Shown: piece after piece, positions 1-64,000 of the stretch
Position numbering within the stretch: the stretch's first letter is position 1
Layout: each line of letters begins with the position of its first letter
Assembly: GCA_965216875.1 (NCBI GenBank)
Contig: OZ244207.1
Coordinates: 7,936,001 to 8,000,000 of the forward strand
Source of the DNA: Rubripirellula sp.
GTDB taxonomy: Bacteria > Planctomycetota > Planctomycetia > Pirellulales > Pirellulaceae
Direction: 5' to 3'
DNA: 64,000 nt
The notes under the pieces: model-generated
The model's input: the letters and a program-made list of their open reading frames with translations, nothing else
What the model was told of the DNA's origin: nothing
The model's database searches: none
Made by a program: the position numbers and the translations under genes

Positions 1-2936
1 GTCACATACAGGCGTGATTCCCAAGTCCCGCCAAATTGCACGTTTCCAAACAAGCTCGGGTTGGACCAGGCCCACGACGTTTCATCGTTCCATAAGAGGT
101 GTCCATCGCGTGCTCCACCGTCGTCGTCATCATTATGCTGGACGTCGATGCCAATGAACTGGCCCTCGTTGGGCGTGATGCCAAGGGTCGACCAAGGAAC
201 TTCAACCTCGAAAACGCCTGAGCCTCCCGATTCATTCATGACCCAAGAGACACCCGTCGTGTCGGTCACCGAACCGCTCGCTACTGTGAGCGCGCCATCG
301 GATACTTGAAAAACAACGTGGAAGTCATCGACTAGATCGTAGTCCGAGTTGCTGCTGAAGTCGGGGTTGATGTAAAGCTCGATCGAGTCGTCGTCCCATG
401 GATTGGTCGAGTCGTCGACGATCACGTCATCGGTGAATTCCACCAGGACATACAGGTGCGTGTCGGTCGCCATTGCACGCCATGACGATGTCAAGTCAGC
501 GCCGTTGTCGATCGTTCCATTCTGGTGAGTGATGGAATGTGTGGTAACGTTCGACCAGGCCGCATCGACCGTTCCGTCGACGGTCGGTCCTGAGGCCGCG
601 ATGTTGAGCTGAGCATCAGCGAAGATCGGCATCAAAGCCAAACTGTGAATTTCTTCGTCTGCCGTATCCAGATCCATTTCGTTGCCGGCAAGCAACATCG
701 TTGTGGAACCGATGCTGGTCGCGCCCGCTTGGGTCAGATCGAGTGCGACGATATCGTGTGGTTGGGTCGAAAGACCGCCAGGATCGTCAGCATCGGTAAA
801 GGTCCAGAGCAGCGAACCGTCTCGCAAGGTCGTGCCACCGATCGTCGGCGTGCCCGATACCAGGTGCAAGCCAACGGTGCGGTTGGTGGTGTTGACATTG
901 AGGTCACTCGAATCGATGAAGAGCGACGACGAGCCGACAGAGTTGCTGCCAGCGGTGGTGATTTGCCATCGCGAAACGTCTTCTCCGTCTTCGGCGACAA
1001 GCAGGTCGCCAGCATTCAGGGCCACGCCACCAACGGTGACTGCCGATTCGACAACCGTGATCGCTTGAGCGTCGCTGGTGACACCGATGTCGCTGCCGTC
1101 GATCAACAGAAAGAAGGTTCCGCTGCTCAGATCACCTGGCGTGGTGGGGCGAAAAACAAGGATGTCTTCGTCCGCGACGGCGATACCCGAAATGGTCTCG
1201 TCGGTTGCGGTCGAAAAGAGCACGTCACCTGCAAGTAGCGCCGTTCCGCCAACGGTGACATCGTTGCCAACGTAGTGGATCGCATTGATGTCGGCATCGC
1301 CATCACTCACGTGAGGGTTGAGGTCAAAGACACTTTCGACCGTGCCAAGGGAGGCACCTGGCTCATAGGTGGCTCCGCCAAGACGCAGGATTTCTGCAGC
1401 CTCCCAGTTCGCAAGGCCGTACGTGTTGCTGCCCGTGACGTCGCTGTTGGTGGTGAACAGTAACTCATGCGTCATTCGATCGGGCTGTAGGTACAGTTCA
1501 CGCACGTCGCCTTCGACCAAACCACGGTCGTAAACTCGGAGGTCATCGATCAGTCCATTGAATTCACCTTGGACGGTGCCAGAGTTGTAGGCGCCGATTG
1601 TTGCGGTCGTGAGTCCCTCGAGGTCATCCAGGAAGACGTTCGTCGTATCACTGCCCTCGCTATAGGTTCGTTCCGACGCTTCAAGTTCCTTGCCATTAAT
1701 GTATAGACGGCTTCCGGATGACGTCACGGTGACTGCGACATGGTGCCAGTTGCCATCGTTGATGGTGGCGTTTGATTCGACGCGTAGCGAATAGCTTTCA
1801 TCAATCGAAACGTCGAACTTGAGTTTGCCGCTGTCGAGATAGAACGACATGAAGTCGTCCGTTTCGCTGCCGTCGCCAATGTCGAAGATCGTGCTTACGT
1901 TCGAGCTTGTCGTGTTGATCCAAGCAGAGAACGTTCCTTCTGAAAGCGACGCAAAGGAACTGACGTGAGCCGAGGCGTCAACGCAATCGAGCGTTCCGTC
2001 AAGGCTCAAGTGTCCGTCGCCAATCTGGCTATGAATACTGTCTACGACCGTTGCATTGTCGGTAAGCACTCCGTCGTTGGATCCGGCGCTGTCGCTGGCG
2101 TCCGTTTCGAATTCCCAGTGCGCCGTCAGTCCCGTTTGTATGTCAAGCAGAGACATCCATTGGCTTCGTGCGATCGAGGTGAACGCGACTTCCGTTTCGA
2201 CCACACCGACGGTGTATTCCAGGTCCCAGTCACCGCCAAGGGATTCATGTCCGGTTTGGTCGTCGCTGGCGGCAACATCACACTCGCAAAGAACGCTCAA
2301 CGCATCGATCAGCTGGCGGCCATCGACCGAAGCGGCCAAATCACATCCATAAATCAGAAGGTCGGCATCGGTGTCAAGTGAGTCGGCCCAGCCTGCGATT
2401 TGTCCGGCATAGGCATGTGCCGATTCAATATCCAAATGCGTGCGACCGAGTTGGATTCCTTCGCCATCGCTGTGACTAAGGATGTGAACAGCATCGACTC
2501 CGGAGAGCGAAGCCAAGGTCGACGAAATCGTTTCGACTCCATCTTGTTCGAGAGAGATCGAGACGACGAGCCACTGGGTTTCGTCGTCACCATCGCCCCT
2601 CAGACCGTCGATCAGCGTCTGAGCATCATCAACATTTGAATCGACAAAGACGACTTCAAGGGGAAGTGCCGGGTCGAAAATCGGTTGTTGGTCAAGCGGG
2701 GTCGCCTCGAAGTCCTGGTCAGGTTCGGGCGGTTCAATGTACGGCAGCTCTAAAAATCGATCGGGATCGTGCTGCTGTGCGTCGATCTCTTGCAGCATTA
2801 AATCGACATCGGGCGCAGGCGGATCGATTGCCTCTGCCGGCCCCTCGCCATTCAAGAGGACACGGTCCTCGAGCAAGTAGAAGTTGATCGCGCGTCGCGC
2901 ATTACGGTTTTCAGGGGTGCGGTTTCGTCTGCCCAC
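1..2936 (-). CDS. Giant extracellular/adhesin-like protein, 3' end outside window (LEPR-XLL leader, DUF4347, LamG, beta-repeat region, CBM9-like); not in ORF track
   Basis: Hand translation from GTG at 2936 (alternative in-frame ATG at 2963): MGRRNRTPENRNARRAINFYLLEDRVLLNG. DUF4347 motifs EVVFVD, HILSHSDG, LLIYGCDLA and DVAASDDQTGHESLGGDWDLEY (~2660-2215). LamG motifs WHHVAVT and FNGLIDDLRVY (~2130-1490). CBM9-like FEVEVPWSTLG and IGIDVQHNDDDDGGARD (~590-30). All spot checks fall in one frame that is still open at base 1. Confidence 0.93.
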   Translation of the reverse strand, partial: MGRRNRTPENRNARRAINFYLLEDRVLLNGEGPAEAIDPPAPDVDLMLQEIDAQQHDPDRFLELPYIEPPEPDQDFEATPLDQQPIFDPALPLEVVFVDSNVDDAQTLIDGLRGDGDDETQWLVVSISLEQDGVETISSTLASLSGVDAVHILSHSDGEGIQLGRTHLDIESAHAYAGQIAGWADSLDTDADLLIYGCDLAASVDGRQLIDALSVLCECDVAASDDQTGHESLGGDWDLEYTVGVVETEVAFTSIARSQWMSLLDIQTGLTAHWEFETDASDSAGSNDGVLTDNATVVDSIHSQIGDGHLSLDGTLDCVDASAHVSSFASLSEGTFSAWINTTSSNVSTIFDIGDGSETDDFMSFYLDSGKLKFDVSIDESYSLRVESNATINDGNWHHVAVTVTSSGSRLYINGKELEASERTYSEGSDTTNVFLDDLEGLTTATIGAYNSGTVQGEFNGLIDDLRVYDRGLVEGDVRELYLQPDRMTHELLFTTNSDVTGSNTYGLANWEAAEILRLGGATYEPGASLGTVESVFDLNPHVSDGDADINAIHYVGNDVTVGGTALLAGDVLFSTATDETISGIAVADEDILVFRPTTPGDLSSGTFFLLIDGSDIGVTSDAQAITVVESAVTVGGVALNAGDLLVAEDGEDVSRWQITTAGSNSVGSSSLFIDSSDLNVNTTNRTVGLHLVSGTPTIGGTTLRDGSLLWTFTDADDPGGLSTQPHDIVALDLTQAGATSIGSTTMLLAGNEMDLDTADEEIHSLALMPIFADAQLNIAASGPTVDGTVDAAWSNVTTHSITHQNGTIDNGADLTSSWRAMATDTHLYVLVEFTDDVIVDDSTNPWDDDSIELYINPDFSSNSDYDLVDDFHVVFQVSDGALTVASGSVTDTTGVSWVMNESGGSGVFEVEVPWSTLGITPNEGQFIGIDVQHNDDDDGGARDGHLLWNDETSWAWSNPSLFGNVQFGGTWESRLYV

Positions 2937-3306
2937 GATCGACTTCCACTGCAAAAAAATCATCAAGTGTGCAGCTTCATACACACTGCACCAATCAAAA
3001 CTTAGGTCACTTTCGGACCACCGGTGGGGGATTTACTGGTTCAATCGGAATGTTGCGAAATTGGCGATGGTGCGGAACGACACAATCCGCTCATAGTCAA
3101 TCGCTCCCCCCATGCTAAGGACGCTGCGAATCTGTAGGGCTTGGGGTTCTTCTGCGGCCTTTGCCGAATGCTCATGCCGTATCAGTCTTGCGCACGCAAT
3201 TTCGGCACAGACCGTGCCACCGATACTGGGGATCGAACCGATGAGCGAATGGAGGGGCTGCGCGTAGCCACAGGTCTGCGCGTCCGCCATAGGGGTACGA
3301 AAACAT

Positions 3307-5148
3307 TTGTGGGCAGAAATGTTTAGCCGGCGAATGCGCAAAATGGTCTACACGGCGGTGATCGTTGCGGTTGCAACGATGCCAATGTGGTTCTGCGCGC
3401 ACTCGGTACATGCCCAAACACGATTGCCGGCTGTGGCTCGGCCCGTGAAACTGCCCGCCGTGAAACCCAGCGGCGCGGACAGCTCGGCGGCGACTCCTAC
3501 CTTCATTGCCAGCACCGATTCCACGAGGTTGGATTGGTGGAACGAGAAGGTGAGCGCAAGTTTGCTCGACCAGCCGCGCTGGGTCACCTTTGATCTGCAA
3601 ACCGTCTTGCTCGATACGCTTACCATGAGCCCCCGCATCAAGGGCGTCTCACAACGGACCAGCGTTGCACTCGAACAAATCGTCCAGCAGGACGCGGCAT
3701 TCGATCCGTCGATTCTGTTTGATGGAAAGATCGGACGAACGAATGATCCCGTTGGCAACTCACTCATTACGGGCGGACCTCCAAGGTTGATCGAAGAGTC
3801 CTTGACGTTGCGCGGGGGTATGCAGCGAACGACTCGTCGAGGCACCGAGATCAATCTCAACCAAGAGATCGGACTGCTCGACAGTAACAGCAACTTCTTC
3901 GAGCCGGCACGACAAGCCAACGCGCGACTGAGTTTGAGTTTGACGCAACCACTCCTGGGACGCGGTGGGCGGGTCTATAACGAGCGTCTTTTGACGCAAG
4001 CACGGATCGACAGTAAATCGAGTTGGCAAGAAATGCGTGGCGAGGTCGAAAACCGCATTGCGGAAGTGATCGATGCGTATTGGCGACTCTACGAGCTCCG
4101 CTGCCAATGGATGCAGCAACATGAACTGCTTAAACGCGGCAAGCGGATCGAGGACATCTTGCAGGGACGTGAGGAGTTCGACGCGTCACGCATCGAGCTT
4201 GCCAAAGCACGCGGTCGCGTTGCACGTCGCGTCGATCGCCAGTTGCTGATCGAAGCGGAAATCCAGAAACAACAATCAAGGCTGGCGTCGTTGGTCGGAA
4301 GCGAAGAGCTGGCGATGGCCGATGGGCAATTGGAAATGATCCCGTTGCAATCGCCCGTGATCCCAGCGATCGATATCGAACTTCGCGACGCGGTCGTGCG
4401 TGGGATCGAAAACCGCCCCGAAATCCGGGTCGCTACCGCGGATTTGGAATCGGCAGCGCTGGCAATCGAAGTCACACGGACTGAGCTGATGCCCGAATTG
4501 ACCGGCATCATCGACACTTACTTGATGGGGCTCAATGGTCGTTACAACGTTGGCGAGTCGCTCACCGATCAATTCACTCGCGGCGGTCCTGGCATCTCGG
4601 CCGGACTTCAGTACGAGTTGCCGCGCGGTAGGCGTGCGGCTCGCTCGCGCCACCGCGAGGCGCATCATCTGTACCAGCAACGCAGTGAAGAGCTGCGTGA
4701 AACGATCCAGCTTGCCCGCGCCGAGATCGAAACGGCTTTGATCAACGCCAACCTGGCCCTTGCCCAACAACAAACCAAACGTCGCCTGTTGACCACCGCG
4801 ATGGAAGAGGAAACCGTGCTGACACGTCGTTGGGAAATGATGGGTGGTGACGGGGCAGCCGTCGGTACGGTGCTCGAAAACCTACTCGACGCCCAGCAGC
4901 GTCGGACCGATGCAGAGCGTGAGTGGACAACCGCCCAGATTCGCTACCTGACGTCGCTTGTGGAATTGCAAAGGGCGATGGGGACACTCTTGATTCGCGA
5001 AGGCATTCAACCGATTCGCAGTCATTGCGACAACTCGATTGAGTTCATTCATTCGCAAGCCGGCGAAAAACCGCTTCATACGACTCCCGTTCCGGAAATT
5101 TCGAAAGAGCAATTTGACGCTCTGATCAACGACGAGGTGACTCGATGA
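3307..5148 (+). CDS. TolC-family outer membrane channel protein
   Basis: Signal peptide ending in HSVHA-Q; OEP-type segments SLSLTQPLLG...N, AYWRL, NRPEIR, LLDAQQRR and YLTSLVELQRAMGTL. True start may be a few codons downstream (ATG 3319 onward). Confidence 0.88.
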   Translation: MWAEMFSRRMRKMVYTAVIVAVATMPMWFCAHSVHAQTRLPAVARPVKLPAVKPSGADSSAATPTFIASTDSTRLDWWNEKVSASLLDQPRWVTFDLQTVLLDTLTMSPRIKGVSQRTSVALEQIVQQDAAFDPSILFDGKIGRTNDPVGNSLITGGPPRLIEESLTLRGGMQRTTRRGTEINLNQEIGLLDSNSNFFEPARQANARLSLSLTQPLLGRGGRVYNERLLTQARIDSKSSWQEMRGEVENRIAEVIDAYWRLYELRCQWMQQHELLKRGKRIEDILQGREEFDASRIELAKARGRVARRVDRQLLIEAEIQKQQSRLASLVGSEELAMADGQLEMIPLQSPVIPAIDIELRDAVVRGIENRPEIRVATADLESAALAIEVTRTELMPELTGIIDTYLMGLNGRYNVGESLTDQFTRGGPGISAGLQYELPRGRRAARSRHREAHHLYQQRSEELRETIQLARAEIETALINANLALAQQQTKRRLLTTAMEEETVLTRRWEMMGGDGAAVGTVLENLLDAQQRRTDAEREWTTAQIRYLTSLVELQRAMGTLLIREGIQPIRSHCDNSIEFIHSQAGEKPLHTTPVPEISKEQFDALINDEVTR

Positions 5149-6140
5149 GAACTGAGCCAACAGTAGGTGAATTCCGGTCCAAACACATTCGTGCTTTGGC
5201 GATCGCGTCTCGCACAGGAATCGATAAGCGTTACATGGTGGCTACCGCCGTGTTGTGGACGCTCATGGTGCTTGTCGCGACTTCAGCACAAGCTCAAACG
5301 CGCGAGCATTCCGGAAGTATGGCTTCGATGTTGTACGAAGGGTTCACCGAGCCACTGCACGATATCCAAGTCGCCGCGGCCGAGATTGGACGCCTTGAAA
5401 CGATCGATGTCAAAGTTGGCCAACGTGTGCAGTCCGGCCAAGTACTTGGGAAGCTCGAGGACTCGCTTCAGCAGGCGGCCGTCAAGATCGCCACATTGCA
5501 AAGTTCACTGGTGGGCGAGCTGGAAGCGGCCAAGGCAGAGGTCAAGCTAAACCAATCTCGCACCGACAAGCTTCGCAAACTTGCTCAGGACCGACTCGCT
5601 CGCCCAGATGAGCTGACACGAGCCGAAACCGAGTTGCAGATCTCGTTGGCGCGGCAACTTGCTGCCGAAGAGCAACTCAAGATGAGAGTCGCCGAACTTG
5701 AGCGTTACAAGTTGCAACTCGAACGCCGCAAGATTCGTAGCCCGATGACAGGTGTGATTTCGAAAATCTACCACCAACCCGGCGAGTACATCACTCCTGG
5801 AGACCCTGCCATCATCCGATTGTTGGTGATGGACCGGCTCTACGCGGTGTTTAACGTTCCAGTTGAAGATGTTGTTGGCGTCCAGCCGGGCACCGATGCT
5901 CGCATCTACTTGCGAAGTAGTGGGGTCACCATCGATGCAAAGGTTTCGACGGTGGCACCCGACATCGACGGCGAAAGTGGGACGGTGCAGATCCGAGTCG
6001 AGCTCGACAATGCCAAGGGTACGTTGCTGGCCGGTGACCGATGCACGCTACAGCTGATGCGCACGCATCCGATGTCGCAACGCAGTGCGTTCAACGGTTT
6101 GACACCCCTCCCTCATGTGCAAGGAGCGGATCGGCGATGA
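5145..6140 (+). CDS. Membrane-fusion protein / periplasmic adaptor (HlyD/RND-MFP family)
   Basis: Lipoyl-like halves GRLETIDVKVGQRVQSGQVL and IRSPMTGVI flank a coiled coil; beta-barrel region ends in SGTVQIRVELDN..G.LLAG. ATGA overlap with the TolC stop. Confidence 0.9.
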   Translation: MRTEPTVGEFRSKHIRALAIASRTGIDKRYMVATAVLWTLMVLVATSAQAQTREHSGSMASMLYEGFTEPLHDIQVAAAEIGRLETIDVKVGQRVQSGQVLGKLEDSLQQAAVKIATLQSSLVGELEAAKAEVKLNQSRTDKLRKLAQDRLARPDELTRAETELQISLARQLAAEEQLKMRVAELERYKLQLERRKIRSPMTGVISKIYHQPGEYITPGDPAIIRLLVMDRLYAVFNVPVEDVVGVQPGTDARIYLRSSGVTIDAKVSTVAPDIDGESGTVQIRVELDNAKGTLLAGDRCTLQLMRTHPMSQRSAFNGLTPLPHVQGADRR

Positions 6141-7681
6141 TGAATCCCAAGCATCCAGCCGAGACTGCGATGCACGTCTCGTTGGTCGGAAGCCACGAGG
6201 CGTCGATGACCGATGCGCTCGACGATGCGTTGCAGAAGCTCGCTGCGATCACGCCGCCGCCTGGCGGACCAATCACTCAACACGATGTCGAGGAACAACC
6301 AACGCCGCGAGTCGATCGTGGGCCTTCGGCAAATCATGAGCAAGGCCAAACCAAGCGTTTGATCGCGCTCATTGACGAGATTTCGTCCTCGGCCAGCCGC
6401 GTTGATGCAATGGAAAGGGTCGTTGATTTTCTGTCGGGGCAATTCCCCAATGCCGCTGTGCGATGTGCCAGTGGAACTCATCGCCTTTCGCGACTGTACG
6501 ATGCACGTCTCGGTTGGCTCGGCGCGGAAAGTTCCGTTCGCGACGATGCCGAAAGCCGCTGGGAAACACTCTTCGGCGACCCCGTCAAGGAAATGGAGAG
6601 TGACGCGGGCGCCGATCTGGCCGTTGAATCGAGCATGGATTCCGAGCCGAATTCGGATGCAGAGACCCACTCGGGACCGGAGGCGAGCTGTGATGTTGAC
6701 AACCATCGCGTCGAGCTGAAATTGCCAAACAAAGATGGCGTAGGCAACTGTGTTATCTGGGTCGAGGGTGAAGGGGTCAATTCGATCACCGGGCATTGGC
6801 TTGCGACCTACCCGACGGCGATTGCGAACGTATTTTGGAGTCGACCCGCAAGGTCTTGGCCAAGTCTGCTGTCACGGGTTGGACAAAAGTACAGAATCGC
6901 GCTCGCATCGGTGGCCGTTGCAATTCTCGCGATCGCCGCTTGGCCGGTGCATTACCGAGTCGCTTGCAAAGTCAAGGTCGACACGCTCAAGCAGCGTTTG
7001 GTTGCAACGCCTTTCGAGGCGTCACTACTTGAATCAAACGTCAAGCCTGGTGATACGGTCAAACGGGGCGACGTGCTGGCGAGGTTCGACGGACGACCAC
7101 TGAGGATCGAGCGTGAATCGATTGAGTCCGAGATACAGCAGGCCGCAAAGGAACGCAACGCGGCGCTGGCCAGCGGCAGGATCGCGGATGCACAGCAAGC
7201 GAAACTGAAACGCCAACAGCTCGAGCGCCGCCACCAGCTGCTGACCGATCGGTTACAGCGGCTTGCCGTGGTCAGCCCGATCGACGGCGTGATTGTGAGT
7301 GGAGATTTGGAAAAACATATCGGCACGCCGCTCAAGCTAGGGCAAAAGCTGATGGAAGTGGCGCCGATGGACTACATGATGCTCGAGGTCGAGATACCTG
7401 AGCATGAGATTGGTTTTGTTTCTGCGGAAGCCGATACGCGCATCAAGATCGATGCGATCGGGGGACCCTCGATGCAAATGCAGCTTGACGAGTTGCTTCC
7501 GGCTGCCGAACTACGCGAAGAGCAAAACGTTTTTGTCGGCAGGATCAGGGTCGACAATCAACAATTGAGTCTACGCCCCGGTATGCGAGGTGACGCAACC
7601 GTCTACGGCCCATTGCGCCCGTGGATCTGGTCGTGGGCACGCACAGCAGTTGAACGCACGCTGTGGTGGGTTGGCTACTAG
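6137..7681 (+). CDS. HlyD-family adaptor with N-terminal cytoplasmic (degenerate GAF-like) domain
   Basis: AAGGAG at 6121 and ATG at 6137 overlapping the upstream stop. One TM helix (IALASVAVAILAIAAWP), then VKPGDTVKRGDVL, coiled coil, SPIDGVIVSGDL and LRPGMRG. Confidence 0.85.
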   Translation: MMNPKHPAETAMHVSLVGSHEASMTDALDDALQKLAAITPPPGGPITQHDVEEQPTPRVDRGPSANHEQGQTKRLIALIDEISSSASRVDAMERVVDFLSGQFPNAAVRCASGTHRLSRLYDARLGWLGAESSVRDDAESRWETLFGDPVKEMESDAGADLAVESSMDSEPNSDAETHSGPEASCDVDNHRVELKLPNKDGVGNCVIWVEGEGVNSITGHWLATYPTAIANVFWSRPARSWPSLLSRVGQKYRIALASVAVAILAIAAWPVHYRVACKVKVDTLKQRLVATPFEASLLESNVKPGDTVKRGDVLARFDGRPLRIERESIESEIQQAAKERNAALASGRIADAQQAKLKRQQLERRHQLLTDRLQRLAVVSPIDGVIVSGDLEKHIGTPLKLGQKLMEVAPMDYMMLEVEIPEHEIGFVSAEADTRIKIDAIGGPSMQMQLDELLPAAELREEQNVFVGRIRVDNQQLSLRPGMRGDATVYGPLRPWIWSWARTAVERTLWWVGY

Positions 7682-7694
7682 GGATTCTATTTCT

Positions 7695-9872
7695 GTGAAT
7701 CGAGAATCAAGCGAAACGAACGCACCTTCGACACCGCCACCGATGCGCGTGCGTCTCGATTCGACAGTGACCTTCTCGCAGCGAACTACCGGTGCGCAAA
7801 CGCTGTATGTTGCATATCACGCGGGGCTCGGCAAGTATTTTCAGTTTGGTGCCGAAGAGCATCACATTGCTTCCTTGCTCGATGGCAATCGCACGATTAC
7901 CGACGTCCTGCTTGCACTTCAAGAGGCGGGGATTCAATGGGATCCTCGAGATGTCGCCGAGTTCATCTCGAGGATGGTGGCAAGCAAACTCGCAACCACG
8001 GTCGAAAGTGAATCCACGGCGACGGGACTTGCTGAACCAACACCGACCAAGTCTTCAGGCGATGTGGCCTCAAAGGTTTGGAACGTTCACTTGCCAAAAC
8101 TGCTGGCGCACATTGTTTCTCAGCGGTTTCCGTTGATGAATGGCCAACGTGTCGCGATCGCACTGGAACGACGTTTTGGATCTCTTTTCGATCTGACTGG
8201 CATGGCTTGCTGGGTCATGCTCGTCTTCAGTGGGCTTTTGATTGTCTACGGAAACGCGAACGCGTTTGCCGCCGAATTGAGACGGATGTTTGATCCGAGT
8301 CTGTGGCTGGTGTTGATCGCGATGTGGATTGTTGCCAAAGCGATCCACGAAGCGGGGCATGCGATTGCGGCAAGACATCATGGCGTCAACGTTGGCAAGG
8401 TGGGCGTGATGTTGTTCTTTCTCGCCCCGTTGGCTTACGTCGACGTGACCGACGCATGGAAACTACGCAGTCGATGGCAACGCGTGCAGATCGCCCTGGG
8501 CGGCGTGTATCTCGAAATCGCGGTGGCCGCGATCGCTGCGTGGGTATGGTGGATGTTGCCCGCTGATGCTGCGCTTGCAAAACACCTGGCGGCTCAGTTT
8601 TTCTTGATCGCAGGGCCCGCAACCTTGTTGGTCAATGCGAACCCGTTGTTGCGTTTAGACGGATACTATGTCCTGTCGGACCTGACCGAGATTCCCAATC
8701 TTCGTATGCACGGTCGGCAACAGTTGACTGGCTTGATCCAATTCCTGCTACTTCGCATCCCTCGGCCGACACCGCTCCTGCAAGGATGGCGGCGACGTTT
8801 CGCCACGACGCATGCTCTTCTAAGCGTCGTTTTTCAGATCGTTTGGATGGGCGGTCTAATCGTTGCCGTTTCGATGTGGGCCAAAGGAGTTGGGCTGATC
8901 CTGGCCGGCTCGGCATTCGCTCTATGGTGTGTGATTCCGTTGACACGGACCACGTTGCGGCTGTGGTTGAAGGAACCAGGCGAAGGCTGGTTGAGACTTA
9001 ACGATACCCGACGACGACTGCTTGGACTTGCGAGTTTGATTCTGGTTCTGACTCAATACCTTTGCGCGGCTCGGTCGCCGCTCGATCGCCGTGTCCCCGT
9101 CATCGTTCGTTATCGGAACGAGCAGATCGCTCGGGCGACGGCGGATGCCTTCGTTCGCAACGTCTATGTCACCTCGGGGCAACGCATCAAACGTGGCATG
9201 TTGGTTGCCGAGCTCGAGGATGCGGAATTGGGGGTGCGTCGAAACCAGAAGTCCGACGAGCTTGTGATCGCCGAATTGAAGGCGATCCAACATCGACGAT
9301 TGGGGCAACACGCCCTCGCCGCGGCTCAAACCGAACATGCGGCGAGCCTAAAACGGCAACTTGCCGAACTCGATGCCCAACTGACCGGGCTACGCGTGAT
9401 CGCTCGGCGCGACGGGATCGTGATCGGTTCGCATATCGAGAATCTCGAAGGCGCGTTTGTTGCGGAGGGCCAGGAGCTGTTGCGAATTTGCGATCCGCAA
9501 GAAAAGGAACTGCTGGCGTCCGTTCCAGAGCAAGACATGCAGGCGTATCAAGAGATCGTCGAGAAGGATGTGACAACCGAAGTACGGCTGCGTGGTGGGA
9601 CGATTGTACGTACGGTTCCGGCGTCTCTGCGCCCGCGAGCACGCCGCCGTTTGCCTCACCCTGCCCTCGCCGCAACCGCGGGCGGTCCGCTCGCGGTCGA
9701 ACCGTCGCCCGACGATGATACTGAGCTGAGGACGGTCTTGCCGAGACTTGAGAGTGTGACGAAGCTTGACCCCGTCACGAGCGTCGAGATTCGGGCGGGT
9801 CAAATCGGAACGATGATGATTTCCGACAATCGTTCGCTGGTTTCAAGAATGTTCGACTCTTTGCGCCGTTGA
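7695..9872 (+). CDS. M50 (site-2) intramembrane metalloprotease fused to an N-terminal PqqD/RRE-like domain and a C-terminal HlyD-like adaptor
   Basis: HEAGH (8346-8360), YVDVTDAW and NANPLLRLDGYY (8634-8669) lie in a multi-TM core. C-terminal VTSGQRIKRG, coiled coil and ARRDGIV. Start uncertain (GTG 7695 or ATG 7743). Confidence 0.9.
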   Translation: MNRESSETNAPSTPPPMRVRLDSTVTFSQRTTGAQTLYVAYHAGLGKYFQFGAEEHHIASLLDGNRTITDVLLALQEAGIQWDPRDVAEFISRMVASKLATTVESESTATGLAEPTPTKSSGDVASKVWNVHLPKLLAHIVSQRFPLMNGQRVAIALERRFGSLFDLTGMACWVMLVFSGLLIVYGNANAFAAELRRMFDPSLWLVLIAMWIVAKAIHEAGHAIAARHHGVNVGKVGVMLFFLAPLAYVDVTDAWKLRSRWQRVQIALGGVYLEIAVAAIAAWVWWMLPADAALAKHLAAQFFLIAGPATLLVNANPLLRLDGYYVLSDLTEIPNLRMHGRQQLTGLIQFLLLRIPRPTPLLQGWRRRFATTHALLSVVFQIVWMGGLIVAVSMWAKGVGLILAGSAFALWCVIPLTRTTLRLWLKEPGEGWLRLNDTRRRLLGLASLILVLTQYLCAARSPLDRRVPVIVRYRNEQIARATADAFVRNVYVTSGQRIKRGMLVAELEDAELGVRRNQKSDELVIAELKAIQHRRLGQHALAAAQTEHAASLKRQLAELDAQLTGLRVIARRDGIVIGSHIENLEGAFVAEGQELLRICDPQEKELLASVPEQDMQAYQEIVEKDVTTEVRLRGGTIVRTVPASLRPRARRRLPHPALAATAGGPLAVEPSPDDDTELRTVLPRLESVTKLDPVTSVEIRAGQIGTMMISDNRSLVSRMFDSLRR

Positions 9873-9893
9873 TCCCGACCCCGCAGATCCCGA

Positions 9894-10313
9894 CTAGGTA
9901 CCCGGCAAACTCGACGCATCGAACACATCGGGTAACAATTCGGAAAGACGTTTGATTCGATGGGATCCATCTTCAACGTCGGCCATGATCACCCACGTGT
10001 CGAGGGCGAATTCGGAAAGGAATTGCCGACATGCGCCGCAGGGGGAGACGCCCCCTTTGGTCACGACCGCTACGGCGCGCCAGTACCGGTGGCCAGCCGC
10101 GACGGCCGATGCGGCAGCAACGCGTTCGGCACACAAGCACATTGAATAGCTTGCGTTTTCGACATTGCATCCAATGATGATTTCGCCGTCGGGAAGCAAC
10201 AGTGCGGCGCCGACGAGGAAGTTGCTATGTTCGGCAAACGCTCGCAGGCGAGCTTCCGTGGCAGCCGACACCAAGCGGTCAATCTCGTCGGTCGTCAATT
10301 CGGGATTGGACAT
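9894..10313 (-). CDS. cdd: Cytidine deaminase
   Basis: GCNVENASY, CAER and PCGACRQ zinc-deaminase motifs of the tetrameric Cdd type. Confidence 0.95.
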   Translation of the reverse strand: MSNPELTTDEIDRLVSAATEARLRAFAEHSNFLVGAALLLPDGEIIIGCNVENASYSMCLCAERVAAASAVAAGHRYWRAVAVVTKGGVSPCGACRQFLSEFALDTWVIMADVEDGSHRIKRLSELLPDVFDASSLPGT

Positions 10314-10338
10314 TCGATCTCAGTTAAGTTTCTTTGGC

Positions 10339-11628
10339 TTAGCGGCGCTCGATGATCAATGGTCTTGCATCAATGGGATCGCTCGAAACGGTGACTGCCG
10401 ACTGCAACGCGGCGTGCATTTTCGAAGAAAGTTCGTCGCGAGAAAAAACGGTCAGCAGCGGTTGCCCCTGTTGGATTGGATCGCCAATCCTTGAATGAAT
10501 CGTCAAGCCAACGCTGTGGTCGATCTCGTCGCCGGTTTTTCGTCGTCCACCGCCGAGTTCCACGACCGTTTCGCCCAGCGTTTCGCAATCGACAGACGAC
10601 GCGAAACCATCTGTCGTGGATTCGATCACCGTCTCACGACCAAGAGAGATCGGGTGATTCAAGTTTCCGCTTTGAGCGTGAATCATTTTCTCGAAACGTT
10701 CCATTGCTTGGCCGTTGTCGAGTGATCGCTCGAGTGCTTCACGCGCCGCATCGAGATTGTCATGGATTTTTACGGCGACAAGCACGTCGGCGCACAATTC
10801 GATGGTGAGCGACCGAACTTCGGCTGGCCCTTCGCCACGCAAGACATCGATCGATTCATTCACTTCGACGGCGTTTCCGACCGCCGCGCCGAGCGGTTGG
10901 TCCATGTCCGACAGAATCGCGGTCGTCGGCATCCCAGCTTGACCGCCAACACGAACGATCGAATCGGCAAGTTGTTCTGCTTGTTCGAGCGTTTTCATAA
11001 AGGCGGCGTCGCCAACTTTGACATCCATTACCAAGGCATCCAAATTCGCCGCCAGTTTTTTGCTGAGGATGCTTGCGGTGATCAGCGGGACAGACTCGAC
11101 CGTTCCGGTGACATCGCGAAGCGAATAGAGCCGTCGGTCGGCCGGCGCGATGCTTTCCGATGCGCTGATGATGAATGCGCCGACGTCCTCAAGGATTTGG
11201 CTGGAACGTTCGATTTCCAAGTTGCAATCGAATCCCTCGATCGCTTCGAGTTTGTCGAGCGTGCCGCCGGAGAGGCCAAGGCCGCGCCCGGAAACCATCG
11301 GAACATCGACTCCCTGACATGCCAGCAGTGGTGCGAGGATCAGTGAGACCTTATCCCCCAGGCCGCCAGTGCTGTGTTTGTCCACGCGAGGGCGGGCCGT
11401 GGCCGAGCCGGAAGGCCGCGGCAGACGATCGCCACTTTCGAGCATTGCAAGGGTAAGCGTGGTGATTTCCCGGGGTTCCATTCCCTGCAAGCAGATTGCC
11501 ATCGCGAGTGCCGACATTTGATAGTCCGCAACTTCGCCACGGCAAAAGCCGTCGACAAGAAAGCGAATCTCATCGTCAGTCAGAGCGTGTCCGTCGCGTT
11601 TTTTCACTAATAGAGAGGCGGCAAGCAT
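10339..11628 (-). CDS. pdp: Pyrimidine-nucleoside/thymidine phosphorylase
   Basis: KKRDG, DKHSTGG.GDK, SGRGLG.SGGTLDKLE and ITASILSKK. Start trimmed to MLAASLL at 11628. Confidence 0.95.
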   Translation of the reverse strand: MLAASLLVKKRDGHALTDDEIRFLVDGFCRGEVADYQMSALAMAICLQGMEPREITTLTLAMLESGDRLPRPSGSATARPRVDKHSTGGLGDKVSLILAPLLACQGVDVPMVSGRGLGLSGGTLDKLEAIEGFDCNLEIERSSQILEDVGAFIISASESIAPADRRLYSLRDVTGTVESVPLITASILSKKLAANLDALVMDVKVGDAAFMKTLEQAEQLADSIVRVGGQAGMPTTAILSDMDQPLGAAVGNAVEVNESIDVLRGEGPAEVRSLTIELCADVLVAVKIHDNLDAAREALERSLDNGQAMERFEKMIHAQSGNLNHPISLGRETVIESTTDGFASSVDCETLGETVVELGGGRRKTGDEIDHSVGLTIHSRIGDPIQQGQPLLTVFSRDELSSKMHAALQSAVTVSSDPIDARPLIIERR

Positions 11629-11934
11629 CGTGACCAGCAGGGCGAGAGGAGCAAGTGTGGGCAGAGCCACGCGGCAAAGGGGACAGCACAGACTGCTGAC
11701 CACCCGCTATATTGCACTGTCTGTTTTGGTCGTTGGTCAAGCGTGCTTGCCGATTGTTGATCGTTTTGTACCAAGTTGTGCGAAGAGAATTGACGATTGC
11801 CCTTGCACGACTTGCCCACTGTCCAACAGGCCGTCGCAATTTCCAGGCCCTCGCAATCACTAGGCCCGCAGCTACGCCCTCGCATAAGCGTGGAACACTC
11901 GAGTGCCTGTCCGCCGCATCGAAATCGAATCAAC

Positions 11935-13164
11935 ATGTATCAGAGACTTTCGACGGTCCCCACGGTCGTCACCTTCCTTGCTTTGCTGATGATCACGCCG
12001 ACAATCGGGTTGGCCGACGATGGCGAAGAGCCGGTTGTGGCACAGCAAACCGACGCCGACCGAGCGGGGGCCCGCGAGCTTTCACGTGCCTTTCGGTTTG
12101 CCGCTCGCAAGGCGACCCCTTCTGTGGTGACCGTTTTGTCCTATGGCCAAAACGCGGGCCAAAACAATCAAAACCCTGACGCACCCCCTGTCGATCCCGC
12201 TCAACAATTGACGGGGCTCGGGTCCGGGGTGATCGTGAGTGAAGACGGAATGGTGATCACCAACAACCACGTGATTGCCAACGCGGTGCGCGTTGTGATC
12301 CAGCTGTACGACGAAACGGAGATCGAAGCGACAAACGTTCATGGCGATCCCGATAGCGATGTGGCGACGTTGCGAATCGAACAGGACTCGCCTTTGAAGT
12401 GTGCCGAAGTGGGTGACTCCGAAGATATGGAAATTGGCGACTGGGTGCTGGCCATCGGCAGTCCGTTTCGTCTCGAAGCGACTGTCAGTGCCGGGATCAT
12501 CAGCGCCAAGGATCGCAGCATCGCAAGAATTCGTCGGGCGCGATTGTTTCAAACCGACGCCGCCGTGAATCCAGGAAACTCCGGTGGCCCTCTGATCGAT
12601 TTGGACGGCCGCGTGATCGCGATCAACACCGCGATTGCTACTCGGATTGGTGGTTATCAAGGCGTCGGGTTCGCCATTCCGATCAACCATGCCAAATGGA
12701 TCGCGGATGAACTTGCCAAACATGGCGAAGTGCGACGCGCGGCGATTGGCATTCGGATGGCCGAGTTGAAGCCAAAGATTGCGGTTCGCTTCAACCTGCC
12801 CCCTTCGCTTGGCGTTCTCGCTTATGAAGTGATCAAAGATTCTGCTGCGGATCGCGCGGGTGTGAAGCCGCGTGATGTGATCCTTGAATTCGCTGGTCAA
12901 CGTGTTCGCAATCCGAGTGGATTGCAGGAAGTGATTGAACGCGAGCCCATTGGTTCGAAACAGAAGGTGAAGATTTATCGCAAAGGCGAAGAAATCACGC
13001 TCGAAGTCGAACTTGCACCGCTGGAGGACCCAACGGTCTCCTCCGCAGACGACGAAGAAGACAAGGACGACGAAGAAGACAAGGACGACGAAGAAGACAA
13101 GGACGATAAAGAAGACCAGGACGATGAGGAGAAAGGGGATTCATCCGAGACCGATTCACCCTAA
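11935..13164 (+). CDS. HtrA/DegP-family serine protease with one PDZ domain and acidic tail
   Basis: GSGVIV, TNNHVI, DVATL and QTDAAVNPGNSGGPL. PDZ region SAADRAGVKPRDVI. Likely start MYQRL, followed by a signal peptide. Confidence 0.93.
   Translation: MYQRLSTVPTVVTFLALLMITPTIGLADDGEEPVVAQQTDADRAGARELSRAFRFAARKATPSVVTVLSYGQNAGQNNQNPDAPPVDPAQQLTGLGSGVIVSEDGMVITNNHVIANAVRVVIQLYDETEIEATNVHGDPDSDVATLRIEQDSPLKCAEVGDSEDMEIGDWVLAIGSPFRLEATVSAGIISAKDRSIARIRRARLFQTDAAVNPGNSGGPLIDLDGRVIAINTAIATRIGGYQGVGFAIPINHAKWIADELAKHGEVRRAAIGIRMAELKPKIAVRFNLPPSLGVLAYEVIKDSAADRAGVKPRDVILEFAGQRVRNPSGLQEVIEREPIGSKQKVKIYRKGEEITLEVELAPLEDPTVSSADDEEDKDDEEDKDDEEDKDDKEDQDDEEKGDSSETDSP
13048..13137 (+). repeat. 18-bp in-frame tandem repeat (DDEEDK) in HtrA tail
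   Basis: GACGACGAAGAAGACAAG occurs three times perfectly (13048-13101), followed by two degenerate copies. Confidence 0.95.
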
Positions 13165-13239
13165 CACTGTAGGCCGGATCAATGAGCGACAGCGACGCAG
13201 ATCCGGCACGAACTTATCGTCACCGGTGCTCTTCACCTT

Positions 13240-14217
13240 TTACTCGACCACTTCACGGATGAAGTTGGGTGTCGGGTCCGACTTGCCCTTTTTGTCACAG
13301 CGGAAAAACTCGCTGACGTAGCGGACGGGCGTCTTCTTTTCTGGCACTTTGAATCGATCACCTTTTTGCAGGACGGGTCGAAACTCGTCCATGCGTCCAA
13401 ATTGACGCGTGCCGGCTGCCTGGCAGGGGAACCAATGCCCGTTGCCATCGGGATCTTCGAGATAAAACTCGGGGTAGCAGTGGTCTGGAATCCAAACCAC
13501 GCGAGCCGGGATTTTGGCGTTGCGGCACATCGCAACGAACAAACTTGTCATCTCTTCGCAATCGCCCTTGCCGTCTCGCAAAGCATCCGAAGCACTCTTG
13601 AGCGAGCCTTCGACGTACTGGACTTTTTCGCGAACATAGTCGTAGATCAACTCGACCCGTTCCCAATCGTTGGCGGCGTCCATCGCAGCGACTTCGCGCC
13701 ATGCTGCTTTGATACGGCGGTCGGACGCATCGATGTAGGGACTGTTGCCAAGGAACATGCGAAGTTCGCGGCCAGTTCGCTTGGGAATGACGAGGTCATC
13801 GGTCACATCGGGCGCGATGATCCGGCTGCGTTCGACTTCGACAAGGAACGTCGCTTCGACGGTCGAACCGCCCGGTACACGGGCCATTTGAAGCACGATT
13901 TGTTGTGCACCATCGCCCAATTCGCGCGGTGCCCAACGCGTGACCAGAGGACTGATTTTTTGATCGACCACTCGCACCTTTTGCTCGGGCCAATCTTGGG
14001 GCACGGGAAAGGTTGCCAACACGTTGGTGCAGGTCACCGGCGTCTGCAAAACGAGACCGATTCGCCACGTTTGTGTTTGTGGCGATTCGTAGCCAAGGCG
14101 AGGCGTGACCGCGTCGTCGTCTGAGTCGTCGGCCAGCAACACCGAAGGCATTGCAACGAGTGATGCCGTAGCAGCAAGGAAGTGTCGACGATTCGTTTGA
14201 AAGTTTGCGTGATGCAT
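13240..14217 (-). CDS. Tat-exported transglutaminase-like domain protein
   Basis: NRRHFL twin-arginine signal; GDCEEMTSLFVAMCR..KIPAR and HCYPEF. Confidence 0.85.
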   Translation of the reverse strand: MHHANFQTNRRHFLAATASLVAMPSVLLADDSDDDAVTPRLGYESPQTQTWRIGLVLQTPVTCTNVLATFPVPQDWPEQKVRVVDQKISPLVTRWAPRELGDGAQQIVLQMARVPGGSTVEATFLVEVERSRIIAPDVTDDLVIPKRTGRELRMFLGNSPYIDASDRRIKAAWREVAAMDAANDWERVELIYDYVREKVQYVEGSLKSASDALRDGKGDCEEMTSLFVAMCRNAKIPARVVWIPDHCYPEFYLEDPDGNGHWFPCQAAGTRQFGRMDEFRPVLQKGDRFKVPEKKTPVRYVSEFFRCDKKGKSDPTPNFIREVVE

Positions 14218-14479
14218 GATGGTTGCAAAGAGAGTCGTTGCGAAAAATCGAAACGGCCGGAGCTTGAACCGGCAGGTTATGCCGACCGCGCTCCGGCCGT
14301 CGCTCGCTACGGTTCATCGCCAAGCGATTGTCTTGATTGACCAAGCGAACCTAGGCTTGGAACCATTCAGTCTAGTAGCTGGCGATTGATCGTTTTCAAA
14401 AAAGTCCGCCAATGTTCGCTGAAAAACAACGCCCGGACGGGCGGACCTGCGGCACTACTGAGTGACACTATTGAGTGCA

Positions 14480-14947
14480 CTATTGTGCGGGGGTCGGTAC
14501 GGGGACCGACTCGCTGACGATCAGGTCGCCCTGTGCATCGTAGCGCCGTGCTTCCCAGTCACCCATGTAGCCATTGCCGACAACGTCACCTTCAACAACG
14601 ACACCGTTCATGTAGGGGTCGTGACTGATGACTTCTTGGCCGACACCACAACCACAAGCGTTGCCGCTATGAGCTGCACCATAGCTGGGCGCGTAGGTCG
14701 CGCCGTTGCAGCCACAACCCGTTTGTGGTGCGACCACCATGTTCTGTTGAGGCGCGGGCGGGCATTGCGGTGCACAAGGCTGCGCTGCCGCAGTGTTGTA
14801 GTTAGGTGCGGGAGCTTGATTGTCGAGTCGGTTGCACAGACCACAGCGTGCGCCGCGTCCGAACAGGAAGTTTCGCATCCCCGAGCAACCACCCGAGAAG
14901 GTCAATAGCGTTAGAGCCGCCACAACCGTGATAATGCGTGTGTTCAT
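14480..14947 (-). CDS. Cys/Pro-rich putative lipoprotein, unknown function
   Basis: MNTRIITVVAALTLLTFSGGC lipobox-like signal; CGLC, GCGC and ACGCG low-complexity segments. Confidence 0.7.
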   Translation of the reverse strand: MNTRIITVVAALTLLTFSGGCSGMRNFLFGRGARCGLCNRLDNQAPAPNYNTAAAQPCAPQCPPAPQQNMVVAPQTGCGCNGATYAPSYGAAHSGNACGCGVGQEVISHDPYMNGVVVEGDVVGNGYMGDWEARRYDAQGDLIVSESVPVPTPAQ

Positions 14948-15245
14948 TGTGATGTCCTTGAATTGCATAGCGAGCGTATTCGGTGATCTCGAGGATGAGA
15001 CCGCTCAAAATTAGGTCGCTCTGAGTGTTGTGCAAACGCAACATCGTTTTTTTTCTGCAACAATTCGTTGCGGTAATGCAGCGGGTGACCTAGCTATTAA
15101 CTACCCACCTGCCCCACGCATCACGGCCACTGCATTGAAGGAACGCATTGGTGTGCCGATTGTTCCGATTACAACACCGTTCGGAGTCCGTTGTTGGATC
15201 GTTGTTCAACCGACTCGCTTACCCTTGATTTGCTTCCCACCTGTG

Positions 15246-16340
15246 ATGCTTACCTCTCACTGTGCAATCCGCCTAAACCGTACTCTCGCAGCGCTGACAT
15301 GTGCGTTCGCTTTGTTGATTACAAATGCCGACGCCGAGACTCATGCGGACGTTAACGCTGTCGATTCATCGCACGCCGAACCCATTGAATTGCTTTCGGC
15401 CCCCGACTCCACATTGATCCCTGACTCCACATTGATCTCTGAGGCGGCGACCTCGATCGAAGAGGCCAAGGATCGATTCTGGTTGGTCAACACACGCGGG
15501 ATGAGCAGCGATACCTGTCGGGCGAATCTTCAAAACCCGAACTTTCGCTTTCGGCGTATGTATTGCGGACGTCCTTCGGAGCCAACGACGCTCGACGACT
15601 ACGTCGCGAGGCTCGGTGAAGGACGACGTGTCGTGATGTATGTCCATGGCAATCGCCTTGATCACTGCGATGCCGTTAAACGCAGCAATATCATCTACCG
15701 GAACATTCGTTGTCGCTGTGGCGATGGTCCGATCGATTGGGTCTTGTTTAGCTGGCCCGCCAGCAAACAAGGCACGCTGATTCATGACTTCCGCGAGAAA
15801 GCGGGTCGGACCGACGCGCAAGGCCTTTACCTAGCATGGTTGTTACGCAAACACGTCGATGGCTCGATGCCGACCGCATTGATCGGCTACAGCTTTGGTG
15901 CTCGCGTCGTGACTGGATCTCTGCACGCACTTGCTGGCGGTCGACTCGGCGGTCGAAAACTACCTGGGGACGCGGTCGTTGGCGCCAACTTTGATGCCGG
16001 TCTGGTCGCTCCGGCTCTGGAAAGCCACTGGATGGAGCCGCGAGGCTACCACGGTCGAGCGACGAAGAACCTTGACCGTCTGGTGGTGTTGTACAACCGA
16101 CGAGATGCGGTTTTAAAGCGATATTGGTTGCTTGATCGGGTGCGCAGCAACGTCGCGCTCGGTTACAGTGGTCCCAAAGCCTTCGGTCCTCGAGCCGACG
16201 GTTCGAGGTTATCAGTACGTGCTCGCGATTGTGCCCGGTTCGTCGGGTTGCAGCACGACGAAGTGGACTACTACACCTCGCCCTGCGGTGCGGGACGAGA
16301 CATGGCAAACCTGATTCATGACACAACCATCACCCACTGA
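15246..16340 (+). CDS. Secreted alpha/beta hydrolase (DUF900-like)
   Basis: YVHGN, FSWP, GYSFGAR nucleophile elbow, N.RD.VL and a C-terminal His. An 18-bp duplication (PDSTLI x2) lies at 15402-15437. Start uncertain. Confidence 0.75.
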   Translation: MLTSHCAIRLNRTLAALTCAFALLITNADAETHADVNAVDSSHAEPIELLSAPDSTLIPDSTLISEAATSIEEAKDRFWLVNTRGMSSDTCRANLQNPNFRFRRMYCGRPSEPTTLDDYVARLGEGRRVVMYVHGNRLDHCDAVKRSNIIYRNIRCRCGDGPIDWVLFSWPASKQGTLIHDFREKAGRTDAQGLYLAWLLRKHVDGSMPTALIGYSFGARVVTGSLHALAGGRLGGRKLPGDAVVGANFDAGLVAPALESHWMEPRGYHGRATKNLDRLVVLYNRRDAVLKRYWLLDRVRSNVALGYSGPKAFGPRADGSRLSVRARDCARFVGLQHDEVDYYTSPCGAGRDMANLIHDTTITH

Positions 16341-17223
16341 TTCCAACGGTTCCCATTCACTCTCCCCTGCGATTGGCCTGTTGGGTGGACGTTGGGTTGA
16401 TCAAGATCAGCTCGTGCTACCTGTCAACGACATTGGTTTTCGACAGGGTGCGACCGCCGTCGAGCGAATGCGGACTTACGGCGGCGAGGTGTTTCAACTC
16501 GATTCGCATCTGGATCGATGGCAGGAGACGGTGGCCCAGCTGGGGATCGAAGGCTTGCCACTTCGAGCGGCGTTGGCGATTTTGATCGATGAACTGATCG
16601 GTCGAAACGGCGACTTTGCGGACGCGGCGGGCGAATTCGGGATCACGATGTTCGCGACCCCCGGTTGCCTCTCTGCAGATCCACCGGTGCCAACCTTTTG
16701 TTTACACCTCAATCCGATCAATCTCGACCTCGTTGCCAAGCGTCGCGAACATGGCCAACCGCTGGTCATGACCGGGGTGCGGCAACCCGCCGCGGAATGC
16801 TGGCCACGCGCGATCAAGGTTCGCTCGCGACTGCATTACTACTTGGCCGATGAGATCGCATCCGGACAGGGTGCCGATACGCTCGGGTTGTTGACCGACG
16901 AAGACGGTAGCGTGACCGAAACGAGTATCGCGAACATTGCGATCGTGACCGAGGGCGAAATTGTTTCGCCAGGACGTCATCAGGTCTTGGGCGGAATCAC
17001 CCAGCAAGTCGTGGAAGCGGCCGCGGCCGATCTTGGGATTCGCTGGAATACGGTTAGCCTGTCCCCCAAATTGGTCGAAACGGCCGACGAAGTCTTGTTG
17101 ATGGGCACCGATGGCGGACTGTGGTTCGCCAATGCCTTTGACGGACGTGCAGTCAACGATGGTAAACCCGGCGAAGTTTACGGCCGCCTGCTCAAGCGAT
17201 TTGATGAGATCGCGCACAGCTAG
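16318..17223 (+). CDS. Class IV PLP aminotransferase (IlvE/Dat/PabC family)
   Basis: D.GFRQG...ERMRTY, HLDR, IKVRSRLHY, ETSIANI, LGGITQ and ADEVLL.GT. Confidence 0.9.
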   Translation: MTQPSPTDSNGSHSLSPAIGLLGGRWVDQDQLVLPVNDIGFRQGATAVERMRTYGGEVFQLDSHLDRWQETVAQLGIEGLPLRAALAILIDELIGRNGDFADAAGEFGITMFATPGCLSADPPVPTFCLHLNPINLDLVAKRREHGQPLVMTGVRQPAAECWPRAIKVRSRLHYYLADEIASGQGADTLGLLTDEDGSVTETSIANIAIVTEGEIVSPGRHQVLGGITQQVVEAAAADLGIRWNTVSLSPKLVETADEVLLMGTDGGLWFANAFDGRAVNDGKPGEVYGRLLKRFDEIAHS

Positions 17224-17272
17224 TCCCCACCTTCCACCCCACCTCGTTACCCCGCTCCGCGTGGTAACGCCG

Positions 17273-17436
17273 TTTGTCGTCCAGCCTTCAGGCGGTTTGG
17301 TGAGAAGATTCCGGCCAGAGCTCGGTACTACGAACTGGCGCCTTCCGGCCCCCGTGAGCCGAACGCGCTAGTCTAGCGTCGGGCCTTGCACTCTTTGGCA
17401 TCTCGGAGGGGCCGACGCTAGCGCGTTCGGCTCATG
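17273..17436. repeat. REP/REPIN cluster (family A pair plus family B pair)
   Basis: Degenerate A1 at 17273-17295 with inverted A2 at 17306-17335. B (GTGAGCCGAACGCGCTAG..CGTCGGGCC) at 17353-17385 with an inverted copy at 17408-17436. Confidence 0.85.
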
Positions 17437-17576
17437 AGAATCTCAGCCTCTTCGCACACCCCACCACACGAATTCGTATCTCCCCGTCTCACTTGGGCAT
17501 CGCGACCAGTTAAACTGTTTGCCGTTGTGATACTCGGTTCTGTGATAAGTCATTGCAAAGGGAGTTCGACTCGGTG

Positions 17577-18590
17577 ATGAGTTTTGCTCGGCATCTATTC
17601 GGATGGTTACTGGTTTCGACAGTTTTGTTGGGTGGATGTAGCTCATCGTCCAATACGGCTTCAAGTGATCCTGCTGAAGGCGGCGAAAAGACGATTCGCA
17701 TTGCGGTGATTCCTAAGGGGACGACGCACGAATTTTGGAAGTCGATCCACTACGGTGCCAAGCAGGCTGCGGAAGAAATTGGCAACGTCGAGATCATCTG
17801 GCGTGGTCCCGTGATCGAGAGTGACACCGGCAAGCAGATCGAGGTTGTCAAATCGATGGTCACAATGCAGGTCGACGGCATCGTTCTCGCACCGAATCAA
17901 AAGAGCGGCCTTGTCGATACGGTCAATGAGGTCATCGACGAGGGCATTCCTGTTGTCATCTTTGACAGTGGATTGGATGAAGGTCCCGAAATCGTCAGTT
18001 ACGTTGCGACCGACAATTTCAAGGGTGGCCAAATGGCGGCCGACGCGATGGCAAACGCGATTGGTGAAGAGGGCAATGTGATCCTACTGCGTTATGTTGC
18101 CGGCAGCGAAAGCACAGAGCAACGTGAAGAAGGATTCTTGGACGGACTGAAAAAGTACCCCAACATCAAAGTCGTTTCGAGTGACCAACGTGGGGGCGAC
18201 ACCACGACCGAGTCCAAAGAGAAGGTCGATCAGTTGTTGCAGATTCACCACAACGAAAACAACAAGCTGAGTGGGATCTTTGCCGTCTGCGAGCCGAATG
18301 CGAACGGTGCTCTTGAAGCGCTTCGCAACGCGGGTGTGAACAAAGAGGTCAAGATGATCGCCTTTGACCCGAGTGATGCGTTGATCGAAGGACTCGAGGA
18401 TGGTTCGGTTTCCGGGATCGTTTTGCAAGATCCGGTAACGATGGGTTACACCTCGGTCAAAACGATCGTGGCGTCGATGAACGGCGAGTCATCGGACGCG
18501 TTCATTTCGACCGGTGAATATGTCGCGACGCCCGAGAACATGGGTGAAGACCGGTACAAGGAACTCCTGCAACCTGCGATCGAAGAGTAG
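17577..18590 (+). CDS. Sugar ABC transporter substrate-binding lipoprotein (RbsB-like)
   Basis: Lipobox LLGGC; IAVIPKGTTHEFW, GIPVVIFDS, VATDNFKGG and QDPVTMGY. Confidence 0.92.
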   Translation: MSFARHLFGWLLVSTVLLGGCSSSSNTASSDPAEGGEKTIRIAVIPKGTTHEFWKSIHYGAKQAAEEIGNVEIIWRGPVIESDTGKQIEVVKSMVTMQVDGIVLAPNQKSGLVDTVNEVIDEGIPVVIFDSGLDEGPEIVSYVATDNFKGGQMAADAMANAIGEEGNVILLRYVAGSESTEQREEGFLDGLKKYPNIKVVSSDQRGGDTTTESKEKVDQLLQIHHNENNKLSGIFAVCEPNANGALEALRNAGVNKEVKMIAFDPSDALIEGLEDGSVSGIVLQDPVTMGYTSVKTIVASMNGESSDAFISTGEYVATPENMGEDRYKELLQPAIEE

Positions 18591-18728
18591 CCGGCCGGCT
18601 CACGCCCTCCTCCCACCACAAGCCATCCCTCCCTTTCACTTTGCTCATGCGGTCGCATCATTTCGACCCAGAGCAAAGTGTTTTCCTACTGACATCGGTC
18701 ACGATCTTACGCTAGCCAGCTGCTTGCG

Positions 18729-20219
18729 ATGGAAGAAAACGTCTTGCTCGAAATGAAGGGCATCAACAAGCGGTTCGGGCCGACCCGTGCGCTTGCCGAT
18801 GTGTCGCTGCAAGTGCGTCGATCGCGTGTGTTGGCCTTGATTGGCGAAAACGGTGCGGGCAAGAGCACGCTTCTCAAAACTCTTAGCGGTGCGCATCGAT
18901 CTGATTCAGGGACGATGACGATCGACGGAAACGAGTTCCAGCCATCCGGACCGGCCGACGCTCTTTCCAGCGGCGTGGCGATGATCTACCAGGAGCTTAA
19001 CCTGGCACCCGACCTGAGTGTTGAAGACAACTTGATGCTCGGAAAACCGGGCAGCGGTCTGGGGTTGCTCAAGCGATGGCAGCAGCGAGACCGTGTGCTT
19101 GAGGCGTTGCATTCGGTGGGGCTCGGCTCGTTACATCCAAGCGAAACGGTTGGACGGCAATCAGTGGCAACACAGCAGTTGATCGAGATCGCGCGAGCCT
19201 TGATCAGCGAACCGAAAATCATCCTGTTTGACGAGCCAACCAGTTCGCTTCCGCAAAAGGACGTCCAACGTCTGTTCGAGATCATTCATGGATTGAAAAA
19301 GAAGGGGCTGGGAATCGTTTACATCAGCCACTTTCTTGAAGAAGTGCGCGAAGTGGCCGACGATTACGCCGTGCTGCGCGATGGAAACAACGTGGGTGAA
19401 GGCAAAATCGCGGACGTCAGCGACGATGAAATCATCTCGTTGATGGTTGGTCGCGATGTCGAGCATCTTTTCCCGACCGTACCTCACACGCCGGGCGATC
19501 CCTGGGTCGAAGTGGATGCGTTGACCGGTTCGCCAATGCCGAAGGGGGTCACGTTGTCACTTCGGCGCGGCGAGATCTTTGGTGTCGCTGGTCTGGTTGG
19601 CGCCGGTCGCACGGAACTGGTTCGCGCAATTTTCGGACTCGATGCAGTTGATGCAGGAACGGTTGTTGTTGAAGGAAAGCAAATACGAAAGTCAATTCGC
19701 TCGCGAATGGCAGCGGGGTTCAGCTTGCTGTCCGAGGATCGGAAAAACGAAGGTCTCGCCCAGGACTTGTCGATCGTCGAAAACATCACGATGGGGTCGT
19801 TGTCGCCCTACACAACGGCTGGCGTTCTCGATTTGAAACGTCGTGAGAAGGACGCTGCCGAATTGATGCGCACCGTCGAGGTCAAAGCGCACTCGGGCGG
19901 CCAGAGTGTTTCCGAGCTTTCAGGGGGCAATCAACAGAAGGTTGCAATTGCGAGAATCTTGCATCAAAAGGCAGACATCTTGATGCTGGATGAACCAACC
20001 AAAGGCATCGATGTGGGGACGAAAGCGGAGGTGTACCGGATGATGGGTGAGCTCGCGGCGGAAGGTAAAACGGTCGTCTTCATCAGCTCGTACCTTCCCG
20101 AGCTGCTTGCTGTCTGTGATCGCATTGGCGTGATGTCTCGCGGTGAAATGCGTCAGGTCAGTGACACGTCCGAGTGGACCGAAGATGCGGTGATGGCTGC
20201 GGCGATCTCGCTCGATTAG
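18729..20219 (+). CDS. Sugar ABC transporter ATP-binding protein (RbsA-like, two ABC domains)
   Basis: GENGAGKS, FDEPT, ISH, LSGGNQQK and LDEPTKGIDVG. Confidence 0.95.
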   Translation: MEENVLLEMKGINKRFGPTRALADVSLQVRRSRVLALIGENGAGKSTLLKTLSGAHRSDSGTMTIDGNEFQPSGPADALSSGVAMIYQELNLAPDLSVEDNLMLGKPGSGLGLLKRWQQRDRVLEALHSVGLGSLHPSETVGRQSVATQQLIEIARALISEPKIILFDEPTSSLPQKDVQRLFEIIHGLKKKGLGIVYISHFLEEVREVADDYAVLRDGNNVGEGKIADVSDDEIISLMVGRDVEHLFPTVPHTPGDPWVEVDALTGSPMPKGVTLSLRRGEIFGVAGLVGAGRTELVRAIFGLDAVDAGTVVVEGKQIRKSIRSRMAAGFSLLSEDRKNEGLAQDLSIVENITMGSLSPYTTAGVLDLKRREKDAAELMRTVEVKAHSGGQSVSELSGGNQQKVAIARILHQKADILMLDEPTKGIDVGTKAEVYRMMGELAAEGKTVVFISSYLPELLAVCDRIGVMSRGEMRQVSDTSEWTEDAVMAAAISLD

Positions 20220-20248
20220 ATAAGACAAAGGTTCGAAGAGAAAACCAG

Positions 20249-21346
20249 ATGAGCGATTCATCGTCCACTGACAACAGCAATTCGATTGGCCGTCTGATGC
20301 GCGGCTTTAGTTGGGGCCAGCTCGGTCCGATGCTTGCTTTGGTCGTGATCATCGTCTTGTTTGCAATTGCCGAAGGGGCGTTGGGACAAGGCGTATTTGT
20401 GTCGGCACGCAATGCGCGCGTGATCCTCAGTTCAACAGCACTGGTTGCCGTCCCCGCCCTCGGGATGACGATCATCATCATCGCGGCTGGAATCGATTTG
20501 TCGGCCGGGACAGCGTTGACACTGTGCGGAACCGTGCTGGCGAGCTGCTTCAAGTTTTCAGAGGTCACGTCGGGGGAAAGTGGCTTTGCGTTTTACGTCA
20601 CGATGTACTTGGGGCTGACCGTTTTGGTTGGCTGCTTTTGCGGGGCCGTCAACGGCGGTTTGATTGCCGCAACAAGGGTCGTGCCTTTCATCGTCACGCT
20701 CGGAACGATGACCATCTTTCTTGGCGTTGGTCAAATCGTCGCCGATGAATCTTCGGTCAAAGCAGACCCCGATAGCTATCCCGAGTGGATCCGTTTCCTT
20801 TGCTACACCGGAAAGAATGCCGACAACTATTTGATGCCGTATCTTTCGATTCCCACCAGTGCATTAATTTGCGTTGCTCTGGCGATCTTGCTTGCCCTGG
20901 TGCTGAAGTACACCGTACTTGGTCGCAATATTTTTGCGATTGGTTCAAACGAATCGACAGCGCGTCTTTGCGGGATCAATGTTCCGTTGACGTTGATTGC
21001 GGTCTACACCATTTCAGGTTTCTTTGTTGCAGTCGGCGGGTTGCTTTATTTTTCGGACGTCAAAATTGGTAACCCTTCTGACGGTATGGGCAAAGAGCTA
21101 GAGATCATCGCGGCCGTCGTGCTTGGCGGCGGCAGTCTCAGCGGCGGTCGCGGTTCCGTGTTGGGAACGTTGGTCGGCGCTCTCATCATCACCGTGATCC
21201 GCAACGGCTGCACGCTGCTTTCGATACCCAATACATATACGCTGATCATCATCGGCTGCATCATCATCGCTGCTGTGATCGTCGATCAATTGCGACACGG
21301 GTCCCCCGAGTGGTTCTTTCGGATGATTCGTAAAGGCCCGCAGTGA
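20249..21346 (+). CDS. Sugar ABC transporter permease (RbsC-like)
   Basis: GIDLSAG, PFIVTLG, GRNIFAIGSN..TARLCGI and ELEIIAAVVLGGGSLSGGRG. Confidence 0.93.
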   Translation: MSDSSSTDNSNSIGRLMRGFSWGQLGPMLALVVIIVLFAIAEGALGQGVFVSARNARVILSSTALVAVPALGMTIIIIAAGIDLSAGTALTLCGTVLASCFKFSEVTSGESGFAFYVTMYLGLTVLVGCFCGAVNGGLIAATRVVPFIVTLGTMTIFLGVGQIVADESSVKADPDSYPEWIRFLCYTGKNADNYLMPYLSIPTSALICVALAILLALVLKYTVLGRNIFAIGSNESTARLCGINVPLTLIAVYTISGFFVAVGGLLYFSDVKIGNPSDGMGKELEIIAAVVLGGGSLSGGRGSVLGTLVGALIITVIRNGCTLLSIPNTYTLIIIGCIIIAAVIVDQLRHGSPEWFFRMIRKGPQ

Positions 21347-21465
21347 CAGGGTTTGCGATCGGTCGCGCCCTTCTGAAACGCTAAAATGTGCCTGTGGAGC
21401 GTGCCGCCATCGGGTGGCGACTTACAGACACGAAATGGCTGGCGGACGCGTGGTTCGTCATTGGA

Positions 21466-22806
21466 ATGAAATACAAGTTACATCTTCTTCTGGGCATCTT
21501 GGCGTGGACCACGGTGACGATTGCGGTTGCCGGCGTGGTGGGTGGACAAAGATCGAAAGCCAGCCGAACGGCGCTGGTGGACTATTTCACCAAGCGTCCG
21601 TCCACGCTGGAGTTGACCGATGCTTCGTCGAGATTGCGGCGAAATGATCCTGTCTTTATGCAAGACAGTAGCGGTCAATGGAGTCAGGTCGGCCACGTTG
21701 AACGCGGGCGAGCTGATGACAAGGGGCAGACGGGCAAGGGGCAGGCTGACGATCGTCAAGTAAGGATTCGTTGGTACGGTGATGTCGATCCCGACCAGCT
21801 CGAGTGGGAATACCACTACAGTTCCGGCCGGTTAGAGGAAGTGGTGCAGACCATGTTGCCGCCGGAGAAACGGGCTCAGATTCAACAGCGGTTTGCAGAT
21901 CTTTTCCAGCAGCATGGCCGAGAGATGACCGCGGCGCTCTTGCCGTTGGTTGAAGAGTCACTGCGACGGTCGGTTCCGATTGTCGAAAAGGAGTTTCGTG
22001 CGGCGACGAGACGTCATCGTGATGAAATCGATGAGCTCGCTTTGCGCTGGAATGAGGAAGTGATTGACGAGCGATTGATTCCGCTCGCACGTCGCGAAAT
22101 AATGCCATCGGTTCGCAGGCACGGCCAGCCGCTTGCTGAGGAGATTGGTCGCGAATTGTGGGATCGCGCTTCCCTGTGGCGATTCGGGTGGCGCGCACTC
22201 TATGACAAAGCCCCTTTGCCACAACGCAACTTGGTGCGAAGCGAGTGGGACCGCTTCGTCGAACAGGAAGCTGAACCGGTTTTCCGATCGCATTCGGACG
22301 ACATCGTGGGAGTGGTTCAGCGAATCATGACCGACGTTGCTTCGAACCGAAATGTTCGCCGCGAACTTGGCGAAGTGGCCGAGTCCGTTGCGTCGGACCC
22401 GGATGCACGAGCTCTTGTACGTGTTCTGTTGAAAGAGTCGCTGCTCGAGAACCAGGAGTTGCGTGATCTGTGGAAGGAGATTTGGACAAGCGACCGAGCT
22501 CGGAGTGCGATTGACCTTGCCGGTGACCGGATTGAACCTGTTGTGCGTTCGATCGGTGATGACCTTTTCGGGACGCCTGAGGATGGGATCAATCCCGATT
22601 TTGCACGGGTCCTTCGAAATCAAATCCTTGGCAAAGACCGGCGCTGGATCGTGGCGACCGCAGGGGATGCGGATTCTGCCGCGGATCCAGTGATCACCAT
22701 TGCCAGTGGTTCGATGCCCTACCCGCTCGTTTACATGGCCGACGGCATCGACCCATTTGCTGCGCCAGCCGTCGAATCGCGCGCGGAGGCTGGCAAGAGT
22801 GAGTGA
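21466..22806 (+). CDS. Membrane-anchored protein with divergent MCE/MlaD-like N-domain and long helical region
   Basis: N-terminal TM; ASSRLRRNDPVF...VGHVE resembles the MCE pattern GL..G.PV...G..VG.V. About 280 aa look amphipathic-helical. Overlaps the start of the MlaFE fusion. Confidence 0.6.
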   Translation: MKYKLHLLLGILAWTTVTIAVAGVVGGQRSKASRTALVDYFTKRPSTLELTDASSRLRRNDPVFMQDSSGQWSQVGHVERGRADDKGQTGKGQADDRQVRIRWYGDVDPDQLEWEYHYSSGRLEEVVQTMLPPEKRAQIQQRFADLFQQHGREMTAALLPLVEESLRRSVPIVEKEFRAATRRHRDEIDELALRWNEEVIDERLIPLARREIMPSVRRHGQPLAEEIGRELWDRASLWRFGWRALYDKAPLPQRNLVRSEWDRFVEQEAEPVFRSHSDDIVGVVQRIMTDVASNRNVRRELGEVAESVASDPDARALVRVLLKESLLENQELRDLWKEIWTSDRARSAIDLAGDRIEPVVRSIGDDLFGTPEDGINPDFARVLRNQILGKDRRWIVATAGDADSAADPVITIASGSMPYPLVYMADGIDPFAAPAVESRAEAGKSE

Positions 22807-24370
22807 CGATGAGCCTCGCGAGCTTCGCCCGCTGCGTCTGTCTCAATTGCATATCGCGGTGGGCGACCTAGTCCTGTTGAACGAGACATCGCTGGATGTT
22901 TCCGCTGGCAAAATCACGGTGATTGTGGGTGGTAGCGGGGCGGGAAAATCGGTGCTGCTGCGCACCCTTGCCGGTTTGATCCCCAAGCAGGGCGGCCCGG
23001 TCACTTGGCGCGGAAGCATCGAGTTTGGCGAAACAAAACCGCGGGTTGGGATCGTATTCCAGCAGTTTGCCCTGTTCGATGAATTGTCGCCAACAGCAAA
23101 CGTGCAATTCGCAATCGATCACCGAACCGATCGATCGAAACCACCGGGCCAGACGGCGGCAGAATGGTTGGACGAATTGGGCGTTCCGGCCAAGACACGC
23201 GTGTCAGCACTGAGCGGCGGACAAAAGCAACGCCTCGCGATCGCGAGAACATTGGCAGCAGACCCCGACGTTGTGCTTTATGACGAACCGACCTCAGGAC
23301 TCGATGCGGCGAGCGGAAAAAAAGTCGCTGATCTGATCCGGGCAACCCAGACAGCTCATCGTCGCACCAGCATCGTCGTCACGCATGATTATGAAACGTT
23401 GCTGCCGATCGCAGATGAAGTCCTCTTGCTTGATGCGGGCGAGGCAAAGCTGATTCCGATTCCTAAAGAAGAATGGGATCAGATTCCCGATCGAATGGCA
23501 CTCGTTCAACGTGGAAGCAATGTCGCCGGCAAGCTGTCGAGTGGCGAACCGTCCCGGATGCCCGTCTGGGTTGGCCAACGATTGGGCGACTTCATGGCGG
23601 CAAGCGGTCGAGTGGTGACCGCGTCGGCCCGGTTGCCCTATGATTTGCTTCCGATCGTCCCGCGACCTCGCTGGGGCATCCGATTTCTGATGCACTATTT
23701 GCGATTGGTTGGTGGGCCATCGGCGTGGCTGTACCTGATCATGGCAGGAATGATTGTCGGGTTCACGGCGACCTATTTCACGTTTCGTTTCCTGCCGTTC
23801 CGGCTTTACACCCAGCCCTTGTTGATTGATGAACTGTTGTCATCGATCGGGTTTGCGCTCTATCGAATTCTCGTTCCGGTGCTGGCAACCGTTTTGGTCG
23901 CAGCCCGTTGCGGTGCTGCGGTTGCCGCGGACGTGGGCGTCAAGCAATACGGTGGGCAAGCGGACGCAATGCGCACACTTGGGGTCAAGCCGCGATCTTA
24001 CTTGATGTTGCCGATTGTCGTTGCCTTTGTGATCGCCACGCCCCTCTTGGAATGGCTTGCCTTTTCGGCCGCCCAGTGGGTCAGCTTGATCACGTTTGCT
24101 GAGACCCATCCCGAGGTTGGTTTGCATTACTGGAATCAACATTTCTTTCGCAATTTGACCGACGAGGGCTCGTCGATGCTGGTGGGATGGCATTGGGTGA
24201 CATTGAAAAACGTTCTCTGTGGTGTCGGTACGGCGACGATCGGTTACTATCGTGGGATTGCCGCCAAGCACTCGACAACCGATGTTTCCAACGCGATCAC
24301 GGCGACCGTGTTGTGGACCACACTTTATGTGCTGGTTGTTCATTTCGTTGTCGCCCTGCTGGAATTCTAG
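22799..24370 (+). CDS. Fused MlaF-like ABC ATPase and MlaE-like permease
   Basis: GGSGAGKS, VFQQ, LSGGQ, YDEPTSGLD and VTHD, followed by MlaE-type PVLATVLVAARCGAAVAAD.G......DAMRTLGVKP.SYL and KNVLCG...YYRG...DVSNAITATV. Confidence 0.88.
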   Translation: MSDDEPRELRPLRLSQLHIAVGDLVLLNETSLDVSAGKITVIVGGSGAGKSVLLRTLAGLIPKQGGPVTWRGSIEFGETKPRVGIVFQQFALFDELSPTANVQFAIDHRTDRSKPPGQTAAEWLDELGVPAKTRVSALSGGQKQRLAIARTLAADPDVVLYDEPTSGLDAASGKKVADLIRATQTAHRRTSIVVTHDYETLLPIADEVLLLDAGEAKLIPIPKEEWDQIPDRMALVQRGSNVAGKLSSGEPSRMPVWVGQRLGDFMAASGRVVTASARLPYDLLPIVPRPRWGIRFLMHYLRLVGGPSAWLYLIMAGMIVGFTATYFTFRFLPFRLYTQPLLIDELLSSIGFALYRILVPVLATVLVAARCGAAVAADVGVKQYGGQADAMRTLGVKPRSYLMLPIVVAFVIATPLLEWLAFSAAQWVSLITFAETHPEVGLHYWNQHFFRNLTDEGSSMLVGWHWVTLKNVLCGVGTATIGYYRGIAAKHSTTDVSNAITATVLWTTLYVLVVHFVVALLEF

Positions 24371-24440
24371 CAGTCGCTTTTTTGCCTGCTTTTCAACAAA
24401 AGTTCATAACACATTTCATTGCCAACGAGTAAAAACAGGA

Positions 24441-24614
24441 ATGGATAAGAAAGCCAAGAAACGCCTTGATGTGATCAACAAGAAGTTGCAAACTTTGCGC
24501 CCGCGATTGGCTGGTTCAAAGCAACAGGCGGACGATCCCGAAGAGCTGAAGCAGCTTGAAGACGAGATCGCCAAACTTGAAGCGGAGGCTGCCGAAATCA
24601 AAGCATCAAAGTAA
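24441..24614 (+). CDS. Small coiled-coil hypothetical protein (57 aa)
   Basis: MDKKAKKRLDVINKKLQTLRPRLAG...LEDEIAKLEAE; a clean heptad pattern filling the intergenic gap. Confidence 0.7.
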   Translation: MDKKAKKRLDVINKKLQTLRPRLAGSKQQADDPEELKQLEDEIAKLEAEAAEIKASK

Positions 24615-24748
24615 CTTGGCTTTGAGATCAATGGTCGGACCAAACGTTCACTTGCAATTGGGCTGTGTTGCTCGTGGACGCGATGATGCACGGTCAAAAT
24701 GTGCGACCGCACGGCGGTTGCAAACTCTTTTCAACAGGGAATATTCAC

Positions 24749-25273
24749 ATGCGTTTTCTATTGCTCGCTGCGCTGCCACTGCTGATGGCAGTGACAACTC
24801 TCGCACAAGCTCCACCAAAGTTGACCAAACATCACAAACGGATTGCCGAAGATGTTGGCAAGTGGACCGGCACCATGAAGGTCAAAATGCCCGGCGCCGC
24901 CGATGAAGTCGAAATGCCGATCGTCGAAGAGAATAGCTTGATCGATGGTGGCATGTGGTTGATCAGCGCCTTCGAGTCGGGGCCGTTCAAGGGCCAAGGG
25001 CAATTCGGCTATGACACAAACAAAAAGAAGTACGTTGGTACTTGGGTCGACAATCAATCTTCGCACTTGAACATCATGGAAGGTGAGTACGACGAAAAGT
25101 CAGGCGAGCTCGTGATGACATTCGAAGGTCGAGATGAAATGTCAGGTCAGCTCGTCGACATGAAGTCGGTCACCACGCGTCCTTCGGACGACAAGCGTCT
25201 GTTTGTGATGTACGCCAAGCGTGAAGGCGAGTGGTCGAAGATGTTTGAGATTCACTACTCCAAAGCTGAGTAG
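24749..25273 (+). CDS. Secreted DUF1579-like beta-barrel protein
   Basis: Signal peptide ending in TLA-Q; VGKWTG, GGMWLI and F.GQGQFGYD...KKYVGTWVD. Confidence 0.8.
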   Translation: MRFLLLAALPLLMAVTTLAQAPPKLTKHHKRIAEDVGKWTGTMKVKMPGAADEVEMPIVEENSLIDGGMWLISAFESGPFKGQGQFGYDTNKKKYVGTWVDNQSSHLNIMEGEYDEKSGELVMTFEGRDEMSGQLVDMKSVTTRPSDDKRLFVMYAKREGEWSKMFEIHYSKAE

Positions 25274-25297
25274 CAGGATTCGTTTCCCATTGCCAAG

Positions 25298-25610
25298 GTT
25301 TTAAGTTCCGTCTTCAGTCGGAAGCGATCGAAGATTCCGGCTGAAGCTCGGTGCTGCGAATTGGCGTATTCCCACGCTCTGGCGAGCGTCGCTACGAAGA
25401 GTGGTACTGCCCGACACTAACGCGTTCGGCTCACCGTTCGTAGCTACCTTCGCCAGAAGGTGGTTCCCATTGTCAGGCCGGCATCCACAATCACCACGCT
25501 CTGGCGAGCGTCGTTAGGAAGAGGGGTAACGCCCGACGCTAGTGCGTTCGGCTCACCGTTTGTAGTCCCGCCTTTAGGCGGAATTTCCCGCGGGTTCACA
25601 CTCGGCTCAT
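25298..25610. repeat. Large REP mosaic (A, B and C families) between convergent genes
   Basis: A2' at 25331-25360, C1' at 25372-25396, B' at 25409-25434, C2 (GTAGCTACCTTCGCCAGAAGGTGG) at 25440-25463, C1' at 25494-25517, B' at 25531-25556 and A1 (GTAGTCCCGCCTTTAGGCGG) at 25562-25581. Confidence 0.9.
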
Positions 25611-28600
25611 GCCTCGCTCGTTACCGAGGCCTCGCTGGGGACGATGAGTTCGTCGGTTGTTTCGGCTAGCGAAACGATCGACGGGTTGTCGACGAATCGG
25701 TTGATCGGGATCGAGATATCGAGTTTGGCTTCGATCGTGTTCTTCAGTTCGAATGCCATGAGCGAATCGAGGCCCAGTGCGGCAAGGGGCGCTTGCGGGT
25801 CGATCGCTTCCGCACCTGTCGACATGATCGACGCGAGTTGACCGATGAAGTAGTCGGTGATCCGTTGGCGACGTTGGTCACTCTCGAGTCGTTTGATTTC
25901 CGAAAGGAACGGGGTGTCGATGGACGTTGAACCGCCAACGGCGGAATCGGCGTCGCTTTTTTGCGAACGCAGAATGGACGGGATTGAAGTTTCCTTCGTG
26001 CCGCCGAGCATGACACCAAACTTGGCATCAACTGCGACAAAGGACTCGCGGTTTTCGACGGCCCCGTCGATGAGAAGGTCAAGTGCGGCGTCAAATTTCA
26101 ACGGTGTTAGCCCGCGCGACGCCAGATTCTTGAGTCGAGCTGGGTCGTCGGCCATGCCGCCAATGTCAACCGAAGCATTGGATCCCCACGGTCCCCAATG
26201 AACGATCGAGGCGGGCTTTCCCTTGGCGCGGCGACGTTTGACAAAGCCTTGCAAGAACGCGTTTGCAGCTGCGTAGTTGGCTTGCCCAGGAGAGCCAAAG
26301 ACCGAAGCGACCGAGCCAAGCACAGTGAAACTTGAAATCGGTTGATGCTTGGTTACCTTTTCGAGTGCGATCACACCGTCGACTTTCGGTGCAAGGACTC
26401 GTTGCAGCGAGTCGGCATCGAGGTCGTGGACCATCCGATCATCAAGCAGTCCGGCGGCATGCACCACGCCAACGACCTTGCCGAATTGGGAGACCGCTTG
26501 ATCAACGGCCTCGTTCATCGAAGCCTCATCCGAGCAGTCCGCTTGTAGGTACGCGATTGATCCGTTTTGTGTCTTCGCCCAATCTTGCAGTGATTGGACT
26601 GCGTCGTTTACTGGCCGGCGGGCGACCAGAGCAACCGCAGTCGCACCTCGCTGGATAAGTCGTTTGGCAAGACCCAGGGCGATCGATCCGCTACCGCCGG
26701 TGATCAGATAGGCACCCTCACGTGCAACACGTTCTGGTTCTGGAGTGGTCGGCGTCAAAACGATTTTACCGATGTTCCGCCGACCAGCCATGAATCGCAT
26801 CGCCTCTGCAAGTTCGCTTAGACGAAACGACGTCAGCGGCGTCGATTGGTAGGTGCCGTCCTGGAACAGCTCAGTGACTTCTCGGAAGAGCTCACGCACC
26901 TCGGCTTCGCGAAAACGGAACATGCGATCGAGGTCGATCGCCGAGTACGAGAGGTTGTCTTGGAATGGAAGGAGCCCGATGGCGCGGTTTTGGTAGATGT
27001 CGGTCTTGCCGATTTCCAAGAACCGCCCGTGTGCGGCCAGCAGTCCCAGAGATGCATCAATCCATTCACCGGGCATGGAGTTAAGGACAACGTCGACTCC
27101 CGTTCCACCCGTGCGCTGACGAATCTGTTGAATCGAATCAAGGTCGCGGCTCGAATAGATGTTCTCGGCTGGCACGCCCATTTGCTGGAGCAGACGACGT
27201 TTGGCAGGGCTGCCGGCTGTTGTAAAGACTTCGGCGCCGATGGAATGGGCGATTTGAATCGCTGCCAAGCCGACGCCGCCCGCGCCGGCGTGAATGAGAA
27301 CTTTCTCACCCGATTGCAAACGTGCGATTTTTCGCAAGGCATGATGCGCCGTCAGAAAGACGATCGGAATGGAGGCCGCCTCTTGATCGCTCAGCGATTC
27401 GGGGACGGGGACTACCAGGTAGTCCTTGGTCACCGCGTGCGATGCGAATCCATAAGGCACGACCCCCATCACGCGTTTGCCAACGAGACTTGAGTCGACG
27501 TTTTCGCCGACGCTTGTCACACGTCCGCAGATCTCAATGCCCATCGGCACGACTTCGTCTTCGATGCCAGGGTAGAGTCCCATCGCTTTGAGCACATCGC
27601 TGAAGTTCAGTCCGATCGCCGAAACTTCGAGCAGCAGTTCACCCGAGGCAGGCTTAGGCAAAGCGATCCGCTCAGTCCACAGTCCTTCCATCCGGTCGGT
27701 GCCATCAAGACGGACGCGATAGCTTCCATGGGACGGGACGGACAACGAAGCGTCGCTTTCGTCTGCAATCAACCGTGGTGCGAAGAAGCGGCTGCGGCGC
27801 AGGGCCAGTTGAGATTCATTGCCGCTCCGTCCAAGCCAATTTGCGATCGCGCTGGCCGAGTCCTCGTCAATGGAATCAACGTCAAGGCACCGAACCTCTA
27901 GTTGTGGGTGCTCATTGGCCACGACCCTTGCCATCGCATCGAGGGCGGTCGCGACCGGATCGGACGGTTCGCCGATGCCGATCGAGTGCGCCTGTTTGGT
28001 GACAATGGATAACATCGGCGCACGATTCGCGTTGAGTGCCGATTTTACCGTTGCCAACAATTGACTTGTTGCTTTGGTGGTCGCTTGGCTTTCGTCGTCC
28101 TCATGCGCCGTCCAGGTCCAAACCCAATGCTCGCGCGTCTCCGATGCGTCGAAGGGAGGCGCGACGATGGATTCAAGTTCTTCGTTACCCAGAAAGACAA
28201 TCGGATGCGAGGACTCGATCTGAAAGCCAAGTTCCGACTCGTCGGCGGATTCAACGTCAAGCGAGGGTTCCCACCGTGTGTGGTAGATCCAATTCTCAGG
28301 ATTGGCAACGGTGGTCGAGTTCGATTTTGAAAGAGCTTTCAACTGAACCGACGAAAGCGATGCGACGCATTCGTCGTTTACCGCGAGCAAGTCGATGTCA
28401 GCGGTGATCAAGTTGGCCGACGCTTGCGTGCAATGCACGATCGCCTTCGCAATCGGAGCAAGCTCACCCAATCGAATCTTACCGATCGTCGATGGCAGGT
28501 AGGTGGTTGACTTGAGCGTGTCGGGAACGACCGCGGCGATCGTCTGCAACGCCCCATCAATCAGCGTGGGATGCAATTGCGATGCCGCGTTGTCCAGGTT

Positions 28601-31600
28601 GGGCGAAAGCTGCAACTTCGCGATGGCATGACGACCGTCTGATTCGATCGCGGTAATCACTTGGAAGTCGGGGCCGTATTCGAGCCCAACGGCTGACATC
28701 GCTTCATAAAGTGAATCGACATCGACCGCCGATACGTTGTCCGCCGGTTCGCAAAGTGAACGATGAGTCGAGGCGAGATGGGACGCTCGTACTGCAACTG
28801 CGGTAGCGCACGATTGCCACTCCGCCGATTCGACATCGGTCAAAGCACTGATTTGGATTCGGCTGCGACCGCCGCGGATTGGCGAAACATCGATCTGCAC
28901 CTCGACCGGTTGGCCTTGCTCAAGGAAGAGAGCACGTTCAATGTCGAGGTCGCAGATTTCAAACGACGCTTCTTCAAAGACGTCGGCTGCGGCGGCGCGA
29001 ATGGCCTCGATCCAGGCGGCTGCCGGAACAGTAACGGCGCCACTGACGACATGGTCGGAAAGATAATACGGTTCTTCGCTTCTCAGCGCATTGCGGAACA
29101 GGGTGTGCCCGGACGCAAGCTGTTGTCGAACACCGAGTAGCGGATGAACCACTGCGCCGCCCGCTTCGTGGTTTCCCGCTTTGGGCGGTTCGTACCAACA
29201 CCGCTGGTGCTGAAACGGATAGTTGGGAAGCGAGCATGCGCCGCGCGGAACTTCGCGCGAATTCAGCTTGGCCTTGGCGCCGACCGACCAAGCTTCGGCG
29301 AGCGTTTGGGACCAACACAAAAGGTCGGGGCGTTTGCCGTCGATGACCGCCGTTGTCTTCAGTTCGTTCGTCGTGCGCTGCGAGGTGGATGCGGCGAGTG
29401 TTCGTCGCACCATCCCACAGAGTTGCGATTTGGGACCGACTTCGATTGCCAGGTCGACGTCCAACTCGGCCAATGTTTCGATCGCATCGGAAAATCGCAC
29501 GGGACTCAGCAGATGCTTGATCCAGTAATCGACGTCGATCTTGGTTTCGCGAACGCCTGTCAGCGTCGAAATGAATGTGGCGGTGCCCGGAATCGTTTTG
29601 GGCTTCAGGAACGCGGAAAGCTCCTCACGCAGCGGCTCGGCCGCGTCGAGCATCAATGGCGAATGGAAGGCATGGGAGACGGCGAGCCGACGAGTCGCCA
29701 CATTTTGGTCGTTGGCGTGCTCGATCATGGCTTCGACTTCGTCGCATGTTCCAGCGATCACCGTGTTGCCGTGCCCGTTCATCGCGGCAATCACGACGGA
29801 AGAACCCGTTGCTTCGATCCAGCGCGAGACAACGTCGTCGGTTGTCAAAATGGCCGCCATTGCACCGGCGGCTTTTGAATCTTCCACTGACGTCAGCTGC
29901 CCCATCAGCCGACCGCGAATGGTTGCGATCCGGAGTGCTTCTTTGCGGTCGAGCACACCGATCGCGTAGAGTCCTGCGATCTCGCCGATGCTGTGCCCAA
30001 CGACAACATTGGGTTTCACGCCGTGAGCTCGCAACGCGTCAACCATCGCACACTCAATGGCACAGATCGCTGGTTGCGCGTACGACGTGTGATCGAGATT
30101 GCGAACGGACTTGCCCGCGATGATTTCGGAAAGTGGTTCGTCGATCCAGTTGTTGATCAGCGTTTCGCATTTGCCCAAGGCTTCGCGAAACTCCGGAACG
30201 TCGCTTGCCAGCTGCGATGCCATCGAAATGGCCTGTGAACCTTGGCCGGTGAACATCATCGCAATCCGAGGCCGACGGCTGGTGCTCTTTTGACCATCGA
30301 TCACATCGGTCTCGGAATCGGCCGCAAATCGTCGCAACGAATGTGCGATTTCATCGCTCGTTTTGCCGATGGCGACCGCACGGAAGGGAAGCCCAGCGCG
30401 ATGGCTGGTGGCAGCAGCGCAGAGATCGGCTAGGGCGCGTTGGTCGCGGCCGGACACGGTATCGGCATATGCGGCTGCAAGCTTCTTGATTGCCGTCGAA
30501 TCTCGAGCTGACAGTGGCAGCGAATAAAGGTTTTGATCTGATTCGTGCCCTTCGGTTTCAGCCGTTGTTGCGATGGGCTGTTGAACAATGACGTGAGCAT
30601 TCGTTCCGCTGAATCCGAATGAACTGATGCCGGCAATGCGGAGGTCGCGTCCATTGGGTTTCCAATCTTGCGACGTCCGCGCGACCTCGATGACACCGGC
30701 GGGGATTCGAATATTGGGATTGAGCGTGGCGAAGTTGGGTTGAGCAGGGATCGTTTGATGCCGAAGCATTTCAACGAGTTTGATGAAACCGGCGATTCCA
30801 GAGGCGGTTTCGGTGTGCCCGACATTTGCCTTGACACTTCCAACGCGGATGGGATCGTGATTGGCTGTGCGACTTGAAAAGACTTCACCGAGGGCCATCA
30901 TCTCGATTGGGTCACCGAGAGGTGTGCCCGTTCCGTGGGCCTCGACATAGCCGATGTCGTCGACACTGATGCCCGCGGCGTCGATGGCTTGACGCACCAC
31001 CGCGACTTGAGATTGTGAGTTGGGTGCAGTGATGCCGCTCGTGCGACCGTCTTGATTGACGGCACTTCCGAGGACGATCGCTTGTATGTTGTTTTTTTGT
31101 CGAGTTGCATCGGCGGTACGCTGCAACAAGACGACGCCGCAACCTTCGCCTCGCACATAGCCGTTAGCGTCGCGGTCAAACGGGCGGCAACGTCCATCGG
31201 GGCTAAGCATCTTCGCTTTGGAAAAGGCGATGGACGTCTCAGGCGAAACAATGGCGTTGACACCGCCAACGACGGCAAAGTCACATTCGCCACGTTCAAG
31301 TGACACGACTGCCGAATGCATCGCAACCAGCGAAGACGAACAGGCGGTGTCGAGGACCATGGTGGGACCGCGAAAGTCGAACAGGTAACTGATGCGACCC
31401 GCAGCAATGCTGAGCGCGTTGCCCGTTCCCGTGTGGGCATCGACGTGTTCGAAGTAGTTGGGGTAGCGCGCCGGGACTTTCGAATAGTCGGTCGTGCCAA
31501 CGCCAATGAAGACCCCTGTCTTGCTTCCGGCGAGCGTGTCGATGGGGATCCCTGCGTTTTCGAACGCTTCCCAGGTGACTTCCAATAACAAACGTTGCTG

Positions 31601-32071
31601 GGGATCCATGCGGGCCGCTTCCCGAGGCGTGATCCCAAAAAAGGCCGGGTCGAACTGATCGACATCAGGTACGGCGCAGATCGTGTCGACCGCCATCTTT
31701 CCTGGGGTTCGACCCGAGCGATCAAAGTAACGTTCGCGATCCCAACGTCCCTCGGGCACACGTGCCGAGACCTCGCGCCGTTGGCAAATCAATTCCCAAA
31801 ACTCATCGGGCGATTTCGCATCGCCAAACCGACACCCCGTTCCCACCACCGCAACTCGATCGGAGCCTGACTTTGACTCGTCGCGTGACGCGGTGGAATC
31901 TGGGGATGCCGAGCCAGTTGGTGAGGTCGGCGCGTCATCCGGTTGAGGACGACCTCGATCAGCCAACCGTTTCTTTAGAAGCTCGCGTTGAGCCGGCGAC
32001 AGTTTCGCCATACGGTCGGCAAGCGACTGTTGGTTTGGCGTTTCAGGGTCGTCGTTTGTTGGCGAGGGCAT
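25607..32071 (-). CDS. Type I polyketide synthase, single module KS-AT-DH-ER-KR-ACP
   Basis: KS: DTACSSS, HGTGT, GHTE. AT: GHSIG and HAFH (malonyl-type). DH: HVVSGAVTVP, HPTLIDGALQ. ER: LIHAGAGGVG. KR: HAAGLLDD, YAAAN. ACP: GLDSL. No TE. Start trimmed to MPSPT at 32071. Confidence 0.96.
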   Translation of the reverse strand: MPSPTNDDPETPNQQSLADRMAKLSPAQRELLKKRLADRGRPQPDDAPTSPTGSASPDSTASRDESKSGSDRVAVVGTGCRFGDAKSPDEFWELICQRREVSARVPEGRWDRERYFDRSGRTPGKMAVDTICAVPDVDQFDPAFFGITPREAARMDPQQRLLLEVTWEAFENAGIPIDTLAGSKTGVFIGVGTTDYSKVPARYPNYFEHVDAHTGTGNALSIAAGRISYLFDFRGPTMVLDTACSSSLVAMHSAVVSLERGECDFAVVGGVNAIVSPETSIAFSKAKMLSPDGRCRPFDRDANGYVRGEGCGVVLLQRTADATRQKNNIQAIVLGSAVNQDGRTSGITAPNSQSQVAVVRQAIDAAGISVDDIGYVEAHGTGTPLGDPIEMMALGEVFSSRTANHDPIRVGSVKANVGHTETASGIAGFIKLVEMLRHQTIPAQPNFATLNPNIRIPAGVIEVARTSQDWKPNGRDLRIAGISSFGFSGTNAHVIVQQPIATTAETEGHESDQNLYSLPLSARDSTAIKKLAAAYADTVSGRDQRALADLCAAATSHRAGLPFRAVAIGKTSDEIAHSLRRFAADSETDVIDGQKSTSRRPRIAMMFTGQGSQAISMASQLASDVPEFREALGKCETLINNWIDEPLSEIIAGKSVRNLDHTSYAQPAICAIECAMVDALRAHGVKPNVVVGHSIGEIAGLYAIGVLDRKEALRIATIRGRLMGQLTSVEDSKAAGAMAAILTTDDVVSRWIEATGSSVVIAAMNGHGNTVIAGTCDEVEAMIEHANDQNVATRRLAVSHAFHSPLMLDAAEPLREELSAFLKPKTIPGTATFISTLTGVRETKIDVDYWIKHLLSPVRFSDAIETLAELDVDLAIEVGPKSQLCGMVRRTLAASTSQRTTNELKTTAVIDGKRPDLLCWSQTLAEAWSVGAKAKLNSREVPRGACSLPNYPFQHQRCWYEPPKAGNHEAGGAVVHPLLGVRQQLASGHTLFRNALRSEEPYYLSDHVVSGAVTVPAAAWIEAIRAAAADVFEEASFEICDLDIERALFLEQGQPVEVQIDVSPIRGGRSRIQISALTDVESAEWQSCATAVAVRASHLASTHRSLCEPADNVSAVDVDSLYEAMSAVGLEYGPDFQVITAIESDGRHAIAKLQLSPNLDNAASQLHPTLIDGALQTIAAVVPDTLKSTTYLPSTIGKIRLGELAPIAKAIVHCTQASANLITADIDLLAVNDECVASLSSVQLKALSKSNSTTVANPENWIYHTRWEPSLDVESADESELGFQIESSHPIVFLGNEELESIVAPPFDASETREHWVWTWTAHEDDESQATTKATSQLLATVKSALNANRAPMLSIVTKQAHSIGIGEPSDPVATALDAMARVVANEHPQLEVRCLDVDSIDEDSASAIANWLGRSGNESQLALRRSRFFAPRLIADESDASLSVPSHGSYRVRLDGTDRMEGLWTERIALPKPASGELLLEVSAIGLNFSDVLKAMGLYPGIEDEVVPMGIEICGRVTSVGENVDSSLVGKRVMGVVPYGFASHAVTKDYLVVPVPESLSDQEAASIPIVFLTAHHALRKIARLQSGEKVLIHAGAGGVGLAAIQIAHSIGAEVFTTAGSPAKRRLLQQMGVPAENIYSSRDLDSIQQIRQRTGGTGVDVVLNSMPGEWIDASLGLLAAHGRFLEIGKTDIYQNRAIGLLPFQDNLSYSAIDLDRMFRFREAEVRELFREVTELFQDGTYQSTPLTSFRLSELAEAMRFMAGRRNIGKIVLTPTTPEPERVAREGAYLITGGSGSIALGLAKRLIQRGATAVALVARRPVNDAVQSLQDWAKTQNGSIAYLQADCSDEASMNEAVDQAVSQFGKVVGVVHAAGLLDDRMVHDLDADSLQRVLAPKVDGVIALEKVTKHQPISSFTVLGSVASVFGSPGQANYAAANAFLQGFVKRRRAKGKPASIVHWGPWGSNASVDIGGMADDPARLKNLASRGLTPLKFDAALDLLIDGAVENRESFVAVDAKFGVMLGGTKETSIPSILRSQKSDADSAVGGSTSIDTPFLSEIKRLESDQRRQRITDYFIGQLASIMSTGAEAIDPQAPLAALGLDSLMAFELKNTIEAKLDISIPINRFVDNPSIVSLAETTDELIVPSEASVTSEA

Positions 32072-34226
32072 GGTTGATCTCTTCGTCGGAAAGCTGCTCG
32101 ATCTCGCCAAGCAGCTCGTCCAACTCGGCTTCAGAAACATCGGATGATGGATCAGTCTTTTCGTTCACGCACAACTGATCTGCGATGAAGACGCTTAGGC
32201 GGGAAACCGTTGGATGGTTCCAAGCCACGATGGGGGTCAATTCGATTCCCGACCAATCCTCGATTTCACCACTCATCTCGACCGCCGTTAGCGAGTCGAG
32301 TCCGTAGTCGGCAAATGGTTTTTCCAAATCGACATCCGTCGGTGGCACGCCTGCGCGAACCACAAGCCATTCCGACATCCAGTTTTGGATCAATTCAGAA
32401 ATCGCTTCTTTGTCGTCGGGCGTTGGGCTCTTGGGCAGGCTGGGAATGGCGATCGGCGTTTGCTCGCTTCCTACCGATCGATCGTAACGATGTTTGGCCT
32501 TGATTCCGTCTGAATCAAACAATTCGCGACAACGACTTCGTTGCACTTTTCCGCTGCTCGTCAGGGGCACGGTGGCCTGTCGCACGAGCAAGATGTGACG
32601 TGGATCGACTTCGTGGGTTTCGATCACGGTGCGACGAATCGAGCGAACCAATTCGGGAAGCGAATCGGCGTCGGTCCGGCGTGGCAATTCGGCCACGATC
32701 GCAAGCGATTCGCCTAGTGTGCTGGTTACGGAAAACGCGGCGCATTGGCCACCATCGCTGCCGACCGTTTCGCGAACCGACTGTTCGATGTCTTGAGGAA
32801 ACAGATTGCGGCCACGCAAGATGATCACATCTTTGATTCGGCCGGTGACGTAGAGTTCGCCGTCATGCAAGAAACCCAAGTCACCGCTGCGGTGGTAGCC
32901 TTTTTCTCCGCCCGCGATTTCGGCTTCAAAACGTTCGTGGTTTTCTTCGTCACGACGCCAATAGCCCCGAGTGATGCTCGGGCCACGCAACCAAATCTCA
33001 CCCACGTGACGATCCGCGACGATCGTTCGCGTGCCAGGATCGACGATTTGCAATTCCGTTTGGTATGACGGTTGGCCACAGCAAACGAGTTCTTGATGCT
33101 CGCGACCACTCCGCCCAGAGGTTTCGATCTGAGGGTGACCTTCGCCGAGTGATTCTCGGTTCACGGTGAGCACCTTGGGCTCGGATGGGCCATCGCCGCC
33201 AGCGGCAAGCAGTGTTGCTTCGGCCAATCCGTAGCATGGGTAGAAGGACGACGCGGAAAAACCACATGATGAGAAGCGGTTTCCGAAATCGCGAAGCGTG
33301 CGCGACAGCACCGGTTCGGCACCACAAAAGGCAACACGCCAGTGATCCAGTTTCAGCTCGTCAGTCTGGTCGGGCGAGATCCGATCGACACAAAGCTGAT
33401 AGGCAAAATTAGGAGCGCCGCTGATCACGGCACCATAGTCGCTGATCGTCTGCAACCAACGCAAAGGTCGTTGCAAAAAGGCACGGGGGCTCATCAGTAC
33501 CGTGCGGCCACCGAGGTAAAGCGGTTCCAGGATACCGCCGACCAATCCCATGTCGTGAAAGAAAGGCAACCAGAAAACGCCGCATTCGGGCTCGGCATCG
33601 TCCTCGCAAAAATCAATCGCAAAACCTCGGCGAATTGATTCGAGGTTCGACATCATGTTGCGGTGGCTGACCATCACCCCTTTGGGATCGCTCGTGCTGC
33701 CGCTTGTGTATTGCAGCAGCGCAAGTTGCTCGGGATCGATCGACAGACTAGCGGGATCGAGTCCTTGATCGAGTTGGGAGGCATCCACGTCTGTCGCGAC
33801 AAGTGTCGCGTTGGCCGCTTGTTGACACAGTTTGCTTGGATCGATGCCATCGATGGTTGCTTGGTCACCCACGATCGCGGCCGGGTCACAATCCATCGCG
33901 GCCGAATCGAGACGCGGCATTTCACGTCCCGGTTTGGGATAACAGGTTGGCACGGGAATCCAGCCCGCGATCTGGCAGCCAAGGAAGCCGGCAAGGAACT
34001 CGATACCGGGCGGAAAGAGCATCAACGCCCGCGGTGAGGTCTCCTCGACCTGAGGCAGTCGCCTTGAGATCTCGCAAGCGCGTGACCAAAGCTCTTGGTA
34101 GGTCCAAGAGTGTTCTTGACCGTCATCGTCGATAAACGTGACGGCGATTCGATCGCCATGTCGCCGTGATCGTTGACCGAGCCACTGTGGCAACGTGGTC
34201 TGAGCGCACTCAGCGATGTCAGGCAT
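32043..34226 (-). CDS. Fatty acyl-AMP ligase (FAAL) fused to ACP
   Basis: LQYTSGSTSDPKG, WLPFFHDMGL, PCYGLAE followed by a FAAL-type insertion, GEIWLRGPS, SGDLGF and TSSGKVQR; C-terminal ACP GLDSL. Confidence 0.94.
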   Translation of the reverse strand: MPDIAECAQTTLPQWLGQRSRRHGDRIAVTFIDDDGQEHSWTYQELWSRACEISRRLPQVEETSPRALMLFPPGIEFLAGFLGCQIAGWIPVPTCYPKPGREMPRLDSAAMDCDPAAIVGDQATIDGIDPSKLCQQAANATLVATDVDASQLDQGLDPASLSIDPEQLALLQYTSGSTSDPKGVMVSHRNMMSNLESIRRGFAIDFCEDDAEPECGVFWLPFFHDMGLVGGILEPLYLGGRTVLMSPRAFLQRPLRWLQTISDYGAVISGAPNFAYQLCVDRISPDQTDELKLDHWRVAFCGAEPVLSRTLRDFGNRFSSCGFSASSFYPCYGLAEATLLAAGGDGPSEPKVLTVNRESLGEGHPQIETSGRSGREHQELVCCGQPSYQTELQIVDPGTRTIVADRHVGEIWLRGPSITRGYWRRDEENHERFEAEIAGGEKGYHRSGDLGFLHDGELYVTGRIKDVIILRGRNLFPQDIEQSVRETVGSDGGQCAAFSVTSTLGESLAIVAELPRRTDADSLPELVRSIRRTVIETHEVDPRHILLVRQATVPLTSSGKVQRSRCRELFDSDGIKAKHRYDRSVGSEQTPIAIPSLPKSPTPDDKEAISELIQNWMSEWLVVRAGVPPTDVDLEKPFADYGLDSLTAVEMSGEIEDWSGIELTPIVAWNHPTVSRLSVFIADQLCVNEKTDPSSDVSEAELDELLGEIEQLSDEEINHALANKRRP

Positions 34227-34487
34227 GCCGTTCGAATTCCCGTACGTGTTTTTTGCCCGATCTGTCGAGCGCTGGTCTGAACTTTACCGCTGCAGATATC
34301 GCCGCCCACTCCCGCGGGGAAACGGCGATACCGTCAACGTCTCGCAGCGGCCATTGGATGGCGACTGCATGTCGGGCAAGATCCTTCAGCCCAGGTGGGT
34401 GTCCGTCAAATCACACACGACACTCGGGTGACCAGCATATGGAATTTGCTGGTTCGATGTGTGTCTCGGACTCACGGACTACCTCAT

Positions 34488-34760
34488 TCATCGTCCGTGA
34501 CGCTTGCCGATGTGGTTGGCAAGTGATCGAGGAACAGGCAGGGCGGTACCGCGGTGGTACTTTCGACGCACCGTATTTCCGTAAAAGTGAAAGGGCCGGT
34601 AGGGCCGCATTTCAATCGGCGTTGCCTTGATTTGCTCGCGGTATTCACCAGTCGCAATCACGACGCACGACCAACCCGGCTCCTCAGCACGAGCATTTTC
34701 TACAGAAACGGTGGCAGCAAAACCGCAAAACAGCAGGGCCAGGCAAAGTTTTTTCATCAT
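34488..34760 (-). CDS. Small secreted hypothetical protein
   Basis: Signal peptide ending in NARA-E; basic C-terminus IKATPIEMRPYRPFHFYGNTVRR. Confidence 0.7.
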   Translation of the reverse strand: MMKKLCLALLFCGFAATVSVENARAEEPGWSCVVIATGEYREQIKATPIEMRPYRPFHFYGNTVRRKYHRGTALPVPRSLANHIGKRHGR

Positions 34761-35232
34761 CGCTCGATTCCAAGTCGGGGCTGGATGCCGTCGGCACGAG
34801 GCCGTTTCGGCGTTGGAGGTGAGAGGGGACGACGTTGGCCTTCGAAAAACGGCTCAAATCCTCCCAAAACGACTCCTCCCGTAGCTCTCTCACGTCAGCT
34901 TTCCCCCCGGAACTCGTATTCCCGAACCCATATTCCCATGGTGCCCATCGCATGATGGGTATGCCCATGTTCCTTGTGGGTGCGCCTGTTTTCTGGCAGG
35001 TGTGCTCAAAATCGAGGGCTGCTAGCCCCTCTGCGGGACTGTTTGTGCGGTCGCGGCCAGCTGATTTCGCCTGCGGAATACAGAACCCAGATTGTATCCT
35101 GGAGCCTTTCAAATCGCGTGGATACGGGATCGCGGTCGTCAAGAATTCCCCGCGAGAGCCCGCATGATCGTTCCATCCGCGCGAGACTTACGTCCTTTTT
35201 GAATCGATTGCACGGAATTCCGGAGCAGCTTT

Positions 35233-36075
35233 GTGAATCGTTCCCACCGCAACCAAGCCGACGGCGGCCGTCGCCCGACTCGCCATCTGGGCAAATTGTC
35301 GAGTATCGGAATCGTTGCTGCGATCGTCCTTTACGCAGTTCTGCAGCCGGTGCTGAACGAGCGACTGAATCTGAACCTGCCGTCGGTTGCCGAGATCTCG
35401 GGCCAGTCCGAGTCGGATTCCGCTGGCGAGAAAGTGGTCGCGCAAACTGATTCGAATCGCGTGGATTCGAGTCGGGTCGAGGCGTCCGATTCGTCCAAGA
35501 AAACCAACGGCCCGCCCGCCGCCAACTCCGATCGGAAGACCCAATCGAAAAAGCAACCGAGTGAATCCAAGCCGAGAACTGCCAACGATCCGAAACCGGC
35601 AAGTTCCACGACCGATTCCTCCCAGGCTCGCGGTCCACCTGCCGAAACAAAGACCTCGGCCGATTCGAGCGATTCCGAATCGGAGTTGCTTTACGGATTG
35701 CTGAAAGAGGTTTCGCCCAAACGTTACTTGTCACCGGCGGGATTGATTTACGGTCCCGGCAGTCAGGAAGGCCATCGATTGGAGCATCTGCGTCGGCATA
35801 CCAAGGACATGCCAAGTCGCCGTGGCAAGCATGGTGTTTTTGACGGCGAGATGGAAGGAGCGCTGGCGACGATTGATAAAGCGTATGAGCGAGCCCAAAA
35901 AGGCCAGCGAACGACAAAGAGCGACGAGGGCGAGCGAACGGTTTATACCGTCGACATGGGCAACCGTGTCGGGTTCGTTGGCGGATCGGTTGGGAAACAA
36001 CAACGCAATCCGATGGCCAGACGCGTGAGAATCGTTGTTGAAGGCAGCAACGTGATCACTGCGTTTCCGTTGTAA
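35233..36075 (+). CDS. Membrane-anchored protein with disordered linker and C-terminal nuclease-toxin-like domain
   Basis: Basic N-terminus, one TM, and a Ser/Asp/Lys/Pro-rich linker. C-domain: GLIYGPGSQEGHRLEHLRRH..KHGVFDG...YTVDMG.RVG..GG...VRIVVEGSNVITAFP. Confidence 0.7.
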   Translation: MNRSHRNQADGGRRPTRHLGKLSSIGIVAAIVLYAVLQPVLNERLNLNLPSVAEISGQSESDSAGEKVVAQTDSNRVDSSRVEASDSSKKTNGPPAANSDRKTQSKKQPSESKPRTANDPKPASSTTDSSQARGPPAETKTSADSSDSESELLYGLLKEVSPKRYLSPAGLIYGPGSQEGHRLEHLRRHTKDMPSRRGKHGVFDGEMEGALATIDKAYERAQKGQRTTKSDEGERTVYTVDMGNRVGFVGGSVGKQQRNPMARRVRIVVEGSNVITAFPL

Positions 36076-36103
36076 TCACCAAGGTGCAAAAAGAGACTGC
36101 AGC

Positions 36104-36415
36104 GTGAATCCGAATCATTGCATCGGTTACTGTCCCATTTGTGGCGGCGGGCTTTGCGGCGTTCGCCTTTGCTCAGGCGGTGACCCGTCGGACCCAACGA
36201 CGTCGACACCGCACGGCTTGGTGGTTTGTGATGAATGCGAGGCGATCTGGCTGGAGCCCAATCTGTCGAGCGAACATCAATACGCCAACCTCAGCGACGC
36301 GCGGTGCCCAATCTGCCAAGCGTCGCTATGGGGCCCCTCGAGTCACTGGGCAGATGCGTCCGAAGTGGAAACGCTCGGCTGGACAGGGCAAATCGACCCG
36401 AATCTGGATGGGTAG
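36104..36415 (+). CDS. Small Cys-rich (Zn-ribbon-like) protein
   Basis: CPIC, CDECEAIW and a second CPIC; starts 28 bp after the upstream stop. Confidence 0.7.
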   Translation: MNPNHCIGYCPICGGGLCGVRLCSGGDPSDPTTSTPHGLVVCDECEAIWLEPNLSSEHQYANLSDARCPICQASLWGPSSHWADASEVETLGWTGQIDPNLDG

Positions 36416-36433
36416 CCCATGCCCGGGAATCCT

Positions 36434-36636
36434 CGTGAGCCGAACGCGCTAGCGTCGGGCCTTACACACCTCCATGAGCTCGGCAAATCTCGAAAGGCCC
36501 GAAGCTAGCGCGACGCGGAGCGACCGAAGAGTGCGTTTCCAGGCAGAGAGGCTGCGATTTTTGGAGCCGGTCGTTCGTAGTACCGAGCTTTTGCCGGAAT
36601 CTTCAGGCTCTTCCGCCTAAAGGCGGGACTACAAAC
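36434..36636. repeat. REP cluster (B pair, partly decayed, plus A2/A1 pair)
   Basis: B at 36434-36461 and partial B' at 36496-36512. A2 (GTAGTACCGAGCTTTTGCCGGAATC) from 36577, with inverted A1 (CCGCCTAAAGGCGGGACTAC) at 36613-36632. Confidence 0.88.
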
Positions 36637-36660
36637 TGGCAGTCCTGCGAACGACGATCC

Positions 36661-36906
36661 CTACCGGTAGATCTCGACAGCTTTGACGGTTGTGCAGGTT
36701 CCGTTGTGCACGACTTCGTCGCCTGGTTTGAGCTGCCGCACTTTGTTCCACCCGCCGCCAACGGGCCAGAGCGCGCGTTGCGGTTCGTTGGGATGCACGA
36801 CGACAAACCGTCCGTTGTTCAAGCAAACCATCAACGCCTCGCACGATTCAAGCGAGTCGTCGTTTAGTCGTTGCTCGATTTCAGGCGGCATTGGCGGATT
36901 GAACAT
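36661..36906 (-). CDS. Small hypothetical protein (81 aa) with Hint-like segment
   Basis: From MFNPPM at 36906: LNNGRFVVVHPNEP..LW..GGGWNKVRQLKPGDEVVHNG...VKAVE. Confidence 0.6.
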   Translation of the reverse strand: MFNPPMPPEIEQRLNDDSLESCEALMVCLNNGRFVVVHPNEPQRALWPVGGGWNKVRQLKPGDEVVHNGTCTTVKAVEIYR

Positions 36907-36987
36907 GCGGGCATGATCTGGCAGTCTTTTGACACGTTTGGTCACGACAATTCTACGACATCCTCGGCACAATCGGACAAACTTTCC

Positions 36988-37602
36988 GTGCTTACCCAGG
37001 TCGAACTGCCATCGACGGTTGACGAAATTCCGGTTCCAGCGGTCGTGCGCAAATGGATCGCCGAAGCGACGCAGCGCATTCAAGCGTTTCAGGACCGGTG
37101 GGACAAGCCGCAAATCGAACAGTTTGTTGCTGCGGATTATGAATTGGTCTACCAGTCACTTTGCTGGACGCTTCGCAATCAACCGCTGCTTGGGCGACGC
37201 TTTTTGGAATGGGGGTGCGGTTTTGCCGTCGTCAGCGCGCTCGCGTCGAGTCTTGATTTGGATGCGATTGGCATCGAAGCCGAGACCGAACTCTTGCGTC
37301 AAGGTCGGCAAACCATGTCTGGTTGGGATCTCGATCTCGAGCTGATCCATGGCAACTTTCTGCCGCGTGGCAGCGAGGATCTTGCTGACGATCCGATGTT
37401 GCCCAGCCTGGGGCACGATGTTCCTGACGCCTATGAAACGCTCGGTCTTGAGCTCGACGACTTTTCGATCGTCTATGCCTACCCTTGGCCGGGCGAAGAT
37501 GAATTTCACAGGCTGGTCTTTGACCAGCACGCCGACGTGGGCGCGCTGTTGATGCAATTCTGTGGTCCCTACGACATCAGGCTATGGCGCAAGGTCAGCT
37601 AG
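36988..37602 (+). CDS. Class I SAM-dependent methyltransferase
   Basis: FLEWGCGFAVV (motif I), AIGIEAE, IHGNF and YAYPWPGE. Start uncertain; GTG 36988 chosen to avoid overlapping the divergent gene. Confidence 0.8.
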   Translation: MLTQVELPSTVDEIPVPAVVRKWIAEATQRIQAFQDRWDKPQIEQFVAADYELVYQSLCWTLRNQPLLGRRFLEWGCGFAVVSALASSLDLDAIGIEAETELLRQGRQTMSGWDLDLELIHGNFLPRGSEDLADDPMLPSLGHDVPDAYETLGLELDDFSIVYAYPWPGEDEFHRLVFDQHADVGALLMQFCGPYDIRLWRKVS

Positions 37603-37625
37603 CCTGTGTGTGGTTTCGATCCGGA

Positions 37626-38087
37626 CTATTCGACTTCGAAGATCGCTTCGATCTCGACCGCGATGCTGCCGGGCAAGGCGTTGGTGCCAAGCGCGCTGCG
37701 GGCCGCGACGCCCGCATCTTCACCAAACACGTCCCGAAGCAATTCGCTGCATCCGTTGATGACGGCGGGTTGTTGATCAAAGCCTTCGGTGCATCGGACC
37801 AAACCGAGCAATTTCACTAGACGCTTGACCTTGTCGAGGCTACCGAGTTGGTTTTGAAGCGTCGAAAGCAATCCGAGCCCAGTGATTCGCGCGGCTTCGT
37901 ATCCCGCTTCGACATCCATGTCCAATCCCAGTCGACCTGTGATCAAAGTCTTGTCCGACTTCAGTGGGCCGTGACCGGAAAGGTACGCCATGTTGCCACT
38001 GATCACGATCGGTTTGTAAACGCCCATCGGTTTGGCGGCGGGCGGTAGTTCGATTCCGAGTTCTTTCAGTCGTGCTTCAGCACTCAT
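37626..38087 (-). CDS. RidA/YjgF family protein
   Basis: LKELGIELP, YLSGHGP, VINGCSELL..VFG, ARSALG and AVEIE. Confidence 0.92.
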   Translation of the reverse strand: MSAEARLKELGIELPPAAKPMGVYKPIVISGNMAYLSGHGPLKSDKTLITGRLGLDMDVEAGYEAARITGLGLLSTLQNQLGSLDKVKRLVKLLGLVRCTEGFDQQPAVINGCSELLRDVFGEDAGVAARSALGTNALPGSIAVEIEAIFEVE

Positions 38088-38236
38088 GGTCACGGCTCGC
38101 AAAAAGCAGGGTGGTGTTTAGGGTCAATTTGTGTGCATGAAGGATGCAAGTATTCGGGCCAATGAGCAAGGGGACGGGCCATTGGGCAAGGGGATGGGCA
38201 GCCGGAATCTTTTGGCGCATCGGCCAATTCGCGGGA

Positions 38237-39118
38237 CTACGAAGGGTTTTTCAGACGCCAATGCTTGACCAGTTGGCCAACCTGATCCAGCGCGTCGACG
38301 AGTCGTGGGCCTGGCCGGTTGAAATATGCCGAGCCATCGAAAACGTGGATCTCGTTTTCCAGAACGCATCGCAAGGAAGCGAACTGGCCGTTCGTTTTCA
38401 GACTCGTAAGTTCCTCTTGGCCGCGCTGCTGCGATAATCCACAGCAGGCGATGAGCAACATGTCGGGATCCGCTTGCACGAGCTGCGACATCTCGATGCG
38501 GCGCGAGGGGACTCCCGCCGTTCCGATCGGGTCGACCCCGCCAGCCCAATCAATCAATTGCGGTGTCCAATGTCCCGCCGAATAAAGCGGGTCGCTCCAT
38601 TCGAGCAACGTAACCTTTGGGATCGGATCGCCATCGGCATTGCGGCGAAGTGATGCGATACGGTCTTCGATTTTGCCAAAGGCTTCCAACGCTGCGCGGC
38701 GATTGCCGGTGGCTTGAATGATCTTCGTCGCGTCATTGAGCACACCGTCAAAGGTGTCGGCACTGAGGTCGAGGGTCGAGCAGTCCGGCATCGATCGTTC
38801 GACGCACCGGCGTATGTCAGATTCGTTCACGGCGCAAACGTTGCAGAGCGTTTGCGAGATGATCAAGTCGGGCTTTAAATCACAGAGGAGTTGCTCGTCA
38901 AAGTCGTAAAGTGACTCTCTTTGATCACTGTGTTGTTGAACGACTTGGTCGATCTCGCTGCATGATTGCGATGCGTCAATGCGCGATCGGGTCACCTTGG
39001 GTCGTCCTTGGACGCCCGTTGGAAAGTCGCATTCGTGCGAGACGCCGACAAGCTCATCTTGCATTCCGAGGGCACAGACCCACTCGGTCGCCGACGGCAA
39101 CAGTGAAACGATACGCAT
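38237..39118 (-). CDS. BtuF/TroA-like cobalamin/Fe-siderophore binding protein, no signal peptide
   Basis: MRIVSLLPSATE, VGVSHECDFP, LKPDLIISQ.LC.VCAV, GHWTP and YFNRPGPRLVD. Confidence 0.88.
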   Translation of the reverse strand: MRIVSLLPSATEWVCALGMQDELVGVSHECDFPTGVQGRPKVTRSRIDASQSCSEIDQVVQQHSDQRESLYDFDEQLLCDLKPDLIISQTLCNVCAVNESDIRRCVERSMPDCSTLDLSADTFDGVLNDATKIIQATGNRRAALEAFGKIEDRIASLRRNADGDPIPKVTLLEWSDPLYSAGHWTPQLIDWAGGVDPIGTAGVPSRRIEMSQLVQADPDMLLIACCGLSQQRGQEELTSLKTNGQFASLRCVLENEIHVFDGSAYFNRPGPRLVDALDQVGQLVKHWRLKNPS

Positions 39119-39310
39119 AGGTTTTGTAGGCAGGGTTGAGATGATTGGCTCAATCGTCGCAGGCGGAACGACCGGAATGATGGGATCACTTCACGCAGAT
39201 GTGATGTTTTACGACGAGGATGCCGAAATCAAAACCACGGCGCCAAGTTTGTCGCCTTCAACACTCGGCGTCACCCTCCCGCGACGCTCCCAGACGGAGA
39301 ACCCAAGTCG

Positions 39311-39898
39311 ATGACACAAGCCGCGAAAATGTCAGTGGTCTTGCCGGTCCGAAACGGACAGCATGAAATCTCAAGACGTGTCGAACAGGTCCTCGAGGCA
39401 CTTACCGATCTTTCTCGCGAAGCATCGGAAGTTGTCGTTGTCGATGACGGTAGTCAAGACGCGACGCCCGAAGTGTTGGACGAGTTGGCAATGCAGTATC
39501 CACAGATTCGAGTGGTGCGACACAATCGCCCACGGGGCATGGAAGCTGCAGGACAAACGGGCCTCGAGCGAGCGACTGGCGAATTGGTCTTCATTCAGGA
39601 ATCCGATACTTTCGTTCGCATCGAAGACATGCGGCGACTGTACCGAATGAGCGAAGACAAGTCGGTGGTGGCAGCACGGGCCGAGAGTGTGCCGCGTCCG
39701 CTTTCGGGGGCGTTGCTTCGACGATTGCGTGCTTGGGGCACAGGCACGGAAAAACAGATCGAAGCGCAAGAAGCGGGGCAAAAGTCGAGCATTCAAATGA
39801 TACGACGACCGCACTTGCAACGATTGGCCGCTCCCGGCGGCGAAAACTATCGTCTGCAGGGCGAAACACTTCATTCGACGACCGTCGAGTCTGCTTGA
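39311..39898 (+). CDS. Short glycosyltransferase family 2-like protein
   Basis: SVVLPVRN, EVVVVDDGSQDAT and GLERATGELVFIQESD (atypical DxD). Confidence 0.8.
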   Translation: MTQAAKMSVVLPVRNGQHEISRRVEQVLEALTDLSREASEVVVVDDGSQDATPEVLDELAMQYPQIRVVRHNRPRGMEAAGQTGLERATGELVFIQESDTFVRIEDMRRLYRMSEDKSVVAARAESVPRPLSGALLRRLRAWGTGTEKQIEAQEAGQKSSIQMIRRPHLQRLAAPGGENYRLQGETLHSTTVESA

Positions 39899-39905
39899 TC
39901 AGACC

Positions 39906-40973
39906 CTACTCGTTGAATATTTCACGCAGCTTAGACGACCATCCCTCCCAGTCGTCGGCTGCTTTTTCAAAGTTGACCCGCATCCAGCGCACCGGTTCCT
40001 CAGGTAAGACGCGGGGCGGGAATTTGCTTTGACGACTGATTGGCAATTGGCTGCTCTCCCCCATTGCCAATCGGTCTTCTATATCAGGGCGAATCAAGAA
40101 ATTGCCCAACCTGCGGGCTGCGACCGAATGCGGCGCCCCTTTCAAGACAGCGACCGTATTGGGGATTCGCAGCGTTCCCGGTTGGTCTGGCATTTGATCG
40201 GGAAAGATGATCTCCACCGGCAGTCCCGCTTCCTTTTCGATGATCGCATCGTCGGTGTCGGTCAGCCCCCATGCCACTTGCCCCGAGGAAACCGCCCGAG
40301 CGACTTGTTTGTTTCCGGAAAGTACCACGGCGTTGGAACGGATCTGATTGAGAAAGTCGATCGTTTCGTCGTGTCCGTTCGTCTCTCGTAGCACTGCAAA
40401 GTGGGTCGCCGTCGTTCCGAATAACGGCCGCGCCATCGCACAGTTTTCTTTCCATTTGGAATCGGCAAGTTCCGAAACCGATTGCGGGTACTCCTCCTCG
40501 TTTGCGATCCGTTCCGTGTTGACGATCAGCACGCGTGCGCGGGCGGCAAACCCGCACCATGTTCCATCGCTCGCAATCATGTCGGCGGGCCAGCCCGCTT
40601 CGACGTTCCAATCGATCGGCTCAAGTAGGCCGAGCTTTTGCAAGCGAACGGTGTGCATGATTTCGTTATTCCAAAAGACGTCGCAAACGGGTGCGTCTTT
40701 CTCGGCAATGATCCTGCTGACCAAACCCACGGTCTTGGTCGATTCAACATCAAACTTGGGGACCACGCGAGTTTCGTTCTTTTGGTCCCGCTCAAAGGCG
40801 TTGAGAATCGGTTCTGCGAACTCCTGGTCGAGTGCCGAGTAGACCACAACGTCCGATTCCAACGATTGCGTACAGCCCGCGGAGAAGACGGTCGCAAGCA
40901 CCGCGCTGAATACAACCAACAGCTCAAGCCGACCGTGGGACTTCGCGTTAGAATGGTGGGATGTATCGAACAC
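39906..40973 (-). CDS. Fe(III)-type ABC substrate-binding lipoprotein (FbpA/AfuA-like)
   Basis: Lipobox FSAGC; VVVYSA, CDVFWNNE, RARVLIVN, GLTDTDD and IPNTVAVLKG. Real start probably downstream of 40973. Confidence 0.85.
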   Translation of the reverse strand: MFDTSHHSNAKSHGRLELLVVFSAVLATVFSAGCTQSLESDVVVYSALDQEFAEPILNAFERDQKNETRVVPKFDVESTKTVGLVSRIIAEKDAPVCDVFWNNEIMHTVRLQKLGLLEPIDWNVEAGWPADMIASDGTWCGFAARARVLIVNTERIANEEEYPQSVSELADSKWKENCAMARPLFGTTATHFAVLRETNGHDETIDFLNQIRSNAVVLSGNKQVARAVSSGQVAWGLTDTDDAIIEKEAGLPVEIIFPDQMPDQPGTLRIPNTVAVLKGAPHSVAARRLGNFLIRPDIEDRLAMGESSQLPISRQSKFPPRVLPEEPVRWMRVNFEKAADDWEGWSSKLREIFNE

Positions 40974-42244
40974 GGACAGCCTTTCTTTGCTTGTTGATTC
41001 TCGGCCTCGCCCCCAAGGTCACTTGGGCCCAGCCGCAAAATGGTTTGCCAACGCTTGCGTCGCGTTCCGGCAAGTTTATTGAATTGACCACGGATCTGCC
41101 CAACGCAGAAGAGGTCGCGACGCTCGTCGAGTCTTTTGACGTGGCCGTACCACAGTGGATTGAGTTTTGGCAGCTACCCGCCGATGCCGTTGACGGCTGG
41201 AAAGTCAAAGCATTCATCATACGGGACCGCGATCGGTTTCGTCGCGAGGGGCTCCTGCCGGATCATATTCCCGAGTTCCCGTTTGGCTATGCCTACGACG
41301 ACGAAATCTACGTCTTGGCTCAGAAGAGTGAATACTACACACGGCATCTGATGCTGCACGAGGGAGCACATTCCTTTGCCTTCCACGTGTTTGGCAATGC
41401 CGGCCCGACGTGGTTTATGGAAGGGACGGCCGACCTGTTGGCGCTGCACAGCGGCCAAGGCTCGTCGACTCGCATTCACCAGATTCCCAAAGATCGCCAT
41501 GACGTTCCGTACTGGGGCCGGTTCAAATTGATGGGGCAAATCCGCGAGCGATCTCAAATCCCCTCGATCGAAACCGTCATGCGTTACGCACCGACGTTGA
41601 CGGGCAACGTTGAAATGTATGGATGGAGTTGGGCGGCAGTCATGCTGTTGCACGAGTATCCCGAGTACCGACCGGCGTTCATCGAGGCGGCTCGCAACGC
41701 AAGCCGCGGTCCCGAATTCAATCGGATGGTTTTCAAATCCATCGGACAAAAGCAGTGGCCCATTTTGGCGGCTCGTTGGCGAATGGTGTGTGAAGACCTC
41801 GATTACGGGTTCGATTGGTCGCAGCAGCGGATTGCGATTGCCGAAACAGATCCTGCGTGGGACGGGCAGCCAACCACCATCGATGTGGCTGCGAATCAGG
41901 GATGGCAGTCCCCGGGGTTTCGACTTGTCCCCGGTTCAACGCTCACGTTGACACCCGACGGCACGGTGGTGCTTGGCAATGATCCCAAGCCTTGGAAGAG
42001 TGGGCCGGCTGGCGTGACGGTGACTTATGATCGAGGGCGACCGCTCGGTCAATTGCTCGCGTGTTTGTTGCCGACGGCCAAGCCTAGCGGCCAACGCATG
42101 TCACGTCCCGAAATGTTTTCGATCGACAATGCGACACGGTTGGAGATCAAACGCCATTGTTGGCTGCTGTTGCGAGTCAATGACAATGTCGGATCGCTTG
42201 ACGACAACCAAGGTTCGTTTCAAGTGAAATTGGTCGCCGAGTAA
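40961..42244 (+). CDS. Secreted HExxH metallopeptidase-like protein (DUF1570/peptidase MA-like) with C-terminal beta-sandwich
   Basis: Signal peptide ending in TWA-Q; LHEGAH...PTWFMEGTAD and YGWSWA; C-terminal VAANQGWQ..G...LLRVND....DDNQGSF. Confidence 0.75.
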   Translation: MYRTRTAFLCLLILGLAPKVTWAQPQNGLPTLASRSGKFIELTTDLPNAEEVATLVESFDVAVPQWIEFWQLPADAVDGWKVKAFIIRDRDRFRREGLLPDHIPEFPFGYAYDDEIYVLAQKSEYYTRHLMLHEGAHSFAFHVFGNAGPTWFMEGTADLLALHSGQGSSTRIHQIPKDRHDVPYWGRFKLMGQIRERSQIPSIETVMRYAPTLTGNVEMYGWSWAAVMLLHEYPEYRPAFIEAARNASRGPEFNRMVFKSIGQKQWPILAARWRMVCEDLDYGFDWSQQRIAIAETDPAWDGQPTTIDVAANQGWQSPGFRLVPGSTLTLTPDGTVVLGNDPKPWKSGPAGVTVTYDRGRPLGQLLACLLPTAKPSGQRMSRPEMFSIDNATRLEIKRHCWLLLRVNDNVGSLDDNQGSFQVKLVAE

Positions 42245-42297
42245 TCGTCACGCACTCGTTACCCCGATCGGCTTGCTGGCGCTCTCTTCGGACGCCA

Positions 42298-42408
42298 CAT
42301 GAGCCGCACGCGTTAGCGTCGGGCCTTTCGAGACGCGCCAAAGAGTTTCTGGTCGCTTCTTGAGGTAGATGGATCTGACGATTCCGGCGAAAGCTCGATA
42401 CTACGAAC
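42298..42408. repeat. REP singlets (B and A2') between convergent genes
   Basis: CATGAGCCGCACGCGTTAGCGTCGGGCC at 42298-42325 and GATTCCGGCGAAAGCTCGATACTACGAAC at 42380-42408. Confidence 0.8.
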
Positions 42409-42417
42409 GGCGAACCG

Positions 42418-43077
42418 CTACGGCAGTTCGATCCGCAAACCGGGGGCGTCGGCGGCGACTCTTAAATCCAAGCTTGCGAGTTTTGGAACAAAGCTGACTT
42501 GGACAGGGCCGCGTCCGATTCGGACGACGGTGCCAAGCCGTTGCATGCCAAAATGCTCGAAGGCTCGGATCGATTTCTTGTTTGTCCAATCGATGGACGT
42601 GACCAACGATTGGGCTTCGAGCAAGCGATGCTTCAAGATGTATTGCAACTGCGCCGCAACGAGCCGCTTGCCGCGATGATCGGGATCCGTCCACGCGTTG
42701 TAGACAAAGACGGCAGATTGGGGCAGGTCGATCGACGTCCCCAGATGCGGCGCGCGACTGTAGTTGTCATTGCCCGCAATGTGGTCTTTCGCAATCCACA
42801 GGAACGAAACGAGGCGATCTCCTGCAGTGACTCCCACCAGGCATCGCTCGTCGCAGCCGAGCTTGTCGGGCGTGCCAACTTGCGCTTCCACCGTGGCTTT
42901 CTCGAGGTGCTCGGCAAGAGCTTTCGCACCGATACGTTCGATTCGGTAGCCGTCCGCGAGTGAAACGGATGCGTCGCGATGGGGCGTGTCCATTTGCAAC
43001 AAGCACGTCGCATCGATGACGCGAAGACGCCGAATCAGGCGGTAGAGGAACGAGACAGGTGTGACGGGCGTTGGCAT
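42418..43077 (-). CDS. GNAT-family acetyltransferase
   Basis: FVYNAWTDPDHRGKRL (acetyl-CoA loop) and N..SIRAFEHFG. Confidence 0.8.
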   Translation of the reverse strand: MPTPVTPVSFLYRLIRRLRVIDATCLLQMDTPHRDASVSLADGYRIERIGAKALAEHLEKATVEAQVGTPDKLGCDERCLVGVTAGDRLVSFLWIAKDHIAGNDNYSRAPHLGTSIDLPQSAVFVYNAWTDPDHRGKRLVAAQLQYILKHRLLEAQSLVTSIDWTNKKSIRAFEHFGMQRLGTVVRIGRGPVQVSFVPKLASLDLRVAADAPGLRIELP

Positions 43078-43155
43078 GGATCTGGCATCACAGGTCAGTG
43101 CGGATAACGCTGAACCCTACGTCGAACCGTGACTCGGCGGCCAACATCCGCGCAC

Positions 43156-43189
43156 AAAAAACGCCGTGACCTTGCGAAGGGGCACGGCG
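43156..43189 (-). terminator. Rho-independent terminator after cyclophilin gene
   Basis: Minus strand reads CGCCGTGccCCTTcgcAAGGtCACGGCG followed by TTTTTT, about 30 bp after the stop at 43220. Confidence 0.8.
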
Positions 43190-43219
43190 CCGCGGGTTAT
43201 GACGATTAGTGCTCGAGCA

Positions 43220-43810
43220 CTACTCTTTGACAGTCACCTTCTTGATGACGATGGCTTCCACGGGAACATCCCGCATCAAGATCGAAGGTGCTTCCGGATT
43301 CGGGCGAGCTTGAGTCTTGACGGCCTCGATTTTGTCGACGACCTCTTGTCCAGAGACGACCTTGCCAAAGACGGCGTAGCCCCATCCATCACGTGACGTC
43401 GCCCGGTTGAGTGGGAGATTGTTTTCGGTGTTGATAAAGAATTGACTCGTGGCACTGTGAGGTGCTGAGGTGCGTGCCATTGCAATCGTGTACTTTTCGT
43501 TCTTCAGACCGTTAGCCGACTCGTTGCGAATGGGGGCGAGCGTGTCTTTTTCGACAAGCTTTGCGTCGAGTCCGCCGCCTTGGATCATGAACCCGCGAAT
43601 GACACGGTGAAAGACGGTCTCTTCGAAGTGTTTGTTTTCGACGTACTTCAAGAAGTTTTCAACCGTTTTCGGCGCAGCTTTGCGGTTAAGCTCGATAACA
43701 ATCGTGCCCTCGCTCGTTTCCATTTCGACCGTCACTTGGTCTTGGGCGCTGGCTGTGTTGAAACTCAGCAACGCGACCACTGCTGCGGTGAGGATAACGC
43801 GAGACTTCAT
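43220..43810 (-). CDS. Periplasmic cyclophilin-type peptidyl-prolyl isomerase (PpiA-like)
   Basis: Signal peptide; APKTVENF, FHRVIRGFMIQGGG, AMART.APHSATSQFFIN and GYAVFGKV. Confidence 0.95.
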   Translation of the reverse strand: MKSRVILTAAVVALLSFNTASAQDQVTVEMETSEGTIVIELNRKAAPKTVENFLKYVENKHFEETVFHRVIRGFMIQGGGLDAKLVEKDTLAPIRNESANGLKNEKYTIAMARTSAPHSATSQFFINTENNLPLNRATSRDGWGYAVFGKVVSGQEVVDKIEAVKTQARPNPEAPSILMRDVPVEAIVIKKVTVKE

Positions 43811-44136
43811 TAGGATTGGCTCCTTGAGGTTCCATGTACAAGTGAGACGGATGGAGTACGAACGTTCCTGGCACCTGACATGAAGTCACGTTGTCGCCAG
43901 CAAGTCGCTTTCAGCAACGAGTTTAGGCGATGGCTCGACTGTCGCCCAGGTCGTCCCGCCAGGTATTTCACCCGCCCAGAACCCGACAGTTGGGCAATCG
44001 GACACCGGCTTCTCCGTCTATAATGGGCGGCTCCCATCACTCACCATGTAAATCGCGGTGTTTGCGCTGAAAACTTCGGTGCAACGCAATTCGGTTTCTT
44101 GGTGCCCACCCCATTTGACAACAATCCCCCCATCGT

Positions 44137-47100
44137 TTGATGTCGAAGCCGATTTCTTGTTTGGCAATCGCGACACTTCTGTTGTTTGCGCCATGCCACG
44201 TTGGATTTGCCGATGACTCTGTCTCGTTCACACGCGACATACGGCCGATTCTCTCTGAACACTGTTTTGCGTGTCATGGCCCCGATGCGGGGAAACGCGA
44301 AGCGGACTTGAGGCTTGATGATGCCGACGGTGTCGCTGGCGCCGTCACTGCAGGCGAAGTGAACGAAAGCGAGTTGTGGGAGCGGATCACAACAGATGAC
44401 GAAGATCTGGTGATGCCACCGCCAGAGTTCAACAAGCCGATCACCGAAGCGCAGCGTCGTTTGATTCGGAAGTGGATCGAGTCGGGCGCCAATGTCCAAC
44501 AACATTGGTCGTTCGTGACACCCCAACAACCCCCAATCCCCAATGTCGACGTTCCCAATGTCGACGTTCCTAATCCGATCGACGCGTTCTTACGGGCGCG
44601 GCTGGACAAGGCGGGACTTGAACCGTCGCCCCTTGCCGACAAACGAACGTTGATCCGCCGTGTCACCTTGGACTTGACGGGGCTGCCCCCAACCGAACAA
44701 GAGGTCGATGCCTTTCTCGCGGACCAATCCGAGGATGCGTATGAATCGCTGATCGATCGTTTGATGAGCCAAGTTTCCTACGGCGAACACATGGCACGTT
44801 ATTGGCTCGACCTTGCCCGTTACGCCGACACGCATGGTTTGCATCTCGATAACGAGCGATCGATGTGGCCCTATCGCGACTGGGTCGTACGGGCGTTCGC
44901 GGACAACCTGCCGTTTGATGAGTTCACACGCTGGCAGCTCGCCGGCGACCTGTACGAAAAACCGACTCGAGATCAACTCGTTGCCTCGGGCTTCAATCGA
45001 TGCAACGTGACCACCGGCGAAGGGGGAAGCATTAATGAAGAGTGGATCTATCGCTACGCCGTCGACCGAACCACCACTGCCGTCGAAGTCTGGATGGGAC
45101 TGACTGCGGGCTGTGCGGTCTGTCACGACCACAAGTTCGATCCGCTATCGATGCACGATTACTATTCGTTGTACGCGTTCTTTCACAGCGCGGCCGATCC
45201 CGCGATGGATGGCAATCGCATCGACACGCCACCCGTCCTCAAACTTCATTCCGACGAAGACAACGCGAAGATCGCTGCGATCGACAAGCGACTGTCGCAG
45301 CTCGAAGAGTCCCAGAAAGAGCGATTGGCAACTTACGACTATGTTGACCCAAGTTCGCTCGATCCTGTGCCCACGCCCGAAGAGGTTGAGACACTCTGGT
45401 TTGACGACGGTTTTCCTGAAGGCGCAAAACTGCAAAACAGCGGGCACCCCACAACTCTCGTTAGTAAAGATGAGGGTGAAGTTTTTGGTGGTGCAAAATC
45501 GTTGCGTCGCAAAGCCGGCGGATTGGAACAGGACTTTTACAACAGCGGTGCCGCCGACCTCGTCGTCCCCAACGACGGCATCGTGTTCGTTCACTGTTTC
45601 CTTGATCCCAAGGACACCCCCAAGACGATCATGATCCAGTTTCATACCGACGGTTGGAAACATCGGGCCGTATGGGGCGAACATGAAAAGATCCCGTTTG
45701 GCAAATCAGACACCACCGAAAAGGTCTTGATGGGGGACCTGCCCGAAGCAGGACGCTGGGTCCGTTTGGAAGTCGATGCAAAAAAAATGGGGCTCGGTGC
45801 GGGAGCCAAAGTGAAAGGTTACGCGTTCACCCAATACGCGGGTACCGTTCATTGGGATTCACTTGGCGTGACAGCGACCGTCGACAAAGTGAATGACCAG
45901 ATTTGGTCTTGGGAAGCATGGAAGAAACAAAACCAAGGCAAACGCAACAAGCAACTTCCCGAACATCTTTGGCGCATCGTCAAAAGCAAACAGCCCGAGA
46001 AGTGGACAGATGAAGAACGCAAGAGTCTTTTCGATTTCTGGCTCGCCAATTTCTATGCGGGCACGGTCGACCTGCTCGCGGACATCAAACGGAAACGCGA
46101 AGGTTTGGTGGAAGAAAAGGTGAACATCGAAAAGAACGTGCCTTTGACGCTTGTCATGGCCGACCTGAAGAAGCCTCGCGAGAGCTTCGTGATGCTGCGA
46201 GGTGCCTATGACAAACCGGGTGACAAGGTGTCGCGAAACGTTCCGTCCTTCCTGCCACCGCTTCCCGAGCGTCCATCCGATCGCGATTACAACCGCATGG
46301 ACTTGGCCAATTGGTTGGTCAGTGGTGAACACCCACTAACGGCACGCGTTGCAGTCAACCGATTCTGGCAACAGTTTTTCGGGACTGGAATCGTTCGAAC
46401 CAGTGGTGACTTCGGTTCGCAAGGCGAAGGCCCGTCTCATCCTGAGTTGTTGGATTGGCTGGCGGTCGAATTTGTCAACCAAGACTGGGACGTTCAAACG
46501 TTGGTCAAGCTGATCCTGACCTCTCACGCCTACCGTCAATCGTCCGAGGTCAGTGAAGAGTCGCTTGAGCTCGATCCGAGCAATCGTCTACTGTCGCGAG
46601 CACCCAGGTTGCGTCTTGATGCGGAAGTGCTGAGAGATCAGGCGCTGTCGTTGAGCGGATTGTTGGTGCAAACGGTTGGAGGCAAAGCGGTCAAACCGTA
46701 TCAACCGCCAAACATTTGGGAACCGGTTGGTTTTGGTGGAAGCAACACGCGTTTCTACAGACAAGACACGGGCGACGCGCTCTACCGGCGAAGCCTTTAC
46801 ACGTTCCTGAAACGCACCGCACCGCCTCCATTCATGTCGACGTTCGATGCGCCCAACCGCGAGCAGGTTTGTATGGGACGCCAGCGGAGCAATACGCCGA
46901 TGCAGGCGCTCCAGCTCATGAACGACATTCAACATGTTGAAGCGGCACGCCATTTCGCCTCTCGAATGCTTGCCGAAGGTGGCGAGGATGCGAAGCAGCG
47001 GATTCGCTGGGCCTGGGAATTGGCGACCGTCCGGCAACCAAATGAGGGTGAAGTCGAAGTGGCCCATCATCTGCTGGCGGAGTTTCAACAGCGTTACTAC

Positions 47101-47241
47101 GGGGACCCTGGAGCTGCGAAAGAGCTGGTCGAGTATGGCGAAAGCAAGCCTGATGAAAAGGTGGCTGATGCCGAGTTGGCGGCCTACACAATGTTGGCGA
47201 GCTTGATTCTTAACCTTGACGAAACCGTTACAAAGAACTGA
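44137..47241 (+). CDS. Planctomycete cytochrome c / DUF1549 (PSCyt2) / DUF1553 (PSD1) protein
   Basis: [78 protein letters not shown] and RRSLY. A 15-bp duplication lies at 44539-44568. Confidence 0.95.
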
Positions 47242-47255
47242 ACCGAGAAACCAAG

Positions 47256-48725
47256 ATGCACCCATTCCTTCAGCGTCAACATCTCGAAACGCGTCGTCAG
47301 TTTTTCCGTGGCGCCGGTTTGAACCTTGGTGCTCTGTCTTTGGCGAGCATGCTTGCGGGCGACGCGACCGCTGGCGATTCCGCCGCAACGACGCAAGTTC
47401 ACCCGTCACTGCCAGGGTTGCCGCACTTTGCACCGAAAGCAAAGCGGCTGATCTATTTGCACGCTAACGGTGCGCCGTCACAGTTGGACATGTTCGATTA
47501 CAAGCCGGGGCTGCAAGAGTATTTCGACAAAGAGCTTCCCGACTCGGTGCGTAACAACCAACGTATCACGACGATGACGAGCGGGCAGGCGCGTTTCCCG
47601 GTCGCGCCGAGCAAATTCAAGTTCAAGGCTTGTGGCACGTCGGGAATCATGATGAGCGAGCTTGTGCCGCACATGCAGGAGATCGCCGATGACATCACGA
47701 TGATCAAATCGGTTCATACCGACGCGATCAACCATGATCCTGCGTGCACGTTTGTGATGACTGGCAGCGAAGTGCCTGGAAAACCGAGTCTCGGTTCGTG
47801 GCTGAGTTACGGGCTTGGAAGTGAAAGTAACGACCTACCCGCCTTTGTCGTGTTCACCCCGACGTTCCCGAAAGACAGCCAAGCTCAAGCGTTGTTCACG
47901 CGGATGTGGAGCAGCGGATTCCTGCCGAGCAGTTTTGATGGCGTCGCGCTGCGTGGTAGCGGTGACCCGGTGCTCTACATCAAAAACCCACCCGGTGTCA
48001 GCGGTGCCGATCGACGCAGAATGCTCGATGCGCTGAACCAACTCAACGAGCAGAACTTTGAGCGCTACGGCGACCCCGAAACTCGAACGCGGATCGCCCA
48101 ATACGAAATGGCGTTTCGGATGCAGACGAGTGTTCCCGAGCTAACCGACCTATCGAGCGAGTCGAAGGAAACGCTCGAAATGTATGGGCCGAATGTTGAA
48201 AAGAAAGGAACGTACGCGTCGAGTGCCATCCTAGCTCGGCGTTTGATTGAACGCGGTGTGCGGTGTGTGCAGATCCTGCACCGCGGGTGGGACCAGCACA
48301 ACAACCTGCCAAGGCTGATCAAGAACCAGTGCGATGACGTCGATCAGCCGACTGCGGCGTTAATCAAAGATCTGAAACAACGCGGTCTGCTCGACGAGAC
48401 ACTGGTTGTCTTTGGTGGTGAATTTGGGCGCACGGTTTACTCGCAAGGCACGCTAACGAAAGAGAACTACGGTCGAGATCATCATCCCCGCAACTTCTGT
48501 ATGTGGATGGCCGGTGGTGGTGTCAAAGGAGGCATGACTTACGGCGAAACAGATGACTTCAGCTACAACATCGTGCAAGATCCCGTCCACCTGAATGATC
48601 TCAACGCAACAATCCTTCATTGCATGGGCATTGATGATCGCAAGCTGAGCTTCAAGTTCCAGGGGCTCGATCAAAGGCTGACGGGAGTCGAGCCGCCGCG
48701 CGTGGTCAACGAGATTCTGATTTAG
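47256..48725 (+). CDS. DUF1501 family protein (Tat signal)
   Basis: [18 protein letters not shown]...[31 protein letters not shown] and GRDHH. Confidence 0.95.
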
Positions 48726-51700
48726 ACGGTTGCGTTTTTTCCAGTTGGCTCAACGCCCACTGGGCTTCTTGACGCGCGTTTTGGTCTAGCAGCGATTGGT
48801 TCAACTCGTCGGAGGTCTCGGCGGCGATGATTCGCAAGGCATCGATCGTGTCTTTCTCGCCGAGCATGCCAAGTGCGATCGTTGCTGACTGCTGGACTTC
48901 AGGGGACGAGTGTTGTTGTCGCTTTCGCAACACTTTGATGTAGTCGCGATTGGCTGAGAAACCTGCTAGCCGGCAAGCGATTGACAGCGATTCGGGAAGA
49001 TCGTTCAAAACCTCTTGGTCGAGAATCTCGGCGAGTGATTGGCGATGCTTGGCCAGCTGATCGATGACTCGTCGATCATCACGGCCGCGTTGCAGTTTTT
49101 CATAACGCCGCTGGACCCACCGATGTTGTTCGAGGTAGAGCTGACGCAAGCCGTGCAGTCGTACCTTTGCATTGCGGTTTTTGAGCAACGCTTCGACGGG
49201 AAAAAGCGGTCCGTGACTGTAATAGGTGCCCCATGTGCTCCCCATTGGGCCGCCTGTCACCACGCTTTGTGCTGCGACGAGCGCGTGATGGGCTCGACTT
49301 ACGAGCGGCGTTTGGACGACAGCGTGTTGCGGTTGCGAGATCACGGGCGTGGCATGCGTTCGAAAGGAATCGGAAACAAACCCACCAGCAAAGACAACGC
49401 CGTTACGATCGGCCAACAACGACGTGACACGCGTGCTTTGATCGGTGTACCAATTTGTGCTGGCAATCGTGGAAGCAACACTCAAACGATCTGGCGGCGT
49501 TTTTTCGAATCGAAGTTGCTGCAGGCGAGTTTTCTGCTCGGCATTTCGTCCCGTCGCCAGCGGCTTGTCAAAGAGCATTGGAACGCCGGAGACCGTCCTG
49601 CCCACGGGGGAGTCGATCGTTTTTTGGCTGACAAGTGGCGTGGCGGTCGTTCGGTTAACGTCGGTGAGGGTCCAATAGCGTGCGCTGCCTAGTTGCGGGT
49701 AGCTGGTCATGTTCGCGCGAATCAAGTTTTGGTTGCCAGCGAGTCGCTGGACGGAAAGTCCTGTCATCGTTTCCCAAGATGGATGAAGCCAAGGCTGTGG
49801 ACTCAAAGCAATCGTTGCAGAGAAACCGTCGTTCGGATCACATGGCTGGCGTTGGTTCAGCTTGGTCCAGTCAAACCAAGGCGTGTTGCCGTTTCCGGCT
49901 TCTGCTTCACTTCGAACGATGCTTGTTGGTGGCTCGCCGTCGATCGTGATCGCCTCGGTGTGCATTCCAGCAACGCCCTCGGGTGCGATTCGGCGATCGA
50001 ACAGCCAGTGTCTTCCGTTCAAAAGCTGAAAACGCAGGTCCATGTTCATCGTTTTCGTTTTGCACAACACGCGTAGCGGAACGGCTTGCCCGCTGTCAGT
50101 CTTGATGTAATCGTGGAATTGAAACTCAAAGCTCGATGAACGCTCCACGAGTGGATATCCGGTCTCGGCGTCGATGACGACCAGGACACTGTTGCGGCGC
50201 GTGCTGGTGTACCCACCAACATAGGTTCCCTTAAGTCCCGATCCGAAGATTTGAGAAAAACCACCGCTGGTCAAGCCAAACACCTTCACAGGGCGGCCAT
50301 CGTGTTGTCCCTCAAAGCAGACGGGAACCTTCCATTGTTTGGAGTCAAAGGCGAGTGCATCCAGTGCTGTCGTGAGTGTCACACCACGCCGAATTTGTCC
50401 GTAGCCCGAGTCCGTATCCGCTTCTTCGGTTCGGTCAGAGAAGCGAAACGTGTATTGGATTCGCGCCTCGTCATCGCGTTCGGCTCGCAACCAGAACTGG
50501 TGATTGTCGAGGATGGCGACAAGTTCATCCGCTGGGCGATTGGCGACCGCGACTGCGGTGGACGGGATCGTGACGCAATACATCGGTTGCTTTTGAGCGT
50601 CGTAAAGGGACAGCAGAAAGCTTTGATCCCGTGAAGGCGTCATCGAACGTGTGTGAATCTCAGCGCTAAGTGTCGACGTCGGCCACTGGCCAGCCAGGTT
50701 TCTTGACGAGTCCGCCGGCATGAAGGTGAGCGAACGCGCGGACCTTGGCGAGCCGGTTTTGGTTGCCGGTTCGAGTTCATGTTCGTGGCCGAGTTCAACG
50801 GGGGTCAAGCCTTGAATGACGACCGGTGTGCTCGCGTCTTCGACCTGGGTCAAGTCGGTATGTTTTTGACGAGCCTCCTGCAAACGCCCGGTCAGGTCAA
50901 TTGCGCCATCGTTAAGCTTGATATCCGCAATCGTTTCCTTCTGTGGCGTCTTTCCCGCAAACGTCGACGTTCCTTCCTCAAGAATCCACAAGACATCTTG
51001 GGCAATTTTGAAACGGTGCTCGGTGCGAAACTGATGTTTGGGTACATCGATTTCGATGTGTCGTGGCGCGTGCTGGGAACCTCGTGAGGCGAAATCGGAA
51101 AAGGTGATCGTCGCAAGCTTCTCATCTCCCGCGAAGACTTCCTCGCTGAGAATGCGATTGGCGTTGTCGATGGTCAACATGGATCGTGTGATGCGAATGT
51201 CGTGAAGGTACGACCAGGAAGTGGTTTCGAACATCGCGCCCACGTTCAAGACTGATCTTCGACCCGGTTTGGACCTCAGTTCAACCAATCGTTTGTCGTC
51301 TCGAATTTGAAAGTCGCTGACGACGAAGTCGTTTGGGCGACGGCCCCAATCGAGAGAGGGGAAATTGAGTCGTGTTCCCGAGATCCGCCGTAGCGTCTTA
51401 CGGCGCATCAGTTCCGTTGCCGGCAGATTCAAACGCGTTGCCGATTTGTCGTTTTTGACCACTTCGCTGGGCGTTCGATAACGGGGGAAGGCGTCGCGGT
51501 TGGCATAGGTGTAGGTGGCGCCATCGGGTGCACCAATCTCCATCCAGCCTTGGCCGTAGCGTTGTGGTTCGTCGCCGCGATGAACGACCTCGACGCTTGT
51601 CGTGCCATCGCTCTGCCATTGAAAGGCTTCGTCAAGCACTTCAGGTGACATCTTGTGCGTGAACGTGATCGAACTCAGTTTGCTCAAATCGGGGTTTTGC

Positions 51701-53907
51701 CATAGTCGATTCGACTCGAGGATTTGCTGTGCATCGAACGCTTCGGCGCGGCGTTGGCCTTGCTGCTCTTTCGCGAGAAGTTGGGCGAGTTCATCGGGTG
51801 TGGTCGGGAATGAATCACGTTTGCTGCCGCCTTGGACGATCGACTTTGTCTCTCCTGTCGCTTCGTCGATCATCGACTTGCTGTCCGCGGACCAACGAGG
51901 TTGAGTTGCTTGATCAAAGGCTTTTTGAAGGGAGTCGCCGTTGCGTTTGGCCAACCAAATCTCACGCCGGGTGTCGGAGTTGCCGTCATGGCGCAGCGAA
52001 ATGGATTGTGTCCACGCGACCCAGTTTGAATCGGGTGACCAAAGGGGACGTATGCTCCCACTGAGAAACCAGAATTTGCCGTCGCGGTCACTTTGGTTTC
52101 GCGCTGGGGGCGAGATGGTTTGCATGGTGCGTGTTTGCGTGTCCCAAATTCCGATCCGTCCGTCGCACGGGATTCCAGCGGACCACGACCCGCCTCGGAT
52201 GATCTCGGTTGACACGGCGATGTAACGTCCGTTGGGCGACCACGCCGCGCCAACGCCAAACGCGCCTGTCTCGTCAACGTTCCCCGTTTCAACGTCAACA
52301 ACGACCAGCGGGTAGTTGGCGACATAACTGGCTGCGTTGCCAATCGCGAGTCGCTTCGAGTCAGGTGACCAGGCTGGCGTTGTCTTCAGAGCCTTGCTCA
52401 GCAGACGCCGCGTTTGGTTGGTCGCCCAGTCATGGACAAAAAGGCCGTACTGTCGCGTGCCATCGTCGAGTGTCAGGGAGCCGACGTAGGCGGTCTGCTT
52501 CTTGTTGGGTGCGGCGACCTCGTAAGTTGGATCGCATTGCGGAGGCAATTGACCCGCCGCCACCTTCTCGTCGGTGCGGGGCTGTTGGGGCTGAGCAACC
52601 GGTGTTGCGTCGGCTTCCGAGCCAAGCGGTTTGCCAACGAGTAGCAACGGGCAGATCGCCACAGCAAGCAAGAGCGAAAGGGTGAAGGAGGCGCGTGGAT
52701 TGCCTGGCGAAGCGTTTCCGGTTTGGATCGACGAGATGCGTTCACGCAGTGATCGAAGCGGACCGAGGCTCCCCGTTGTAAGTTGTCGAGGCACGGTGTT
52801 TCCGGCAACGAAATCGATGGTGTCGACAATTGTCGCCGCGTACTGCGATGCACGCTCAGGCCACTGTCGCAAGACGGAAGCATCGCATGCCATTTCCTCG
52901 GCGTCTCGCAATCGTTTTCGCGCAAACCAAAAGATCGGGCACCACCACCAAAGCATCGTTGCCAGTAGTTCGATCCAGCGGACCCAATGGTCGCGGCGAC
53001 CGACATGTGCAAGTTCATGGGCAAGTAGCAGTTCGCGTGTTTCCCGTTCGCGCATCGCGGGAAGGTCGCGGGGCAAAACGAGCGTGCAACGACCGACACG
53101 ACTCCAAATCATCGGTGGGATGGGAGCTGCGAGAACGAGTACGTCTGGCGTTCGACTGGACGACAATCCCATTTGAGTTGCTAACCGTTGAACATCACAC
53201 AGGAGGTTCGCTTCGGCAGGTTCAGCGAGGGATAGTAAACGGCGAAAGTGTTTCAGATTGCGAAGTGTGATCAGCAAGACGAGCAGCGTTCCAAAGACCC
53301 AAAGAGGTACCGCGATGCCCAGCAACGACCATCCGCCGGTCGGTTCGGCTTTCGCCGTTACGGGCGTCGCCGCGACAGGCATCGTTGTCGCGGGTATCTG
53401 GGGGGCGTCTTCGGAATCGACGGTCGGTGGAGGTGCGGTGGCATTCGATGTTGCGTCGGCCGCGACAGGCATGTTTGTGTTGGCTGAGGATTCAACATCG
53501 AATGCCGACGCATCGATCTCGGTCGCCGATTCTTTGATGGGCTGATGCAGTTGTGATTCGGGACCAGCAACGGTCGGTTCCAGGTACCGCTGTGCCTCAT
53601 CCAATGTGTTTGTTTTCAAGAACTCAGGACTTGGTTGCGGACGTTTTTGAGCATCCGACGGTATTTCAATCCGTGAATTTCTGGCCAACCCTTGGTCTGT
53701 CGCAGGCAGCTGTGGCAGCCCGGTGATCGCGATTGGCAAAACAGGCGGGACGATCAGCCGTAAGAGCACGACGACCCAGAAAGCGTGTTCGATTGCAGGG
53801 TGTCGCCGCCGAGTCAGCAAGCCAACGAGCAACGCGACAAGCATCAACAGGGTTGCGATCGTCAGGACATTGACAACGACATGCGCGGCAAATGCAGGCG
53901 ACATCAT
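48706..53907 (-). CDS. BlaR1/MecR1-type M56 metallopeptidase with large extracytoplasmic region (PD40 propeller, two beta-sheet repeats, HEAT-like end)
   Basis: N-terminal TMs, [20 protein letters not shown] and EMACD. Repeats AWSPDSK, AWSPNGR, LWSPDSN and RWSADSK. Confidence 0.9.
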
Positions 53908-53953
53908 GCGTTCTCTCCTGTAAGTCAGGATCAGGGTTTTCGATCAAACGTTG

Positions 53954-54346
53954 CTATTTCGATTCTTTGTTTTCTTTGAGCATTCGACGAAGCGCTTTTT
54001 GTTCTTCGTCGGTAAGCTTGCGCATGCCAATCAAGCCGGTTAGCATGGGCAACAAGGCACCGTCGCACAGTGAGTGCGAAAGGTCTCGCAAGCGGTGTTC
54101 GATCAGCGATTGGCGGTCGATCGCCGCGCTGAACCGGTGAGTACGCTCGCTGCGATCTCGAAGAACGCAGCCGCGTTTCTCCAAACGTTCAAGCAGCTTT
54201 TGCACCGTGTAGTAATGCGATGCTTCACCCCCAGGGTAAAGCTCGTCACAAACTTCACGCGTCGTCGCTTGCTCGTTTTCCCAAAGCACCTGCAACACGG
54301 AGAGTTCCGTGTCGGTGACGTGGAATGTCTTCTCTTTGCCGGACAT
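53954..54346 (-). CDS. BlaI/MecI/CopY-family repressor
   Basis: TELSVLQVLW, ATTREV and YTVQKLLERLEKRG.V.R; GGAGA RBS before ATG 54346; directly upstream of the M56 gene. Confidence 0.93.
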   Translation of the reverse strand: MSGKEKTFHVTDTELSVLQVLWENEQATTREVCDELYPGGEASHYYTVQKLLERLEKRGCVLRDRSERTHRFSAAIDRQSLIEHRLRDLSHSLCDGALLPMLTGLIGMRKLTDEEQKALRRMLKENKESK

Positions 54347-54363
54347 GGTCTCTCCGATCTCGT

Positions 54364-54428
54364 TCAAAGACGGGTTGTCTTTGAGTCAATTAGAGACACT
54401 GTCCACTTCAAAGTCAAGTTGTCTTTTT
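54364..54428 (-). promoter_or_regulatory. Sigma70-type promoter of the blaI-M56 operon with two operator-like palindromes
   Basis: Minus strand TTGACT (54417-54412), 17 bp, TCTAAT (54394-54389). Palindrome TCAAAGAC-N5-GTCTTTGA at 54364-54384 and a 16/19-identical copy from 54408 covering the -35. Confidence 0.75.
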
Positions 54429-54547
54429 GCGAGAAGGGCGACGCTCACGTGGAGCTGGCTGAGCATCGTGGTGATTGGCTTGAGCCCGTATCGCCCGCTG
54501 ACAAATCGCACTACGATGGATTGACTTCGCTTGGGAGAGGGGCGGGA

Positions 54548-55135
54548 ATGCGATTCGGAATACAAAGCGGTTTTCTGCTCACAACAGCATGTGCACTGCT
54601 TTTCGTTTTCATCAAAACACCGTGGCTCGCTGTCTTGACGATGGTGTTTCTTTTGCCAGCAGGCGTGGTTGCGATTGGATTGACCGCGCCTCAGAAGGGC
54701 ACAAAGCTTGACGTTGCCACCTATCGTCCGTTCGTGCAGATGTTTCGGTTGTGGGTCATGCTGGTCGTTGGGCTCGCCCTTTGTGCAACCTTTCTTTTGC
54801 TCTTTCCCGATGCGCATCGGCGGATCAAACGTTGGCGGGTGGGCGATTTGAGGTCGCACCAAATCGGGGCGTACGTGACGTTGCCGGTTGGCCAGAAGCT
54901 GCCGAGCGAGCATTCGCTGATGCAGATTAGGGATCGAAAAGGCTTGGTTGGTGAAACGCGGTACTGGCGCCGTGACTATTCAGCCAACGCCGGCACTTAC
55001 CTGATGGTCATCAGTACCGATCGGCGCGAGTACACGTCAGGCACGTGGTATGACGTCCGCGCCGACGTGCAAGACGGCACCACTTTGTTATTCAGAGAGC
55101 TCGAGTCGTCAAACGAGCAGCGGCCGATTCGTTGA
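54548..55135 (+). CDS. Hypothetical membrane protein
   Basis: GGAGAGG before ATG 54548; about three TM helices followed by a soluble tail. The longer ORF-track call overlaps blaI. Confidence 0.6.
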   Translation: MRFGIQSGFLLTTACALLFVFIKTPWLAVLTMVFLLPAGVVAIGLTAPQKGTKLDVATYRPFVQMFRLWVMLVVGLALCATFLLLFPDAHRRIKRWRVGDLRSHQIGAYVTLPVGQKLPSEHSLMQIRDRKGLVGETRYWRRDYSANAGTYLMVISTDRREYTSGTWYDVRADVQDGTTLLFRELESSNEQRPIR

Positions 55136-55160
55136 GTCCTGATATGGCCGCCACCGCTTT

Positions 55161-58100
55161 CTAGGGCATTGCAATCTCAACCGCCAAAGGTTCGACCCAA
55201 ACCTTTTGTTCGGCGGTGTAGTACAGATAGGTGCGTGAAGCGGGGCCGGTGTACTTGCCTGGAATCTCGGCCGTCACCGTGAACTCGATCTCTTTCGATT
55301 CACGCGGCGCGATCGTTCTCCAGTAGAAGACCACTTCACGCCCGCGCAGTTCGTAGTAGTCAAACTCACCAGCTTCCTTCAACTCATCAAGTTCATCCTG
55401 GCGAGGTTCCAAGCCGCCGGGCAGCCCAACGATGGCGACCGTCATGGGTTGGCCCTGGTCGGTTTTGTTTTCCAACACGGTTGACACGGTCATGGTGTCG
55501 CCGGCTGCGACATTGGCATCGGCATTCAGGTTCGTCGTTAACTCGAAGGGACATCCGTCGTCACTTCGTGGGGTGATCGCGTGGTAAGACAGGTCGATAC
55601 TGTAGGAAAGATTGCGTGCGTTTTTGGCGACCAATTCGATCGTGGCACCAGGTTCGGCGTCTTGCAGGTGTTGGCCGAGACCGACAATCTCGACGGTCGA
55701 GCCACTCTCAGGACGCGTTGGCAATTCGGCTTGCCCAATCACTTCGCCGTGCAGGAGCACTTGCAGCTTTCCGCCACCACCGGAATTGCCTGAGTGTTCC
55801 GCGATGGCAACGAGTGCCTTGAGCGCGAGTACTGTTGCTTGGGTGGAGCCAAAGCCTGCGTTGCCACGACGATTGGTCGTGATCCACTTGGCAGCAGCGC
55901 GAGCGTTGTCGATGTATTTTGGGCTCTTGATGAAAGCCAAAGTCGCCAGTGCGGTCGTTTCGACTTTGAGGGAGACGCCGCCGCTCGAGGTGACCGTTGT
56001 CTTGCCTTGCAGCAGCCCGTCTTCCCCTTGGGCTTGGGCAAGTTTCTGGAGCAACGCTTCGCCTTCGGTGGTTCGTTTGACGTTCATCAACGTTGCCGCA
56101 GAGAGTGCGATCAAGTAGGGATCGTCCGACTTGTTTGCCACCGAATGCATGTGATCGATTTCAGTAGCCAATTCGCTTGCGGCTCGTTGCGAATGTCCGG
56201 TGGCCACATCGGCCTCGCTGATTGCCCACAAAACGTAGGCGTTGACGATTTCCTGTTTGACCGACCAAACATGCAGGTGGCGTGGGTTGCGATGGAATCC
56301 GCCCTTGCCGTCGCGGCGACCCATCAACCACTTTCGCGTGCGAACCATCATGACATCGTTGACTTCCATGATGGCGGCCATGTCAGTGAACTGCATCAAT
56401 CCGAACGCCGACAGTGCCTCATGCCCCGGATCCTTTCCGAACCACTCGTAGCCACGTTTCTCACATTCGAAGCTGGTCAGTTTCGTGTAGCCTCGATCGA
56501 GCATGCCGCGAGCACGTCGTGAGACGTCGGGATTGGCGATGTCGTTCTTCTGCATGTACTGCAGAGCCATCGTGTTAGGGTAATTCGTCGCCGAAGTTTG
56601 CTCGAAGCATCCATGCGGCTCACGAAGGATGCTTTCGACGCCCGACATCACATCAGCGAGGGGCGACGGATAGGCTCGCAGGGTAACGGCAAGCGAACCA
56701 TCGACGATGTCATTGGGGACCGGCAACTGGACCGTTGCCCTGCGAGTGAGCACACCAGCAAGTGATTCGGATGCGGGATAGCCAGCGGGCGAGATATGAA
56801 CCTTGCGACGCACGGTGTCACGCAGGCTTGTTCCGGCGACGCCACCGATTTCGATTTCGGCGTCGATTTCAGCGCTGCCTTCGACAACGTCGATCGCGAC
56901 GTGATGTCGAGTGCGCTGGTTCCCGCCAAGGCTGAGCATCTGCGTGTCTTGATCGGCTACCTTTAATTCGTCACTCGCTTTGACTGCGAGTTCGATTCCA
57001 ACGTCGCTATCGGTTGCATTGATAACGGCAACGGGTAAATCGATACGGTCCCCAGTGGTAACTTCCAGTGGCAGCTTCGGTTCGATCTGGAAGGGTAGAC
57101 GCGATGTGACCATGCCACCGCCGGAACCGAGGCGTCCGTCAAGGGAGTGCCCGTCGACATGCACGCGAAACGTGGTGACAGAATCGGAAAGGTCGAACCG
57201 GATACTCGCTTCACCTTGTGAATCGGTCTTGACCAGCGGCTGCCAATAAAGCGTTTCCGCAAAGTCTTCGCGTACTTCATCCGACCGCTTTGGGTGTTGA
57301 TGGGCGTACTGGCGAACGGGGAATTGCAATTCACTCATCAATTGATCGGCAAGCGTCTTGGCGTCGATGCCCCGAGCATTCAAGAGTTGTTCAAGTTGCT
57401 CAGGCGAAATCAATCGACTGACGTCCGCACGGTCGCCCTTTGAGATCGCGTGGTACTTTGCGTAGCGGGCGTTGTCGGAATCGTCGTTTTCGCCGGTGGA
57501 TCGGTTTGCCAAATTGGATCGATTCGCGAAGCCGGGACCCGTTTGCGCGACGACGGCCGAATCGGCGGGGGCTTCCTCAGGTGCCTCGATGACAGGATCG
57601 TCGGTTGCAGCATCGGCGACGGCTCCCGCGGCGGGCGCGTCGGCCATTGGGGCCGGCGGCGGGGTCGCGGAAGGTTCCGTGCGTCGGTTGCGAGACTCCA
57701 CTTTTGCAGAGAACTCTTCAGTTTCCATGGCCGCATCGGCGCGTTCGTCGACTTGCTGGCTGGCTGGCATGATGACGGAGTTTTCCGATGCGCTGCACCC
57801 GACCAGTAGCCACGAAACGGACGTGACCAGAAGTAAGGCGGCAACGCTTGAATGGGCGGCAGACCGCAATCGAACGACGACCGCGCCAAGCCAAATCAAC
57901 AGCACGGCGAGCATCAAAAAGCGTGCTTGAACCAGCAGGTGCTCCCACGCTCCCGCGAGGGCGACGCGGTACTGATGGAACTGTTGATCAAAGGTCCCAC
58001 GATTGTCGAACGACGGTGGCACCGCTGCGATTTCCTCGCCATCCAGTTCCAGCAGTCGAATCAATTGTTGGCGGAAATCGACATCGGCTTCGCTCGCCGT

Positions 58101-60455
58101 GCCGCTGACGAATCGACGCCAACCTTGCGTTCCAAGCAGCAAGTCGAGTGATTCTTCGGCGCCCTCTTCGTCGCTCAAGTAAAAGTTGGCGTGTTCCAAA
58201 TCTTCTGGCGACTGAACTTCGCTGGTCAGCATAAAATGGGTCTGCATCGATGGTCGTTCGTCTTCTTCAAGACTGAGCGCGGCATCGTCGACGACCGCGA
58301 TGCCCAGGATCGCCGGTGCTGGCTTGCCCTCTTCGTCAGTCACTTTCAACTTCAGTCGCAACGGTTCGCCGGGTGAACGTTCGTGGTCTGCTTCCGTACC
58401 GACAAGTGACACATTCAATTGCTGGTCGTTGCGACGGAAAACGAGTCGTTCGACAAGTGGTTGATGCGAATCGCCATCGATCACCGTGACGCGGATCACG
58501 CCACTGATGCCATTGCGAATGGGCAAAGTCAATTTGTTGTCGCCAAGGAGTAGCTGCTTTTGAAGCTCACCAACCAGCTGGCCGCGACAAACCGCACGAA
58601 CGATCGCGGTTCGCTTCGAGTTCGAACGCAGGACAAGCGAGAGTTGTTTGTTCGCTCCGAACACGCCAGTGCCTGTGTCCATGACGGGCAAGTCCTTGAC
58701 GACCGCAGGAAGTTTGGGTGTGTTGGTGACGTCGACCGGTTGCAAGACCTTTAAGGTGTATCGTTCGCCCATGGAAGGAACAAATTCGAAGCGTCCCATT
58801 CCGTCACGTACGGTCTGGATCGTGGCGACACTTTGGCCCGAGCGTGATTGGATTTCGCCTTGCACATGGATCGGCTCGCCGAGCGAGTCGCGAGCAGAAA
58901 AGTAAACTCGATTGAGCAGGCCTTCGACCAAGTATCCACCCTCGGGGTAAAACTCGACCTCGACGCGTCCGAGCTGGATCGGAATCGTTTTCGATTGTGT
59001 CTCTTGAGTGGCTCCATCGTCGACGGTGATCGAGAGGCGGCCGGTGCCGTCACGAACGAATTCGGGAAGGTTGAACGTCGCAACGAGTGTCCCATCGGCA
59101 GCCGTCGTTGTCGCTTGTTCATGAATCACATCGCCATCGACTACGGCGGTGACCTGTGCTGAGACGTTCGCCAGCGGACCACCGGTTGCAAGCTCGGCTT
59201 TGAATTCGGCTTCGACCGTTTCGCCGGGACCATAACTGCGACGTCGAAACTCGATTTCTTTCTTGAACTGAGGAACGCGGTAAGCTCGCACTTGGACTTC
59301 ACGTTCTTCATCAGGGAAGAAGCCGTCAAGGCTTTTCGCGACCAGCTTGTACGTTCCGCCAGCAGCCGTCGTCGGGAGTGTGAACGCACCGTTGCCAACG
59401 CCTGATTCGGTGACACCTTCGGTGTACATGCCAGCGACGGCAGCGCCACTTGGATCAAAGAGCTCAAAGCGAATCGGAACTTCGAAACCTGCTTGCAACG
59501 TGCGACGCTGCAACGTGAGCGAGCGGAAAAAGATCGTTTCGCCGGGTCGGTACACGGGACGATCGATCGATAGGTGCGTGATGCAACGTGTTGGCTCGAG
59601 AGGGATTTCGAGTGTCGATCGACTGACTTGGCCGCCGGCAGAGGTGGCGGTCACGACCAAACTTGAACCTTCGGGGATCAACAATGAATCGGGAAGGACG
59701 ACGCGCCCCGAACCATCACTGTTGGTTTCGGCAGTGCCCGAAAAGAGCACATTCCTTTGACACAGCACCGAGAACGAGAGCGACGCGGGCACAACCGGGA
59801 AACCTTGGACGGCCCCTGCATCCATGCGTGATGTCGTGAAGCGAAACTCGTTGCTCGATGCAGCTTCATGCGCTGTGGCTGGTTCGGCTTGAACTCGCAG
59901 CGCCGCCACGGGCTGTTCGGGGGCACGCTCGGTGTAGTTCCAAGCGATGATTGCGAAACCGATCGAAGCGGCCGTTGCGGCGATCACGGTCGAACGCCGG
60001 ATCCACTCACGCGTACTCAAACGAGTCACCGGTTTCGCTGGTGGTGCTGGCGTTTCCGATGGTTGGGTTGGCTTCGCTGGTGGTTCCTCGACCAAGTCGG
60101 CTAGCACGGGAGGCTCGTCGTCGGCTTTGCTGTCTGTTTTGTCGGCCGTGTTCAGATCGCCGAGTCGATTGGCGGGAACGGTCGCAAACGTTGGGTCCGA
60201 GGTGTCCACATGGGAGCGGCCATTGGAACTTGGTTGTGCGTCGACCAACGCACGAACGTCAAAGTCAGGCGTTTGCGGTGATTGCGCTTTCGCGGCGTTT
60301 GCAATCTTGCCGGCTAGCCGCAATGTTTCGGCCCACAGGGCCGCCACGTCGGGTTCGGTCTCGATTCGGCTACGAAGCTCGTTTGCTTCTTGCTCGTCCA
60401 GCAAGTCGTAGTGAAGTTCGAGGAGTTCTTGTTGCAGTTGTTCTTTGGAGTTCAT
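55161..60455 (-). CDS. Alpha-2-macroglobulin-family thioester protein with N-terminal anti-sigma-like domain
   Basis: IDRPVYRPGETI.FR (MG2), FYPEGG, IAVVDDAAL, VREDFAETLYWQP...DSVTTF, thioester PHGCFEQTS (CFEQ at 56598-56609) and C-terminal PGKY.GPASR.YLYY. N-terminal LLELHYDLLDEQEA..LRSRIE plus a TM. Confidence 0.92.
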   Translation of the reverse strand: MNSKEQLQQELLELHYDLLDEQEANELRSRIETEPDVAALWAETLRLAGKIANAAKAQSPQTPDFDVRALVDAQPSSNGRSHVDTSDPTFATVPANRLGDLNTADKTDSKADDEPPVLADLVEEPPAKPTQPSETPAPPAKPVTRLSTREWIRRSTVIAATAASIGFAIIAWNYTERAPEQPVAALRVQAEPATAHEAASSNEFRFTTSRMDAGAVQGFPVVPASLSFSVLCQRNVLFSGTAETNSDGSGRVVLPDSLLIPEGSSLVVTATSAGGQVSRSTLEIPLEPTRCITHLSIDRPVYRPGETIFFRSLTLQRRTLQAGFEVPIRFELFDPSGAAVAGMYTEGVTESGVGNGAFTLPTTAAGGTYKLVAKSLDGFFPDEEREVQVRAYRVPQFKKEIEFRRRSYGPGETVEAEFKAELATGGPLANVSAQVTAVVDGDVIHEQATTTAADGTLVATFNLPEFVRDGTGRLSITVDDGATQETQSKTIPIQLGRVEVEFYPEGGYLVEGLLNRVYFSARDSLGEPIHVQGEIQSRSGQSVATIQTVRDGMGRFEFVPSMGERYTLKVLQPVDVTNTPKLPAVVKDLPVMDTGTGVFGANKQLSLVLRSNSKRTAIVRAVCRGQLVGELQKQLLLGDNKLTLPIRNGISGVIRVTVIDGDSHQPLVERLVFRRNDQQLNVSLVGTEADHERSPGEPLRLKLKVTDEEGKPAPAILGIAVVDDAALSLEEDERPSMQTHFMLTSEVQSPEDLEHANFYLSDEEGAEESLDLLLGTQGWRRFVSGTASEADVDFRQQLIRLLELDGEEIAAVPPSFDNRGTFDQQFHQYRVALAGAWEHLLVQARFLMLAVLLIWLGAVVVRLRSAAHSSVAALLLVTSVSWLLVGCSASENSVIMPASQQVDERADAAMETEEFSAKVESRNRRTEPSATPPPAPMADAPAAGAVADAATDDPVIEAPEEAPADSAVVAQTGPGFANRSNLANRSTGENDDSDNARYAKYHAISKGDRADVSRLISPEQLEQLLNARGIDAKTLADQLMSELQFPVRQYAHQHPKRSDEVREDFAETLYWQPLVKTDSQGEASIRFDLSDSVTTFRVHVDGHSLDGRLGSGGGMVTSRLPFQIEPKLPLEVTTGDRIDLPVAVINATDSDVGIELAVKASDELKVADQDTQMLSLGGNQRTRHHVAIDVVEGSAEIDAEIEIGGVAGTSLRDTVRRKVHISPAGYPASESLAGVLTRRATVQLPVPNDIVDGSLAVTLRAYPSPLADVMSGVESILREPHGCFEQTSATNYPNTMALQYMQKNDIANPDVSRRARGMLDRGYTKLTSFECEKRGYEWFGKDPGHEALSAFGLMQFTDMAAIMEVNDVMMVRTRKWLMGRRDGKGGFHRNPRHLHVWSVKQEIVNAYVLWAISEADVATGHSQRAASELATEIDHMHSVANKSDDPYLIALSAATLMNVKRTTEGEALLQKLAQAQGEDGLLQGKTTVTSSGGVSLKVETTALATLAFIKSPKYIDNARAAAKWITTNRRGNAGFGSTQATVLALKALVAIAEHSGNSGGGGKLQVLLHGEVIGQAELPTRPESGSTVEIVGLGQHLQDAEPGATIELVAKNARNLSYSIDLSYHAITPRSDDGCPFELTTNLNADANVAAGDTMTVSTVLENKTDQGQPMTVAIVGLPGGLEPRQDELDELKEAGEFDYYELRGREVVFYWRTIAPRESKEIEFTVTAEIPGKYTGPASRTYLYYTAEQKVWVEPLAVEIAMP

Positions 60456-60994
60456 GATTGACCTCCCACTGATTCACGAAGCTGTCGAATGGCAGCACGC
60501 ATTCGGGTCTTGACGGTGCCCAGCGGCAGGGAAGTTGCTTCGGCGATTTGTTCGTAGGTGAGCGAGCCGTTTTGGCGGAGCAAGAAGACTTCTTGCTCTT
60601 CCGGACGCAGGTTCAGCACCGCGTGCTGCAGCGTCTGCAATTGCTCGTCTCGCATCAGGCCCGCGTCGGGCCCATCGGCGGTCGATACCATTTGCACATC
60701 CTCGACAATCGACTGCCGCCGCCGATTCCAAGCGGTCTTGCGACAGTCACGGCCAGTGTTAAGAGCGACGCGAAACACCCATGCCTTGAGGTTGGTGACT
60801 TCCGAGATTTGATCTTGGCGTCGCCAACACTTCAGGAAGGTTTCTTGCAGCGCGTCGCGTGCGTCTTCCATGTTGCCGACCAGGTAAAACAGCGTCCCCA
60901 AGATTTCTCCGTGCGCATCCGCAAACAGCGTCTCGAGCCGTTGGCCAGAGTCCGCCGTCTCGTGCGATTCGGACGTCGGGGGCGTGGTTTTCAT
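60452..60994 (-). CDS. ECF (sigma-70 group 4) RNA polymerase sigma factor
   Basis: DARDALQETFLKCW, AWVFRVALN, L.PEEQEVFLLR and YEQIAE.....GTVKTRM; ATGA overlap with the downstream gene. Confidence 0.95.
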   Translation of the reverse strand: MKTTPPTSESHETADSGQRLETLFADAHGEILGTLFYLVGNMEDARDALQETFLKCWRRQDQISEVTNLKAWVFRVALNTGRDCRKTAWNRRRQSIVEDVQMVSTADGPDAGLMRDEQLQTLQHAVLNLRPEEQEVFLLRQNGSLTYEQIAEATSLPLGTVKTRMRAAIRQLRESVGGQS

Positions 60995-61120
60995 GGTTCT
61001 GCAGGTATGACGACAAGGCCGCCGCCACGGATTTCATTTTCTGCCAGAAATCCAGCGTGCCGCTCATTCTAGCCCCGTTAGGGACAGGGCATGCTGGCGA
61101 TCCGATCCGCGAACGCTGAC

Positions 61121-61271
61121 CGTGAGTCGAACGCGTTAGCGTCGGGCTTTTGTTCCGTAGCTACGCTCGCCAGAGCGTGGTTTAAGTGGGATGCGGACAA
61201 CCAATGCGGACCACCTTCTGGCGAAGGTAGCTACCAGCAGGCAAGGTCCCGAACGCAGCACGTTCGGCTCA
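61121..61271. repeat. Nested REPIN: C pair inside B pair
   Basis: B at 61121-61147, C1 (GTAGCTACGCTCGCCAGAGCGTGG) at 61157-61180, inverted C2 at 61211-61234 and degenerate B' at 61245-61271. Confidence 0.88.
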
Positions 61272-63116
61272 AAGCTGTTCGATGCGTTTGAGCGATTCGG
61301 GCGGGATGAGCCCGTACGTGTGAATGTCGTCGAAATGGACTTTGGCGCCGGGGACGACCAGCTGAACGAATCCATTGGCTGCTTCAGGATTGGCGCGCAC
61401 ACTGCCGATTAATTCGCCGTTGAAGAAGGCAAACCAATACTCACCTTGTAACTCGGCTCGCACAAATTGATAACGTGGCACGTCCTCGCCGTCGTCGGCC
61501 GGGCTGATGACCAGTTCCTCTTTGACGTCGAGTTTGCCTTTCAACCCTTCACGCGAACCCAAGAAGACTCTGTCTTTCTCGACACGGACAGCGAAGCGAT
61601 CCGCTTCATCGAAGTCTTTGTTGGTGAATCCAAAATGAATCTCAGCAGCCTCGGCCGATTGCAGGTCGACGCCGACATTGATGCCGACCGCATCAGGAAG
61701 TCCTTCATAGAGTGTGCTTGGACGAGGGATCGATTTTGCCCATGACCCACGCGTTCCTTGCAAGATCGTTCCCCCTTCGGCATCTTGCCCGCGGCTCCAC
61801 AACCCAGATTGAGAGAGCAGGTCGACTTGTTGGCCATTGAACAAGGGGACTTGCCAGCCGCTGACAAGCATCGTCGGCTGCGGCGGTGACATGAGGAAAA
61901 AGGCAAGCCACGCGATGCCAGCGAGGACCGCGGTGATCGCGATCAAGCGAACGAAGATGGGCGGCTTTGAGCCGGGTTTGGGTGAGGGTGTGGATGCCGG
62001 TGTGTCGCGAGTGATCGATGGATGCGAGTCATGCAGTTTGATCGGCGCTAGCGATCGGTTTTGCGAGTCGGTGAGACCGTCGATGCGTTCGATCAGCGTT
62101 TGATAGTCACCGATGCGATCGTCGGGATCGGTTTCCATCATGTCGTCGATCAACGCGCGAACACTGTCGGGCAAATCGGCAGGCAATCGATCCGCGTCGT
62201 ACTTCTTGCCAGTCAACTTGGCGGCGATCAATTTCGACACCCTTGATTCGGCAAGCGGCGGTTTGCCGGTAAGCATGTTGACCAGGGTTGCGCCCAACGC
62301 ATAAATGTCGGCGCGATGATCGGTCGGGTCCCCCGAAAGCTGTTCGGGGGCGCAGTACATTGGCGTTCCGAGTGCCGCACCACTCATTGTTAATCGGGTT
62401 GCGTCTTCGTTGTCCGCATGGGGGCTTAGTCGAGCAAGGCCGAAGTCGGCGATCTTGACCAGTGGTACGCCTGGCGGAAGGTCATATCCAGTGGGGACTG
62501 CCGTCAGGATCAGATTGCCTGGCTTGATGTCTCGATGAACGATCTGTTGAGACAGTGCGTGTGAGAGTCCCGACGCGGTTTGTCGCACAATCGAAAGTGC
62601 CGTTGGCAAATCCATCGCGCCATCACTGTCAAGTTTCTCGCGCAGGTCCGTCCCTTCGACGAGTTCCATCACCAAGTAGAGCCGGCGATTGTGAGAGCCC
62701 GAATCAAACGCGCTGACAATGTTTGGATGTTGCAACCTTCCGATCGCCGCCCCTTCTTGTTGGAATCGGGCGGCAACGTTTTGTTCGACAAGACGATTCT
62801 GCAGGATCGCCTTGATGGCGACGTCACGTTTGAGATGCGGCTGGTGTGCTCGATAAACAACTCCTAGGCCGCCGTAGCCAAGCACATCGACAAGCTCAAA
62901 CCCGGGAGCAAGATCGGTCGGCGCCGCAAAGGCTTCCGCAATCTCGACGTCGATTGGACGAAGCATCCCCGTTTCAAGTGCAACCTGGGACGCTGTTTTG
63001 GCGCGATCGACCGATTCACGCCGCAGCGTTTCAGCCTGGTCGGCTGAGAGCAGACTTCGCGCATGCGCTGCGGTGATGAACGCATCCGATTTTTCGGTAT
63101 CAAAATCAGAACTCAT
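61269..63116 (-). CDS. Membrane Ser/Thr (Hanks-type) protein kinase with C-terminal DUF1080/LamG-like domain
   Basis: LGYGGLGVVY, VAIK, HRDIKPGN, DFGLA, GTPMYCAPEQ and DIYALG; one TM; GWQVPLFNG...VHFDDI. Start trimmed to MSSDF. Confidence 0.93.
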   Translation of the reverse strand: MSSDFDTEKSDAFITAAHARSLLSADQAETLRRESVDRAKTASQVALETGMLRPIDVEIAEAFAAPTDLAPGFELVDVLGYGGLGVVYRAHQPHLKRDVAIKAILQNRLVEQNVAARFQQEGAAIGRLQHPNIVSAFDSGSHNRRLYLVMELVEGTDLREKLDSDGAMDLPTALSIVRQTASGLSHALSQQIVHRDIKPGNLILTAVPTGYDLPPGVPLVKIADFGLARLSPHADNEDATRLTMSGAALGTPMYCAPEQLSGDPTDHRADIYALGATLVNMLTGKPPLAESRVSKLIAAKLTGKKYDADRLPADLPDSVRALIDDMMETDPDDRIGDYQTLIERIDGLTDSQNRSLAPIKLHDSHPSITRDTPASTPSPKPGSKPPIFVRLIAITAVLAGIAWLAFFLMSPPQPTMLVSGWQVPLFNGQQVDLLSQSGLWSRGQDAEGGTILQGTRGSWAKSIPRPSTLYEGLPDAVGINVGVDLQSAEAAEIHFGFTNKDFDEADRFAVRVEKDRVFLGSREGLKGKLDVKEELVISPADDGEDVPRYQFVRAELQGEYWFAFFNGELIGSVRANPEAANGFVQLVVPGAKVHFDDIHTYGLIPPESLKRIEQL

Positions 63117-63309
63117 GATGCGCAGTGAAGGTCCCGGCGAGCCGTTTCGAGACAGCGAGCATCCCGGTCGCGAAGGAATTCGAGACGGGTGCCAGCGTCC
63201 ATTTTGGATGAAAGGGGCTGCCACCAGGATACTACGCCGATGGCCGTTACGCCCACCGCCCAGAACGGATCTGGGCAGAAACCGTAACGGCTGATATTCA
63301 AAGCCGTGG

Positions 63310-63936
63310 CTACATCAGAGAGTCAAGTTGCGTCAAAAGCGCCTTGATCGAGGGGCGGTCGCTCGGATCACGTCCGACGTAGGACAACACCACCTGCCCC
63401 TCTTTGTCGATGATGAACGATGACGGAAATGCCACTCTCGCTTCGATATCAAGCTGTTTGACGGCCGTCAGGTTTTCATCCAGCAAAATGGGGAACGGAA
63501 AATTGGCTTCCGACGAATCCTTCAAGCTTGCTTGACGAAAGTCATCGATCTGGCCGGTTTTGCCTGGATAGACAAGCAAGACTTCGGTGTTGCGTTCCAC
63601 GAATTTCTCGTAGTTGGCAATCAAACGAGAGGTCTGTGTTGTGCAATAGGGACAGATCTGGCCAGAAAAGCCACGTGTGAAGACGAGCAGAACATGTTGG
63701 TTGCCGATGAAGTCGGCGAGTTTGACTGATTGGCCGTTCGTGTCGACAAACTCGAGATCGGTCACGCTGCCGGGAGATTCGCGGTTCGTTTCGACGCTCT
63801 CTTCGAATTCAATGCTCGCGGGATCAAAATCGTAGTAAGACGATGTCGATGGTGATTGGGAGCAGCCAAGTGTGCCCAGGACTGGCAACAGCGTCACCAG
63901 CAATATCAAGGCTGTTGATCGAGACATGAAGTCCAT
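63310..63936 (-). CDS. AhpC/TSA (peroxiredoxin-like) lipoprotein
   Basis: Lipobox TLGC; V.L.DF, FTRG....CPYC, FPILLD and PSSFIIDKEG. Confidence 0.88.
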   Translation of the reverse strand: MDFMSRSTALILLVTLLPVLGTLGCSQSPSTSSYYDFDPASIEFEESVETNRESPGSVTDLEFVDTNGQSVKLADFIGNQHVLLVFTRGFSGQICPYCTTQTSRLIANYEKFVERNTEVLLVYPGKTGQIDDFRQASLKDSSEANFPFPILLDENLTAVKQLDIEARVAFPSSFIIDKEGQVVLSYVGRDPSDRPSIKALLTQLDSLM

Positions 63937-64000
63937 CCGAATCGATTTCGCTTCGATGTGTGAGTGAATTGACGATACGTCAGTATAGCGGTGAATCCCC

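Follow-up and report, generated by a model that had tools for sequence, protein, structure and literature searches.

The locus described here looks like a real protein-export machine. Within the window of 64,000 nucleotides, which is the whole stretch of DNA that was analysed, it comprises a TolC-family channel, two periplasmic adaptors and an M50 protease fused to a third adaptor, and it lies divergent from the gene of a giant surface protein (Table 1). We consider it somewhat more probable than an even chance that the locus encodes a trans-envelope exporter that is guided by a leader and powered by a SecA whose gene lies elsewhere in the genome; judging from the sequence, the giant protein is its likely cargo. 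Very large surface proteins whose N-terminus bears a LEPR-XLL-type tag and that have neither Sec nor RTX signals are found in Planctomycetes and many other Gram-negative bacteria; the part of a 2026 preprint used here still lists the giants of a Chlorobium symbiosis as having no known transport signals (10.64898/2026.03.19.712371). The locus offers the RRE as candidate receptor, the leader as signal, a protease, a duct whose geometry is fixed, a tail for retention and a candidate for the motor. If our reading is true, this secretion route works without an ABC transporter or SecYEG, and an intramembrane protease gains a role in protein transport. With slightly less than even confidence, we also propose that the RRE-M50-adaptor machine represents a secretion type of its own and serves as the chief way out for the planctomycete surface proteome; on this view, TolC-linked copies serve the tailed giants, the protease acts as receptor, gate and maturase, and a shared SecA-like motor works in trans.

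Table 1. Features of the export locus, with positions in the window
Feature	Position	Strand	Evidence or remark
Giant surface protein, 5' part	3..2984	-	divergent from operon; likely start GTG 2936
CBM9-like domain	36..581	-	Pfam CBM9_1 E 3e-39
LamG / concanavalin-like domain	1503..1961	-	Pfam Laminin_G_3 E 1e-21
DUF4347	2145..2654	-	Pfam E 7e-47
LEPR-XLL-like leader motif FYLLEDRVLLNG, proposed RRE ligand	2847..2882	-	giant alignment
TolC-family outer-membrane channel	3307..5148	+	Pfam OEP E 2e-21
Free periplasmic adaptor (MFP), signal-peptide-like N-terminus	5145..6140	+	HlyD_D23/HlyD_3; TIGR01730
Inner-membrane-anchored adaptor (HlyD with N-terminal domain)	6137..7681	+	
RRE - M50 intramembrane Zn-protease - MFP fusion, 725 aa	7695..9872	+	Peptidase_M50 + HlyD
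RRE (PqqD-like leader-recognition) domain	7737..8009	+	fold and profile matches
HExxH zinc motif (HEAGH)	8346..8360	+	H, E, H invariant in 19/19
NANPLLRLDG, third zinc ligand Asp	8634..8663	+	N, N, L, R, D, G invariant in 19/19
cdd (cytidine deaminase)	9894..10313	-	Pfam dCMP_cyt_deam_1

A first-pass annotation had described a tightly coupled operon in the order tolC, mfp, hlyD, m50-hlyD, and this arrangement is confirmed by ATGA overlaps at 5145-5148 and 6137-6140, read from the sequence, followed by 13 bp between the hlyD stop at 7681 and the m50-hlyD GTG at 7695. The annotation was equally right that the operon diverges from a giant protein without a Sec signal, whose N-terminus contains no hydrophobic stretch and no h-region, and that cdd follows on the opposite strand. 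The cdd gene is a boundary gene outside the export system and forms the convergent boundary of the operon in 5 of the 17 orthologous loci. A chance adjacency of the genes was rejected on the synteny across orthologous loci, and a pseudogene on the open frames and invariant catalytic residues. A promoter and terminator scan of the locus gave no excess over shuffled sequences (1 versus 2.3 and 9 versus 8.8).

The lack of a Walker A motif or RND pump that had been noted for the operon held up in a motif scan and in domain searches: the five genes of the locus and the whole giant contain no Walker A motif, the operons gave no RND match, and the four operon genes are all otherwise assigned, leaving no MFS transporter either. 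On the far side of the giant gene, where the annotation had allowed for an ABC or RND partner, a PAS-GGDEF-HD gene is found instead. None of the 17 orthologous operons encloses an ABC exporter, an RND pump or a SecA, in agreement with the absence of ABC genes that had been predicted for M50-HlyD neighbourhoods. To our knowledge, every TolC/MFP system characterised so far has an ABC, RND or MFS partner. An ABC exporter or RND pump with its gene elsewhere could give both channel and energy, with the M50 being a leader peptidase only, like the C39 domain of a PCAT. Stand-alone ABC ATPase genes do lie at most 3 kb downstream in 3 of the 17 orthologous loci, and an RND operon is situated about 4 kb from a paralogous SecA-containing operon, but neither neighbour is conserved. 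The host genome moreover has six M50-HlyD loci versus four ABC-exporter membrane genes, the one T1SS-like gene among them having its own adaptor and OMF, and the cargo contains no RTX nonapeptide (GGxGxD) in its 4,729 amino acids, all of which leaves such a partner most improbable. Two ABC systems in the window, an MlaE-fused one (22700-24370) and a sugar importer (17553-21346), were rejected as partners; they are not exporters, lie 8-13 kb off and are not found beside the orthologues. Type I secretion of giant adhesins (HlyB-HlyD-TolC; LapBCE-LapA) resembles the window locus in its TolC plus MFP duct and its signal-less, giant, repetitive cargo, but canonical type I systems have an HlyB-type ABC exporter, which neither the window locus nor the 17 orthologues contain, and the window locus differs further in its lack of RTX repeats, its three different adaptors and its intramembrane zinc protease; where type I cargo ends in a C-terminal signal that stays uncleaved, the window giant has a hydrophobic tail. 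Similarly, RND and MFS tripartite pumps have their transporter in the operon, whereas none was found in the window operon.

The locus is a SecA-less variant of a module described computationally by Kamneva, Poudel and Ward in 2015, which consists of genes for a secondary SecA_DEAD, Peptidase_M50-HlyD, GAF-HlyD and HlyD-biotin-lipoyl proteins, with or without an OEP, and for which the M50 was proposed as the inner-membrane pore and the truncated SecA as the motor; the module occurs in Planctomycetes among others, and its parts can sit elsewhere in the genome (PMC4452313). The module and the window locus share three adaptor-type genes, an OEP and the lack of an ABC transporter, but the published module has SecA in cis and a GAF domain, while the window clade has no operon-linked SecA and GAF is undetectable in the window HlyD. 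The locus type and the idea of the M50 as a pore have been in print since 2015 without a cargo or experiments, and the cargo, leader, RRE, tail and c-di-GMP neighbour are not named in the parts of that paper on which we draw. What is new here is that SecA-less operons coexist with a SecA in trans, together with the RRE fold, the leader tag, the C-terminal tail and the fixed hairpins.

The M50-HlyD fusion is present in 121 of 121 host-family genomes. The SecA-less orthologues form a monophyletic, long-stemmed clade in the M50 tree (SH-aLRT 100), the sister of which the tree does not resolve. This clade is the cleanest setting for asking whether a motor is needed. Its lack of an operon-borne SecA would fit the possibility that the four genes are enough, with the M50 fusion as a translocase without an ATPase and the proton-motive force or extracellular folding pulling the chain. 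We consider this improbable, since at least one intact short SecA is encoded in 18 of 18 genomes with the SecA-less operon, the sister operons, being paralogous, hold SecA in cis, and of the four orthologue genomes in which the operon-linked SecA type is missing, three have a stand-alone SecA of a third type. The host genome itself encodes two short secondary SecA ATPases away from the locus. Short SecAs are nearly universal in the host family (41 of the 42 genomes tested), so their co-occurrence with the operon does not discriminate between the readings. Walker A, DExD and motif VI are retained in each of the 21 secondary SecAs inspected. The third class is found in 9 of the 17 orthologue genomes and is missing from the host genome; our SecA tree is a quick tree in which long branches meet, and it leaves the origin of this class unsettled. 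In the core operon, SecA is in cis in two genomes examined and has split off in the host lineage, which provides a precedent for action in trans. Most likely, export would be powered by a SecA-like motor encoded elsewhere, rather than by the membrane protease alone. The earlier idea that the M50 replaces the energiser was not borne out, since the module normally has a truncated SecA and a trans copy accompanies the operon in all 18 genomes. The accompanying idea that the MFP-domain proteins and the M50 form a translocase or maturase fared better, being in keeping with the absence of ABC and RND partners, the conserved motifs and the seven predicted membrane segments of the M50 fusion, the locus having no other polytopic protein.

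The structure model of the M50 fusion (pLDDT 84.9) contains an N-terminal winged domain of three strands and three helices that matches RREs in fold, with TbiB1 (Z 11.0, rmsd 2.6 over 81 residues) and TfuB1 (Z 10.9) as well as MibB and PbtF among the matches. A PqqD profile match was obtained in 6 of 15 members, and PaaA matched with an E-value of 0.0017. The M50 domain resembles RseP (Z 10.7) and SpoIVFB (Z 9.6), and with HExxH and NxxPxxxxDG in a polytopic domain it appears to be of the site-2 protease type; Foldseek with the whole fusion returned adaptor matches only. The nearest named family is the daptide RRE-M50 protease NF041824 (MpaP), with an E-value of 5e-44 and 151 bits versus a cut-off of 300. 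Daptide MpaP and PCAT systems have several features in common with the window locus, namely an RRE fused to a site-2 protease (MpaP), an acidic LExxE-type leader motif and a coupling of leader removal to export, the last being proposed for the window locus. The leader motif reported for daptides is ELExMEAP in the portion of the source cited (10.1101/2023.03.08.531785). The window protein differs in being fused to a periplasmic adaptor, its substrate would be a protein of 4,700 amino acids rather than a short RiPP, and the locus contains no RiPP precursor or modification genes. M50-adaptor fusions are not mentioned in the portions of two reviews that we consulted (PMC4446572 and PMC8277102). 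A possible role for the RRE could be that of receptor: from the cytoplasm it would bind the N-terminal LExLEDRxLL leader of the giant, whereupon a short secondary SecA acting in trans would feed in the unfolded chain, N-terminus first. The M50, whose active site is conserved, may then cut the leader off, as its daptide relative does, and its helices could line the entry into the inner membrane alongside the one helix that the second adaptor has. We know of no protein-conducting role for M50 proteases.

The giant is 4,729 amino acids long, and its open reading frame runs past the left edge of the window, the remaining 3,735 amino acids, including the C-terminal tail, lying to the left (G000:C1:7924795-7936002). 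It carries DUF4347, LamG, CBM9 and beta-helix domains, 15 tandem repeats of 137 amino acids, and cadherin/Ig domains. The start was placed by orthologues that begin 6-35 residues ahead of the leader tag. In the leader, residues F, L, E, D, R, L and L are invariant in 9 of 9 aligned giants; an orthologous giant scores 19.7 bits with the LEPR-XLL model NF012209 (cut-off 17), and the copy in the window falls below it. The leader of the window giant does not reach the LEPR-8K model, a point against the leader-guided reading. Among planctomycete genomes, 10 of the 23 that carry the module have LEPR-XLL matches (E<=0.01), against 0 of the 57 that lack it. The host genome encodes roughly 60 more large proteins whose N-termini bear an LExLExRxLL tag. 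Planc_extracel (PF07595) gave no match above cut-off in 80 phylum genomes and seven sub-threshold ones, four with and three without the module. The first-pass annotation had linked the giant to the operon, and the orthologues support this in part: of 14 loci with an upstream view, 8 have the divergent giant, but 6 keep the operon without an adjacent giant, which counts against the model that we prefer. DUF4347 shows a caspase/CHAT-like fold with invariant His171 and Cys214 in the alignment, a likeness seen only by fold search (Tce1, Z 13.6; SAVED-CHAT, Z 11.0, rmsd 2.9 over 135 residues; caspases too), as a sequence search against the PDB gave nothing significant. The domain is a possible autoprotease, going by the fold, and may add an autocatalytic cut.

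The N-terminus of TolC is signal-peptide-like, and its true start may be an ATG within 3319-3343; its TIGR01844/01845 scores are below cut-off, and the free adaptor scores 132 bits with TIGR01730, above cut-off. The anchored adaptor has a cytoplasmic N-terminal domain, one transmembrane segment and an MFP region. GAF is carried by the paralogous anchored adaptors; the N-terminal domain in the window has no Pfam GAF match and a profile match of 0.3% to the GAF-bearing paralogues, and an atlas lead of 0.88 connects it to GAF clusters. Hairpin lengths are invariant at 58 residues in the M50 fusion, 58 in the anchored adaptor and 90 in the free adaptor, the last in 17 of 17 non-core homologues, and these fixed lengths imply a stacked periplasmic duct. 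A mixed ring would be built from the two anchored adaptors, whose hairpins are equal; the free adaptor is proposed, from its longer hairpin, to bridge this ring to TolC.

It is considerably less probable that export occurs in two steps, with a secondary or canonical SecA bringing the giant into the periplasm by way of SecYEG, the tail holding it in the inner membrane, the M50 acting as a sortase or maturase on leader or tail, and the adaptors and TolC serving the outer-membrane step only. The secondary SecAs retain the PP-binding domain, and the tail resembles a sorting signal. In the portion of the preprint used here, the Chlorobium LEPRxLL giants are exported and encoded beside tolC, with hlyD present as an orphan gene and secA as a recent acquisition, which speaks for the machine that we favour; a periplasmic pool of these giants is also reported, which fits the two-step route equally well (10.64898/2026.03.19.712371). 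However, the leader of the giant lacks a hydrophobic h-region, the secondary SecAs are described as lacking most of the SecY-contacting wing/scaffold domain in the part of the 2015 paper cited (PMC4452313), and two of the three adaptors have cytoplasmic domains and an inner-membrane anchor, as would be expected of the continuous duct that we prefer.

The tail consists of a low-complexity Pro/Asp/Glu linker, a hydrophobic segment rich in Gly/Ala/Ser (40%; mean hydropathy 1.5), and a short charged end, with a second conserved block (RGG...PxWxxxDP); the spacing from W to PxW is 16 residues in 139 of 140 cases. C-terminal sorting signals of the GlyGly-CTERM/rhombosortase and PEP-CTERM/exosortase systems likewise have a linker, a hydrophobic segment and a charged end, and are served by an intramembrane protease. 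The tail of the giant is similar in layout and is encoded beside an intramembrane protease, but it matches no Pfam or NCBIfam model, has the second block, and is linked to an M50 protease and to TolC. It is present in six of seven complete divergent giants. The tail profile matched 47 of 56 versus 6 of 64 host-family genomes, having been built from genomes within the tested set (7 of the 47 are training genomes); over 80 phylum genomes it gave one weak match, containing a stop. No tail was found in 23 module-bearing genomes outside the host family, so that the tail either has diverged or does not belong to the machine in general. That the RRE reads the C-terminal tail was dropped, because these 23 genomes have the module without a detectable tail and the RRE family binds N-terminal leaders.

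LapA, the cargo of LapBCE, is an adhesin that is retained at the surface under c-di-GMP control. Surface retention and c-di-GMP control of the window giant are probable likenesses, with the polarity reversed relative to LapA, as the leader of the window giant is N-terminal and its hydrophobic tail C-terminal. In the export machine that we favour, the Gly/Ala-rich tail would stop transfer and keep the adhesin tethered up to its cleavage or release, a step that the neighbouring c-di-GMP enzyme would probably control. The locus could alternatively be a signalling device, in which the M50 cuts the tail or leader on surface contact, the product regulates the c-di-GMP enzyme, and the giant is exported otherwise. 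This would leave TolC and three adaptors with invariant hairpins unexplained, and the giant has neither the Sec signal nor the RTX repeats that an alternative route would use; we think it very improbable, even though 31 of 62 tail loci have a homologue of the adjacent sensor/PAS region less than 10 kb away, and the GGDEF-HD gene stays beside the operon in the absence of the giant in 5 of 14 orthologous loci.

Gene calls, junctions and domain assignments agree with the first-pass annotation, which had described a tightly coupled operon for TolC, two adaptors and an M50-HlyD fusion, without a Walker A motif and divergent from a signal-less giant protein. The source is a complete genome of 8.26 Mb, and the named relatives of the window genes are Pirellulaceae. 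Two ATGA overlaps and one 13-bp gap join the operon genes, none of which contains a Walker A motif in a motif scan. The giant (4,729 aa, extending past the window edge) carries DUF4347, LamG, CBM9, beta-helix and cadherin/Ig domains and 15 repeats of 137 aa; sequence inspection revealed no hydrophobic segment at its N-terminus, and it has no RTX repeats.

Genes of the operon, in window positions
Feature	Position	Strand
TolC-family channel	3307-5148	+
Free adaptor	5145-6140	+
Anchored adaptor with N-terminal domain	6137-7681	+
M50-HlyD fusion	7695-9872	+

The locus is a variant, lacking SecA, of the module that a computational study described in 2015, in which a truncated secondary SecA_DEAD protein is found with Peptidase_M50-HlyD, GAF-HlyD, a small HlyD and sometimes OEP (Kamneva, Poudel and Ward 2015, PMC4452313). 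The passages of that paper on the locus report no ABC transporter there, propose SecA as the ATPase and the M50 protein as the inner-membrane pore, and contain neither a named cargo nor an experiment; the supplementary gene trees may include SecA-less loci. A literature search, with subscription papers mostly outside its reach, found no experimental study of the module. The window locus is not the first sighting of this module, but it opens the export of giant surface proteins in planctomycetes to direct testing.

M50-HlyD matches occur in all 121 family genomes searched, with six full-length genes in the source genome, and 17 family genomes hold a clear orthologue of the window gene (44-65% identity). 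The 11 orthologues taken into the M50 tree form a single clade with it (SH-aLRT 100). Visible gene order is kept in 17/17 orthologous loci, three of whose contigs stop inside the operon, and no SecA, ABC exporter or RND gene lies inside any of the 17 operons. Where the upstream side is in view (14 loci), a divergent DUF4347 giant is present in eight, a GGDEF-HD gene instead in five and neither in one. Beyond seven orthologous giants lie a GGDEF-HD gene (5/7) or a second giant (1/7), and no ABC or RND gene. Since the operons and the far side of these giants are free of such genes, homologous loci have no consistent ABC/RND partner, and the earlier proposal of a machine lacking one stands in this respect. 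That an ABC or RND component is supplied in trans is the alternative we find hardest to credit; 3/17 loci have stand-alone ABC ATPase genes within 3 kb on the downstream side, and the genome has only four ABC-exporter membrane genes, the T1SS-like one with its own adaptor and OMF. Several relatives carry tandem arrays of giants with leader, DUF4347 and tail (L057, L070, L076, L090, L095-L098).

Both ends of the proposed cargo are conserved. In alignment, the giants open with FYxLEDR[IV]LL; one orthologous giant passes the LEPR-XLL cut-off and the window copy does not. In a phylum-wide draw of 80 genomes, of which 23 encode an M50-HlyD fusion, LEPR-XLL matches at E<=0.01 were found in 10/23 fusion-bearing genomes (8 families) versus 0/57 others, and at E<=0.1 in 12/23 versus 3/57, related genomes not being independent in either comparison. 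A looser tag pattern, which misses the window's own giant, occurs within the first 130 residues of 60 of 1,560 source-genome ORFs of at least 500 aa, versus one in a control stretch. The C-terminal tail comprises a Pro/Asp/Glu linker and a hydrophobic segment, rich in Gly/Ala, that closes with GYxxWxxRGG; PxWxxxDP lies some 32 residues before the end. The tail is present on 6/7 complete divergent giants and has no counterpart among Pfam or NCBIfam models. At 50% identity it defines 4,597 clusters, and it also occurs in Burkholderiales and Nitrospira. Tails were found in 47/56 family genomes with a best M50 match of E<=1e-55 (seven of the 47 supplied training sequences for the tail profile) versus 6/64 others, and, with one genome per genus, in 38/45 versus 5/51. 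In nine single-contig genomes, 10/23 tails lie within 50 kb of an M50 gene of this grade (0.68 expected; three of the ten are training sequences). The leader is also present on 22, and DUF4347 on 23, of the 37 tail proteins that reach at least 1,000 aa. Outside the family, 80 genomes (23 with the module) yielded no credible tail, which counts against its generality. Three more source-genome tail proteins, two with leader and DUF4347, lie far from any M50 locus (G000:C1:3418348-3421236, 3567946-3577065 and 5821742-5824873) and are likely cargo served in trans. One orthologous giant of 5,463 aa (L059, genome G053) ends without a tail where its frame meets a short repeated palindromic element, possibly a truncation or assembly artefact. 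His and Cys are invariant in the caspase/CHAT-like fold of DUF4347, so this domain may be an autoprotease.

HExxH and an N-x-N-x-L-x-R-x-D-G block are invariant in 19/19 aligned M50 fusions, paralogues included. The predicted structure (pLDDT 84.9) has three parts: fold searches with the model pair residues 15-105 with RRE domains (TbiB1, Z 11.0, rmsd 2.6 over 81; TfuB1, Z 10.9; MibB; PbtF), the membrane part with RseP (Z 10.7) and SpoIVFB (Z 9.6), and the C-terminal part with MacA/MexA (Z 14). At the sequence level, support for the RRE is weaker but consistent with the fold (PqqD in 6/15 members; PaaA, E 0.0017). The best named family, at E 5e-44 and below its cut-off, is the daptide RRE-protease, which is reported to strip leaders with the motif ELExMEAP. 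Outside the core type, a paralogous kind, hairpins measure 58 residues in 16/16 M50 fusions and 15/15 anchored adaptors and 90 in 17/17 free adaptors; core-type hairpins differ (63; 104 and 175). The equal hairpins of the two anchored adaptors suggest that these form a single mixed ring and that the longer free adaptor extends to TolC. These fixed lengths are our strongest sign of a real conduit under selection.

The best model, to which we give somewhat better than an even chance, is a leader-guided export machine with a SecA motor in trans. The machine would bind and cleave the giant's leader and form a pore, a SecA encoded elsewhere would drive the cargo in the direction of export, and the tail would retain the giant. 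In its working, such a system resembles a type I exporter that depends on a leader, yet it falls outside the type I family, having neither ABC nor RTX. The source genome encodes a canonical SecA (1,234 aa) and two short ones (673 and 761 aa). At least one short SecA occurs in 41 of 42 genomes of our choosing (18 with the window-type operon, all positive, and 24 with low-scoring core-type matches only), but with short SecAs near-universal in the family, their co-occurrence with the operon is no proof that it uses one. Walker A, DExD and motif VI are intact in 21/21 short SecAs examined; a machine in which the four genes suffice and no ATPase takes part seems quite unlikely. One paralogous operon, tolC-secA-mfp-hlyD-m50, has the window order plus SecA. 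In the two distant genomes examined, the core operon includes its own SecA, and in the window's lineage this SecA is stand-alone; the core SecA is thus split from its operon yet conserved, a precedent for a motor apart from its adaptors. A third stand-alone class (570-595 aa), absent from the source genome, occurs in 9/17 orthologue genomes, including 3/4 without the operon-linked type.

A two-step route through SecYEG is a clearly less likely alternative. Chlorobium chlorochromatii is reported to make two LEPRxLL giants that pool in the periplasm and are exported on partner contact; they are said to be without known transport signals, tolC and sapC adjoin them, and one hlyD is noted as an orphan and one secA as a recent acquisition (10.64898/2026.03.19.712371). 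A PAS-GGDEF-HD gene follows the window giant, and a sensor-region homologue lies within 10 kb in 31/62 tail loci. The system may thus be under c-di-GMP control; that the locus is instead a signalling device is very unlikely.

The PAS-GGDEF-HD protein is membrane-anchored (G000:C1:7922041-7924764, left of the window), and its gene adjoins the operon in relatives even without a giant. The SecA-containing paralogous operon (G000:C1:7468744-7477532) has no adjoining giant, and its neighbours are a hybrid histidine kinase and an RND operon; another paralogous operon, SecA-less like the window's and reading tolC-mfp-small-hlyD-m50, has a small unannotated gene between its adaptors (G000:C1:7830192-7830719). 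In more distant members of the family (L141, L142), orthologues of the stand-alone short SecA at G000:C1:7640010-7642295 are encoded in cis with the core GAF-HlyD/MFP/M50 trio. Third-class SecAs (L131-L139) have intact motifs and a long branch, and one is divergent from a tagged DUF4347 giant. Elsewhere in the window are a ribose-type ABC sugar importer operon (17553-21346, translations inspected), an ABC ATPase-MlaE permease fusion preceded by an unannotated 472-aa gene (together 21388-24370), and a highly reducing type I PKS (KS-AT-DH-ER-KR-ACP) preceded by an AMP-ligase-ACP fusion (25607-34226).

Follow-up and report, generated by a model that had tools for sequence, protein, structure and literature searches.

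An ECF sigma factor of Planctomycetota paired with a putative anti-sigma factor fused to an alpha-2-macroglobulin-type thioester protein

The 64,000-nt window analysed here carries, on its reverse strand, both of the open reading frames that an earlier sequence-only reading had described as overlapping; they share ATGA (Table 1). The 180-aa product of the first gene is an ECF sigma factor (Sigma70_r2 and r4_2 were matched, and TIGR02937 scored above its cut-off), and the second gene encodes a protein of the alpha-2-macroglobulin (A2M) type. The pair is flanked by genes for a kinase and a BlaI/BlaR pair. The absence of an adjacent pbpC, also stated earlier, was borne out when the neighbours were checked, and PF00912 (transglycosylase family) had no match anywhere in the 99%-complete genome. 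The upstream Ser/Thr kinase, considered for phosphorylation control, was rejected as a member of the unit: among the 41 loci with at least 2.5 kb of upstream sequence, a kinase match was found in four, an AhpC-like protein in none, and BlaI and BlaR in one.

Table 1 Features of the sigma factor/thioester protein locus, in the direction of transcription (window positions)
Feature	Positions	Strand	Remarks
Predicted ECF-type promoter AATC-N17-CGTC	61009..61034	-	roughly 15 nt ahead of the sigma gene
ECF sigma factor gene	60452..60994	-	180 aa; stop overlaps the next start (ATGA)
Anti-sigma/thioester-protein fusion gene (anti-sigma function putative)	55161..60455	-	1764 aa; three predicted membrane helices
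Class I anti-sigma domain (predicted), without zinc ligands	60270..60455	-	aa 1-62
Variable acidic/Pro-rich cytoplasmic linker	59994..60269	-	aa 63-154; conservation 0.10-0.18
Membrane helix 1	59937..59993	-	aa 155-173; conserved Ala162-Ala163
MG1-MG5, first half of MG6, linker region	58086..59936	-	aa 174-790; limits of MG1 and MG3 deduced from spacing
Membrane helix 2 of the bait hairpin	57867..57923	-	aa 845-863; basic loop after it
Membrane helix 3	57789..57845	-	aa 871-889; ends in lipobox-like Gly886-Cys887
Disordered bait region	57408..57788	-	aa 890-1016; conservation 0.14-0.16
RxxF plug, Arg1062 and Phe1065	57261..57272	-	opens the second half of MG6
Thioester domain (TED)	55809..56651	-	aa 1269-1549; GCFEQ 56598-56612; His1395 56271-56273
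C-terminal MG8/receptor-binding domain	55161..55547	-	aa 1637-1764

The predicted architecture of the larger protein, composed of an MG ring, CUB, TED and MG8, is that of an A2M-superfamily thioester protein. Pfam located MG2 (residues 294-385) and A2M (1068-1156), and a model of residues 591-1764 matched A2ML1 and CD109 with E-values of 1e-43 to 1e-40. Helix 1 and MG2 are separated by approximately 120 residues, which is space for one MG domain, and on this spacing the protein would contain about eight MG domains in all. The thioester motif GCFEQ (residues 1282-1286) is found in 118 of 120 aligned homologues, the remaining two being partial sequences, Arg1062 of the plug is conserved in all 120, and His1395 aligns with a His of CD109; papers searched for the catalytic His yielded nothing on it. 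The full A2M with an intact thioester that had been read from the DNA thus stands, and the plug is intact as well. The RxxF plug is part of the trigger mechanism of A2M (PMC9156758 and PMC9352918, both in part), and the fusion protein is best read as also being a putative working protease trap. The comparison with YfhM and PBP1C made in the sequence-only reading was off: human A2M (E 6e-29) and CD109 match the protein more closely than YfhM does (E 7e-11).

The short helical domain and the linker proposed for the N-terminal region were recovered, but the single membrane helix was not: two stronger hydrophobic helices lie inside the bait insertion (hydropathy of 2.2 and 2.1 for helices 2 and 3, versus 1.5 for helix 1). 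This hairpin was modelled as helices 819-862 and 869-885, and in the loop after helix 2 K/R exceed D/E in 106 of 106 two-helix homologues. The Gly-Cys at the end of helix 3 resembles N-terminal lipoprotein signals, but is placed inside the protein; it is present in 89 of 120 homologues and in 86 of 86 from the nearest clade, amid flanking columns mostly conserved below 50%. At positions 162 and 163 of helix 1, 82% and 86% of the 120 homologues have Ala. Residues 886-1016 have pLDDT below 50 in the model. As the bait is about 700 residues away from helix 1, its cleavage would not be a classical site-1 cut. M50 proteases, Lgt and LspA are encoded in the genome.

The N-domain was modelled as helices 3-15, 21-33 and 35-57 (pLDDT 88). 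Since it has no direct Pfam or NCBIfam match above cut-off in the 1764-aa protein itself, homology to anti-sigma factors was reached through its family: RslA is the best natural PDB match of the family profile (E 0.016), zf-HC2 is matched by 10 of 115 aligned relatives, and five anti-sigma factors were recovered by fold. With the N-domain model, the top four Foldseek rows were all MucA (E 0.26-0.46), and of the six highest VIA rows five were PupR, RskA, RsiW, RslA and MucA (Z 5.3-6.1); one by one these fold matches are weak, with Z below 8. The HxxxCxxC motif of the ZAS subtype is present in relatives and absent from the fusion protein, in which the first Cys does not occur before residue 232, the zinc ligands having been lost in this lineage. 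Co-folding with the sigma factor, a check put forward earlier, gave a complex score of 0.83 against 0.00 for the best of three controls, on a scale where the mark is reached by 116 of 157 solved pairs and 2 of 215 mismatched pairs and where the score may reflect likeness, because like complexes have already been solved. The runs share at least 76% of contacts, with partner pLDDT of at least 84. In the predicted complex, N-domain residues 8-18 contact sigma residues 162-176, residues 47-59 contact 118-142, sigma2 residues 28-45 are also interfacial, and the nearly invariant Tyr16 and Ala54 fall in the interface. This modelled dual interface fits the definition of class I anti-sigma factors, with helix 1 on sigma4 and the last helix on sigma2 (PMC7406223, in excerpt). 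The profile match, the zf-HC2 relatives, the fold matches and the predicted complex support the anti-sigma domain foreseen in the sequence-only reading and its placement in class I; inhibition of the sigma factor itself is putative.

The pairing of sigma factor and anti-sigma/A2M fusion is conserved across Planctomycetota, as was found by a synteny survey (likewise suggested beforehand) run from the sigma side and from the A2M side. The N-domain comes after the sigma factor in 29 of 29 top loci and in 56 of 60 longer loci, and a bait helix is present in 72 of 72 A2Ms adjoining this sigma clade versus 0 of 29 sigma-less A2Ms. Genomes of two other phyla gave matches in 13 of 301 and 3 of 301 cases, and none of the ten that were fetched gave a sigma-factor or N-domain match. 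Among 120 members of a second large clade, all have GCxEQ, 116 have two bait helices and 110 have the zinc-finger motif. A separate lineage (five loci) combines zf-HC2, sigma factor and A2M without a hairpin, and loci L088 and L090 have a multi-helix bait without a sigma factor, so the hairpin is not a universal requirement and does not always suffice.

Losses of the thioester domain surfaced only in the sigma-side search and not among the 120 homologues. Sixty loci fetched in this way included 26 whose partners stop right after MG6 and 11 with a decayed thioester domain. The 26 TED-less partners, found in several genera, end cleanly 53-83 residues past the start of the second MG6 half and keep the sigma factor, the anti-sigma domain, the MG ring and the long bait, together with the hairpin in 25 cases (one helix in the remaining one). 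The RxxF plug occurs in none of them, versus 16 of 16 thioester-bearing partners; with this canonical trigger gone, they could not undergo A2M collapse. Supply of the missing arm by the next gene was rejected, as no MG7, TED or MG8 was found downstream in any of the 26 loci (5.7-7.9 kb available). Divergence is also greater among TED-less partners (MG3 was recognised in 13 of 28 versus 4 of 4), and thioester-bearing partners sit at the base of the sigma tree (FastTree, midpoint-rooted only). Because many relatives lost both TED and plug, yet keep the sigma factor, N-domain and hairpin, the switch can be retained without the thioester, whose activation, previously offered as a releasing event, is not supported as a general mechanism.

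The promoter motif with a spacer of 17 was found in 79 of 96 upstream regions of relatives (4 on the reverse strand; mean of 2.9 in shuffles), and its position before the sigma gene suggests autoregulation. Genome-wide enrichment was weak: 26 sites exceeded 17 bits, and the five permuted controls gave 4-20. The candidate regulon contains lipoprotein versions of vWA/DUF3520 and DUF4349 domains, including a YfbK/vWA lipoprotein. A wide conserved regulon was rejected: a site was present in 1 of 16 DUF4349 loci (above 13 bits) and in 7 of 30 YfbK/vWA loci, one of these seven lying in a genome without a sigma match. A promoter-bearing protein of 2123 aa was also rejected as an A2M relative, having no BLAST similarity, no PDB match and only atlas leads below 0.9.

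With modest confidence, we consider that the locus probably encodes an autoregulated ECF sigma/class I anti-sigma switch, whose anti-sigma factor is a three-pass inner-membrane thioester protein and whose release occurs by regulated proteolysis. In the cytoplasm, the N-domain would clamp the sigma factor, with helices 1-3 on sigma4 and the last helix on sigma2; outside, the MG ring would hang between helix 1 and the hairpin, which would anchor the flexible bait at the membrane. Helix 1 may lose its protection when proteolysis or envelope damage strikes the outer part; in thioester-bearing copies, cleavage of the bait would be the obvious way for this to happen. A site-2 membrane protease would then cut helix 1 and the Ala-Ala-ended fragment would be degraded, along the regulated intramembrane proteolysis (RIP) pathway for anti-sigma release (PMC8103513, in part). 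The freed sigma factor would drive transcription of its operon, so that the spent trap is renewed, and of genes for a few envelope proteins, e.g. the YfbK/vWA lipoprotein. The MG ring and hairpin would carry the coupling, and the switch would not depend on the thioester arm, an effector attached to it. A relay from bait cleavage to sigma release is plausible.

A bolder version is possible, though doubtful. In it, a thioester receptor of two membrane-anchored chains, split where pro-C3 is, would trap an intruding protease, whether from a predator, a phage or a competitor; the cleaved bait would pull on the hairpin and thereby license intramembrane cleavage and sigma release. Such a complement-like sensor-effector in one polypeptide would be ancestral in several planctomycete lineages and the source of trap-less receptors and sigma-less secreted traps.

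The co-conservation of thioester and plug (in all 16 thioester-bearing partners, and in 118 and 120 of the 120 homologues), the basal position of thioester-bearing partners, the greater divergence of TED-less ones and the second clade, with its zinc finger, GCxEQ and bait helices, all speak for the strict form of the sequence-only reading, with A2M collapse and thioester exposure after bait cleavage as the releasing signal in thioester-bearing copies, TED-less relatives using other cues or decaying. We regard this as unlikely, given the 26 intact TED-less partners from several genera that kept sigma factor, hairpin and long bait.

Less probable again is that the A2M part is a passenger output of a fused sigma/anti-sigma/A2M operon, the anti-sigma factor responding, at helix 1, to some general cue from the envelope, as it might with vWA/DUF3520 or DUF4349 ectodomains. 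Anti-sigma factors with swappable ectodomains exist in ECF226, ECF289 and ECF25 (PMC7826278, in part), the candidate regulon holds lipoprotein forms of those ectodomains, and the trigger plug is dispensable; however, the MG ring, both MG6 halves and the bait hairpin outlast loss of the trap arm, and the hairpin, which a passenger would not need, tracks the sigma-linked state. That helix 3 is an internal signal peptide, cut into two chains as in pro-C3 (by lipoprotein signal peptidase in the nearest clade, by prepilin peptidase in the second), so that the switch reports maturation of envelope proteins and not foreign proteases, is improbable: the invariant, lipoprotein-like Gly-Cys, the encoded Lgt and LspA, a pilin-like segment after helix 3 in 64 of 120 second-clade members and the known role of signal peptidases as site-1 proteases of anti-sigma factors (PMC8844934, in part) agree with it, but both motifs are missing from 31 of 120 homologues and from most TED-less partners, the full prepilin cleavage motif occurs in only 3 of 120 second-clade members, no 'internal lipobox' was found described in the literature searched, and a cut after helix 3 alone would leave the N-domain unfreed.

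The favoured switch shares with RslA-SigL, RskA-SigK, RsiW-SigW, MucA-AlgU and RseA-RpoE the position one gene after the sigma factor, a helical sigma2/sigma4-binding N-domain (modelled here), a membrane helix and an autoregulatory promoter. Unlike these class I pairs, the fusion has a 1600-residue thioester outer part and two extra membrane helices. Putative anti-sigma factors of ECF226 and ECF289 with vWA and DUF3520, and others with DUF4349, were described for groups that include planctomycetes (PMC7826278, in part); they likewise join an anti-sigma domain and a membrane helix to a large ectodomain of which free lipoprotein forms exist too. They differ from the fusion in having a single helix, another ectodomain and no thioester or bait, and are likewise uncharacterised. 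DdvA-DdvS of Myxococcus xanthus includes a transmembrane class I anti-sigma factor with an immunity-type proteolysis domain in the periplasm and proposed release by RIP (PMC11506125, in excerpt); that domain is a caspase-like TPR-CHAT and the system controls CBASS/CRISPR, whereas the fusion has a protease-trap domain and its likely regulon comprises envelope proteins. YfhM/ECAM and Salmonella A2M are periplasmic, inner-membrane-anchored traps with CxEQ, triggered through the bait (PMC4498604). The fusion is predicted to share location, anchoring and CxEQ with YfhM/ECAM, but its N-terminus is the anti-sigma domain in place of a lipoprotein signal, pbpC is missing and, judged from spacing, the MG domains may number approximately eight versus ten.

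The MG1-MG8/CUB/TED layout, CxEQ, disordered bait, RxxF plug and CD109-aligned His are shared with human A2M, A2ML1, CD109, TEP1 and C3/C4. Animal thioester proteins are secreted or surface-anchored effectors, and we know of none that carries a regulatory domain in the cytoplasm or a bait containing a membrane hairpin. The available portion of the supplement to the published ECF classification does not mention macroglobulin in its group descriptions, and a sigma-linked anti-sigma/A2M fusion was not found in the literature searched, which covered papers on planctomycetes and A2M incompletely. Within that scope, the joining of a putative sigma-factor inhibitor to an intact A2M-type trap in the membrane is an undescribed wiring.

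Thioester proteins are innate-immunity effectors, and those of bacteria are seen as passive traps. A sigma-wired A2M, if true, would cast the A2M fold as a receptor of signals; the wiring may let the cell notice proteolytic attack and would offer a direct handle on the question of whether bacteria can detect foreign proteases that reach the periplasm, and by what means. The debate on the origin of the family also gains a broad group of animal-like thioester proteins from free-living bacteria. The family holds natural controls in its trap-bearing, trap-decayed, trap-less, hairpin-less and secreted forms, its cultured carriers include Stieleria, Novipirellula, Roseimaritima and Roseiconus, and the predicted promoter could serve in a reporter.

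The two-gene arrangement proposed in the sequence-only reading was recovered: an ECF sigma factor gene is followed by a single ORF fusing a short N-terminal domain (N-domain) to an alpha-2-macroglobulin (A2M) with a thioester domain (TED). GC content is flat throughout the locus (0.55-0.58), and the closest named homologues belong to the Pirellulaceae (Rubripirellula, Novipirellula, Stieleria, Roseimaritima). By sequence, E. coli YfhM (E 7e-11) is a more distant match to the protein than human A2M (E 6e-29), A2ML1 and CD109 are, and a structure model of aa 591-1764 (mean pLDDT 82.6) best matched A2ML1 and CD109 (E 2e-43 and 6e-41). The reported absence of an adjacent pbpC was borne out, and PF00912 was not found across the whole source genome. 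This genome encodes two more bacterial-type A2Ms, a TPR-rich one of 2790 aa (L271:4135-12504) and one of 2009 aa (L272:3245-9271).

Features of the sigma/A2M locus (nucleotides in window coordinates, aa in the window protein)
Feature	Position	Strand	Remarks
Predicted promoter AATC-N17-CGTC	61009-61034		before the sigma start
ECF sigma gene	60452-60994	-	180 aa, overlaps partner by ATGA
Anti-sigma/A2M fusion gene	55161-60455	-	1764-aa ORF
Helix 1	aa 155-173		hydropathy
MG2	aa 294-385		Pfam
Helix 2	aa 845-863		hydropathy
Helix 3	aa 871-889		hydropathy
Disordered bait	aa 886-1016		pLDDT <50, structure model
A2M domain	aa 1068-1156		Pfam
TED	aa 1269-1549		Pfam
GCFEQ thioester motif	aa 1282-1286
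MG10/receptor-binding domain	C-terminal		Pfam

The N-domain, suspected of anti-sigma function, had no direct Pfam match, so the case is built on its family. Aligned N-domains from 115 members, all encoded after a homologous sigma, form a gradient from the zinc-less window form to canonical HxxxCxxC forms, with a zf-HC2 match in 10 of them. Against PDB, the best natural protein for the family profile was M. tuberculosis RslA (E 0.016), scoring below three designed helical repeats. With an N-domain model (pLDDT 88), Foldseek gave MucA in its top four rows (E 0.26-0.46), and five of the six leading VIA rows were PupR, RskA, RsiW, RslA and MucA (Z 6.1-5.3; rmsd 2.4-6.0 over 53-62 residues); these matches are singly weak for a helical bundle, and their concordance carries the weight. 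The predicted sigma/N-domain complex scored 0.83 and the best of three controls 0.00 (of 157 solved complexes 116 attain the mark for this score, as do 2 of 215 mismatched pairs), which expresses likeness, not binding, because similar complexes have already been solved. Contact agreement among runs was at least 76% and partner pLDDT at least 84. The modelled interface includes sigma2 and sigma4, a feature of class I anti-sigmas in the available text of PMC7406223. Taken together, profile and models make the N-domain very probably a class I anti-sigma domain.

The pairing was conserved whether searched from the A2M part or from the sigma factor. Within the phylum, 123 of 401 genomes contain a match to the C-terminal half of the window protein (E 1e-20 or better); 60 regions from these and 80 further loci were de-duplicated and joined by the TED-keeping loci of the sigma side. 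In this set, a bait helix was present in 72/72 A2Ms behind a close homologue of the window sigma, in 0/29 without a sigma and in 6 of 11 with a distant sigma (none in 5), with 17 loci left out for want of room to judge; the counts from either side are tallies rather than tests, as kin are not independent. Sigma-less A2Ms mostly carry a signal peptide immediately ahead of MG2, and secreted relatives of ~1330-1440 aa begin right at MG2, apparently without MG1 (regions L039, L041, L051, L322-L328). From the other side, 117 of 301 genomes within the family contain a match to the window sigma (E 1e-20), and an N-domain lies behind the sigma in 29/29 top loci and 56/60 longer regions, the latter drawn from a list of 120 places (49 in its lower part, 11 in its upper part). 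A second clade was found via a distant member with a zinc finger; its homologues show HxxxCxxC in 110/120, GCxEQ in 120/120 and two bait helices in 116/120. Two of its loci, L082 and L086, were viewed in gene context, and each has a sigma. Seven hairpin-less A2Ms (L033, L036, L040, L044, L045, L063, L072) have an anti-sigma-like N-terminus, with a zf-HC2 match in four or five, and distant sigmas where context permits; their tree position among secreted forms suggests separate fusion events.

The single transmembrane segment originally described gave way to three predicted helices, the second and third of which form a hairpin that follows the linker region and precedes the disordered bait. Among 120 homologues, both bait helices occur in 106 and one in 12, and the anchor motif is missing in 2. 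The inter-helix loop has more K/R than D/E in all 106 two-helix homologues, as expected for a cytoplasmic loop, and is read as such. The topology would then place the N-domain inside, MG1 to MG6a (first half of MG6) outside, the hairpin across the membrane, and bait, MG6b, MG7, CUB, TED and MG8 outside. Five sigma-linked A2M loci without a hairpin, and two loci with many bait helices and no sigma, speak against a universal hairpin role. The two sigma-less loci (L088:4797-9824, L090:7459-12498) show six to eight mid-protein helices, with the TED in a separate following frame. Fusions in L083, L085 and L087 have five or six bait-region helices and more distant sigmas. In L251 and L256 the gene is broken just past the hairpin; the L251 frame becomes nonsense ahead of the stop, likely an assembly error.

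In animal relatives, according to the available text of PMC9156758 and PMC9352918, bait cleavage pulls a conserved Arg-x-x-Phe plug out of the MG-ring channel. The window protein carries this plug (Arg1062 in 120/120 homologues, Phe1065 in 119/120). A thioester-type TED was present in 17 of 60 sigma-side regions (one frameshifted at the motif); 11 had either a decayed TED or a long C-terminal stretch lacking the motif, 26 had intact 970-1340-aa ORFs ending after MG6, and 2 more ended likewise with frameshifts (the remainder: 1 unclear, 1 without partner, 2 distant sigmas with other partners). TED-less partners stop 53-83 residues past the MG6b start, and no TED was found downstream of them. 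The plug occurs in 16/16 thioester-bearing, 0/26 scorable TED-less (2 not scorable) and 0/2 scorable decayed partners (8 not scorable). It follows that the window copy has an intact trap kept by selection, and that neither thioester nor canonical collapse is indispensable for keeping the switch. In the sigma tree (FastTree, midpoint root), thioester-bearing partners branch off at the base and also sit among TED-less ones, suggesting repeated TED loss, with the reservation that the outer taxa came from a TED-containing query, so that TED-less forms there would escape detection. Of the thioester-relay trap originally proposed, the intact GCFEQ stood for the window copy, which also has the plug; TED and plug are absent from many sigma partners. 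A strict relay, in which thioester reaction or collapse frees the sigma, is therefore unlikely, since partners without either element keep the switch. A protease receptor stays open for thioester-bearing copies and is not the conserved minimum. TED-less partners keep the bait (median ~190 residues) and, in 25/26, the hairpin; that the A2M part is a mere passenger fused to the anti-sigma appears rather improbable. At position 1395 (window 56271-56273), His aligns with a CD109 His; the column is His in 86/120 homologues and Asp in 31, a split reminiscent of hydroxyl- versus amine-preferring thioesters.

The computations support anti-sigma identity, conserved pairing, an intact trap, the hairpin and the promoter. 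We slightly favour a self-regulated switch in which regulated intramembrane proteolysis would release the sigma, as is usual where a class I anti-sigma sits in the membrane (PMC8103513). M50 proteases are encoded in the genome, although no RseP orthologue could be assigned among them. Helix 1 has a conserved Ala-Ala (82%, 86%), and ends of this type mark cut anti-sigma fragments for ClpXP. More tentatively, the cue might be harm done to the outer part, with bait cleavage as the simplest case, and might pass via the MG ring and hairpin; induction would replace a spent one-shot trap.

Helix 3 terminates in Gly-Cys in 86/86 nearest-clade homologues and 89/120 overall, with variable neighbouring positions. 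This end resembles a lipoprotein signal in sequence; that the switch senses signal-peptide processing is very improbable. The lipobox-like Gly-Cys is present in all 86 homologues with His at position 1395. In the second clade (homologues P0121-P0240; L082:5200-10050), a pilin-like (DUF1559/SBP_bac_10) segment follows helix 3 in 64/120 and a lipobox-like motif does so in 9; the start of the bait thus often looks like that of an abundant exported protein.

The self-regulation of the favoured switch draws on AATC-N17-CGTC, which 79 of 96 relatives carry just ahead of the sigma gene, the same set from which the pattern was derived (reverse strand 4, other spacings 6-14, shuffle mean 2.9). Putative autoregulation of the sigma operon is well supported, and a regulon beyond it is a lead. 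Genome-wide enrichment is weak (26 sites versus 4-20). The five best sites precede the sigma gene itself, a DUF4349 lipoprotein (recurring in 1/16 loci), a 2123-aa secreted protein, a DUF2784 membrane protein and a YfbK/vWA lipoprotein (7/30 loci). The 2123-aa protein (L262:1036-7404) has no Pfam family and is common in PVC bacteria; its atlas leads to MG2/A2M clusters score <0.9. Long vWA/YfbK frames beside ECF sigma matches in the source genome (G000:C1:7517473-7521787 and 1353619-1356801) are probably ECF226-like pairs.

The fusion is real and conserved, a class I anti-sigma with an animal-type thioester outer part and a bait hairpin; the switch is of a known kind, and this outer part with its hairpin appears to be new. 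An anti-sigma/thioester-protein fusion is apparently undescribed: full-text searches combining macroglobulin with anti-sigma, ECF or Planctomycetes returned no description among the papers covered, 'macroglobulin' is absent from the available part of the ECF re-classification supplement (PMC7826278), and neither GCFEQ nor a related motif of the family occurs in the table of class I anti-sigmas in PMC7406223. As far as the available descriptions go, the nearest analogues include anti-sigmas with vWA/DUF3520 or DUF4349 ectodomains (PMC7826278 supplement) and DdvA, and YfhM (PMC4498604) has a different anchor and operon and probably another number of domains.

Neighbouring genes are not conserved with the pair in relatives. 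These are, downstream (window 48706-54367), a BlaI-type repressor and a 1733-aa BlaR1/M56 protein with WD40-like and HEAT repeats and, upstream on the same strand (61269-63936), a membrane Ser/Thr kinase and an AhpC/TSA lipoprotein-like gene. Two further ORFs of 1034 and 489 aa (44137-48725) are presumably the DUF1549/DUF1553 and DUF1501 pair that is common in planctomycetes.
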